A stretch of DNA of 34,399 nucleotides from an uncultured virus (IMG/VR IMGVR_UViG_3300032323_001173) (Duplodnaviria; Heunggongvirae; Uroviricota; Caudoviricetes). The notes beneath the pieces are model-generated. The model searched no databases. It saw nothing but the letters and a program-made list of their open reading frames with translations, and was not told the DNA's origin. A program made the position numbers and the translations under genes. The stretch lies in IMG/VR virus record IMGVR_UViG_3300032323_001173. The stretch is one strand, 5' to 3'. Shown one piece after another: positions 1 through 34,399 of this stretch. How positions within the stretch are numbered: the stretch's first letter is position 1; each line of letters begins with the position of its first letter.

Positions 1-185
1 TCATTGATCGCACCGCAGGACATGCCGAGTTGATCCGCAATTGACTGCCACAGCATCCACAGAGCGATGTGTGCACGCTCATGATGCCGATGCCACATTG
101 CCTTGTCACTCTGCGTTGACATTGAATCAAAGCGGGCGTGCTGACAAATTGCCTTTGCAATTGTTTCTTCTATTCCGAATTTCAT
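1..185 (-). CDS. hypothetical protein, truncated at window edge (MKFGIEETIAKAICQHARF...)
   Basis: Manually translated; open to position 1; GAGGAGG SD 5 nt upstream of the ATG; not in the ORF track. Confidence 0.7.
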   Translation of the reverse strand, partial: MKFGIEETIAKAICQHARFDSMSTQSDKAMWHRHHERAHIALWMLWQSIADQLGMSCGAIN

Positions 186-228
186 GGTGACCTCCTCGGG
201 TCTTGTATTCACGACACTCGTGTGTCGC

Positions 229-272
229 TAGTCCCCAGTGCGAATTGAATCGCCACGACCTAGTCGCTGGGG
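229..272 (-). ncRNA. structured intergenic RNA element, copy 1 (three-stem, mini-tRNA-like)
   Basis: 36/44 identical to 570-613; all 8 differences form 4 compensatory base pairs. Confidence 0.65.
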
Positions 273-277
273 GAAAC

Positions 278-532
278 TCACTGCGCCTTCTCCTTCGCTT
301 GCTGTGCAAGTTGGAAGTCAAGGTGACTCACAGCGTCACGGCGGAGTTCATACGCTTCACCGTTAAATGCTCGGTCACCTGTTTCAATGTTGATGATCAG
401 CCAGTCAACACGGCGAACCTCAGGGCAACCCTTGGTGTGAAACTTCCAACACAATTCGTGGTCACAACAGGATGGGTCAGCCCAGTATTCGTCCTTGATG
501 ATGGCGTATTTGCTTCCCTTGTATGCCTTCAT
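278..532 (-). CDS. hypothetical protein (84 aa)
   Basis: ORF with GAGGAGG SD; co-oriented with its neighbours. Confidence 0.75.
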   Translation of the reverse strand: MKAYKGSKYAIIKDEYWADPSCCDHELCWKFHTKGCPEVRRVDWLIINIETGDRAFNGEAYELRRDAVSHLDFQLAQQAKEKAQ

Positions 533-569
533 GGTGCCTCCTCAGGCAGTTGTAACTGGCGGGTGCCAG

Positions 570-613
570 TAGTCCCCAGTCCCGATTGAACGGGCACGCC
601 CTAGGCGCTGGGG
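570..613 (-). ncRNA. structured intergenic RNA element, copy 2
   Basis: CCCCAGCGCCTAGGGCGTGCCCGTTCAATCGGGACTGGGGACTA on the minus strand; same length and fold as 229-272. Confidence 0.65.
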
Positions 614-619
614 TGACGC

Positions 620-1597
620 TCAATCTTGAATGACCCGTCCACCACCGTGGGCATCCACGATGGCTTGAGCCTGCTCACGAGTGAGTAAGTCAATTTTCTT
701 GGTTGACGGCGCCCATGTGGTGCCGTTCCAGTATTTGGTGTCGTATCCGACCTCTTTGGTGGCGTAGAAGCGAGGACGGCGATGCGCACGGGACTTGCCG
801 TCCGCACGCTGTGCGTATCCGCACACTGGGCAGTTGTGCCAGCGATCACCTCGGATCGTTGGTTGACCACTGCCCTCGCAACGCTCCTGAGCACGCTTCA
901 CAGCGTTCGCACGAGCCTTCTCACGGGCTTGCTGGAATGCCTCCACGCCCTGCTCGGCAAGTGTCAACGCCACGCTGGCGCTGATCTTGACCTGCTCACG
1001 TGACTCCACAGGAGCGTCAGGGAAGCAGACCGAGCACAGCGCCGATCCGAGATCGGCAACAGCATCCTCGGAACTGGATCCGCTGAGGTAAGGCACGAGC
1101 GCAAAGCCTGTTGGCTCGTGACCCTTATTGCAGGTGGAGCACTGCGTGCTGGAGTGAATGTGCCCGTCCGATGACGTCACGAGGTAGTAGCGACTCCATG
1201 GACGACTGCTGTATTCGGTGTTGCAGTCGCTGACGTCACGTTGTGCGTCCTCCAGTGCGATGCGAGCCTCAGTGAAGCGCTCGGCGTAACTGGTGGGCAG
1301 TGATCCGTACTTGCTGATCACGCCGTCATTGAACATGGCTTCGGCTTTGGCACCCGTCAACTGGATGCCCCGTGCCTCTGCAAACTCGGTTGGCATTGGA
1401 TCCAGTCGGTAGTCAACGACAGCCACGCTGTCACGCTGATAGCGACCGTTGTCCCAACGCAACTCTTTGCCGTAGGCACTGACCAAGGAGTCCGAGGCGT
1501 AGGAGTAGTGAACCATTGCCCGAGACTGGATGAATAAGCGCTCTAGATAGAGCAGGTCGTGCTCTACAGGAGTCAAGGTGGATAGTGAGACGCTCAT
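620..1597 (-). CDS. Cys/His-rich putative zinc-binding phage protein (325 aa)
   Basis: Start reassigned to MSVSLS (AAGGAGG SD); motifs GHIHxxxxCSTC, LCSVCFP, CEGSG...CPVCG. Confidence 0.8.
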   Translation of the reverse strand: MSVSLSTLTPVEHDLLYLERLFIQSRAMVHYSYASDSLVSAYGKELRWDNGRYQRDSVAVVDYRLDPMPTEFAEARGIQLTGAKAEAMFNDGVISKYGSLPTSYAERFTEARIALEDAQRDVSDCNTEYSSRPWSRYYLVTSSDGHIHSSTQCSTCNKGHEPTGFALVPYLSGSSSEDAVADLGSALCSVCFPDAPVESREQVKISASVALTLAEQGVEAFQQAREKARANAVKRAQERCEGSGQPTIRGDRWHNCPVCGYAQRADGKSRAHRRPRFYATKEVGYDTKYWNGTTWAPSTKKIDLLTREQAQAIVDAHGGGRVIQD

Positions 1598-1644
1598 GGT
1601 GAGCCTCCTTTGGATGAACTGGCTGTGTGCCAGTGGAGCGTGTT

Positions 1645-1699
1645 TGACGCTCATTCAGGACTGGAGCAGGGGGAATTCTCCAGCCCTCAATGAGCGCCA
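1645..1699 (-). promoter_or_regulatory. long leader hairpin (about 22 bp, one mismatch), possible RNase III site
   Basis: TGGCGCTCATTGAGGGCTGGAG pairs with CTCCAGTCCTGAATGAGCGTCA; two G-U pairs form only on the minus strand. Confidence 0.5.
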
Positions 1700-1926
1700 C
1701 GAGCCATCCGAAGATTGACCCGTGACGCTGAGGAATAGGTGCCCTGAAGTCAGCGAACGGTGTGTGCCGTTGAGTAATGCGCCGTGGGGGACTGTTGTTC
1801 AATTCCCCCGTGGCGGGCGTGCATGGATCCGTTGAAGCCATCTCTGCGAGGCACGAGGTCAGCCGATGTGAAGTCGGGTACGTGCCACATGCATGCGTGC
1901 ATTTTTGCCGAAGCATTCGGGCGCTC

Positions 1927-1943
1927 TTCAGTTGTCAAGGAAC
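1927..1943 (-). promoter_or_regulatory. rrn boxA-like antitermination sequence GTTCCTTGACAACTGAA
   Basis: Resembles Gram-positive/actinobacterial rRNA-leader boxA; lies about 40 nt downstream of the predicted promoter. Confidence 0.45.
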
Positions 1944-1986
1944 CTCAGGAACCTGCGCCCCAAACCGCAACGCAACTCCTGCATGG

Positions 1987-2015
1987 AGGGTAGCGGATGG
2001 GTGTACGTGAGTCAA
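1987..2015 (-). promoter_or_regulatory. sigma70/SigA-type promoter TTGACT-N17-TACCCT driving the leftward genes
   Basis: Good -35 match, 17-bp spacer, TANNNT -10 and an AT-rich upstream tract. Confidence 0.6.
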
Positions 2016-2572
2016 CCACCAAAGGCAATTAATTCTTGAGAATCTTGCGAGCCATGCCCCATATGGGCGGAAGCGGATCTAGGGCTGGAATTGGGCGCCC
2101 CCAACGACCAGCCATCCATCGGATGGAGGAGATACAGGAGGAGCCATTGGAGGAGCCACGGGAGGCATGGAATACGCAGAGAATTCAAATAACCAATGAA
2201 TGCTGGAGAATGCTCTGAGACGCTTCAGGATGCGTTCTAAGCGATGCAGTGCGTGGAATGACACGGAACGTGCTGGATAGCAACTGGGAGGCTTAGGGAG
2301 TACGTCATACACCACCCCATACCCCGCAGATCCATACACCGCTTGGCTTATAGCCCCATTCCTAGGGTGAACAGGACGCACAGGAGGCTCTGTAATCAAA
2401 ATAATGGATTGCGATTCATAATCGCCCCTGCTCCTCTGAGAATGGCTCCTGATGCGTCTGAAGCGAAATGGCATTTGTCAAGTCATTCGGGCACATTGTC
2501 ATCAACTTGTAACATTGGTGTGACGAACGACACATGTGACGAACGTCATACGTGTTAGGCGCCCCTAACAAT

Positions 2573-2588
2573 TGTTCCACGTGGCACA
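2573..2588. promoter_or_regulatory. parS-like palindrome TGTTCCACGTGGCACA
   Basis: 2 mismatches to consensus TGTTNCACGTGAAACA; 1 mismatch to the perfect palindrome TGTTCCACGTGGAACA. Confidence 0.35.
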
Positions 2589-2673
2589 TCCACAGCCCTG
2601 TGTATAACCCTGTGGACATCCTGTGGATAACCATGGCAAAGCCATACAGGGCATGGAGCCAGCCTGTGGATAA
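2586..2673. promoter_or_regulatory. cluster of DnaA boxes (oriC-like)
   Basis: TGTGGATAA at 2622 and 2665 (perfect), TGTGTATAA at 2599, TGTGGACAT at 2611, ACATCCACA at 2586. Confidence 0.6.
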
Positions 2674-2810
2674 CCCCCCATGGTTAAAGGGCGGAGCGGA
2701 GCGGGGAGGGGGGGTGAACTCAGGCCCCACCCAACGCTCCATGGCTCAATAGCCCCATTCAAAAATCCGACCGACCACCCACCTCGCCCAAATAGCCCTA
2801 TACTTGATAA

Positions 2811-3080
2811 ATGCCACGCCCAGACGGTCCACAGTTCCGCAAAGTAGGAAACCATAAAATGTACCGACACGGTACAGGTAACTGGGAGACCACAGACAAC
2901 TACCACTTCCAGCAAGGAACCCCTCCTACTAACTTGTGGAACGTGCATGACCTCCGAGATGCGGATGCATGGGAACCAGTGTTTGAAACACAGCACGGTA
3001 ATCTTAAGAATGCCCATGCTGAATTTAGGCAATACCACCCTGAGCGTGAAGCGGGTGAAAAGCCGCTACTGGACTACTAA
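2811..3080 (+). CDS. hypothetical protein with N-terminal DGPQF tag
   Basis: ORF; TATACT 6 nt upstream; stop/start overlap with the next gene. Confidence 0.75.
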   Translation: MPRPDGPQFRKVGNHKMYRHGTGNWETTDNYHFQQGTPPTNLWNVHDLRDADAWEPVFETQHGNLKNAHAEFRQYHPEREAGEKPLLDY

Positions 3081-3235
3081 TGCCTCGCCTAGACGGACAG
3101 CAATTCAATGACTATGTGTGGGTAGACGGTGAGCCTGTGTCCCGTCAAGAGATCCACCAAGCCGCTGGGTTCACCAAGCGTGACCCTGAGTACCTGCTAG
3201 AAAAGCATAAGCAAAAACAGGAACGGAAGAAGTAA
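3080..3235 (+). CDS. small hypothetical protein (51 aa, MPRLDGQQF...)
   Basis: Manually translated; TAATG overlaps at both ends; N-terminus similar to the 2811 gene. Confidence 0.75.
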   Translation: MPRLDGQQFNDYVWVDGEPVSRQEIHQAAGFTKRDPEYLLEKHKQKQERKK

Positions 3236-3741
3236 TGTCAGCATCAGACCATGTCGGTGACCACATCATGCGTGTGGTGTATCACTCCTCGGGACGTAAA
3301 ACGCCACCACATGAGATGACGTTTGACCACCATGAACGTGACCGACAGCGTAAAGAAACGCATAACATGAACCACAACATGCACCCAGACATCATTCACG
3401 CTGGTACGTACGCCTCCGCACAAGAAATCAGCGCTGGTTCCCGTAAATACATGCACGAGTACGAGATTGATACCAGTGAAATGTCTCCCGTGACCTACGA
3501 TGACGCCGTCAACATGCGTGAAACTGACGCTTTTAAAAAGAAAATGTCAGGTGTACAACAGAGTTTGTGGGAGTCAGTGCCCAGCACAGGACTAGAAACG
3601 TTAAAACATGGTCGTGTGCAACCGTACCGTAACAAAGCAGAAGATGAAGGAAGTATTTCGTACATGATTCCTAAATCTGAAGTTGGAACTAGTCGTGTAA
3701 AATACCTTGGCATGCATGAAATCAACCGCAAGGAAGACTAA
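3235..3741 (+). CDS. hypothetical protein, possible ADP-ribosyltransferase fold
   Basis: VYHSS...IHAGT...YRNKAEDEGSISY resembles phage ART-like domains; family call is tentative. Confidence 0.55.
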   Translation: MSASDHVGDHIMRVVYHSSGRKTPPHEMTFDHHERDRQRKETHNMNHNMHPDIIHAGTYASAQEISAGSRKYMHEYEIDTSEMSPVTYDDAVNMRETDAFKKKMSGVQQSLWESVPSTGLETLKHGRVQPYRNKAEDEGSISYMIPKSEVGTSRVKYLGMHEINRKED

Positions 3742-3744
3742 GTA

Positions 3745-4404
3745 ATGGCACGTTACTTTAAAAACCCAAACAAAGGTTACGGTGACGGCGTGAGTTACCC
3801 TTCGTATGCGGTTGTCCATGACACCCACGATTCGCTTGCGACCGCCAACGCAGGTGGGGTACCGCAGTATCCGTATGGTTACGTCAGCATGTACCACACG
3901 CCATCCCGAGAAAGTGCCAACTTTGATAGCGATGGGCACCCTATGAAGAGGAACGCTACCGAGTTGTTCACGCACCGCCCTGAGGAACTGCACGTCAACC
4001 TCATGTACGCCGACAAGCGTGTCCGCCCGCACATGATGACGGTAATGGCACTCGCCAAACTGGATCACCCGAACGCTCAGATCGTGGCACCAGACAGTTT
4101 AAGTACTTTTAGTAGCAAATTGGCTAAGAACGCCCATGAACGTGGACTATTGAAGCCCAGCCATGACAACCCTGACATGGAAACAGACGATGTAGCAGAC
4201 TACTACGACCCATATGCTCGCCAAGTTGGAACCGTATCTAAAATTAAAAATGACAGAATAGGCACGGGTGCGTATGAACTGACCCGTTCTGAGGTCATGA
4301 AAGGTAAACAGTTCCTCAAAGAGACGTTGCGCCCTAGAAAAGAAGAAACCGCACCTGCACCTAAGTTTGATCAGCCACAACTTCCAGGTATGGAAGACAA
4401 GTAG
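3745..4404 (+). CDS. hypothetical protein, possibly degenerate GNAT-like, with C-terminal QPQLPGM tag
   Basis: ORF in operon; GNAT resemblance is weak. Confidence 0.6.
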   Translation: MARYFKNPNKGYGDGVSYPSYAVVHDTHDSLATANAGGVPQYPYGYVSMYHTPSRESANFDSDGHPMKRNATELFTHRPEELHVNLMYADKRVRPHMMTVMALAKLDHPNAQIVAPDSLSTFSSKLAKNAHERGLLKPSHDNPDMETDDVADYYDPYARQVGTVSKIKNDRIGTGAYELTRSEVMKGKQFLKETLRPRKEETAPAPKFDQPQLPGMEDK

Positions 4405-4441
4405 AACACAATTTTTCGGTGAAAGGGGCTAATATCTACAT

Positions 4442-5083
4442 ATGCCCACTCTAGAATCGTTCAAAGACCTCTACAAAGGTGAAACTATCTGGGTTTTAGG
4501 CTCTGGTGGATCGTTAGACTTCTTAACACCGTCATTTTTTGATGACAAAGTGTGCATTGGGGTTAATTTTGTCGGCAAAACGTTTAATTTATTGAACTAC
4601 TACACGTTTTCGCACTATCACGCCGACTCGTTAGAGATGTCAGAGTGTTCAAATTACGTTTTTACACCACGAAAACAGCACGGAAACGCTGAAGAGTGGG
4701 TCGGAGACGTCCCAGACAACATTGTGCTGTTTGAAACGCACACGGGACAGCCTGGAGCGAGTTTTGATCCCTACGGCAAGGATGCGCCGACCGATGGTTT
4801 GTTGATTGGTGCCTCCAGTATTCACGGAGCGATGCACTTAGCCGCCTACATGGGCGCTAAACACATTGTGTTAGTCGGTGCAGACTGTGGAAAGTTGAAC
4901 GGCAGAGACCGTTTTGGCGCTTATGTTGCAGGTGATAACCCTTGGGAGTTATACAACACTCAATTAATCATGCTAAAGCGATGGTTAGCAGAAAAGTTTG
5001 GTTGCACTGTGTACTCTCTAAACCCTTTTGTGAATTTTAATTTAGAAGGTGTGTCTTTCTCGGGAAGCGTTCATATCAACTAA
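4442..5083 (+). CDS. Maf/DUF115 (MptE-like) family putative glycosyltransferase
   Basis: KDLYKGETIWVLGSGGSL and SSIHGAMHLAAYMGAKHIVLVGADC motifs. Confidence 0.7.
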   Translation: MPTLESFKDLYKGETIWVLGSGGSLDFLTPSFFDDKVCIGVNFVGKTFNLLNYYTFSHYHADSLEMSECSNYVFTPRKQHGNAEEWVGDVPDNIVLFETHTGQPGASFDPYGKDAPTDGLLIGASSIHGAMHLAAYMGAKHIVLVGADCGKLNGRDRFGAYVAGDNPWELYNTQLIMLKRWLAEKFGCTVYSLNPFVNFNLEGVSFSGSVHIN

Positions 5084-5092
5084 ACTAAGTGT

Positions 5093-6796
5093 ATGGCTCT
5101 TGGACGACAGTTTGAAAACACCTACTGGCATGATGACCAAGGTGAAATGCATGCGTCTGTACTTAATCCTTACGACAACACTGAAGGAAAAAGTCGTTAT
5201 GAGATAGAACGCTTTACAGGACGGGTAGCCAACGCTTTTTCAAACAAAAACAGCGCACAAGGAATGCTATTTAGTCCTGAAACAGGTACAGGTAGGCGCA
5301 ACGATCCTTTGATCCCTCGTGAAAAGCGTATTGAGGCAATCCAAAAAGGTTTAGGGATGTCCGACCCTGAGGTTTACCGCAAAGATGCTGGTGTGGCTCG
5401 TACTCGTGAATTGACGGGTAAGCCTATGAATAAGAAAACGGCTGAAGATGCACGTGGGGCGTACACCAAAGCCGTAGACACGTCTCAAATGTCTACCCAC
5501 ATGATCAATGAAGAGTTTGTAAAGAAACCGCTATTGGCAGTGGCTGTGGACAACGTAAGACACGCAGGGCATATTCAACGTGCTTATAACTACGGTGGTA
5601 AGGCACTTGAAGGGTTTCCTCAGGGTTCAGTTGACGTTATCCGACAACCTTTGAATTATGAAACATACTATGACAGGGAACCTAGTACTACTCGCACCGT
5701 TATGCAGGGTGGTGAGCACACACCTGTAAATAATCCTAAGTTTGTTGAGCAAGTAGTTAAGGCGGTGGGTGAAAATGACTCCAATTACAAGTTAAATGAA
5801 CCAGTTAAACAAGCACTAAAGGCTGGTGCGGTTGTTACTACCCCTGAAGGACACCAATGGACACAAAGAAACAAACCAAATCAGTATACATACGACCCAT
5901 TTAAACACGGCGATATTATTAACAGGATTCCTAAAGCACCAAATATGATTGGTGGTAACAAACAAGTAAATGCTAAAAACATAACATTAGAAGACCTTAG
6001 TGAAAAAGGTTATCAAATCAATGCATTTCCTGGTACAGGTTCTGACATTAAAAAGAAAACTCCAGATGTTGATGTGACTAAGTTCCCTGGAACCTCCAGT
6101 TACAGCAGTAATTCAGGGAGATACACAGAAAAAGCATGGCACACACGTAGTGCAGTAACAGGGGGTACTCCTGTTGAAGAAACCATTCGTGGTAAGTCAA
6201 TCGTAACGAAGATAAATCCAAGCGTCTCCCGTAGTACCGCTATTCATGAGATGGGTCATCACATGGATAACCAACACCGTTTTGATAGATTTGACCGAAA
6301 TGGGGCCGATCCTGTATCGGAAGGTGTTGCGGATGCATCCCGAGATTTGTGGGGAAGTGAAGACACTGGAACGGGTGCTGGATATTCACACAGAATGTAT
6401 GAAACAGGTGATGTAGGCGACATGCATGCTACTTCTGGTTACAGCACCAGACATCGTGGTTGGAAGACGGATACTGAAAAGGCTGTGTATTCGGCAGTAC
6501 GTGCTCACGCTAGCGCTGTGGCTGATCCTAAAGTGTTTAGAGAAACTCCTACACGTTCGCAGTTGGTTAAGCAATACATTGGAGTTGGTGAAACCCCAAC
6601 AACAAAAGAAACTGCTAACAATTTATTACTAGGTCATTTGTATGACACACACCAGCACGTGCGCAACGCTATTGACAACAACCCAAATCAGAGTTTAAGA
6701 ACAGCAGGTAGGTCGGCACGTCAGTTCTATCAGGATCGTGTACAAACCACCAATGCCTCTAAATATGAGCAATTACGTTTGCCAGGAATGGAATAA
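5093..6796 (+). CDS. zincin-like metallopeptidase domain protein (HEMGH), 567 aa
   Basis: TAIHEMGH...DPVSEGVAD; paralogous to the next gene. Confidence 0.7.
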   Translation: MALGRQFENTYWHDDQGEMHASVLNPYDNTEGKSRYEIERFTGRVANAFSNKNSAQGMLFSPETGTGRRNDPLIPREKRIEAIQKGLGMSDPEVYRKDAGVARTRELTGKPMNKKTAEDARGAYTKAVDTSQMSTHMINEEFVKKPLLAVAVDNVRHAGHIQRAYNYGGKALEGFPQGSVDVIRQPLNYETYYDREPSTTRTVMQGGEHTPVNNPKFVEQVVKAVGENDSNYKLNEPVKQALKAGAVVTTPEGHQWTQRNKPNQYTYDPFKHGDIINRIPKAPNMIGGNKQVNAKNITLEDLSEKGYQINAFPGTGSDIKKKTPDVDVTKFPGTSSYSSNSGRYTEKAWHTRSAVTGGTPVEETIRGKSIVTKINPSVSRSTAIHEMGHHMDNQHRFDRFDRNGADPVSEGVADASRDLWGSEDTGTGAGYSHRMYETGDVGDMHATSGYSTRHRGWKTDTEKAVYSAVRAHASAVADPKVFRETPTRSQLVKQYIGVGETPTTKETANNLLLGHLYDTHQHVRNAIDNNPNQSLRTAGRSARQFYQDRVQTTNASKYEQLRLPGME

Positions 6797-6799
6797 CCC

Positions 6800-7993
6800 A
6801 TGCCTTTAGGACCGCAATTTAGCAACACATACTGGGAAGATCCAGAATCAAAGAAGGTTATGTCTTCTACAGAGTTGCCTACCCCAAAAGGTGAGTTACC
6901 TACAGAAGAACAACGAAAACCACAGATTGCTGAAGGTTTTGGTACCTCGGCTAATCCACAAGGGATGCTCTTTAGTCCACACTCCTACACAGGATTAAAA
7001 GATGACCCAACCGTTCCTGCCGAGAAACGAATGGGTGCTATTAACAAAGCATTGCATTTACGAAGTTATGATGAAATGAAAAAAGACAATGATGAAACAA
7101 TACAAAAAAATAAAGAGAGAGCAGAGTTTAATAGTACCCTTGACCCTGCTGTAGATAGAAAACGTTTTAAAAGACAACTAGATGTATTTAGTGATAGTGA
7201 TATGAAACGTTCTGCTGGAAAACAAGAAGCACTTGGAAAAGCCGCAACTAATTTAGATATACCTACACGTCAATATGAGACAGGTATAGATGCTCCTACT
7301 CGTTCCACTGACTGGAATAAAGGTTGGTTTGATAGGTTTAGGGGAATAACTGTTGGTGTTCGGGGTGCCTTAGACACTGGTTATGAAGCCAATGAGCGTA
7401 CACTTGCTCACGAAATTGGTCACACATTAGAACGCTCTGGGGATGAACCACAAAGAGACCACGATCGTAATTATAAACATAATATGAGAATACAAACTGA
7501 TCCTGTCAGTGAAGCGCACGCAGATGCTCTAATGGATAGAGCGCACCATTACTCTGGTCAATTTGAAAAGCATTTGACTAACCCACAGTTGCGTGCGCAA
7601 GATATCAGTACTACTGGTTATTCTTCTAAATACCATATGTGGAATGCCGAAGAACGAGCACTTTACTCTGCCATACGTTTTCACGTAGCATCACACCCTG
7701 AAAACCAAGAGAATATGAAAAACCGCAAAGAGTTAGGACAATCTCTTTATGGGCATCACCACTACAAAAATGACCTTGAAATCCCTTCAACACAACTAAT
7801 GCTCGGTAATATGTACGAAAACATGCCACATGTTCGCCCATTGCTACATGAACTTGGTTTTGGTAAAACCTCTAAAAAAGCACACGAAACTTTTAAGTCA
7901 CGAACAGAAACCCCAGCCTCTAACAGAGGGATCTACAAAGGTAAAAAACGGGAAGTAACTGAACAACCACGACTCCCAGGTTTTAAAGATTAA
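6800..7993 (+). CDS. zincin-like metallopeptidase domain protein (HEIGH), 397 aa
   Basis: TLAHEIGH...DPVSEAHAD; shares LGxQFxNTYW, QGMLFSP and QxRLPG with the previous gene. Confidence 0.7.
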   Translation: MPLGPQFSNTYWEDPESKKVMSSTELPTPKGELPTEEQRKPQIAEGFGTSANPQGMLFSPHSYTGLKDDPTVPAEKRMGAINKALHLRSYDEMKKDNDETIQKNKERAEFNSTLDPAVDRKRFKRQLDVFSDSDMKRSAGKQEALGKAATNLDIPTRQYETGIDAPTRSTDWNKGWFDRFRGITVGVRGALDTGYEANERTLAHEIGHTLERSGDEPQRDHDRNYKHNMRIQTDPVSEAHADALMDRAHHYSGQFEKHLTNPQLRAQDISTTGYSSKYHMWNAEERALYSAIRFHVASHPENQENMKNRKELGQSLYGHHHYKNDLEIPSTQLMLGNMYENMPHVRPLLHELGFGKTSKKAHETFKSRTETPASNRGIYKGKKREVTEQPRLPGFKD

Positions 7994-8448
7994 TGGCTAA
8001 TAGGCGTGACCTTAATGGTATTCAGTTTTCCGAAGAACACACAGTTCGTGGAACACCTATTCGCATCATTAGTCCTGAGTCTATGGTTGGTTTAAGAGGC
8101 ACACCTGTCAACGTCCACATGCATACTCCTGCCATGAGGGCCTTGGGAGAACCTATCTACAGCATTCTTGACAACTCTCGCCGTCTTATTGGGCATAGCC
8201 GAACTGTCTCACTAGAAGGTGCCAGCATGGCAATAGATGCTGGAGAACTTAAAAAGCATTTAGAAAGTCCAACAGGGGCTAAGACACGCAACACTTTTGT
8301 TAAAGGAAACATCGGACCCAACATGCGTGGCGGTAAGCCTTTAAAGATTCGTCCAGGATCTATGACTGATCCAGAAACGGGTGAAGACGTATCTGCAAAT
8401 CTGGGTCGTGTAAACCTTGGTAAAAAAGGCGCCCGCTACAAGCGCTAG
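7993..8448 (+). CDS. hypothetical protein with LNGIQF N-terminal motif
   Basis: ORF with TAATG overlap. Confidence 0.7.
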   Translation: MANRRDLNGIQFSEEHTVRGTPIRIISPESMVGLRGTPVNVHMHTPAMRALGEPIYSILDNSRRLIGHSRTVSLEGASMAIDAGELKKHLESPTGAKTRNTFVKGNIGPNMRGGKPLKIRPGSMTDPETGEDVSANLGRVNLGKKGARYKR

Positions 8449-8457
8449 ACTACCGAC

Positions 8458-8631
8458 ATGCCAACATATGCTTACAAGTGCGGGAATGACCACCGTCATG
8501 AAGAAACCCGCAGTATCTATGACGAACAAAAAGTAATCAACTGTCCAGACTGCGGTGAGCAGTTACGCCCCGTCTACTTCTCTCCAGCGGTCAACCTGGT
8601 CGGTCGTGGCTTTTACTCCAATGGAGGATGA
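8458..8631 (+). CDS. FmdB-family zinc ribbon protein (57 aa)
   Basis: Manually translated: MPTYAYKC..H...CPDCG...GRGFY. Confidence 0.8.
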   Translation: MPTYAYKCGNDHRHEETRSIYDEQKVINCPDCGEQLRPVYFSPAVNLVGRGFYSNGG

Positions 8632-8634
8632 TTT

Positions 8635-8838
8635 ATGACTAAATCGGTTATACTTAAACCCCTTATGACTACCTTTATTATCGCCGCCGCCATTATTCTT
8701 GCTGTCCGTTCTTTTCACCGTCGTCTGATGCGTGCTGTAGACGAACATGGTCACGTTGCCCCTATCCGTGAAGATAAATACCGTGACCACCGTGGTTATC
8801 TGATGCACCAAGACTTCAAAAGGCGCTCCAAGGTCTGA
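8635..8838 (+). CDS. small membrane protein
   Basis: One hydrophobic segment; GGAGG upstream. Confidence 0.55.
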   Translation: MTKSVILKPLMTTFIIAAAIILAVRSFHRRLMRAVDEHGHVAPIREDKYRDHRGYLMHQDFKRRSKV

Positions 8839-8855
8839 TCATCTATAATCGGTAG

Positions 8856-9092
8856 ATGAAGAAACTACTTTTCATCTCCGCCATTATGCTTGCGAGTTGT
8901 GGTTACGACGGGCATTACCGTTATGAGTGCCAAGATCCAGAAAACTGGGAAACTCCTGCATGTCAGCGACCAGCGTGTGAAGTAGACGGAGCATGCCCAG
9001 ACGTATTGCTCGGATTTGACCCAGCCACAGGTGCCCCTACCGCAGATGTTGTAGTTGACACCGTTCCTACCGAGGAGACAGTTGCCCCATGA
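8856..9092 (+). CDS. small Cys-rich lipoprotein
   Basis: MKKLLFISAIMLASC lipobox; four further cysteines. Confidence 0.75.
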   Translation: MKKLLFISAIMLASCGYDGHYRYECQDPENWETPACQRPACEVDGACPDVLLGFDPATGAPTADVVVDTVPTEETVAP

Positions 9093-9370
9093 AACAACGA
9101 CTCACGCCAGCAGAACTAGATGCACGCCTTAAGTTTGTTGTTGGCTGTGTGCTTGCAACCGTGTTGACACTCACCACCGTTGGTGTTATTTACGCACTCG
9201 TATTCGTTACACAGCCAATCGGTGCTCAGGCCGAGAACGACAAGATGTTCTTCAGTGTTCTTTCTTCTATTGCAACATTTATCACTGGTACGTTGGCAGG
9301 TCTGATGATCTCCACAGGACGTAGTTCAGAAGATAAAGACGGTAACGGAATCCCTGACGACGAAGAATAA
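9089..9370 (+). CDS. two-TM membrane protein (holin-like topology)
   Basis: Two hydrophobic helices; acidic DKDGNGIPD tail. Confidence 0.7.
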   Translation: MKQRLTPAELDARLKFVVGCVLATVLTLTTVGVIYALVFVTQPIGAQAENDKMFFSVLSSIATFITGTLAGLMISTGRSSEDKDGNGIPDDEE

Positions 9371-9946
9371 TTAATCTTTATTCTTAAAGCGAAAGGCTAA
9401 CTGCCAATCGTCTTTACCAATCGTATGCCATGTTAACTCTGGGATGTACTTATCTACCCACGAGTCACCTTTAGGCATATCGTTGATGACATTTTCTACG
9501 TCTACGAACTTAAGATCTTTAAGTAACGTTTCTACACGCTTTTCATGAGCGTTCCAATGGTGTGGTGCGTTATCCCACCATGGGTTGTCACCAAGATCTT
9601 CTGGCTTCATGTGCTGGTGTTCTAACACTGCTTCAACCAACCACCATGGCAATCTGCCTTCATGCCACATCTTGATTGATTTATACGCATCAGGACACAC
9701 AATTAACATTGGTGCACCTGGTTTAGCAACACGTGACATGTCTTTAAGGAACGCAGGAACTTCTGCCCACGCAATATGTTCTAATACGTGGCTCATCAGC
9801 ACAGCATCAAATGTATTGTCTTCAAATGGGTATGGTTCACCTGGTTTAAGAAGTACATCGGGACGTGTTTCATGGTTCTGCCATACGTCGGTGTTTACCC
9901 AACCATCGGCATAGTGGGTGCCGCACCCTGCATTTAAGAGTTTCAT
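9371..9946 (-). CDS. class I SAM-dependent methyltransferase
   Basis: LLNAGCG, PFEDNTFDAVLMSHVLEH and RVAKPG motifs. Confidence 0.85.
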   Translation of the reverse strand: MKLLNAGCGTHYADGWVNTDVWQNHETRPDVLLKPGEPYPFEDNTFDAVLMSHVLEHIAWAEVPAFLKDMSRVAKPGAPMLIVCPDAYKSIKMWHEGRLPWWLVEAVLEHQHMKPEDLGDNPWWDNAPHHWNAHEKRVETLLKDLKFVDVENVINDMPKGDSWVDKYIPELTWHTIGKDDWQLAFRFKNKD

Positions 9947-9963
9947 TGATGTAAACTATACAT
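9947..9963. promoter_or_regulatory. bidirectional leaderless promoter
   Basis: TAAACT (+, 9952-9957) and TAGTTT (-, 9953-9958), each 6 nt from a start codon. Confidence 0.55.
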
Positions 9964-10122
9964 GTGATTGTGACCTATCCGATTCATACGCCTGGAATGC
10001 AGGATGCCATTGATCAAGCAATGCGTCTTGCCAAGGCACATGGCTACAAGTCGTCTGTTTTATTAAACATTCGGTCTGTAGGGGTAGGTGCATGGGAAGT
10101 CAAACTCCAAGTCCTCAAGTAA
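9964..10122 (+). CDS. small hypothetical protein (52 aa)
   Basis: Manually translated from GTG: MIVTYPIHTPGMQDAIDQAMRLAKAHG... Confidence 0.6.
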   Translation: MIVTYPIHTPGMQDAIDQAMRLAKAHGYKSSVLLNIRSVGVGAWEVKLQVLK

Positions 10123-10235
10123 CCGACTGTAGCGAACAGTGTGTTCGGTGTGGCGCTCGTATGCGCCCAGAACATGCCCACTACCGTTGCCCTGAGTGCG
10201 GGTCCAGAGACGCCTGCTGTGAAGGGGTATATTAA
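10092..10235 (+). CDS. small zinc-finger protein (47 aa)
   Basis: CVRCG...HAHYRCPECG..DACCEG. Confidence 0.65.
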   Translation: MGSQTPSPQVTDCSEQCVRCGARMRPEHAHYRCPECGSRDACCEGVY

Positions 10236-10293
10236 GTGTTTTCTATTCTATTCTACGAGTACATTGTTAAAAATGTAGTACAATGTATTACCG

Positions 10294-10341
10294 AGACTCA
10301 ACGAAGGCGGGTTGCCTGCGGGCGGCCCGTCTTTCGTGTCT
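10294..10341 (+). promoter_or_regulatory. GC-rich hairpin (terminator or leader structure)
   Basis: GAAGGCGGGTTGCC-TGCG-GGCGGCCCGTCTTT immediately before the AAGGAGG SD. Confidence 0.45.
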
Positions 10342-10351
10342 AAGGAGGGGC

Positions 10352-12157
10352 ATGAAGTTTCGTAAAGGCTTTTGGATCTACTTCCCTGTAGCACTTTTTG
10401 CTTGGATTTCTCCAATAGGTGTATCTAGCGCTAACGCTGATTCGTTTACCACCACGGGCGCAGAAGATTACTTTTTTACTTTAGAAGAGCCACAGTTGTT
10501 TACGGTGCGTACATACGCCCAACAATACCAAATTGACTCAATGCTGTGGTTATACGACTCAAACAATCAAGTTTTAGCCGCAAACGATGACTGGTTTGGG
10601 CTTGATTCATACATTTCAATAAACCTTAATGCTGGTACGTACCGTTTAAGAACAGGTGTTTGTTGTGGTGACCCCAACCGTTGGTACGGTACTTCTTATG
10701 CCATTGATGTAAATATTGCTCCGTCAAATGCACCAACCACAACCACTAGTTCTACAACGACTACCTCAACTACTAGTTCTACAACTACAACTACGACTAC
10801 AACTGTTCCGCCGACTACAACTACAACACTTCCTCCATTGGGAATGCGTAGCCCGACAAACCTTCAGGCTGTTGCGGGACACCAAAGTGTATCTTTGACA
10901 TGGGATGCCCCAGAAGGGGGTTCTGGTTATGCTGAGGTTGAACGCTACGCAATATTCTTTACTTCAAACAACTGGCAGTCATCCTTTGCAATTGCATCTA
11001 ATACAACTTCGGCAACAGTAGGAAACCTAGAAAACGGAACCACTTACCAATTTAGGGTTCGTGCAGATAATGACACATTGCGTGTCTACTCGTCAATGAT
11101 TGAAACCTTCACGGTTTCTGCCACGCCAGTCACAACTACGACGACGATTGCTGATACAACGACTACAACTATCCCAGAGTCATCAACTACAACAACTACA
11201 GTTCCTCAAACTACGACTACAACAACTACTACGACGACAACTACTTCTTCCGTACCCCAAACAACAGTGCCAGAATCAACAACGACCACAACGTCCCCAC
11301 CACAAACTCTGCCACCTACACCTCCTGAAACAGTTCCGCCAGCACCCGTTGAACCTTCCGCTCCTGAAGAGCCTGAACCAGACGAGACAGACACCACAGA
11401 GCCAGCAGTAGAGGAAGCCATGCCAGAAGAGACGCTTCCCGAAGAAACAACCACAACAACTGAACCAAGTCCTGAAACATACCCTGAGACTACAGATGAA
11501 CCAGTTGTGGATACAACGTTAGAGCCAAATTTAGAGCCAAATTTAGAACCATTGACAGAAGAAGAAATAACGGCTGTGGTTGAAGAATTAACCACCATTG
11601 AAGAGATCACGCCAGAGGTCTTGTCTGAAGTTGTGGATGCTTTGAACTCAGACAGCATCACGGAAGAACAAGTGCAAGCCATCGTGGACGCCGTAGTAGA
11701 GAACTTGGACACCCTTACTGAAATAACCCCAGAAGTTCTGGAAGAAGTATTAAACGTCTTGGAATCTGACAGTGTCACTGAGGAACAAGTCCAAGAAATT
11801 GTGGACACTATCTTGGCTACTGATGTAACTAGCGACCAAGCAACCCAACTTGCTACCAGCGCCGCAGTTCTGGAAAGCATTACAGGTGACCAAGCAACGG
11901 AAGTGTTTGCTTCTATTGATACTGGAGAACTCACAGGGGCAGAAGCCGCCGCCATTGTTGAAGCACTTTTGGAAGCACCAACCGAAGTAAAGGAAGCCTT
12001 TGAAGAAGAGATTAACGTCTTTGAAGGTGGTTTTGACGAGTACGTGCCGACGGACTCAACGATTTCCGTGGGTGCTCGTCGTGTTGTGGTAGCCGCCACT
12101 ACGGTATCATTTATATTGCCTGCACCAGTCGTCTCTAGACGTCAATCAATAGTTTAA
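10352..12157 (+). CDS. exported Thr-rich protein with PPC-like and fibronectin type III domains and an acidic repeat stalk
   Basis: Start reassigned (AAGGAGG SD, signal peptide ending ANA); PTNL...VSLTWDAP...LENGTTYQFRVRA; poly-Thr linkers; hydrophobic C-terminus. Confidence 0.8.
   Translation: MKFRKGFWIYFPVALFAWISPIGVSSANADSFTTTGAEDYFFTLEEPQLFTVRTYAQQYQIDSMLWLYDSNNQVLAANDDWFGLDSYISINLNAGTYRLRTGVCCGDPNRWYGTSYAIDVNIAPSNAPTTTTSSTTTTSTTSSTTTTTTTTVPPTTTTTLPPLGMRSPTNLQAVAGHQSVSLTWDAPEGGSGYAEVERYAIFFTSNNWQSSFAIASNTTSATVGNLENGTTYQFRVRADNDTLRVYSSMIETFTVSATPVTTTTTIADTTTTTIPESSTTTTTVPQTTTTTTTTTTTTSSVPQTTVPESTTTTTSPPQTLPPTPPETVPPAPVEPSAPEEPEPDETDTTEPAVEEAMPEETLPEETTTTTEPSPETYPETTDEPVVDTTLEPNLEPNLEPLTEEEITAVVEELTTIEEITPEVLSEVVDALNSDSITEEQVQAIVDAVVENLDTLTEITPEVLEEVLNVLESDSVTEEQVQEIVDTILATDVTSDQATQLATSAAVLESITGDQATEVFASIDTGELTGAEAAAIVEALLEAPTEVKEAFEEEINVFEGGFDEYVPTDSTISVGARRVVVAATTVSFILPAPVVSRRQSIV
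11519..11551 (+). repeat. 12-bp tandem repeat TTAGAGCCAAAT x2.75 (LEPN)
   Basis: Direct reading. Confidence 0.8.
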
Positions 12158-12178
12158 ATCTTACGCTTTAGGAGCAAC

Positions 12179-12352
12179 GTGAAGAAACTTATTGATGAAT
12201 TGCATGGCCTAGCCTGGACTCTGGGAGGTACTGGCATGGTCCTAATTACCCTCAGTGGGCAGACGCTGAAATGGGGTATTTGGATTACCATAGCGTCCCT
12301 CTTTGTGCACCTTGCTGGCGCTCTTCTAAAAGGTGACGACTCCGTAGAGTAA
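12179..12352 (+). CDS. small two-TM membrane protein (57 aa)
   Basis: Manually translated from GTG with AGGAG SD. Confidence 0.7.
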   Translation: MKKLIDELHGLAWTLGGTGMVLITLSGQTLKWGIWITIASLFVHLAGALLKGDDSVE

Positions 12353-12361
12353 ACTTAGAAC

Positions 12362-13078
12362 ATGACCCATTCAGCCCACACAGTCAATTACAGTATTACC
12401 CGTGGGCTGGATTGGAAACGCCTAATTATCGTTAAGGATCGTCGCACCCATAAACAGGTCAAGCCGACTGATGCTCGGGCATTTCTTAAAACTGGTCCAC
12501 TTGCTAAGAAAGAAATCACTATTGATTTAACTAGTGAAAATGGCATCATGCTTTGCCTGAGTAGTGAAGAAACCCAAGATTTGCCATTAGGTGAACTGGA
12601 ATACGACGTCCTAGCCACTATCAACGATATTCAGCGTCCTGTGGCACGGGGTACAATCGTTGTATCGGCTCTTGACACAATTACTCCATGGGAGGAATCA
12701 CAAGCAATGGAAATCCGCTTCAAGCAACGTGTGGACTACCGTCGCACCTTTACATGGAAAGACGCCGATGGAGAGATCCTTGCCGTCAAGAATGCTTATA
12801 TGCAAGCAAAGAGCGACGCAGGAGTCACGGTTTTGGACTTGCGTTGGTACGCAACCGTACCTTCAGAATCAACCATTGCGGCACTAGCAGGAGAACGCCG
12901 TGGTTACCTTGCCCCAGCAACTGGTGCCACGTTAGAGATGCATGTTTCAGACAAAAACACAGTACCAGCAGGTACTTATAACTTTGATTTATTTGTTCAA
13001 GATTCCGCTGACGATTGGGATTGCTTGGCGTCAGGTGTAGTTGTCGTGGAAGCCGCCATTTCTGCACCTCCAGCATGA
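12362..13078 (+). CDS. putative virion adaptor/baseplate-like beta protein (two similar domains)
   Basis: Repeated T..LP.G...YD / TVPAGTYNFDL...G.V.V pattern; heads the tail fibre cluster. Confidence 0.55.
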   Translation: MTHSAHTVNYSITRGLDWKRLIIVKDRRTHKQVKPTDARAFLKTGPLAKKEITIDLTSENGIMLCLSSEETQDLPLGELEYDVLATINDIQRPVARGTIVVSALDTITPWEESQAMEIRFKQRVDYRRTFTWKDADGEILAVKNAYMQAKSDAGVTVLDLRWYATVPSESTIAALAGERRGYLAPATGATLEMHVSDKNTVPAGTYNFDLFVQDSADDWDCLASGVVVVEAAISAPPA

Positions 13079-13482
13079 GCAATAACAACTGCACCACAGT
13101 AACTGTAAACAAAAAATATAAGACAGTTACGGTCAATAAGCCGACCTCCAACGTCCTTGAAGTCCATGATGCTGGTGTCGCTGGGCCTCCAAACACCTTA
13201 ACTATTGGAACGGTTACTATTGGAGAACCTAGTGCCAGTATTACTGGTATTGCTCCAAACCAAGTTTTAAACCTTGTTTATCCAGCCGCTACCCGACATG
13301 TCCACACACAAGGAACTGCGGTTACAACATGGACTATCAACCATTCACTAGGTGGGTACCCGTCAGTGATGGTCGTTGACAGCGCCAAAACGGTGGTTTA
13401 TGGGGAGATTAACTACGTGTCTACCTCACAAGTTGTAGTAAACTTTTCATCAGCGTTCTCAGGCTATGCCTACCTCACGTAA
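13075..13482 (+). CDS. tail fibre-associated protein
   Basis: ATGA overlap start; GPPNTLTIGTV and TWTINHSLG..PSV modules. Confidence 0.6.
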   Translation: MSNNNCTTVTVNKKYKTVTVNKPTSNVLEVHDAGVAGPPNTLTIGTVTIGEPSASITGIAPNQVLNLVYPAATRHVHTQGTAVTTWTINHSLGGYPSVMVVDSAKTVVYGEINYVSTSQVVVNFSSAFSGYAYLT

Positions 13483-13491
13483 GGAATCTTA

Positions 13492-14793
13492 ATGGCTCAA
13501 AAGTTTCTAACTAATATTGACCTTAATCAGAATCAACTGCTTAATGGTACGTTTGAAGTAGTAGGCACCGACCCTAACACCAACCTATTTGATGGTCGGA
13601 TGATCTTTAATAGCACTGAAGGTGTAATTAAAGTTTATGACGTAACTGCTTCAGCATGGCGAAAGATGATCACGGGGGTTACCTCGGCTGGATCACAGTC
13701 CAACGCCCTTACAATTAACGAATCCAATGGCGCTATTACCATTACGGCAAACCTTGCTACCTCGGCAAGTGCAGGTCTTCTCTCCGCTTCAGACTTCTCA
13801 AAGTTGGCAGACGCTACCTCAGAAGCAACCGCAAGCAAACTGGTCATTCGTGACTCTAACGGTCAAGCCAAGTTTGGTACCCCTACTGATGACGCACATG
13901 CCGCAACTAAGGGTTATGTAGACGCCGCCCGTTCAGGTCTTGACGTTAAGCAGTCGGTACGTGCCGCAACTACTGCGCCAGTCAACCTTGCTAACCAACT
14001 TGAGGCTGGAGACACTCTTGACACCAACGTAACACTTGTTGCGGGTGACCGTGTTCTCGTTAAGGACCAAAGCACCGCATCTGAGAACGGTATCTACGTT
14101 GTTCAGGCAACAGGTGCCGCTGTTCGTGCAACTGACTTTGACTCTAACGCAGAAGTAACCCCAGGTGCCTTTACCTTTGTTGAAGAAGGAACACTCAACG
14201 CAGACAGCGGTTGGGTGCTCACCACTAACGGAACCATCAACGTAGGTGTAACGGGTCTAACATGGGCTTTGTTCTCGGTTGCTGGAACCATTCTTGCTGG
14301 TGATGGTCTTACTAAAACTGGAAACACCCTTAACGTTATTGGCACCACTGATCGTATTTCGGTTAGTTCAGATGCTGTAGACATTTCTGCCAACTATGTT
14401 GGTCAGTCCAGCATCACCACCTTGGGTACGATCACCACGGGTGTATGGAACGGAACTGATGTTGCTGTAACGGCTGGCGGTACTGGCGCATCAACTGAGT
14501 CGGATGCACGCACTAACTTGGCTTCAGCATCAGCAGAAGCCTCTGGTCGCACCACTAGCACCCCTACCCTTTCCCGCACTGCCAAGCAGGCATGCTCCGC
14601 AAGCAGTAGCGGTACCTCAACAACGGTTGTAACCCACAACTTTAATACAAGTGATGTCACTGTACAGATTTACGAAGTGTCTTCAGGAAACACCGTAATT
14701 GGTGATACTGTTCGCACCAACAGCAACACGGTAACCGTCACGATGTACGGAACCATTACTGCTGGTGACTACGTAATCGTAGTACAAGGCTAA
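13492..14793 (+). CDS. tail fibre protein
   Basis: AATKGYVD, KQSVRAATT, GDRVLVKDQ...ENGIY; G/T/A/S-rich. Confidence 0.75.
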   Translation: MAQKFLTNIDLNQNQLLNGTFEVVGTDPNTNLFDGRMIFNSTEGVIKVYDVTASAWRKMITGVTSAGSQSNALTINESNGAITITANLATSASAGLLSASDFSKLADATSEATASKLVIRDSNGQAKFGTPTDDAHAATKGYVDAARSGLDVKQSVRAATTAPVNLANQLEAGDTLDTNVTLVAGDRVLVKDQSTASENGIYVVQATGAAVRATDFDSNAEVTPGAFTFVEEGTLNADSGWVLTTNGTINVGVTGLTWALFSVAGTILAGDGLTKTGNTLNVIGTTDRISVSSDAVDISANYVGQSSITTLGTITTGVWNGTDVAVTAGGTGASTESDARTNLASASAEASGRTTSTPTLSRTAKQACSASSSGTSTTVVTHNFNTSDVTVQIYEVSSGNTVIGDTVRTNSNTVTVTMYGTITAGDYVIVVQG

Positions 14794-14841
14794 TTATTAA
14801 ATAGACCTTGAGGGGTCACAACATAGAAAGCGATTGAGGTC

Positions 14842-16533
14842 GTGGCACAGAAATTCACAGTACCTATTACTGTTAAGCAGTTAACGTCTGCTAGTTCTGA
14901 CGCCGTAACCGTCTATGTTGATCAAGACACCTATGCCCGCTTAAAACTTGAAGCAGGCGGGCGCCTTGTCTGGGGTGACGGCTCAAACTCTGGCGATACT
15001 GTTCTATATCGTGATTCTGCCAATGTCCTTAAGACAGACGACACCTTTAAAGCACCTGTTTTATTTGTAGACAGCATTGAGATTGACACTACTGGTGCAA
15101 CATCAGGGCAAGTACTCAAATTTGACGGCACTAAATTTGCCCCAGGGGTTGCCAGCACTGTTGGTTCTATTGATGACCTCTCAGATGTTGTAATTACCGC
15201 CGCCGTTGATGGTCAAATTCTTGTATTTAATGGTACTAACTGGGTTAACACTGTTCTCCCAACAAATGAACCGATGGGTCACCAAGATAAATCAGAAAGT
15301 ACAATTTCTTTTAATGAGAGTACACGCACGTTCTCTATCGCTCCAGTTTCTACGTCATACACCGTATGGTGTGCTGGAAAGCGCTTTGTAAAAACAACCA
15401 CTTCAACGGTTACTATTCCAGACACTTCTGGTCTTTACTACATTTATTTTAACTCTTCAGGTGCTCTGGCGTACAAGACAACATATTTCACTTGGGATAC
15501 TGATACCCCAACTGCCTATATCTACTGGAACGAAGTAGACAACAAGGCATATTTCTTTGCTGACGAACGCCACGGCATAACGCTTGACTGGGCCACACAT
15601 GAGTATCTACATAGAACTCGTGGTGCTGTCATTGCAAACGGTTTTGGCGTATCAAACTACTCAATTGTGGGTAACGGCTCATCTGACGCTCATGCCAAGT
15701 TTGACCTTGCTGGTGGAACCTTCTTTGACGAAGATCTTCAGGTTGACATTGTCCATTCAAATACTCCTACAGCAAATACGTGGCAACAGGTGCTTGAAGG
15801 TAACGCTGAGATTCCAGTTTTCTATAAATTTAACTCACATTGGACTAAAGATACAGCAACAGAGTTTGCATTTAAACAAGGTACTTCTCGCCCAAGATAT
15901 AACTCGTACAGCGCACCAAACTGGTCAACGGTAGACATTGATAACAATAAGTTTGCTATCTCTTGGATTATTGCCACGAACAACCTGAATGAGCCAGTCA
16001 TTGCAATCATGGGGCAGGCTTCATACAACACCATTGGCAAAGCAGAAGCGGCTATTTGGGAAGACCTTAACCTTGACGGATTCCCGATCTTTGAATTCCG
16101 CCCATTGCATAAGGTTGTATTCCAAGGAACCGATTCATTCACTAACTCTGTAAATGCTGCTATTCGTGGTATTTACGACTTACGCCGTGTCTCTTCTGGC
16201 GGTGATGCAATCCCTTCAACACCTGTTTCTGACCACGGGTCATTGACTGGTCTTGCAGATGATGACCATACCCAGTACTTAACTGATACTCGCCATAACG
16301 CCCTTGACCACTCAACAGCAATGGGAACAGTGGTACTGGATGACATTAGCAACGTAGCGGTCCCATCCCCAGCAGTTGGTGACGTACTACAATGGAATGG
16401 CACATCTTGGGTAAATGCGGCTGGTAGTACTGCGGGTGACCTTGATGGTGGGAATGGCAGTCTTCCAATAATTTATGAAGCAGAATTAACTAACGCTATT
16501 ACAACGACGTACGACGGAGGCTTATTAGTATGA
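14842..16533 (+). CDS. tail fibre / minor tail protein
   Basis: IDDLSDV...GQILVFNGTNWVN repeats; DHGSLTGLADDDHTQY. Confidence 0.7.
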   Translation: MAQKFTVPITVKQLTSASSDAVTVYVDQDTYARLKLEAGGRLVWGDGSNSGDTVLYRDSANVLKTDDTFKAPVLFVDSIEIDTTGATSGQVLKFDGTKFAPGVASTVGSIDDLSDVVITAAVDGQILVFNGTNWVNTVLPTNEPMGHQDKSESTISFNESTRTFSIAPVSTSYTVWCAGKRFVKTTTSTVTIPDTSGLYYIYFNSSGALAYKTTYFTWDTDTPTAYIYWNEVDNKAYFFADERHGITLDWATHEYLHRTRGAVIANGFGVSNYSIVGNGSSDAHAKFDLAGGTFFDEDLQVDIVHSNTPTANTWQQVLEGNAEIPVFYKFNSHWTKDTATEFAFKQGTSRPRYNSYSAPNWSTVDIDNNKFAISWIIATNNLNEPVIAIMGQASYNTIGKAEAAIWEDLNLDGFPIFEFRPLHKVVFQGTDSFTNSVNAAIRGIYDLRRVSSGGDAIPSTPVSDHGSLTGLADDDHTQYLTDTRHNALDHSTAMGTVVLDDISNVAVPSPAVGDVLQWNGTSWVNAAGSTAGDLDGGNGSLPIIYEAELTNAITTTYDGGLLV

Positions 16534-18893
16534 GCGTAAAAATACAAGTAAAACGGACAACCAAGCAGGCGTGGATTGACGTCAACCCCCTGCTAGACGC
16601 TGGTGAGTTCGGCTATGAGACCGACACGGGTAACTTCAAGATTGGTAACGGTACGTCGCTATGGAACGCTCTTGGTTATGCCGCCTACGATGCCTCCCTT
16701 TTGGAAGAGCGCTTTGCTGAAGAAGCCTGGCACAGGCCAGCACGTTTAGCAACAGCCGCTGTATTGCCTAACACCCCTGCGTACACCGCAGGATCTGCGG
16801 ACGCAGATGGTGGTACGGGTACAGGCGCATATCTTCAGGCATCAGAGAACGCTCGTTTGGTTGTAGACAGTGTTAACGCTGTCACGGGTAACCGTATTTT
16901 GGTAAAAGACCAAGTAAACACGATTCACGACGGTGTTTATGATGTGACTGCACAAGGCAGTGCTAGCGCTCCTTGGAGGTTAACACGTTCAGCAGACATG
17001 AACGGATCACGAGTTGGGCAAGCAACACAAGGTGAAGTTGTCGGAGTACTTGAAGGAACCACTAACTACAACCAACAATTTTCAATTTCTTCAGTAGGTA
17101 CTGGCGCAGATGGGGCGCACCTAATAGGTTCTGACTCTTTAACTTTCCAACAAATTACAGGAACGGCTTCTTTTAACGCTGGTGCTGGTCTTACGGTTTT
17201 CGGAAACACACTGAATGTGTCAAGTGCCGCATCTAGCCGCATCTTTGTAACGGAAAACGCCATTGACCTTGCCCCAATTACGCAAGGAGACAATAGCGCC
17301 GCCGCAACTAATACTTTTGTTTCTGCTATTACCCGTGACGGTTATGGTCGTGTTTTAGGTGTTACTACCAATGACGTAACTTTAACGTTGGGCACCCACA
17401 CCACTGGTAATTACGTTGCAGAACTAACCGCAGGAACAGGTGTAACTGTAACTAACAGCGGTGGAGAAAATTCTAATCCTACTGTGGCTATCGGACAAGC
17501 CGTAGGAACGACCTCAAACGTTACGTTTGCTACGGTCACAGCAAGTCTTACGGGTAATGCTTCCACAGCCACAACCCTGCAAACGCCAAGAAATATTGCT
17601 GGTCAGTCTTTTGATGGATCTGCAAACATTTCAATTGCACCTACTGACCTCACTGGCGTTACTTCATCAGCCTCAGAACTAAATATCCTTGACGGCGCTA
17701 CCCTTTCAACAACTGAACTTAACTACGTTGATGGTGTAACTTCTGCAATACAAACTCAATTAGATAACAAAGCAAGCGCTACAGCATCACCTGTAATCAC
17801 TCTTGGTGGAGATTTGTCTGGTTCTGCAACTCTTACAAACCTTGGTAACGCAACACTGACTGCAACAATTGCCGCTAATTCAGTGGCATTAGGTACCGAC
17901 ACTACTGGTGATTATGTAGCATCATTGGTTGCTGGTACTGGCGTGACCTTGACTAATAACTCAGGTGAGGGCGCAACCCCTACAATTGCGATTGGTCAAG
18001 CAGTAGGTACAGGTGCGTCAGTTGGGTTTGCACAAGTAACCACAACTGGAAACGTAACAGTTGGTGGTGACATCTATGTCAACGGCACATACTTCACTAC
18101 TACAGAAACAAGTCTTGCGATTGAAGATCCATTTATTTATTTAAATGACGGTTCAACGGTAACAAATCCAGACCTTGGAATTGCTGGAAACTACAATGAC
18201 GGAACGTACAGACATGCTGGAGTATTCCGTGATGCCACTGACGGTAAGTGGAAGTTCTTTGACAGTTATACACCAGAACCAAACAACCCAATTGACACGG
18301 GGCATGGAACGTATGCTCCAGCAACAGTAGTTGCCAAATCAATTGAAAGCACAGTTTCAACTGGAACAGCGCCATTGGTTGTTGCATCAACAACAGCCGT
18401 TACTAACCTAAACGCTGACCTTCTTGATGGTCAACACGGTTCGTTCTATGCGCCAATAAACAACGCATCATTTACTGGAACCTTTAGCGCTCCTTCGGGA
18501 ACAATTACCAGCACGATGATTGCTGATGGGACTATTGTAAATGACGATGTTTCTGCAACAGCGGCTATTGATCTTGGTAAGTTGGCTGACGTTTCAACAA
18601 ACGCTCAAACCGCTTCGTACACACTTGTGTTGGCTGACAAAAATAAGGTTGTGGAAATGGGTGTTGGCTCTGCCAATAACCTGACTGTGCCTCTTAACTC
18701 ATCACAGGCTTTTCCTGTGGGTTCACAAATCAACATCCTTCAAACTGGCTCAGGCCAAACCACAATCGTGGCTACGGGTGGAGTGACCATCAACGCCACA
18801 CCAGGTCTTAAGATGCGAGCGCAGTGGTCGTATGCTACGCTAATCAAACGAGCAACCGATACTTGGGTATTGGTAGGAGATATTTCGGCGTAA
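16530..18893 (+). CDS. long tail fibre protein with Mtd-N/hyaluronidase-like N-terminus
   Basis: IQVKR...NPLLDAGEFGYETDTGNFKIGNG; NADLLDG; internal duplication. Confidence 0.8.
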   Translation: MSVKIQVKRTTKQAWIDVNPLLDAGEFGYETDTGNFKIGNGTSLWNALGYAAYDASLLEERFAEEAWHRPARLATAAVLPNTPAYTAGSADADGGTGTGAYLQASENARLVVDSVNAVTGNRILVKDQVNTIHDGVYDVTAQGSASAPWRLTRSADMNGSRVGQATQGEVVGVLEGTTNYNQQFSISSVGTGADGAHLIGSDSLTFQQITGTASFNAGAGLTVFGNTLNVSSAASSRIFVTENAIDLAPITQGDNSAAATNTFVSAITRDGYGRVLGVTTNDVTLTLGTHTTGNYVAELTAGTGVTVTNSGGENSNPTVAIGQAVGTTSNVTFATVTASLTGNASTATTLQTPRNIAGQSFDGSANISIAPTDLTGVTSSASELNILDGATLSTTELNYVDGVTSAIQTQLDNKASATASPVITLGGDLSGSATLTNLGNATLTATIAANSVALGTDTTGDYVASLVAGTGVTLTNNSGEGATPTIAIGQAVGTGASVGFAQVTTTGNVTVGGDIYVNGTYFTTTETSLAIEDPFIYLNDGSTVTNPDLGIAGNYNDGTYRHAGVFRDATDGKWKFFDSYTPEPNNPIDTGHGTYAPATVVAKSIESTVSTGTAPLVVASTTAVTNLNADLLDGQHGSFYAPINNASFTGTFSAPSGTITSTMIADGTIVNDDVSATAAIDLGKLADVSTNAQTASYTLVLADKNKVVEMGVGSANNLTVPLNSSQAFPVGSQINILQTGSGQTTIVATGGVTINATPGLKMRAQWSYATLIKRATDTWVLVGDISA

Positions 18894-18896
18894 CTT

Positions 18897-19580
18897 ATGG
18901 CAACAAAGGACTCAGGCGGAAAGCAACCAGGTACCCCAACAATTGGTACTGCCACGTTTGATAACACAAACGGTAATGCTTCTGTAACTTTTACGCCTGG
19001 GTACGCTGGTAAGGGGACAGTAACTTATACAGTTACGTCTAGTCCTGGCAACATCACAGGTACGGGGTCTTCTTCTCCAGTTACTGTAACTGGGTTAACT
19101 GCTGGAACTGCTTACACTTTTACCGTACGGGCAAACTCTAACAACGGTATTTCTTCAGGAACTTCTGGGTCTTCAAACTCTATTACTCCTGGAATTAAGC
19201 CATCAGCACCAACTATTGGTACGGCTACAGCAGGTAACGCTCAAGCAACTGTTACATACACTGCTGGTTCTGTAGGTTCGGGTGGAGTTACTTATACCGC
19301 TACGTCTAGTCCTGGGGCTAGAACAGGAACAGGTACCTCACCAATTACGGTTACAAGTTTAACAAATGGAACTGCATACACATTTACGGTAACCGCTTCT
19401 AACGCTTATGGTTCAAGTACATCTGCCTCATCTAACTCGGTGACCCCAGTTGCACCTCCGTACTTTCCACCGTACTTTCCACCATTTTTTCCACCTTTCT
19501 TTCCACCATTTTTTCCACCTTTCTTTCCACCGTTTTTTCCACCGTATTTTCCACCGTTCTTCCCTCCTGCATTTAAGTAG
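18897..19580 (+). CDS. two fibronectin type III domains plus C-terminal (PPxF)10 tail
   Basis: Two P..PTIGTAT...LT.GTAYTFTV.A units; PPYF/PPFF repeats. Confidence 0.85.
   Translation: MATKDSGGKQPGTPTIGTATFDNTNGNASVTFTPGYAGKGTVTYTVTSSPGNITGTGSSSPVTVTGLTAGTAYTFTVRANSNNGISSGTSGSSNSITPGIKPSAPTIGTATAGNAQATVTYTAGSVGSGGVTYTATSSPGARTGTGTSPITVTSLTNGTAYTFTVTASNAYGSSTSASSNSVTPVAPPYFPPYFPPFFPPFFPPFFPPFFPPFFPPYFPPFFPPAFK
19455..19574 (+). repeat. coding repeat of ten PP(Y/F/A)F tetrapeptides
   Basis: 12-bp period with synonymous codon variation. Confidence 0.95.
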
Positions 19581-19594
19581 GTATAGTGTGGGGT

Positions 19595-20224
19595 ATGGAA
19601 ACCTCACCTTGGAAAGTACAACCTGGGTATTTTGGACAAAGTCCAGAAAATATACTTATCTATGAAAACTTCATAGATCTAGAGGACGTTAAAAAGATAT
19701 ATACCTTTTGTAAGTCAATAGTTGAATGGGAAAACCCTATTGCCGAAAACCAATACGATGAAAATGGTGTCTGTACATATGACGCAAAGTATTGGAATGA
19801 CCGTCAGTGCCCGTCACATTTGATAAAAAAGCAAAACGCCGAAGTACATAGTTTGATTGAATATTACATTGACAAGATGAAAAAGTGCGCTGAAGACCAT
19901 TTTAAATGCACTATGAGTTCTCGTAACCCAGTTATTATCAGATGGTTTCCAGGTCTTGAGCAACGCCCACATGCAGATAAGCAATTAAATGATGGCTCAC
20001 CAAACCCTTTTACAGACTACGACCTCAACTCATTGTTCTACTACAACGACGACTTTGAAGGTGGAGAACTGTACTACCCAGATCACAACATCACGATAAA
20101 ACCAAAACCAGGTTTAGCCGTAATACATCCAGGGGACATTAATTATTTACACGGAGTAAAGATGGTGACGGCAGGAGAACGCTTTACGACTCCTTCCTTC
20201 TATAGTATTACCGAACTTCTATGA
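19595..20224 (+). CDS. 2OG-Fe(II) oxygenase, prolyl 4-hydroxylase-like
   Basis: HAD...YNDDFEGGEL...HGV...GER. Confidence 0.9.
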   Translation: METSPWKVQPGYFGQSPENILIYENFIDLEDVKKIYTFCKSIVEWENPIAENQYDENGVCTYDAKYWNDRQCPSHLIKKQNAEVHSLIEYYIDKMKKCAEDHFKCTMSSRNPVIIRWFPGLEQRPHADKQLNDGSPNPFTDYDLNSLFYYNDDFEGGELYYPDHNITIKPKPGLAVIHPGDINYLHGVKMVTAGERFTTPSFYSITELL

Positions 20225-20925
20225 GTAAATTAACACTACTTAAATCAGCACAAAACCCACCAACAGTTGCACAATCTAGAGTTAAGCGTGACTGGATGGA
20301 CGCTACTTACAATAAGCACGCTTATCAGTGCTTACCAATGACCTACGCCAACGTGTACGGATGGGAACTACAACTACAGCAGGAAGTGGTAGTTGAATGG
20401 GACGGATCAAACACTCCGCCAAAGATACTGAGTGGAGGGACGATAGGCGATCAAGTAGTCGCTAGTGGAAACATCATAGGCATGGTGTCGTTTAGAACTG
20501 GTTATTCGTTTAGAACTGAAGAGCCATACTCCACATGGATTGGTGGGTCTCCTAACTTCTTTGTAAATGGTGCAGAGCCTTTGTCAGCAATCATCCCTAG
20601 TAGTTGGTGGCCTGATCCGTTTGAAATGAACTGGAAAATCAACAAGATTAATGAGCCAGTTGTGTTTGAGGCTGGTATGCCTTTTATGTTCTTTAACATC
20701 TTTGACCACACCGTGTTAGAGGACGTCACCATTGAAACTGACTCACTTTGGAGTGATCCTGAGTTGGTCGCTTCTCGCCAGAAGTATGGTGACATGAAGA
20801 TGAAAAACCAGATGGAAAACCCGTGGACATGGACAAAAGGTATCCGTACTGGTCTAGACGCCGATGGTAATCGTATTGGTCCCGCTTTTACTGGGTTGCC
20901 TAAATTAGATGAACCACATGCATGA
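20221..20925 (+). CDS. DUF6065-like protein
   Basis: RDWMD...AYQCLPM..AN.YGW; F.MNWKI; family recognised from memory. Confidence 0.65.
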   Translation: MSKLTLLKSAQNPPTVAQSRVKRDWMDATYNKHAYQCLPMTYANVYGWELQLQQEVVVEWDGSNTPPKILSGGTIGDQVVASGNIIGMVSFRTGYSFRTEEPYSTWIGGSPNFFVNGAEPLSAIIPSSWWPDPFEMNWKINKINEPVVFEAGMPFMFFNIFDHTVLEDVTIETDSLWSDPELVASRQKYGDMKMKNQMENPWTWTKGIRTGLDADGNRIGPAFTGLPKLDEPHA

Positions 20926-21487
20926 ATTCATAACGTTGATGGCAACACACGCTTATGTTTGCCGTATTGACGATATTGATTATGAAACTGTTACATCTGA
21001 AGTTTTACAACAAGAACTAGTATTCTCAAGTGGATACGGATTCCGTGTATACCCAGATTCTGATGAGTGTCAAAAATTGCAGAACGCTATTGAAGTATTA
21101 GCAAATGAAGTACTCCCCCTACCCCTAACACTCACCGATATATGGGCAGTTGCTACAAATAAAGGTGAGTCAGTGGGGTATCACTCACACCACTCAAATA
21201 CACATATGCAACCTCAAGAGTATTGGAGTGGAGTCATTTACACGTCTTCTGACGACAGTTCAGCAGAACTAATACTGCATTCTTTTGGATATAACCGAAT
21301 TGAATCAATGACCAGAATAAAACCAGAAATTGGTAAAATAGTGTTTTTTAATTCCTACGTTCCGCACTTTACGACTATGCACCAATCAGATATCCCTAGA
21401 GTTGCCGTTAGTTTTAATTTAAAGCCAATAACCCCAAATGTCACAGAAATACCCGACATGAGCGTATATAGAGGAAACCATGAGTAA
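20909..21487 (+). CDS. 2OG-Fe(II) oxygenase (TIGR02466-like)
   Basis: HSH...WSGVIY...P..GKIVFFNSYVPH...RVAVSFN. Confidence 0.8.
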   Translation: MNHMHEFITLMATHAYVCRIDDIDYETVTSEVLQQELVFSSGYGFRVYPDSDECQKLQNAIEVLANEVLPLPLTLTDIWAVATNKGESVGYHSHHSNTHMQPQEYWSGVIYTSSDDSSAELILHSFGYNRIESMTRIKPEIGKIVFFNSYVPHFTTMHQSDIPRVAVSFNLKPITPNVTEIPDMSVYRGNHE

Positions 21488-21671
21488 TTTTGCTAAAGAG
21501 CAGGCAAAGGTTTATTTAAAGAGGTCAATAGATACTCTTCAAGCAATCTTAGGTATTGATGCGTACGCTCTTACCGAAATACCAGTAGACCCTTCTTCAG
21601 CGCTGTATGACTCCTACTTTTGTTTATTACACGAAGTAACTGCTTATAAGAAACTAATAGAAGATGAGTGA
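21480..21671 (+). CDS. small hypothetical protein
   Basis: Overlapping operon ORF with GAGG SD. Confidence 0.65.
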   Translation: MSNFAKEQAKVYLKRSIDTLQAILGIDAYALTEIPVDPSSALYDSYFCLLHEVTAYKKLIEDE

Positions 21672-22137
21672 CGCACCAATTGGTATAGACCCTGTTGACT
21701 ACCCCGCATTAGATCAATCAGACGTTTATTGGGACAAAACAAATGAGCAATGGGTTATTGCAAATAAAGAGACTGCGTACTGTCATCTTTATGGTCCACC
21801 AGAAAACAACTTACCTTTGGGCACCTGCCTAGTATGGGATTCTAAAGAAGACGTTCAGGACGTTACTACATCACACCAATACAATAACTATTTAAATTAT
21901 TTGCACTACTTAAATGAACTGACTGCCTATTTATATGTCCTTGGTTACTCCAGAGAGCAGTTTCCTGGACTAACTATAGATGAAATAGTGGCAAAAGCAA
22001 GGGGTGTGTATAAGTACAAACATGGTTCCCCTTCTGATCTGGCTAGTCAGGTGTACATTAAAAGAAAGAATATTGCCCTATTAAGGGGAGTTCGTAGAGC
22101 CTATTACAACATTCAGGTAACTAAGAATGGACAATAA
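21664..22137 (+). CDS. hypothetical protein
   Basis: Overlapping operon ORF. Confidence 0.7.
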   Translation: MSDAPIGIDPVDYPALDQSDVYWDKTNEQWVIANKETAYCHLYGPPENNLPLGTCLVWDSKEDVQDVTTSHQYNNYLNYLHYLNELTAYLYVLGYSREQFPGLTIDEIVAKARGVYKYKHGSPSDLASQVYIKRKNIALLRGVRRAYYNIQVTKNGQ

Positions 22138-22855
22138 ATATAACAGAGCGCACCTTGCTGATGTCTTTTCTAATACCCAAAGTCATGTGGACTCATTTCC
22201 AGGTAAGTACTACAAATACACATCTTCTAGATTGGCTGAGTACACCTCGTCTATTGATTTTGATAGAAGAAACATAGCCACTGGAGGGGTAGACCTTTCT
22301 ATATTCCCTTGGGAGATGTTTGCGGACACAAACGAAAGAAGTCTAAGAACATACACAATTTCTCAAGTATTTCAAGATTTGATCTACCAACTATGTTCCC
22401 CTAGAAAGATACTGATTTGTGGGGCAGATTATTCAAGTACACGGATAGTGCAATGCTGTGAAACCCCCGATATGCACGTAACTTTAGTTAATAACACAGC
22501 ACTTGACTATTTTGAAAAGTGCGTAAAAACAATAAATAAACGGTTTTCAGACATTAAATATGAGACTATTTCAATGCAAGACATTGTCAATGGGTATTCT
22601 TCTAAGTTTGATCTAATTGAGATATGGGCAAACCAACTAGATACCTCATTTGCTGACGTCAAGCAGTTTACATCACTATTGTCCACATCTGGGGTTTTAT
22701 TAATAAACGGTACATCTGATTGGTCATTCCTGTATGAGAATGAAACGTCAGCCCATCCTATGTACGATCTACACGAACAACTTAAGTTTGATGATTCTGT
22801 ATATACTTTTCATGTACCCCTCCATTACGGATTCACAGTTGTAACAAAGAAATGA
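22127..22855 (+). CDS. divergent SAM-dependent methyltransferase-like protein
   Basis: PRKILICG, KFDLIEI and LLSTSGVLLI patterns; motif I is degenerate. Confidence 0.5.
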   Translation: MDNKYNRAHLADVFSNTQSHVDSFPGKYYKYTSSRLAEYTSSIDFDRRNIATGGVDLSIFPWEMFADTNERSLRTYTISQVFQDLIYQLCSPRKILICGADYSSTRIVQCCETPDMHVTLVNNTALDYFEKCVKTINKRFSDIKYETISMQDIVNGYSSKFDLIEIWANQLDTSFADVKQFTSLLSTSGVLLINGTSDWSFLYENETSAHPMYDLHEQLKFDDSVYTFHVPLHYGFTVVTKK

Positions 22856-23529
22856 AAGTATTAGACAACTTCATAACAGACCAAGCGTTGCTGGAAGCAA
22901 TACGTTCGGATACTTCATTTTTCCCTGAATCCATGGGGGATAAAGCACAGGTCAACTATGGTGTCCACGAATACCATGACCCAGAATCCAAGCATTACTC
23001 TCCGTACATGTTCTGGGATGGTTGGTGGCGCTCACCTGCAAATACCCTCAAAAAGCAAGTTATTCAGCATATTTGGGAACACAACTTACCTATCCCACAA
23101 GAAGACGTATGTGGTTTTGAGTATTGGACAAAAACCTTTAAACCTGGTCAGTATCTGTCTTTACACATTGATGAAGACTCTCACTTATATAAAGAGTTTC
23201 AAGTTTTTAGTGGGCCTCTCATAGGGTGTGTGTATTACCCAGATTTTGAAACGGTGTCTGGTGGATTTCTTGAACTTCACGAGTACAGCCTTGAAGATGG
23301 GACATTCTTTGCATTAGAGCGAGGAAACTTAGATTCATTATCGTCCCCGATAGATAGAAGGGAACGTATCGCCCATAAACCAAACAGGTTGGTTATCTTT
23401 GATGCTGGGCACACCCTGCATAACACAACTGCTGTAGACCACGGTATACGTCGTGTTTTAATTGTTAATGTATGGAGTATGAATAACAAACCGTTAGCCT
23501 TAGAAACTGGAGGTTTTTACTATGAGTAG
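22852..23529 (+). CDS. 2OG-Fe(II) oxygenase
   Basis: GFEYW...HIDED...GGFL...PNRLVIFD...LH...RR. Confidence 0.85.
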   Translation: MKVLDNFITDQALLEAIRSDTSFFPESMGDKAQVNYGVHEYHDPESKHYSPYMFWDGWWRSPANTLKKQVIQHIWEHNLPIPQEDVCGFEYWTKTFKPGQYLSLHIDEDSHLYKEFQVFSGPLIGCVYYPDFETVSGGFLELHEYSLEDGTFFALERGNLDSLSSPIDRRERIAHKPNRLVIFDAGHTLHNTTAVDHGIRRVLIVNVWSMNNKPLALETGGFYYE

Positions 23530-24169
23530 TTATTTACGACCACAAGCATTAGGTGACCCACGGGCAGGTGTATTTGCATATCACGGGATGCTTCACCCAG
23601 ATTTAAACCTTGTTGGAAGACTAGAGGAAACCATTGGGGAAAGCACTACTGCTCCATACATGTGGATGGAAGCACTCGTTGGTGATCAACAGAAGATGCC
23701 AGAATACCGAGATTGTGTTGACTGCAAAATAAGCCCTGCACACCTTGAGCACATTCCATCTCAATTTGAAGGTCTTCGTAGTGTTTATAACGACACTGTC
23801 GCTGGTCTTAAACAGTGCATGGCTCATTACCAATCTATGTATAACATCACAATGGACTACATGGAAGCAATTAACTACGTTAGGTACAAACCAGGTCAGC
23901 ATTTTGCTGTTCACTCTGACAGTGGTTTTTCCTATAACTGCACAGTTTCTTCAGTCATGTACTTAAATGATGACTATGAAGGAGGAGAATTGTGGTTTCC
24001 ATTTCTTGACTTAACGTATAAGCCAAGGGCTGGAGATATCGTTATTTTCCCATCAACGTACATTTACGCTCACGCATCAAAACCAATTACATCTGGAGTT
24101 AAGTATTCCGCTGTAACCATGTTTGATTGGAACGATAGGACACATAAGAATTATGGACCTACTTATTAA
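23522..24169 (+). CDS. 2OG-Fe(II) oxygenase, prolyl 4-hydroxylase-like
   Basis: HSD...YLNDDYEGGEL...FPS...H...GVKY. Confidence 0.9.
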   Translation: MSSYLRPQALGDPRAGVFAYHGMLHPDLNLVGRLEETIGESTTAPYMWMEALVGDQQKMPEYRDCVDCKISPAHLEHIPSQFEGLRSVYNDTVAGLKQCMAHYQSMYNITMDYMEAINYVRYKPGQHFAVHSDSGFSYNCTVSSVMYLNDDYEGGELWFPFLDLTYKPRAGDIVIFPSTYIYAHASKPITSGVKYSAVTMFDWNDRTHKNYGPTY

Positions 24170-24434
24170 AGCAAGCACTCCATTTGGGAGTGAGGATTAC
24201 AGATTATCTATAGAAGAAGGTAACCCTGCTCGTGTGTCATTTCGTGACAACACTGTAGAAATAACTAACTACAAGTTTTCTGATACAGGGTTTCACGCAA
24301 TCTTTGATATTGCCGTACCAATGACCACTTCTGTTTTGCTTACGTTTATGAAAGACATAAACAAAGACACTTATAGTGGTATTGCAAAAATTGGTGACTT
24401 TACAACTGTAACCCTGACAGCAACCGTACTATGA
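24153..24434 (+). CDS. small beta-rich hypothetical protein
   Basis: ATG start MDLLIKASTPFG; ATGA overlap with the next gene. Confidence 0.65.
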   Translation: MDLLIKASTPFGSEDYRLSIEEGNPARVSFRDNTVEITNYKFSDTGFHAIFDIAVPMTTSVLLTFMKDINKDTYSGIAKIGDFTTVTLTATVL

Positions 24435-25048
24435 GTGAATCCATATTTGACATCAATATCTCATCATTAGACGGTACTCCTGACTTGATGACACAGGTAA
24501 AAGGAAACATTTGCTTATTTGTAAATATTGCTTCTAAGGCTGGGTATTCCCCGACATGCAGTAAAGTGTGGTCATACGCAAGGACTGCAAAGTGGTTATG
24601 GGAACTACAGCAAGTACATGACGAGTTTTTTGACAAAGGTTTTAGAGTTGTCGCTTTTCCATGTGACCAACTTGGTGGGATGGAACCACTTGAAAATGAT
24701 CAAATACTTGAATTTATTAAAGAAAACTACCCATTTGTAACATTCCCAATTAGTGAAAAGATAGATGTAAACGGACCAAACGAACACCCCATTTACACGT
24801 TCATTAAAGGTCCAGAGCGTAGAAACTTTAATGACAACACGGCTGATCTGTCCGAATCCGCTAAAAAGGGTCAGAACTTGGCAATGCAGGCGATGATGAG
24901 AATCCCACATAACTACGAGAAGTTCTTGATTAGTAGGGAAGGCGTACGCATCGCACGGTTTAACTGGCAGGATTCACCACTTGCTACTAAGCCTTTAGTA
25001 TTTGGCGCTGGTTGGACGATTAGGGAAGCGATAGCCGATGTCCTATGA
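24431..25048 (+). CDS. glutathione peroxidase-family protein with atypical active site
   Basis: VNIASK.G, AFPCDQLGGMEP, KIDVNG...HPIY and NYEKFLI motifs. Confidence 0.85.
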   Translation: MSESIFDINISSLDGTPDLMTQVKGNICLFVNIASKAGYSPTCSKVWSYARTAKWLWELQQVHDEFFDKGFRVVAFPCDQLGGMEPLENDQILEFIKENYPFVTFPISEKIDVNGPNEHPIYTFIKGPERRNFNDNTADLSESAKKGQNLAMQAMMRIPHNYEKFLISREGVRIARFNWQDSPLATKPLVFGAGWTIREAIADVL

Positions 25049-25955
25049 ACCCGAGCACCTGGGTAGTGGGGTAATTGTATTTAGAAACGTCATAGATGTA
25101 GACCATGACTTTTTAATACCGTACCTTGCAGATCTACATAAAAAGGTAGTTAGTGAAGACTTCACCATTATTCATGATGCTGACGGTGCCCCATTATATG
25201 CCGTTAACAGATCTGGTCATAGGTACGACCTTGAACGGATTAATCAAGTAAACAGAATCATGGGGTTTGCCACGTCAGATAAAACAAGCCAAACGTATAA
25301 GTTCTTTGAAGGCTGTGAATCTGCTATCTATCAATGCCTACTTAGATACATAGAACAATATCCAATGTTATTACCGTCAATATGGTGGAAAGAGCAGGGG
25401 CATGTAGTTGCCTATAGCCCAAATAGTGCAATGGGATACCACTCAGATAATGATGTTAATTATCAACCAGGTGCTATACCTGACTTTCAAGTAGCCACAC
25501 GTCATGTTGTCGGTTGTGTTTTGTATTTTAACGATTCAGTAGATACCACTGACGACATTACTCCCTATACGTATGTTGGTGGGGAGTTAGATTTTAAGTA
25601 TCTAAATATCACATACAAGCCCAAATCTGGTGATGTCATTTTCTTTCCGTCTAATTATATGGCTACTCATGAAGTTAAAGATATTACAGATGGTGCACGA
25701 TATGCATATATCTCTTACTTTTCACAAGGTTCACCAGACGCACAACGAGGTATAAGTCCAGCAGAACGTATGGATCTTTTGATGTCCAGTCAAGTATGGA
25801 TACCTGAGTTGTTTGAAGACTATAGGACCTATCTGATCGGTAAGTATGGAGATGGTTTAACTAATCACCCACACTTAACACTCCCTCTTGATAGGATCAA
25901 CACTAGTAATGGCACACAAGAAGAAGTGTTAAGAGAGAAGAGTAAGCATGCGTAA
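25038..25955 (+). CDS. 2OG-Fe(II) oxygenase, prolyl 4-hydroxylase-like
   Basis: HSD...YFND...GGEL...FPSNYMATHEV...GARY. Confidence 0.9.
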   Translation: MSYEPEHLGSGVIVFRNVIDVDHDFLIPYLADLHKKVVSEDFTIIHDADGAPLYAVNRSGHRYDLERINQVNRIMGFATSDKTSQTYKFFEGCESAIYQCLLRYIEQYPMLLPSIWWKEQGHVVAYSPNSAMGYHSDNDVNYQPGAIPDFQVATRHVVGCVLYFNDSVDTTDDITPYTYVGGELDFKYLNITYKPKSGDVIFFPSNYMATHEVKDITDGARYAYISYFSQGSPDAQRGISPAERMDLLMSSQVWIPELFEDYRTYLIGKYGDGLTNHPHLTLPLDRINTSNGTQEEVLREKSKHA

Positions 25956-26808
25956 CAACGATGTCTCCTCACGCCATTTAGGTGGAGGTATTCTTTTATT
26001 TGAGAATGCTCTTTCTTTTGATTCAGACTGGATAGTTAAGTTTTCTGAAGAACAAGTAAGTAAAGAGCGGGACGAGATGTACACACCTACAGTACATCCA
26101 GAAACTGGAGAACCTGCGTTTCTTAATAAGAGCGGTTATCTATTTGATGCTGACGGTATAAACATGATGCCCCGTAGAGGTTCGGCTATCCACAGAACAG
26201 AGGATCCCGAGGTTCGTAAGTTCCTTGACTTTATAGAAACCGCTAAAGATCGGTACCTGTTGAAATACTTCATGGAGTTTCCAATTGCATACAAGAACAT
26301 ATGGTGGAAAGTAAAAGGACATCTTGTTTCTTACTCCACCACTAATGGCGGTAAGTTCTTAGGTAGTCACTCAGATACCAGCGCTGACTATCTTTACGGG
26401 TACCCACACCCAGCAGACCAATTGGCTACTAGAAACACCTTAACTAGTCTTGTTTATTTAAATGACAACTTTAGTGGTGGTCATCATTATTTTAATTATT
26501 TAGATATTGAGTATGTCCCAAATAAGGGTGACATTCTATTGTTTCCGTCTAACTTTATGACGGCTCATGAAGTCACCCCAATACTGGATGGTAGTAGATA
26601 CACGTACTTAGGTTGGTACGCCCATGGATCCCCTAATCCTGCTGTAAATGAACATATTGTTGATCCAGTTGAATCACCAGAACTCGCTAAAACAGCAACC
26701 AATGTGTATATGCCAACATTAAGGGACGACTTCTATAACTACATGGTAGAAGTAAATGCGGACAAAGACTTCCATGGGTGGTCTCTAGTAGAAAGTATTA
26801 ACTCGTGA
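25948..26808 (+). CDS. 2OG-Fe(II) oxygenase, prolyl 4-hydroxylase-like
   Basis: HSD...YLNDNFSGG...FPSNFMTAHEV...GSRY. Confidence 0.9.
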   Translation: MRNNDVSSRHLGGGILLFENALSFDSDWIVKFSEEQVSKERDEMYTPTVHPETGEPAFLNKSGYLFDADGINMMPRRGSAIHRTEDPEVRKFLDFIETAKDRYLLKYFMEFPIAYKNIWWKVKGHLVSYSTTNGGKFLGSHSDTSADYLYGYPHPADQLATRNTLTSLVYLNDNFSGGHHYFNYLDIEYVPNKGDILLFPSNFMTAHEVTPILDGSRYTYLGWYAHGSPNPAVNEHIVDPVESPELAKTATNVYMPTLRDDFYNYMVEVNADKDFHGWSLVESINS

Positions 26809-27542
26809 TAGCAACACACTTAGGAAACGCAATTGTCAAATATGACAATGCCATTTCAATTGACCCGCAGTTCATGTCAGGTTTTTATGACCGCCTTCAA
26901 CAAACAGGTGTAACCCATGGGGAAACTATTGACGAAGAGCATGTGCGTACGGAGGGTAAGTATATTTTTGATAAAACAAAGATAGTGGAATCACCACAAC
27001 GGTTTACTGACCTTTCTAAATTAACTTCTGAAGAAGATCAACTCTTTGTTAAGAACATGAGAAGTATTATCCATCGTTGTGTGCGTGAATATGTGCACAC
27101 TTTTCCTGTAGTTGCGGAATGTATTAGATGGTCAACTGATGGATACGTAATTAAATACGAAAATGGTCAATCCATTGGACCACACTCAGACTGTAGTATT
27201 GCTTACGCAGATGATGGGGTTACTCCAATAAATACGTTCCCAATGCAAAACATTATTACATGTGGACTAATGCTTAATGACGACTATGAAGGCGGTGCAA
27301 TCTCGTATAGACCTTGGGGCATTACCACCAGACCAGATGCTGGATCAGTTTTAATATACCCATCATCATACGTAGGGTGTCATGAAGTTGCCCCTATTAC
27401 CTCTGGTGTCCGCTATGCATACTTGATGTGGTATGGGCATGGTCCTATTGGTGGTTTTAATCACCGCACAGTAGATGATGTGCGTGGTTCAAACTCTAGT
27501 CAAGATATAGTTCTTGTTGGACAACTTCCGTTGTATGAGTAA
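26805..27542 (+). CDS. 2OG-Fe(II) oxygenase, prolyl 4-hydroxylase-like
   Basis: HSD...LNDDYEGG...HEV...GVRY. Confidence 0.9.
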   Translation: MIATHLGNAIVKYDNAISIDPQFMSGFYDRLQQTGVTHGETIDEEHVRTEGKYIFDKTKIVESPQRFTDLSKLTSEEDQLFVKNMRSIIHRCVREYVHTFPVVAECIRWSTDGYVIKYENGQSIGPHSDCSIAYADDGVTPINTFPMQNIITCGLMLNDDYEGGAISYRPWGITTRPDAGSVLIYPSSYVGCHEVAPITSGVRYAYLMWYGHGPIGGFNHRTVDDVRGSNSSQDIVLVGQLPLYE

Positions 27543-28574
27543 CTATAAGGTTCTTATTTTTCCACGATTTTGATTATCTTCAAAAACCTTATCGTGTTTG
27601 TATAACTGTCGGTGTCCTTCTTCCCCTTCTAGACTCCTGTTTTGAAATATAGGATTAGGTTTAAGTTGAAGATTTGTCTCACCGTATTCTGTTAATAGGC
27701 AATACTTTTGATAATCATCAAATAAGTTGTCTATCCAATGTGCCCTGCACCATGTATCACATTCGTCAGGTTCTACTACGCTAACCATCACTTCTTCGTG
27801 ACTAATACCTTGGGAAAAGAACTCCAAATAACAGTATCTATTACCTTTGAGTACTGTATTAACTCCATGTGTGGCAATGTAATTAGTAGGGAATATATAT
27901 ACATCGCCTTGTTTTGGTTTAGTAGTAATACCTAAATAAGGAAAAAACAGTTCTCCACCAACATAATTAGTACCGTCATACTCGTCTGTATCTACACAGT
28001 CATTGATGTAAATTAGTACCGCAACGACTTGACGCATTTGTAGTTGACCCTTGGGTATGTATCGTTTACCATTAGTTGAACGGTAGTTAGAGTCATTGTC
28101 ATTATGTATACCTAAGTAGTCACCAACGTCATACCTAATTACATGCCCACGGTTTCTCCACCAGATGGTCCCTAAAACCATGGGAAACATATCTATGTAT
28201 TTGATAAGGCATTTATAAATGGAGTCTTCCCAATATTTAAAAATGTCAACCATATGCGGTTCGGTGTCTGGTTTAACAGGTTCCAATACACGTACAGGAA
28301 CTTCTTCAATCTGTTCTATAGAAAACTTGTTACCATCTTCGTTTAGAGCGTATCTATTTCCATAGTCATCTACTTTGTAAGTCCAGCGTTGCTCATGAGC
28401 CTTTTGAGAGTTCCTATCAATCCATTCTGTTACTAATGGTCTATCTATAGAAACCGCTGATGGAAAACGGACAACACCGCCACCTAGGTCTTCTACTGCC
28501 ATTTTTTTAATGTCAAGAATGACATTCTCATCAATTAATGGGGTATCACCACTGAAATAATTACTTGTGCTCAT
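27543..28574 (-). CDS. 2OG-Fe(II) oxygenase, prolyl 4-hydroxylase-like
   Basis: HND...YIND...GGEL...FPTNYIATHGV...GNRY; start could instead be 28592. Confidence 0.9.
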   Translation of the reverse strand: MSTSNYFSGDTPLIDENVILDIKKMAVEDLGGGVVRFPSAVSIDRPLVTEWIDRNSQKAHEQRWTYKVDDYGNRYALNEDGNKFSIEQIEEVPVRVLEPVKPDTEPHMVDIFKYWEDSIYKCLIKYIDMFPMVLGTIWWRNRGHVIRYDVGDYLGIHNDNDSNYRSTNGKRYIPKGQLQMRQVVAVLIYINDCVDTDEYDGTNYVGGELFFPYLGITTKPKQGDVYIFPTNYIATHGVNTVLKGNRYCYLEFFSQGISHEEVMVSVVEPDECDTWCRAHWIDNLFDDYQKYCLLTEYGETNLQLKPNPIFQNRSLEGEEGHRQLYKHDKVFEDNQNRGKIRTL

Positions 28575-29241
28575 GTGCCAAGTTGTATGCATGCATATGC
28601 AACAACAACCTCTGTGGACTAGTTAAAGGGCTAAACAACACCGTACGTTCACCTTTAGTGATCATATTTACACCATGGGTGTACTCATGACCCCCAGGAA
28701 ACAGTACTAATTGTCCTTTTTTAGGTTTAATAGTTAAACCACGGGTAACAAACGTTAATTCTCCACCTTCAAAATCATCTGTTAAATATAAGTTTGCGGC
28801 TACTTCAATAAGAATAGGAGTATTAAATTCTGATGGTGAGTAACGTGGCATAAACTCAACCACCCCCGCATCCATAGCCTCAGAATCAGCATGGGGTTCG
28901 TGATCCATTCCTGGTTTAAAGCATTTTAAATATGGTTCTAATCTATGAACCAGCGTGCGTCCGTAAATGTCAGACGCCAATTCCACTATCTTTTTACCGT
29001 ACTTTTCCATTAATGGATGTGTTGACTTCTCAGGCCACACAGCCTTTCTCTTTCTTATCTCTTCTGCGTAAGCACCTACAAGGCGTACTTCACCTTTATT
29101 AAATTGGTACTCGGGAGCCACCCATGAACAATAAGATTCCCATTGGTACTCAGTATCATGAAACCTAAGTAACTCTAACCTGTCCTCTTCTGTTATGAAA
29201 TTCTCAAAAGAATAGATATGCTCATGCCCTAGGTAAGCCAT
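28561..29241 (-). CDS. 2OG-Fe(II) oxygenase, prolyl 4-hydroxylase-like
   Basis: HAD...YLTDDFEGGEL...HGV...GER. Confidence 0.9.
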   Translation of the reverse strand: MAYLGHEHIYSFENFITEEDRLELLRFHDTEYQWESYCSWVAPEYQFNKGEVRLVGAYAEEIRKRKAVWPEKSTHPLMEKYGKKIVELASDIYGRTLVHRLEPYLKCFKPGMDHEPHADSEAMDAGVVEFMPRYSPSEFNTPILIEVAANLYLTDDFEGGELTFVTRGLTIKPKKGQLVLFPGGHEYTHGVNMITKGERTVLFSPLTSPQRLLLHMHAYNLAHEHK

Positions 29242-29271
29242 GTCCGTAGTATACCTGTGTAGAATGAACCC

Positions 29272-29421
29272 ATGGAGATAAAAAACCGAGAAGAGCGCCT
29301 TAAGATCTGTGAAGAATGCCCTAGACTGTTTAAACCCACATTTACCTGTAAGGAATGTGGTTGTTTTATGAAGGTAAAAACGTTAATTAAAGCGCAAACT
29401 TGCCCTTTAGGAAAGTGGTGA
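29272..29421 (+). CDS. small Cys-rich protein (DUF6171-like, 49 aa)
   Basis: Manually translated: RLKICEECP...CKECGCFM...CPLGKW. Confidence 0.8.
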   Translation: MEIKNREERLKICEECPRLFKPTFTCKECGCFMKVKTLIKAQTCPLGKW

Positions 29422-29424
29422 CAA

Positions 29425-29745
29425 ATGTCATACAAGATCATTAAGACCTCATTGGGTCCTGTTATCCAGTACAAAGATTCCTACGTAACCCTCCAAGATG
29501 CCCCTGCTCTTATAGACATCATGTCCGATGAGGACAACTCAGACTTTGCGGATGCCCTAAAAAAGCACATTATTGAATCTTTAACTGAGACCACCGATGA
29601 GATTATTGAAGCCTTCTCAGACAATATTCAGTATCCCCCTACCACCCTCTACGGGTACGTTAATGCCATGTCTGCATTTATGGTCTTTTTAAACCACCAC
29701 TGGGGTCCTTTCCAAGCCATTAAGGCTCAGGAGCACCAGTCGTAG
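29425..29745 (+). CDS. hypothetical protein
   Basis: Operon ORF. Confidence 0.7.
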   Translation: MSYKIIKTSLGPVIQYKDSYVTLQDAPALIDIMSDEDNSDFADALKKHIIESLTETTDEIIEAFSDNIQYPPTTLYGYVNAMSAFMVFLNHHWGPFQAIKAQEHQS

Positions 29746-29763
29746 ATAGGGTAAAATGGTGCC

Positions 29764-30339
29764 ATGACAAAGATGCCTTGGCCCGTAGTACCTATCAAAT
29801 TCTGTGAACACCTTGAAGGCAAGAAGCCTTCAGACATCAAGCCTGCAATGCTTCGCAAGTTGTCAGTGGGTGGTCAGATGCACCATTGCGCCGCTCGTGC
29901 TTTTGAAGCCATGAAAGCCGCCGCCGCAAAAGATGGAGTCAAGTTGGCTCCGACTTCCGCAGGGGACACATTCCGCAGTATTGAGACCCAGACCAAAGGA
30001 TTTTTGACCAGATACCAGAAGGAATTAATTCCAGGCGCCTCAACCCGCACTTGGAATGGTGTGAAGTGGTACCTGAAAAAGGGCAACGCTCCTCTAGCGG
30101 CTCCTAACGATGACGCTAAGACCTGCTCACGCCACATGCTCGGTATTGCCATTGACATTGCTAACACGGGCAATAAGAAGATCATGGACTGGCTCTTGGC
30201 TAACGAACAGAAGTTTGGTTTCAGCCACGAAGTAGTGGACATGCCAGGGGCTGAGAGTTGGCACATCCGTTTCACCGAAGGCAAGGCAATGCCACAGGCA
30301 GTCCTTGACTACGAGGCAACGCTTCCGCCACAAGCGTAA
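29764..30339 (+). CDS. M15 (VanY-like) zinc peptidase, putative endolysin
   Basis: AARAFEAMKAAA..DG, FRS...Q, SRH..GIAID and ESWH motifs. Confidence 0.85.
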   Translation: MTKMPWPVVPIKFCEHLEGKKPSDIKPAMLRKLSVGGQMHHCAARAFEAMKAAAAKDGVKLAPTSAGDTFRSIETQTKGFLTRYQKELIPGASTRTWNGVKWYLKKGNAPLAAPNDDAKTCSRHMLGIAIDIANTGNKKIMDWLLANEQKFGFSHEVVDMPGAESWHIRFTEGKAMPQAVLDYEATLPPQA

Positions 30340-30350
30340 TATAGAGCCGT

Positions 30351-30809
30351 ATGGCACCACGACCTAAATCAGGATTAAGCAAATCAGCAAGAGCACGTTT
30401 TGCTGAAGGTTTAAACTATTACACTGGTCAATACGCCATTGACGAAGAACGTTCACGTCAAAAAGCAAATGACGAGAGATTTAAGAGCACTGAACAAGAG
30501 TTCATTAAGTGGGACCCTAACACCACTTACTCACATGGTCCTAGTCAAAGTAGTCGTGTTAAGTCTTTTAGGTTTGTAGCCATGGATGGTATTCCTGGGG
30601 CTGTTGGATTTATAGGAACTTTGTTTGTAGAGTTCTGGCCTAAGAAAGAAGGAAGTGCAGGCGCTAGGTACAAATACATGAATGTCCCTGAAAACGTATT
30701 TCAAGCATTTGCAAATACTCAATCAAAAGGGCGTTATATTAATGCTGTACTAAACAACTTTAACTACAGCCCCGTCACAGGTGGTGAAGATATCTTCTTT
30801 AAAGGATAA
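30351..30809 (+). CDS. KTSC domain protein
   Basis: SSRV...LFVEF...YKYMNVP...F....SKGRYIN. Confidence 0.75.
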   Translation: MAPRPKSGLSKSARARFAEGLNYYTGQYAIDEERSRQKANDERFKSTEQEFIKWDPNTTYSHGPSQSSRVKSFRFVAMDGIPGAVGFIGTLFVEFWPKKEGSAGARYKYMNVPENVFQAFANTQSKGRYINAVLNNFNYSPVTGGEDIFFKG

Positions 30810-30818
30810 GAGCACAAA

Positions 30819-31085
30819 ATGAATACAGTCCATGGTATTGGACCTTTTTATTGGATTATTAGAGACTTTGCTAATCGCAATACACCTTTAGTGTGTATGG
30901 GGATTATGAAAGAAACAGGGATCCCATGGAGGCATGGCAAGGGTGTACAACTACGAACACGTACGCACACACTTCAATTTGGTTTATGTAAACGTGCCAA
31001 AATAACTAATGAAGTAGATGGTATTTTACAAGCAATAGGTGGTCGTGAGATGGACGTACCTGCACAAGAGATTGGATTATGGTGA
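30819..31085 (+). CDS. hypothetical protein
   Basis: Operon ORF. Confidence 0.7.
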   Translation: MNTVHGIGPFYWIIRDFANRNTPLVCMGIMKETGIPWRHGKGVQLRTRTHTLQFGLCKRAKITNEVDGILQAIGGREMDVPAQEIGLW

Positions 31086-31315
31086 TGGGCTTTTTTAAAA
31101 AGGAAGAACCTGCTAAGAGAGAAGTACCTAAGCGTTTACAGAACTTAGACCGAGCATCATTGTTGCAATGGTTTGACACCAGCGTCATGATGTTGGGTGC
31201 ATCTTTTGATCGTTGGCGTTACCACGATGGTCCTGCCTCTGAAGTCAGTGACGCTATTGAAGCCATTAATGATTTATGGCAAGAATTACAAAACAGGGTT
31301 GACGCTAAGAAATAA
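31085..31315 (+). CDS. hypothetical helical protein
   Basis: TGATG overlap start. Confidence 0.7.
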   Translation: MGFFKKEEPAKREVPKRLQNLDRASLLQWFDTSVMMLGASFDRWRYHDGPASEVSDAIEAINDLWQELQNRVDAKK

Positions 31316-31317
31316 CG

Positions 31318-31617
31318 ATGGTACTATCAAAACCTATGTCAAACACATCAACAAAACCTGTACTAACAAACATTGAAGCCAGCGACAAGCGTCGCCTTAT
31401 TAACGCCGTTCATGACCTTTTCTTGGTCACCGAGTCATATTCACCAAAAGTGTTTCAGCAGTCGGCTGAAGATCCTGAAGCAACTTTTATTGACATTAAA
31501 ACCCTCATCATGATTATTGAGGATTCAGCCGCTTTGATTTCAGAATTGCGTCCACGTCGCCCTATCTACAATGACGAATCGCAACTCCAGATGAAGTTTG
31601 ATAACAGCGACTACTAA
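31318..31617 (+). CDS. hypothetical protein upstream of terminase (start may be 31336)
   Basis: ORF; C-terminal QLQMKF. Confidence 0.65.
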   Translation: MVLSKPMSNTSTKPVLTNIEASDKRRLINAVHDLFLVTESYSPKVFQQSAEDPEATFIDIKTLIMIIEDSAALISELRPRRPIYNDESQLQMKFDNSDY

Positions 31618-31635
31618 TTCAACTACTATAGAACT

Positions 31636-33195
31636 GTGCTTACAGACGACGAATTAGACGAAAACCTCTTAGCGGAGGACGTAGCCGAAGAACTGGACGA
31701 AACCTCAGCCGAGTTTGTGGACGAATTGGTTAAACGCATAATTGTGTTTACCGAAGAGTTCTGTGACGTGGAGTTGTTTCCGTACCAGATCCCTATTGCC
31801 TATCGCTTAATTGAATCCGTCATTCTTGGTGACGGTGAAGAAATGACGGTGGTGGCTACACGCCAGTCAGGTAAATCTGAAGTGCTCTCTAACGTCATGG
31901 CGTCACTTATGGTGATCTTGCCTAAGTTGGCTAAGGTCTATCCGACATGGCTTGAGAAGTTTGAAAAGGGTTTTTGGTGTGGGGTATTTGCTCCTGTTGA
32001 AGACCAAGCAGACACAGTATTTAGCCGTATCGTTAGCAAACTAACTAGCGACCACGCTATGGAGTTCTTGTTGGATCCTGAGATTGGTGACAAAGCCACA
32101 TCAGGCGGTGCTCGTGGTAAGGGTCGCATCATTACCTTGAAGCACTCAGGATCACTTTGCCGTATGCAAACCTGTAACCCAAAGGCAAAGATTGAATCAA
32201 AAACCTACCACTTTGTTATGATTGACGAGGCTCAGGAAGCCGACGAGTACATGATTGCCAAATCAATCAAGCCTATGTTGGCGTTTAATAACGGAAGCAT
32301 TTGCCTGACAGGAACGGCTACCCGTAACAAGTCTTATTTCTACAAAATGATCCAGTACAACAAACGACGTATGGTCAACGGTAAGAGGACACGCCCATGC
32401 CACTTTGAGTATGACTGGAAGGTTGCTTCTAAGTACAACTCTAACTACGCAAAGTTTATTGCTAAAGAGAAGTTGCGCATCGGTGAAGACTCAGACGAAT
32501 TTCAAATGTCGTACTGCAACAAGTGGGTACTTGACCGAGGTATGTTTGTTACAGACGAACGCCTAGAGCGCCTCTACGATCCTTCTATGGCGCTGATCAA
32601 ACAGTGGTGGCGTACCCCTGTGGTGGTTGGTATTGACGTCGCCCGATCTAATGACTCCACGGTAGTGACCGTCTGCTGGGTGGACTGGGACCATCCAGAT
32701 CCGTTTGGGTTTCATGAGCACCGTGTCCTCAACTGGCTGGAGATTAACAACGAAGAATGGGAATCCCAGTACTTCCAGATCATTGACTTCCTACGCAACT
32801 ATGACCCCCTACGTATTGGGATTGACTCTCAGGGTGTTGGTGGTGCGGTAGCCGAGCGTATGCAGATCTTGCTTCCTGATATTGAAGTTGTGGCTATCTC
32901 TTCTGACTCCAAAGCCCAGCACGAACGTTGGGTACACCTAACAGAATTGATTCAGAGAGATCAATTAATAATTCCAGGGCATTCCAAGGCTCGCCGTAAC
33001 CGTGTATGGAAGCGTTTTAATCAGCAGATGAGTGACCTAGAGAAGACTTATCGTGGTCCATACATGCTGGCTGAAGCCCCTGATGAAAAGGGCGCTTTTG
33101 ACGACTACCCAGACTCTCTGGCTATTGCCTGCTTTATGTCTATGCACGACACCCTGCCTCAAATACAAGTAGCAGAAAACCCATTCTTTAATTGA
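31636..33195 (+). CDS. terL: terminase large subunit
   Basis: Walker A TRQSGKS, Walker B VMIDEAQ, GTA coupling motif, nuclease motifs GIDVA and DDYPDS. Confidence 0.92.
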   Translation: MLTDDELDENLLAEDVAEELDETSAEFVDELVKRIIVFTEEFCDVELFPYQIPIAYRLIESVILGDGEEMTVVATRQSGKSEVLSNVMASLMVILPKLAKVYPTWLEKFEKGFWCGVFAPVEDQADTVFSRIVSKLTSDHAMEFLLDPEIGDKATSGGARGKGRIITLKHSGSLCRMQTCNPKAKIESKTYHFVMIDEAQEADEYMIAKSIKPMLAFNNGSICLTGTATRNKSYFYKMIQYNKRRMVNGKRTRPCHFEYDWKVASKYNSNYAKFIAKEKLRIGEDSDEFQMSYCNKWVLDRGMFVTDERLERLYDPSMALIKQWWRTPVVVGIDVARSNDSTVVTVCWVDWDHPDPFGFHEHRVLNWLEINNEEWESQYFQIIDFLRNYDPLRIGIDSQGVGGAVAERMQILLPDIEVVAISSDSKAQHERWVHLTELIQRDQLIIPGHSKARRNRVWKRFNQQMSDLEKTYRGPYMLAEAPDEKGAFDDYPDSLAIACFMSMHDTLPQIQVAENPFFN

Positions 33196-33240
33196 TGGTA
33201 ATCTAGTTACAAGTTAAAAACCCCTATTACGGAGGCTTAC

Positions 33241-33642
33241 GTGAACGTAGCACCAGCACCACAATTTCCAGAGCGCTCACCGAACGTTTTTGAGCGTTCA
33301 ATGGCGCCAAGCATCCCAGGCAACCGAGGACCGTTGCGTTTTGAAGAAGGTGTCGCAACTGACACTGACGTTCCAAACGACTTCGCTAAGGGCGCATACA
33401 TGGACACAACTTCGGCTCCTGGTCGTCAGAACCACAACAACCCTGAAATGTTCTACAAGTATCCAGAAGAGACCATGAGTGAGCGTGCTCACGTAGGTTC
33501 GGCTTCATGGATTGAGGCACCACAGGTGCTCTCAGAGTTCGTTCAAGGTTCAATGGCAGGCGATGGCATGCCATCATTTGAGTACGAGTACAACAGCGGC
33601 GGTCGTATGAACCGCATGAACCCAACAGTCGTTAACGACTAG
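33241..33642 (+). CDS. hypothetical phage protein (RGPLRFEEG...)
   Basis: GGAGG SD before GTG. Confidence 0.8.
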   Translation: MNVAPAPQFPERSPNVFERSMAPSIPGNRGPLRFEEGVATDTDVPNDFAKGAYMDTTSAPGRQNHNNPEMFYKYPEETMSERAHVGSASWIEAPQVLSEFVQGSMAGDGMPSFEYEYNSGGRMNRMNPTVVND

Positions 33643-33644
33643 TT

Positions 33645-34103
33645 ATGGAAGGCGGCGCCGACGCAGGCGCCAGCACAACTGACAGCGCTGTTAATGGTGA
33701 GGGGAGTCCAACGACTCCCCTTACTAATACCCAGTCGGGGATAGCGATTGGTCAAGTTTACGCTGGGGCTGGATTCTTTACGGGAGCAATGAAGTCCCGT
33801 AGACAGCATTTCCACGAATCACACCAGCAGTACCGTCGTCCTGACTACGGTACAAACGACCGTAACCCTTACGTAGGCCCTACACCTGGTCCTAAAGGTG
33901 GCATTGACATGAAGCGCAACATGTCGGGACTTGGTGTTGGTTACCAAGATGCGTTGGATCTATTTAAACCTATGCGATCTAATTTAAATAGAATGTCCAC
34001 AGGTGTTCGTATGAATCACCGCCCACAAGATCCTATGCGCCGACGTCAGTCGGGTATTTCGGCGTATGTCAAGGCTAACCCTGAGAATGAGGACGGAATC
34101 TGA
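33645..34103 (+). CDS. hypothetical, probably disordered protein
   Basis: Operon ORF. Confidence 0.7.
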   Translation: MEGGADAGASTTDSAVNGEGSPTTPLTNTQSGIAIGQVYAGAGFFTGAMKSRRQHFHESHQQYRRPDYGTNDRNPYVGPTPGPKGGIDMKRNMSGLGVGYQDALDLFKPMRSNLNRMSTGVRMNHRPQDPMRRRQSGISAYVKANPENEDGI

Positions 34104-34399
34104 TGGCTAAAGATGGTGGAGACCTTTACGTACCAGAAAATGCTGGTGAGTTAACCCTTCCAACGGGTCGTGCTTTTGACCCTGTCTCCCATGGCTACAA
34201 ACGGGTGCTTCCAAAAGCAGGAAGTAAGAATGTTGGGGCTTGGGATCCAAATAATGACTTGGGTGCTCGTATGGATAAGTTACACCCAAATCAATTTAGT
34301 CGCATGGTCCACAACGTTACACACGCAGTAAAAACCGCTAGTCCAGAGGACGTTAGGTCTGGTATGGATTGGTACAAACGTGCTCATGACTTTGCAACT
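34103..34399 (+). CDS. hypothetical protein, truncated (…LHPNQF…GMDWYKRAH…)
   Basis: Manually translated; TGATG overlap; open to the window end. Confidence 0.7.
   Translation, partial: MAKDGGDLYVPENAGELTLPTGRAFDPVSHGYKRVLPKAGSKNVGAWDPNNDLGARMDKLHPNQFSRMVHNVTHAVKTASPEDVRSGMDWYKRAHDFAT

Follow-up and report, generated by a model that had tools for sequence, protein, structure and literature searches.

The gaps between small genes of an uncultured tailed phage were found to carry a structured RNA whose core is a three-way junction (3WJ) of 40 nt, and this RNA belongs to a real, strongly supported structured family that is absent from Rfam. The family is new; its general kind, a repeated structured signal between phage genes, is already known. 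The DNA analysed was a single stretch of 34,399 nt, hereafter the window, from an uncultured member of the Caudoviricetes (IMG/VR record IMGVR_UViG_3300032323_001173), which contained two copies of the junction, and further copies were collected from related viral contigs.

A covarying three-way junction in the gene-sense strand

The element was seen in the window as a 44-nt repeat at 229-272 and 570-613, and its copies lie in the two gaps that separate three - strand genes. Eight positions distinguish one copy from the other, and they make up 4 base pairs, all of which are kept Watson-Crick, 3 of them in the arm that ends in the UUCAAU loop (P3) and 1 in the small hairpin (P2). On the - strand, which is the gene-sense strand, both copies fold into the same 3WJ, composed in order of P1 (CCCCAG/CUGGGG, 6 bp), P2 (4 bp with a 3-nt loop, starting directly after the 5′ strand of P1), an unpaired UG, P3 (4 bp with the UUCAAU loop) and an unpaired A, and after the closing of P1 there follows an ACUA tail (Table 1). 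Both the MFE and the centroid structure of each 44-mer were exactly this 3WJ, with ensemble frequencies of 0.71 and 0.73, and the folding z-scores were modest (-2.9 and -1.8). The pattern CCCCAG-N25-40-CTGGGG occurred 2 times in the 34.4-kb window against 0.03 expected, and 0 of 100 shuffles gave 2 occurrences. A preliminary description of this DNA had proposed the four compensatory pairs, the fold with its closing stem, small hairpin, UUCAAU arm and ACUA, a start of each copy 5-6 nt past the upstream stop codon, and an orientation on the transcribed strand; all of these were borne out, the fold beginning 5 nt (copy 1) and 6 nt (copy 2) past the stop and the orientation being right because the genes here lie on the - strand.

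Table 1. Coordinates of the junctions, the cassette parts and the adjoining genes (window positions unless a locus is named)
Feature	Position	Strand	Remarks
3WJ, copy 1	233..272	-	covariance model 71 bits; MFE fold
P1, copy 1	272-267 with 238-233	-	
P2, copy 1	266-263 with 259-256, loop 262-260	-	
Junction UG, copy 1	255-254	-	
P3, copy 1	253-250 with 243-240, UUCAAU loop 249-244	-	
Junction A, copy 1	239	-	
3′ linker ACUA, copy 1	229..232	-	
Hairpin A, copy 1	211..228	-	7-bp stem, basal G·U, 4-nt loop
SD hairpin, copy 1	189..202	-	form NNCC(U)-GAGG-AGGNN; innermost pair C·A in copy 1
ATG downstream of copy 1	185-183	-	
3WJ, copy 2	574..613	-	covariance model 73.2 bits; P3 CCCG/CGGG, P2 CGCC/GGCG; architecture as copy 1
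3′ linker ACUA, copy 2	570..573	-	
Hairpin A, copy 2	555..570	-	6-bp stem ACUGGC/GCCAGU, 4-nt loop
SD hairpin, copy 2	535..548	-	UGCCU-GAGG-AGGCA
ATG downstream of copy 2	532-530	-	
344-aa gene	620..1654	-	phrog_2433, unknown function; first gene after ORF-poor region; TGA ends 6 nt before copy 2
84-aa gene between copies	278..532	-	TGA ends 5 nt before copy 1
Gene downstream of copy 1 (MKFGIEE...)	3..185	-	runs off window edge
Alternative intercistronic modules in relatives	L001:4040-4157, L015:3190-3306, L001:6560-6662		same slots as 3WJ

A pattern scan of IMG/VR gave 51 loci with about 35 distinct and obviously related 40-nt copies, several per contig. A covariance model was made from 36 copies and was used to search the same loci for divergent copies, which scored 34-66 bits and in which the closing stem varied (CCCUAG/CUAGGG, CCCGUG/CACGGG, CCCGCA/UGCGGG and others). 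A second, looser pattern scan gave 119 stretches, and the scans combined yielded 98 distinct copies (flanks counted) in uncultured viral contigs, 58 of them 44 nt and 40 of them 43 nt long. In 57 distinct full cassettes, standard pairs filled 97.8% of 1068 cells and both-sided changes were present in 11 of the 19 pairs, and the covariation score was matched in none of 500 shuffles. When the partner columns were slid by 1-3 positions, pairing fell to 24-50%. RNAalifold, to which the structure was not supplied, recovered P1, P2, the inner part of P3 and the hairpin that holds the SD.

The loop, GUG, the CCC/GGG ends and the AC tail were prescribed in the search patterns, so that their invariance is partly by construction; the stems were left free in the patterns, so their covariation is not. 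A model search in the arrays, which was free to vary the pattern-fixed parts, gave a change of A41 to G, seen twice, as their sole variant. The 6-nt UUCAAU loop, fixed by the patterns, was present in 98 of 98 copies, position 41 was A in 96 of 98, and C42 was invariant and was followed by U in 67 copies, by A in 31 and by C in none. The base before the fold (N-1) was C in 94 of the 98 copies, mostly after UU, and in no copy did it pair with position 41. P3 comprised 3-4 Watson-Crick pairs closed by G-C, A-U or C-G.

The strand of the functional molecule was decided by the wobble pairs. Across the 98 copies, P1 and P2 read in the gene sense contained 923 Watson-Crick pairs, 49 G·U pairs, one A·C and 7 other mismatches. 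Read from the opposite strand, each of the 49 wobbles would be an A·C mismatch, and the functional molecule is therefore the sense strand, that is, the mRNA. An N4-type hairpin promoter was rejected on the same count, such promoters needing the hairpin on the template strand, which would bear the A·C mismatches. The conserved cis RNA of the preliminary description is thus strongly supported by the 98 copies, by the covariation of every helix, by the independent RNAalifold result and by wobbles on the gene-sense strand only; a covariance-model scan of related phages had been put forward there as a check, and it brought more copies, covarying in every helix.

A search of Rfam 15, the other check suggested at that stage, gave 0 matches of the element to any family at the gathering score, tRNA, tmRNA, ribozymes and others (hammerhead, twister, pistol, hatchet and xrRNA among them) included. 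Neither tRNA nor tmRNA models matched at E ≤ 10 on 451 nt or 3.3 kb, and the lone match on the element within this threshold, to a flavivirus repeat model, lay on the opposite strand with 14.3 bits against a gathering score of 43 (E 4.6) and was taken as chance. ARAGORN found 0 tRNA genes in the window and in 34 related loci, and there is therefore no true tRNA in the equivalent slots of those loci. A full-text literature search did not find the element described. Among 185,579 species genomes of GTDB there were 39 pattern matches, all at 24 bits or less against 34 or more for the family and none with cassette context; these lie within our own rough estimate of chance, so that no host or prophage copy was shown, which is not proof of absence. 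Three loci from sponge-associated and gammaproteobacterial MAGs (L057, L075 and L077) shared a near-identical stretch of about 45 nt that combines a GGUUCAAUCC-like arm with a closing stem of 7 bp, scored 24, 24 and 21.7 bits to the 3WJ model and stood outside any cassette context; it is probably an unrelated conserved RNA. Three further candidates were considered and rejected. A pseudoknot between the UUCAAU loop and the 25-nt upstream flank (with the UGA stop) or the 45-nt downstream flank showed no enrichment over controls, the mean best pairing being 3.75 nt upstream and 3.77 nt downstream against 3.4-4.5 for control loops and 3.62-3.63 for shuffled flanks. Integron attC sites have conserved boxes that differ from those of the 3WJ, and CRISPR-repeat mimics are not three-way junctions.

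The intercistronic cassette and its interchangeable modules

The 3WJ forms part of a cassette of about 95 nt that runs from the stop codon through the 3WJ, an AC(U/A)R linker, a covarying hairpin, an A-rich spacer and a hairpin containing the SD to the ATG. The SD and ATG end 39-52 nt past the fold in 59 of 59 copies of the first set, and each of the 57 copies whose flank is long enough has the stop of an upstream ORF 5-25 nt ahead of the fold (5-9 nt in 33 of them), TGA being used in 44, TAA in 8 and TAG in 5. The second hairpin occurs in several covarying types with 51 distinct sequences. In the subclade of the window the SD hairpin has 5 bp (NNCCU-GAGG-AGGNN) and its two outer pairs covary (G-C 30, U-A 20, others; 57 cassettes). 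In a second subclade the 3WJ and the other hairpin are retained, but what follows is an A-rich leader and a plain SD without a hairpin. The SD hairpin was also noted before most genes of the arrays, with the 3WJ present or absent.

A simple consensus scan of window 1-3300, which for promoters covered the sigma-70 type only, found neither such a promoter nor a U-tract terminator on the - strand in either cassette. An intrinsic terminator was rejected on the order of the parts, the 3WJ being followed by AC(U/A)R and a hairpin and that hairpin by the A-rich spacer, with no U-run. Short contigs from two RNA-library runs cover 318-560 and 764-1030, and contigs of this kind cannot show ends or prove transcription.

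The number of copies per genome was small. Four records that are 99-100% complete (95-97 kb) held 2, 4, 2 and 2 copies and a 78%-complete record held 7, in each case clustered inside a few kb; with just 2-4 copies in near-complete genomes, the element is not needed at every gene. When downstream genes were grouped as orthologs by their first seven residues, at least seven groups had the 3WJ in one phage and a different structured upstream module in another, two of the "other" entries in this grouping being 3WJs overlooked by the regular expression, and many groups had differing 3WJ variants among phages. The alternative modules are built on very stable interrupted helices (z -6.7 to -8.3) that extend over about 20 bp, the size of classical RNase III sites; each helix leads into a short hairpin, after which the A-rich spacer and the same SD hairpin are again present. 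The modules of this slot thus swap freely among phages, and the 3WJ and the long-hairpin modules appear, as judged from these comparisons, to be functionally equivalent there.

The window is part of a tailed phage, with a large terminase (31636-33195), tail-fibre-like proteins and several 2OG-Fe(II) oxygenases. Its TerL is about 46% identical to terminases of Streptomyces phages of about 112-116 kb, the 344-aa protein weakly resembles proteins of Mycobacterium, Microbacterium and Gordonia phages, and parts of the window DNA are present in freshwater, lake, river and wetland metagenomes; on these grounds we infer that the host is a freshwater actinobacterium. Among 50,697 phage records, a megablast search with window 1-3000 and a blastn search with the cassette gave nothing above chance (20-30-nt matches for the cassette). 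The nearest record (G001, 12 kb) contained no copy of the element. The gene at 3..185 leaves the window, and more copies may therefore exist past its left edge.

A proposed role in processing and stability of the message, and other readings

The reading we favour, and hold tentatively as a quite possible one, is that the 3WJ is an intercistronic element for the processing and stability of a polycistronic message of small genes, a form of punctuation between them. Starting from the observed fold, strand, position, modular build and interchangeability with hairpins, we infer the cleavage, its site and the enzyme. The 3WJ would act in cis on the sense strand of a message over presumably early small genes, and an endonuclease of host or phage would cleave the message at the fold or next to it, the single-stranded A|C linker (GGGA|C) being the likeliest site. 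Of the two ends made by the cut, that of the upstream cistron (3′) would be capped and protected by the compact 3WJ and that of the downstream one (5′) by the hairpin that follows; each cistron would thus be insulated from its neighbours. The anatomy suits this order of events, as the fold comes right after the stop and is followed by a single-stranded linker, a hairpin, an open A-rich stretch and the SD. A study of mycobacterial RNase E reports cleavage of single-stranded RNA just 5′ of a C that follows purines, at sites that are enriched in intergenic regions (PMC10641625). The GGGA|C linker fits the motif given there in part, the +3 base being A or G here, not U (PMC10641625).

The preliminary description had thought of an RNA that splits or stabilises the early transcript, possibly as a tRNA mimic cut by RNase P/Z, or of a protein-binding site. 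Splitting or stabilising the transcript is what fits the anatomy best; the RNase P/Z form gained no support, there being no Rfam or ARAGORN match. That the UUCAAU loop, the unpaired UG and A of the junction, C(-1) and A41-C42 do not vary implies a putative sequence-specific partner, which would read the sequence and not the shape alone. The same invariance is a counterpoint to the favoured reading, since a purely protective or insulating structure would not require an invariant loop and junction bases.

Invariance of the loop, the UG and A of the junction, C(-1), A41 and C42 while all stems vary might instead mark an operator, at which a trans-acting RNA-binding protein of phage or host would read loop and junction and thereby control the timing of the downstream gene or its translation. 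Translational repressors of phages act in this manner on specific hairpins; the fold always lies 39-52 nt upstream of the start codon, and in the subclade of the window the SD is inside a covarying hairpin. We nevertheless regard an operator as unlikely. Orthologues that have an unrelated long-hairpin module, or no module, in that place fare just as well, which argues against gene-specific control, the downstream SD is not in a hairpin in the second subclade, and neither a Pfam RNA-binding domain nor a candidate binder was found in the neighbouring proteins (16 window proteins scanned).

Mimicry of a tRNA would assign the acceptor stem to P1, the T-arm to the UUCAAU arm and the discriminator to A41, and the fold would then be released by host RNase P at its 5′ edge, before C1, and by RNase Z or a similar enzyme on its 3′ side, past A41. 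UUCAA fits the T-loop consensus UUCRA, and the arm would have 5 stacked layers on an interpretive reading that counts G19·A34 (44-nt copies) or U18-A34 plus G19·A33 (43-nt copies). This likeness is offset by a loop of 6 nt, not 7, and by a closing pair that is variable (A-U, G-C, C-G) instead of G53-C61, and the acceptor-like stem has 6 bp, not 7, and starts with C-G. The unpaired A41 and the invariant C42 resemble the discriminator and C74, and N-1, mostly C, never pairs with position 41; the position equivalent to 75, however, is U or A and never C, giving a tail of AC(U/A)R and not CCA. There is no anticodon arm, the variable 3-nt loop of the small hairpin cannot provide a partner for G19 of the D-loop, and long plain hairpins can replace the element. 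Apart from the chance flavivirus hit, neither tRNA, tmRNA nor any other Rfam model reached E ≤ 10, and ARAGORN was likewise negative. A precedent is provided by the t-elements of plant mitochondria, incomplete tRNA-like folds that can direct RNase P/Z cuts at mRNA ends (PMC1920247). Taken together, we consider the mimicry and the two cuts that go with it as rather improbable. Still bolder would be a variant in which the junction is a candidate new small nuclease-resistant or self-cleaving fold.

That the repeats are recombination boundaries or mobile cassettes with PeSL-like gene shuffling, or else DNA-level protein sites or cruciforms, was judged very unlikely. Contigs from freshwater-run DNA match the cassettes and diverge at their edges, breaking or switching partners exactly there (loose ends at 275, 529, 571, 606 and 613), one of them carries a chimeric cassette, and the same genes bear different cassette variants across phages; the PeSLs of T4-like phages are a precedent (PMC2839356). 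Homology-driven shuffling, however, leaves unexplained the covariation that keeps pairing despite diverging stems, the 49:1 ratio of G·U to A·C indicates one RNA strand, and a promoter and a terminator, the defining PeSL parts, were not found by our scan. Shuffling more plausibly results from the repeats than constitutes their function. A terminator, attenuator or put/nut-like antiterminator RNA acting on RNA polymerase would suit a structured RNA in a leader or intergenic position and the larger, distantly similar structured leader ahead of the first gene of the array, but it is scarcely credible, with no U-tract after either structure and with one copy per gap and 2 to 7 per genome, unlike antiterminators, of which 1-2 sites are known.

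Comparison with known systems, and neighbouring features

In coliphage T7, RNase III processing sites lie between the early genes, each an irregular double-stranded helix of about two turns. Like them, the cassettes are structured modules of a polycistronic phage message, a single one standing in each gap just after the stop and ahead of the next RBS, and the slots in relatives can hold hairpins of about 20 bp, the RNase III size. The differences are that the longest helix of the 3WJ is 6 bp, or 10 bp if P1 and P2 stack, and is therefore too short for RNase III, that loop and junction are invariant, and that cleavage is here a prediction; the 3WJ was thus rejected as a T7-type site.

The t-elements described by Forner et al. 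(2007, PMC1920247) were found via the GGTTCRANYCC T-arm motif, are cloverleaf-like, measure about 74 nt and have mapped ends. Like them, the 3WJ is a partial tRNA-like fold in an mRNA precursor by coding regions, with UUCAA and an unpaired purine after the closing stem. Unlike them, it has 40 nt, a 6-nt loop, a variable closing pair, no anticodon arm and no tRNA-model match, and it is known here from sequence alone. As a t-element T-arm, which in that text has a 5-bp stem and a 7-nt loop with GGTTCRANYCC, it was rejected on its 6-nt UUCAAU loop and its 3-4 Watson-Crick pairs (PMC1920247).

For Cluster K mycobacteriophages, Pope et al. (2011, PMC3203893) describe a 13-nt SAS consensus at the SD and, upstream of it, the 17-bp imperfect inverted repeats of the ESAS, in which changes in the two arms do not, per the authors, support RNA pairing. 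The two systems share repeated conserved sequences before many non-structural actinobacteriophage genes in one orientation with the SD included, an extra upstream inverted repeat at some genes, and the use of the same gene families across phages (PMC3203893). They differ in that there is no sequence similarity, the 13-nt SAS consensus as given there is absent, and every helix here covaries (PMC3203893); the SD context of the cassette is NNCCUGAGGAGGNN, not the published consensus, and the cassette was rejected as SAS/ESAS.

The PeSLs of T4-type phages are described as combining an early promoter with a terminator stem-loop (Arbiol et al. 2010, PMC2839356; Comeau et al. 2014, PMC4122927). Like the present elements, they are short cassettes repeated between non-essential early genes of variable regions, with different genes on the two sides, a pattern suggestive of shuffling at the repeats. 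Our cassette scan found neither promoter nor terminator, and the core here is a three-way junction. The 3WJ is a member of none of these four systems, sharing their general kind and differing in architecture.

Intercistronic structured RNAs govern the cutting, stabilising and translation of phage early messages. To our knowledge, such signals have been characterised in very few phages and in none from freshwater actinobacteria. Being small, abundant (98 distinct copies), strongly covarying and absent from Rfam, the family is ready for experiments. If it is the processing and stability module that we favour, it would offer a compact natural insulator part for actinobacterial operon design and a handle on RNA decay in hosts not yet easily grown; if it is a tRNA mimic, tRNA punctuation would extend from organelles to phages, and a 40-nt element without an anticodon arm would be the first mitochondrion-style tRNA punctuation of a bacteriophage message.

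Several other features of the window were recorded. The leader of the first gene of the array (window 1652-1745, - strand) is strongly structured (z -4.67), and the leaders of relatives (L001:1739-1796, L015:1788-1847 and L009:2025-2084) gave weak matches of 12-15 bits to the 3WJ model; the array leader looks like an enlarged, distantly similar fold with a loop containing UCAAU. An ORF-poor stretch of about 1.4 kb (1655-3080) separates the leftward small-gene array from the rightward genes, and it is conserved at the DNA level in relatives, where L001 at about 550-1870 yields similar spurious translations. It contains four direct repeats of the CCTGTGGATAACC type (2594-2675, two of them exact), the core of which is the reverse complement of the DnaA-box consensus. 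Also present are the palindrome TTRGGGGCGCCYAA, twice (2091-2104 and 2555-2568), and a pair of TGTGACGAACG in tandem or palindromic arrangement (2518-2551). The stretch may serve as an origin of replication or as a regulatory hub. The G+C content was 56-58% in window 1-2000, the small-gene array, against 38-50% over structural and other genes. The tail-fibre-like protein encoded at 16530-18893 (787 aa) begins with an Mtd_N domain, the N-terminal domain of the major tropism determinant (E 5e-9). Paralogous genes lie in a row at 24431-28592, with internal repeats that connect 25.3-27.4 kb and with 2OG-Fe(II) oxygenase domains in at least two paralogues (25038-25955 on the + strand and 27543-28592 on the - strand). 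Finally, eight tandem 12-nt repeats at 19434-19577, within the ORF at 18897-19580, encode a protein repeat of 4 residues.

What the first reader, a model, noticed from the sequence alone, without database searches (positions are those of the whole stretch)
18897..29421. Candidate virion peptide-tailoring system: (PPxF)10-tailed Fn3 protein followed by nine 2OG-Fe(II) oxygenases
Seen: the last fibre-cluster gene ends in PPYF PPYF PPFF x5 PPYF PPFF PPAF, with synonymous codon variation implying protein-level selection. Directly downstream lie nine oxygenases with intact HxD/H...H...R/K motifs (seven prolyl-4-hydroxylase-like), a DUF6065-like gene, a methyltransferase-like gene, a GPx-fold gene and small unknowns. 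Known: P4H-type enzymes hydroxylate prolines in repetitive peptides, and RiPP clusters pair a repetitive core with tailoring enzymes. Inference: a RiPP-like pathway that hydroxylates or cross-links Pro/Phe/Tyr in a peptide displayed on the tail fibre for adhesion or host recognition. Phage 2OG oxygenases are known; this substrate link is the novel proposal.
Basis: partly seen in the sequence, partly recalled or inferred. Interest (0 to 1): 0.85.

Follow-up and report, generated by a model that had tools for sequence, protein, structure and literature searches.

The report
Phage Pro-Phe tail with hydroxylase cassette
An uncultured lake phage, probably of actinobacteria, ends its tail-fibre genes with a protein carrying a proline-phenylalanine repeat tail followed by nine collagen-hydroxylase-type enzymes; tail and enzymes always travel together, so the tail is the likeliest, still untested, substrate of abundant phage oxygenases whose role is unknown.

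Summary
ORF 18897-19580 is two Fn3 domains plus (PPxF)10-K. Behind it lie nine 2OG-Fe(II) oxygenase genes, a DUF6065 gene (dUTPase fold), an O-methyltransferase-fold gene and a GPx-fold gene that lacks its catalytic Cys.

- Of 90 non-redundant terminal-tail proteins with 3 kb or more downstream, 87 are followed by window-type oxygenases.
- Every DUF6065 locus with enough upstream DNA has a tail.
- Fn3 relatives without a tail have no array.
- On the window's own backbone (TerL 80-100% identical), six complete genomes lack tail, DUF6065 and array. Three separate sublineages have them together.
- The cassette also sits on an unrelated 140-174 kb backbone.
- The tail is fused to at least three unrelated carrier domains.
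- New here: a distant phage group places Pro/Tyr/Asn-rich repeat proteins directly before a P4H-type oxygenase and two DUF6065 genes.

Points against:
- No chemistry is shown.
- The Syn9 array has no such tail.
- Tail-less relatives keep 0-3 small oxygenases beside Gly-rich or collagen-like fibre proteins.
- Transfer as one block could explain part of the linkage.

'RiPP-like' is not supported. This scan noted the same system earlier on at least seven other genomes. I put the substrate link at about 0.55.

The parts
16530..18893 (+). 787-aa tail-fibre protein directly upstream of the carrier (context)
   Evidence: Mtd_N PF18454 E 5.4e-9. It matches several tail-fibre and minor-tail PHROGs. Homologues occur both with and without the cassette.
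18897..19580 (+). Carrier protein: two Fn3 domains plus C-terminal (PPxF)10-K
   Evidence: PF00041 E 1.3e-12. 435 relatives were confirmed in viral contigs.
19455..19577 (+). The (PPxF)10-K tail itself, residues 187-227: the candidate substrate
   Evidence: Sequence. TRF period 12, 84% matches. Across 125 non-redundant tails: 45% Pro, 40% Phe, 5.6% Tyr, median 14 units, last residue Lys in 77.
19586..20224 (+). ox1: 2OG-Fe(II) oxygenase, 5 nt behind the carrier
   Evidence: PF13640 at 26.5 bits, cut-off 27. Best solved relative by sequence is prolyl 3-hydroxylase 1, 8k0e, E 4.4e-4. An ox1 type is the first oxygenase after the tail in 51 of the 66 cassettes that have one downstream, of 69 with 9 kb seen.
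20221..20925 (+). DUF6065 protein, dUTPase-like fold, invariant Cys37
   Evidence: PF19541 E 5.1e-43. AF2 model pLDDT 90.7. Foldseek finds dUTPases, E 6e-5. Invariant residues R23, W25, H33 and C37 in 34 sequences. Found downstream of the tail in 66 of 69 cassettes.
20909..21487 (+). ox2: oxygenase of the PF13759 family
   Evidence: PF13759 E 3.4e-9; phrog_81 E 3.7e-20. Present in 25 of 69 cassettes.
21480..22137 (+). Two small unknown genes (63 aa and 157 aa) that travel with the next two genes
   Evidence: No family found. Seen in 17 and 28 of 69 cassettes, in the fixed order u63-u157-u242-ox3.
22127..22855 (+). O-methyltransferase-fold protein (242 aa)
   Evidence: No Pfam match. The Atlas feature search points to O-methyltransferase clusters, score 0.91. 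AF2 pLDDT 81.4. Foldseek finds TrmR, caffeoyl-CoA and catechol O-methyltransferases, E 3e-8, TM about 0.5. Present in 42 of 69 cassettes.
22852..23529 (+). ox3: divergent oxygenase
   Evidence: PF13640 E 0.0068, under the cut-off; phrog_274 E 1.9e-6. HID...H...R is readable.
23522..24169 (+). ox4: the most P4H-like oxygenase; the core partner of DUF6065 elsewhere
   Evidence: PF13640 E 1e-12. Bacillus anthracis P4H 5iax E 1.9e-8; PBCV-1 P4H 5c5t E 0.0096. An ox4 type stands directly before DUF6065 in most of the 69 listed cassettes (read from the orders) and occurs downstream in 66 of 69.
24431..25048 (+). GPx-fold protein without the catalytic Cys
   Evidence: PF00255 E 1.1e-23. The alignment to Hyr1 (3cmi) shows the peroxidatic Cys replaced by Ala and the Trp of WNFEKF replaced by His. 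Present in 43 of 69 cassettes.
25038..27542 (+). ox5, ox6, ox7: three paralogous oxygenases (25038-25955, 25948-26808, 26805-27542)
   Evidence: PF13640 E 6.4e-8, 1e-11 and 1.6e-8. They are 26-32% identical to each other.
27543..29241 (-). ox8 (27543-28592) and ox9 (28561-29241), on the opposite strand
   Evidence: PF13640 E 4.2e-8 and 1.2e-7. ox8 is 38% identical to ox5; ox9 is 33% identical to ox1.
29764..33195 (+). Right border: VanY-type peptidase, KTSC protein, small genes, large terminase (context)
   Evidence: PF02557 E 1.2e-12 and PF13619 E 3.3e-9. Terminase PHROGs. In tail-less relatives with 92-97% identical TerL the fibre genes run straight into this block.

Best explanation
This is a protein-tailoring cassette in the tail-fibre locus of a roughly 97-kb lake phage, probably of actinobacteria.

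The carrier (two Fn3 domains plus a 41-residue Pro/Phe/Tyr tail) is made late, together with the fibre proteins. P4H- and P3H-type 2OG-Fe(II) oxygenases then hydroxylate residues of the PPxF units, prolines first. The core team is an ox1 type, an ox4 type and the dUTPase-fold DUF6065 protein.

The other, deeply diverged oxygenases (ox2, ox3, ox5-ox9) add further positions or regiochemistries. The O-methyltransferase-fold protein would cap some of the new hydroxyls. DUF6065 and the GPx-fold protein without its Cys act as non-redox helpers of unknown kind.

The product would be a stiff, more polar polyproline-II-like rod on a fibre-associated protein, used in contact with the host envelope.

Shown here: the gene families, the folds, the strict linkage of tail and cassette, and the mobility of the unit. 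Inferred: that the tail is the substrate, which residues are modified, that the protein is in the virion, and the adhesive role.
For: (1) Forward linkage. Of 125 non-redundant terminal-tail proteins, 90 have 3 kb or more downstream. Of these, 87 are followed by window-type oxygenases and 84 by three or more. With 9 kb or more (n=69) the median is 8, and DUF6065 lies downstream in 66.

(2) Reverse linkage. Of 74 new loci found through DUF6065, 59 have a tailed protein upstream on the same strand. The 15 without one all have 3,230 bases or fewer of upstream DNA.

(3) Fn3 relatives. With a tail and 3 kb or more downstream, 37 of 38 have three or more oxygenases. Without a tail it is 0 of 24. PF13640 is found in 0 of 22 tail-less contigs.

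(4) Same backbone. Six 99-100% complete genomes with TerL 82-96% identical to the window's have no PPxF pattern, no DUF6065 over the cut-off and 0-1 PF13640 match. On the TerL tree the cassette needs at least 3 changes. A tail was seen in each cassette sublineage: the window; L108, on the same contig as L342; and L015/L016/L017 and G044, which carry a degenerate (P/G)PxF tail with one PF13640 oxygenase and DUF6065.

(5) Other backbone. Four complete 141-174 kb genomes with the cassette (6-11 PF13640 matches) have no window-type TerL.

(6) The tail is fused to unrelated carriers: Fn3 (84), an unnamed 59-aa domain (26) and PASTA (2).

(7) Family precedent. The nearest solved relatives are Bacillus anthracis P4H, prolyl 3-hydroxylase 1, PBCV-1 P4H and lysyl hydroxylase LH3.

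(8) A second repeat 'dialect'. In a prophage of a Pseudomonadota genome (L425) and in viral contigs L426 and L427, a Pro/Tyr/Asn-rich repeat protein abuts a PF13640 oxygenase (E 1.8e-16). Two DUF6065-like genes follow (Pfam E 4.9e-7; hhalign probability 96% to the window's family). L428 and L429 have such a protein two ORFs upstream.
Against: No chemistry of any kind is shown, and no known P4H is reported to act on PPxF.

The Syn9 array follows fibre genes but has no PPxF-like repeat in 30 kb.

Tail-less relatives on the window's own backbone keep 0-3 small oxygenases (PF13640, PF13759, PhyH, TauD) at the same place. They sit beside Gly_rich_2 and collagen-repeat proteins, methyltransferases, a sulfotransferase and glycosyltransferases. 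So fibre-locus oxygenases do not need a PPxF tail and could act on other fibre proteins.

Five contigs with internal PFF/PPFF linkers in large proteins have no oxygenase within 10 kb. Four of these five have PF13640 elsewhere on the contig. One of them (36.8 kb, 31% complete) has none.

Adjacent genes are inherited and transferred as one block, so linkage alone does not prove an enzyme-substrate pair. The loci counted are related to each other, so the counts are not independent events.

Nine enzymes for one four-residue repeat is more than a simple substrate seems to need.

Cellular DUF6065 genes (22 of 401 Pseudomonadota genomes searched) do not sit beside window-type oxygenases in 17 loci examined.

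L430 has a DUF6065-like gene without an oxygenase.
Confidence: 0.55

Rival explanations
1. Linked but not enzyme and substrate. The tail protein and the oxygenase cassette are neighbours in a hypervariable fibre and modification island and move as one block. The oxygenases act on other proteins, such as other fibre or tail proteins or host envelope proteins. The Pro/Phe tail stays unmodified as a hydrophobic, stiff spacer or anchor.
For: Relatives on the same backbone carry other cargo at this spot: Gly_rich_2 and collagen-repeat fibre proteins with 0-3 oxygenases, methyltransferases, a sulfotransferase, glycosyltransferases and an epimerase. The Syn9 array follows fibre genes without any PPxF repeat. 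Internal PFF linkers occur in large proteins 30 kb away from the oxygenases. The cassette has a lower G+C (0.38-0.44) than the fibre genes (0.43-0.50), as an imported block would.
Against: Fibre-protein homologues occur in many loci without any array, whereas long terminal tails do not. The constant partner of the cassette is the tail, not the carrier domain, which is swapped between Fn3, PASTA and a third domain. A distant DUF6065 and oxygenase module again sits directly behind a Pro/aromatic-rich repeat protein of unrelated sequence. The order is kept down to 27-30% DUF6065 identity.
Confidence: 0.22
2. Small-molecule or metabolic role. The array makes or alters a secondary metabolite, as proposed for the Syn9 array. 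Or it shifts 2-oxoglutarate and succinate levels, or it repairs nucleic acids, as proposed for cyanophage oxygenases. The tail protein would be unrelated to it.
For: Iyer et al. 2010 (PMC2938197, passages read) proposed metabolite synthesis for the Syn9 tandem array, which also holds a dUTPase-fold protein with a conserved Cys. Sullivan et al. 2010 (PMC3037559, passages read) proposed 2OG modulation and DNA repair. An O-methyltransferase fold of the catechol/caffeoyl-CoA type would also fit small-molecule chemistry.
Against: The cassette has no halogenase, peptide synthetase, transporter or other biosynthetic gene. The closest solved relatives are protein hydroxylases, not AlkB or Tet. A metabolic role does not explain the strict pairing with a Pro-rich tail on two backbones, nor its joint absence from six complete sister genomes.
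Confidence: 0.1
3. True RiPP. The tail is cut off the Fn3 carrier and released as a free, modified Pro/Phe peptide with its own activity.
For: The junction ...TPVA|PPYF is conserved: 51 of 125 tails are preceded by TPVA. The end is conserved too, Lys in 77 of 125. Tailoring enzymes lie next to a repetitive core.
Against: No protease, recognition element or exporter is found among the cassette genes. Other carriers lack the TPVA junction. Some tails are internal or are followed by further domains.
Confidence: 0.04

Closest known systems
Tandem dioxygenase array of Synechococcus phage Syn9, gp41-gp54 (Iyer, Abhiman, de Souza and Aravind 2010, PMC2938197; passages read)
   Same: Many tandem 2OG-Fe(II) oxygenases of several families lie directly after the tail-fibre genes. 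The paper reports a dUTPase-fold protein with a conserved Cys inside the array. The window's DUF6065 has that fold and an invariant Cys.
   Different: Syn9 has two tryptophan halogenases and a JmjC member, and no PPxF repeat in 30 kb. The window has none of the first two. Syn9 gp43 is not recognisably DUF6065 (no Pfam match; hhalign probability 1.4%). The authors proposed metabolite synthesis and named no protein substrate.
Chlorovirus PBCV-1 prolyl 4-hydroxylase and that virus's Pro-rich repeats (Eriksson et al. 1999, J Biol Chem 274:22131). I saw only the reference, in the reference list of PMC9301287; the content is recalled. The structure is 5c5t.
   Same: A virus encodes a P4H-type enzyme together with its own Pro-rich repeat proteins. 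ox4 matches 5c5t by sequence (E 0.0096).
   Different: PBCV-1 has one enzyme, a eukaryotic virus and, as recalled, Pro-Ala-Pro-Lys type repeats. Here there are nine enzymes plus helpers, a Pro/aromatic repeat, a bacterial virus and strict gene adjacency.
Bacterial collagen-type prolyl 4-hydroxylase (Bacillus anthracis P4H; 5iax, 3itq, 5hv0)
   Same: It is the best solved relative of ox4 (E 1.9e-8) and also matches ox1 and ox6. It has the same PF13640 core.
   Different: As recalled, its substrate is collagen-like X-Pro-Gly. The window has no Gly-X-Y repeat. Collagen-repeat proteins do occur in tail-less relatives.
Hydroxyproline-rich adhesive or structural polymers: plant extensins and mussel foot protein 1 (recalled from general knowledge; an analogy only)
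   Same: These are genetically encoded Pro/aromatic repeats that become functional after multiple hydroxylations.
   Different: There is no homology and no evidence of such chemistry here.

Membership tests
P4H-type 2OG-Fe(II) oxygenases (Pfam PF13640, 2OG-FeII_Oxy_3) | Sequence match to the double-stranded beta-helix core above the curated cut-off | tested here: met
   Six of the nine ORFs are over 27 bits (ox4-ox9). ox1 has 26.5 bits. ox3 is weak (17.8 bits). ox2 belongs to PF13759 instead.
P4H-type 2OG-Fe(II) oxygenases (Pfam PF13640, 2OG-FeII_Oxy_3) | HxD...H iron triad and a basic residue that binds 2OG | tested here: met
   Read by eye in the translations for ox1 and ox3-ox9. H131, D133, H184 and K194 of ox4 are invariant in 35 sequences. 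ox2 is unclear.
P4H-type 2OG-Fe(II) oxygenases (Pfam PF13640, 2OG-FeII_Oxy_3) | Hydroxylation of peptidyl proline | not testable with these tools
   This needs an enzyme assay or mass spectrometry.
Syn9-type tandem dioxygenase array (Iyer et al. 2010) | Several tandem dioxygenases of distinct families | tested here: met
   There are nine. ox5-ox8 are paralogues (26-38% identical), ox1 and ox9 are 33% identical, ox4 lies between, and ox2 and ox3 have no BLAST link to the others.
Syn9-type tandem dioxygenase array (Iyer et al. 2010) | dUTPase-fold protein with a conserved Cys inside the array | tested here: met
   The DUF6065 model matches dUTPases and C37 is invariant. Homology to Syn9 gp43 itself is inconclusive.
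Syn9-type tandem dioxygenase array (Iyer et al. 2010) | Tryptophan halogenases and a JmjC/MINA-type member | tested here: not met
   Neither is among the window's ORFs. Both are present in Syn9.
RiPP biosynthetic cluster | Precursor with leader and core, and proteolytic release of the core | tested here: not met
   No protease, recognition element or exporter family in 18897-29745. The repeat is the C-terminus of a folded Fn3 protein.
RiPP biosynthetic cluster | Tailoring enzymes encoded next to a repetitive peptide | tested here: met
   ox1 starts 5 nt after the stop of the tail gene.
Glutathione peroxidase (PF00255) | Peroxidatic Cys or Sec in the NVASxCG motif, within the catalytic tetrad | tested here: not met
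   The fold matches (E 1.1e-23). But Cys is replaced by Ala and Trp by His in the alignment to 3cmi. The position varies among homologues: only 2 of the 27 that matched my motif pattern have Cys.
Cation-dependent class I O-methyltransferases (CCoAOMT/catechol type, PF01596) | Fold and sequence-family match | tested here: inconclusive
   The fold matches (Foldseek E 3e-8, TM about 0.5) and the Atlas gives a lead at 0.91. There is no Pfam match at E 0.01 and no PDB profile match. SAM and metal motifs were not checked.

The most novel reading that the evidence does not exclude
Phages of freshwater actinobacteria, and at least one distant phage group with a Pro/Tyr/Asn repeat, encode their own extensin-like or mussel-glue-like material. 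A genetically encoded Pro/aromatic polymer on a fibre-locus protein is turned, by a dedicated battery of up to a dozen protein hydroxylases, an O-methyltransferase and dUTPase-fold helpers, into a heavily hydroxylated rod displayed on the virion for binding the host envelope. That would give the abundant and so far cryptic 'P4H' genes of aquatic viromes a substrate and a function.
Probability: 0.3. Interest if true: 0.85.

Novelty: new variant of a known kind. Interest (0 to 1): 0.72.

Why it matters
2OG-Fe(II) oxygenase and P4H-like genes are among the commonest 'auxiliary' genes in aquatic phages. One survey that I read in passages says that how viruses use prolyl 4-hydroxylase 'remains cryptic' (PMC9301287). 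Earlier proposals were DNA repair, 2OG balance or metabolite synthesis (PMC3037559, PMC2938197).

A named, short, synthesisable candidate substrate that travels with the enzymes makes the question directly testable with peptides and mass spectrometry. If it holds, this would be a new class of post-translationally tailored phage surface protein. It would also offer a set of hydroxylases with possibly distinct regiochemistries on a simple repeat.

I found nothing in print that links PPxF tails or DUF6065 to phage oxygenases. The searches were 'PPFF' with 'phage' (0 papers), 'DUF6065' (0 papers), 'actinophage, freshwater, oxygenase, whiB' (0 papers), and 'hydroxyproline, bacteriophage, tail fiber, hydroxylase' (2 papers in the listing; I read passages of one, PMC9301287, which does not deal with this; the other I know only from its title and abstract start).

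Tried and rejected
- Complex prediction of ox4 (35-row alignment) with carrier residues 176-227 gave no verdict: score 0.00, controls not run.
- The look-up of sequencing runs listed no RNA holder.
- Read laying on four lake or freshwater runs gave contigs only. They show fragments of related cassettes and possible variants that skip ox2 or ox8 and ox9, at low stringency. I draw no conclusion from them.
- A near-identity DNA search of the cassette in cultured phages found no match.
- tblastn of the carrier and of DUF6065 against cultured phages found no match.
- The whole genome of the window is not held.
- hhalign of the DUF6065 profile against Syn9 gp43 gave probability 1.4%, which is inconclusive.
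- A profile of the 242-aa protein against PDB sequences gave nothing meaningful.
- The context of cellular DUF6065 genes in Pseudomonadota is housekeeping neighbours and gave no hint to function.
- MAG labels of six misbinned cassette contigs span several phyla, so I rejected them as host evidence.
- I considered correlating tail composition (Tyr, His) with enzyme content. I dropped this because the cassette types are few and related.

Full report
**What is in the window**

The window is a phage fragment. It holds a block of fibre genes (13492-18893), the region in question, a VanY-type peptidase, a KTSC protein and a large terminase. It has no tRNA and no close DNA relative among cultured phages.

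The terminase is 46% identical to those of Streptomyces phages of the BRock group. In IMG/VR it has 361 confirmed relatives. The 80 kept are 80-100% identical, and the long contigs among them are 92-99 kb.

Complete genomes of this lineage carry two WhiB genes each (5 of 5). Among 14 control genomes that family rings only in Corynebacterium. So an actinobacterial host is likely, as an inference. Parts of the cassette are held by runs labelled lake or freshwater metagenome (small shares).

**The observation**

ORF 18897-19580 starts 4 nt after the 787-aa fibre protein. It has two Fn3 domains and ends in (PPxF)10-K. The repeat units differ at synonymous positions only.

Behind it lie, in this order:
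- ox1
- DUF6065
- ox2
- two small unknown genes
- a 242-aa protein
- ox3
- ox4
- a small ORF
- a GPx-fold protein
- ox5, ox6, ox7
- ox8 and ox9, on the other strand

Most of these genes overlap or abut. Six oxygenases pass the PF13640 cut-off and ox1 misses it by half a bit. ox2 is PF13759 and ox3 is weak.

The nine are old and diverse. ox5-ox8 are 26-38% identical to each other, ox1 and ox9 are 33% identical, and ox2 and ox3 have no BLAST link to the rest. The nearest solved relatives by sequence are Bacillus anthracis P4H (ox4, E 1.9e-8), prolyl 3-hydroxylase 1 (ox1, ox9), PBCV-1 P4H and lysyl hydroxylase LH3.

**The helper genes**
- DUF6065 folds with high confidence (pLDDT 90.7) into a dUTPase-like barrel (Foldseek E 6e-5). 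It has invariant R23, W25, H33 and C37.
- The 242-aa protein models (pLDDT 81.4) as a class I O-methyltransferase. It is closest to TrmR and to caffeoyl-CoA and catechol O-methyltransferases.
- The GPx-fold protein has Ala in place of the peroxidatic Cys and His in place of the catalytic Trp. It is not an ordinary peroxidase.

**Do tail and enzymes go together? Forward test**

I searched viral contigs with the carrier protein (435 confirmed relatives, best 80 kept). ORFs were scored with phmmer against the window's own proteins.

After collapsing near-identical proteins there are 125 terminal-tail carriers:
- Of the 90 with 3 kb or more downstream, 87 are followed by at least one window-type oxygenase and 84 by three or more.
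- The three exceptions are two short hits in bacterial MAGs (L280, L290) and one locus with eight oxygenases on the other side (L098).
- With 9 kb or more downstream (n=69) the median is eight oxygenases, range 0-12.
- The gene order is conserved: carrier, ox1 type(s), ox4 type, DUF6065, then optionally u63-u157-u242-ox3-ox2, GPx, ox5-ox6-ox7, and ox8 and ox9 on the opposite strand.
- An ox4 type and DUF6065 are each present downstream in 66 of the 69.

**Reverse test and controls**

Starting from DUF6065, 59 of 74 new loci have a tailed protein upstream. The 15 without one are all cut within 3,230 bases of the DUF6065 gene.

Among the 80 Fn3 relatives, 47 have a tail and 33 do not. The tail-less ones carry another C-terminal domain instead.
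- With 3 kb or more downstream, 37 of 38 tailed loci have three or more oxygenases, against 0 of 24 tail-less ones. These loci are related and partly redundant, so the Fisher value is not a probability of independent events.
- At Pfam level, PF13640 is found in 0 of 22 tail-less contigs, three of them complete.
- In bacterial and archaeal genome contigs the pattern hit 28 loci. The seven with long terminal tails (six contigs, binned into MAGs of several phyla) all carry window-type oxygenases. Six of the seven also carry DUF6065; the seventh lies at a contig end. The other 21 have no window-type oxygenase.

**Is this more than one conserved neighbourhood in one lineage?**

Three results bear on that.

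First, the backbone. Only 1 of 25 long cassette contigs has the window's type of terminase. Four complete 141-174 kb genomes with direct terminal repeats or 100% estimated completeness have the cassette (6-11 PF13640 matches) but no such terminase. They too have WhiB (4 of 4).

Second, within the window's own terminase lineage, six 99-100% complete genomes of 95-99 kb have no PPxF pattern anywhere, no DUF6065 over the cut-off and 0-1 PF13640 match. In those with 92-97% identical terminase the fibre genes run almost straight into the VanY-KTSC-terminase block. On a terminase tree the cassette needs at least three changes, forced by well-supported branches. Each cassette-bearing sublineage has a tail:
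- the window;
- L108, which lies on the same contig as L342;
- the L015/L016/L017 and G044 group. Its tail is degenerate (APPSFGPSFPPPFGPSFGPSF.PAFK) and is followed by just one PF13640 oxygenase and DUF6065.

Third, the carrier. The tail is fused to Fn3 modules (84 non-redundant carriers), to an unnamed 59-residue domain (26) and to a PASTA domain (2). The constant partner of the enzymes is the tail, not the protein that carries it.

**A second repeat dialect (found here)**

A sample of 401 Pseudomonadota genomes was searched for DUF6065. One weak hit (G103, locus L425) lies in a prophage tail region that holds an SU10-adaptor family protein and fibre-like proteins.

There the order is: fibre protein, then a 210-aa protein with a Pro/Tyr/Ser/Thr/Asn-rich stretch, then a PF13640 oxygenase (E 1.8e-16). 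A DUF6065 relative follows (Pfam E 4.9e-7, over the cut-off; hhalign probability 96% to the window's family), and then a second copy-like gene.

Five relatives were found in viral contigs:
- L426 and L427 have 329-aa and 313-aa proteins full of TNPTTYPYA or PGNAYYNP-like repeats (11-12% each of Pro, Tyr and Asn). These end 4 nt before, or overlap, the oxygenase gene, which is followed by two DUF6065-like genes.
- L428 and L429 have a similar protein two ORFs upstream.
- L430 has a DUF6065-like gene but no oxygenase.

The repeats are unrelated in sequence to PPxF but are again Pro plus aromatic. The sample is small, but it is the kind of recurrence expected of enzyme and substrate rather than of one inherited block.

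**Results against the reading**

- The Syn9 array of cyanophage oxygenases also follows fibre genes. It has no PPxF-like repeat in the 30 kb examined, and its gp43 is not recognisably DUF6065.
- Tail-less relatives on the window's backbone are not free of oxygenases. At the same spot they carry Gly_rich_2 and collagen-repeat proteins with 0-3 small oxygenases (PF13640, PF13759, PhyH, TauD), methyltransferases, a sulfotransferase, glycosyltransferases and an epimerase. My phmmer screen missed some of these. So the clean contrast holds for the window-type cassette and for arrays, not for every oxygenase.
- This makes the region a general fibre-and-modification island. It leaves room for targets other than the tail.
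- Large proteins with internal PFF/PPFF linkers have no oxygenase within 10 kb. Four of five such contigs have PF13640 elsewhere, in one case an array of six about 30 kb away. One 31%-complete contig has none.
- Cellular DUF6065 genes (22 of 401 genomes, one of them an unpublished genome) are not next to window-type oxygenases in 17 loci examined.
- No chemistry has been tested, and nine enzymes are many for a four-residue unit.

**Literature**

- Iyer et al. 2010 described the Syn9 array in silico, including a dUTPase-fold protein with a conserved Cys. They proposed metabolite synthesis (passages read).
- Sullivan et al. 2010 proposed 2OG balance and DNA repair (passages read).
- A Baltic Sea virome survey ranks P4HA among the most abundant viral auxiliary genes and calls its use cryptic (passages read).
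- The PBCV-1 precedent (Eriksson et al. 1999) I know from recall and from that paper's reference list.
- Searches for PPFF with phage, for DUF6065, and for actinophage with freshwater, oxygenase and whiB found no paper.

**Earlier notes of this scan**

The scan has noted the same kind of locus on at least seven other genomes, with the same reading. From those notes I took leads: the Iyer paper, the dUTPase fold, the actinobacterial host and the 'unrelated backbones' claim. I tested these myself here.

As far as those notes show, the following are new:
- the comparison with complete tail-less genomes of the same backbone;
- the tree count of cassette changes;
- the oxygenases found in tail-less relatives;
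- the carrier-domain count;
- the GPx active-site loss;
- the second repeat dialect.

**Verdict**

The best reading, at about 0.55, is a mobile protein-tailoring cassette whose P4H- and P3H-type oxygenases hydroxylate the Pro/aromatic tail of a fibre-locus protein. Virion display and an adhesive role are inferred from position only. 'RiPP-like' should be dropped. This is a new variant of known kinds, namely viral P4H with Pro-rich repeats and phage dioxygenase arrays. It can be tested directly with synthetic peptides.

Noticed in passing
window 24431-25048: The GPx-fold protein has lost two of its four catalytic residues: the peroxidatic Cys is Ala and the Trp is His. It has a 13-residue insert with a new Cys. 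Among cassette homologues the Cys position is L, F, T, Y, A, S or D, and Cys in only 2 of the 27 that matched my motif pattern. It is likely a repurposed thioredoxin-fold helper.
   Followed up: partly
loci L309-L387, upstream of the terminase; corresponds to window about 13000-31600: In the window's terminase lineage, the stretch between the fibre genes and VanY-KTSC-terminase is a hypervariable island. Different relatives carry Gly_rich_2 proteins, collagen-repeat proteins, tail-collar proteins, 0-3 small oxygenases, methyltransferases, a sulfotransferase, glycosyltransferases or an epimerase.
   Followed up: partly
L311:4300-4707 and 6959-7492; L321:2806-3168 and 5892-6188; L326:5311-5679: Each Gly-rich fibre gene in tail-less relatives is followed by a small ORF with a shared Trp/Pro motif (...PQPYPSWTLDENxDWxPP...W.WDE...). 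These may be fibre chaperones. The small oxygenases come right after them.
   Followed up: no
window 19001-29000 compared with its flanks: The cassette has a lower G+C (0.38-0.44) than the fibre genes before it (0.43-0.50) and the genes after it (0.44-0.50). The first 2 kb of the window reach 0.56-0.58. This is consistent with an imported block.
   Followed up: no
window 18897-18950 and carriers in L233, L089, L085, L121, L242: Fn3-type carriers share an N-terminal motif, M(A)xKDSGGK(Q/K)P..P, in front of the first Fn3 domain. It may be an attachment or recognition site.
   Followed up: no
L416, L417, L419 (Pseudomonadota genomes): Cellular DUF6065 genes score over 300 bits to the Pfam model. 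In 3 of 5 loci examined they lie divergently next to a YbaK/ProX-type aminoacyl-tRNA editing domain gene. In a fourth they lie between two aminoacyl-tRNA synthetase genes, and in a fifth next to a collagen-repeat protein.
   Followed up: partly
L279:8856-9806 and 10344-11144 (Syn9 gp36, gp38): Syn9 has Gly-rich proteins (long poly-Gly runs ending in ...GRLVVRYRLE or ...IVIVTHFK) between its fibre genes and its oxygenase array. They resemble in composition the Gly-rich fibre proteins of the window's tail-less relatives. gp36 had no Pfam match at E 0.01.
   Followed up: no
window 10283-12157: This 624-aa protein has an Fn3 domain and Thr-rich tandem repeats (TRF arrays at 10734-10800 and 11186-11245).
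   Followed up: no
window 20916-21480 and 27446-29272: Contigs from lake metagenomes join across these stretches, at 85% likeness and with short sides. They may be variants that lack ox2, or ox8 and ox9. This agrees with the variable content of the cassette elsewhere.
   Followed up: no
L148:13808-14827 (- strand): One tail carrier has a PASTA domain (PF03793, E 1.3e-9). As recalled, this is a peptidoglycan-binding module typical of Gram-positive bacteria. It hints at cell-wall contact.
   Followed up: no
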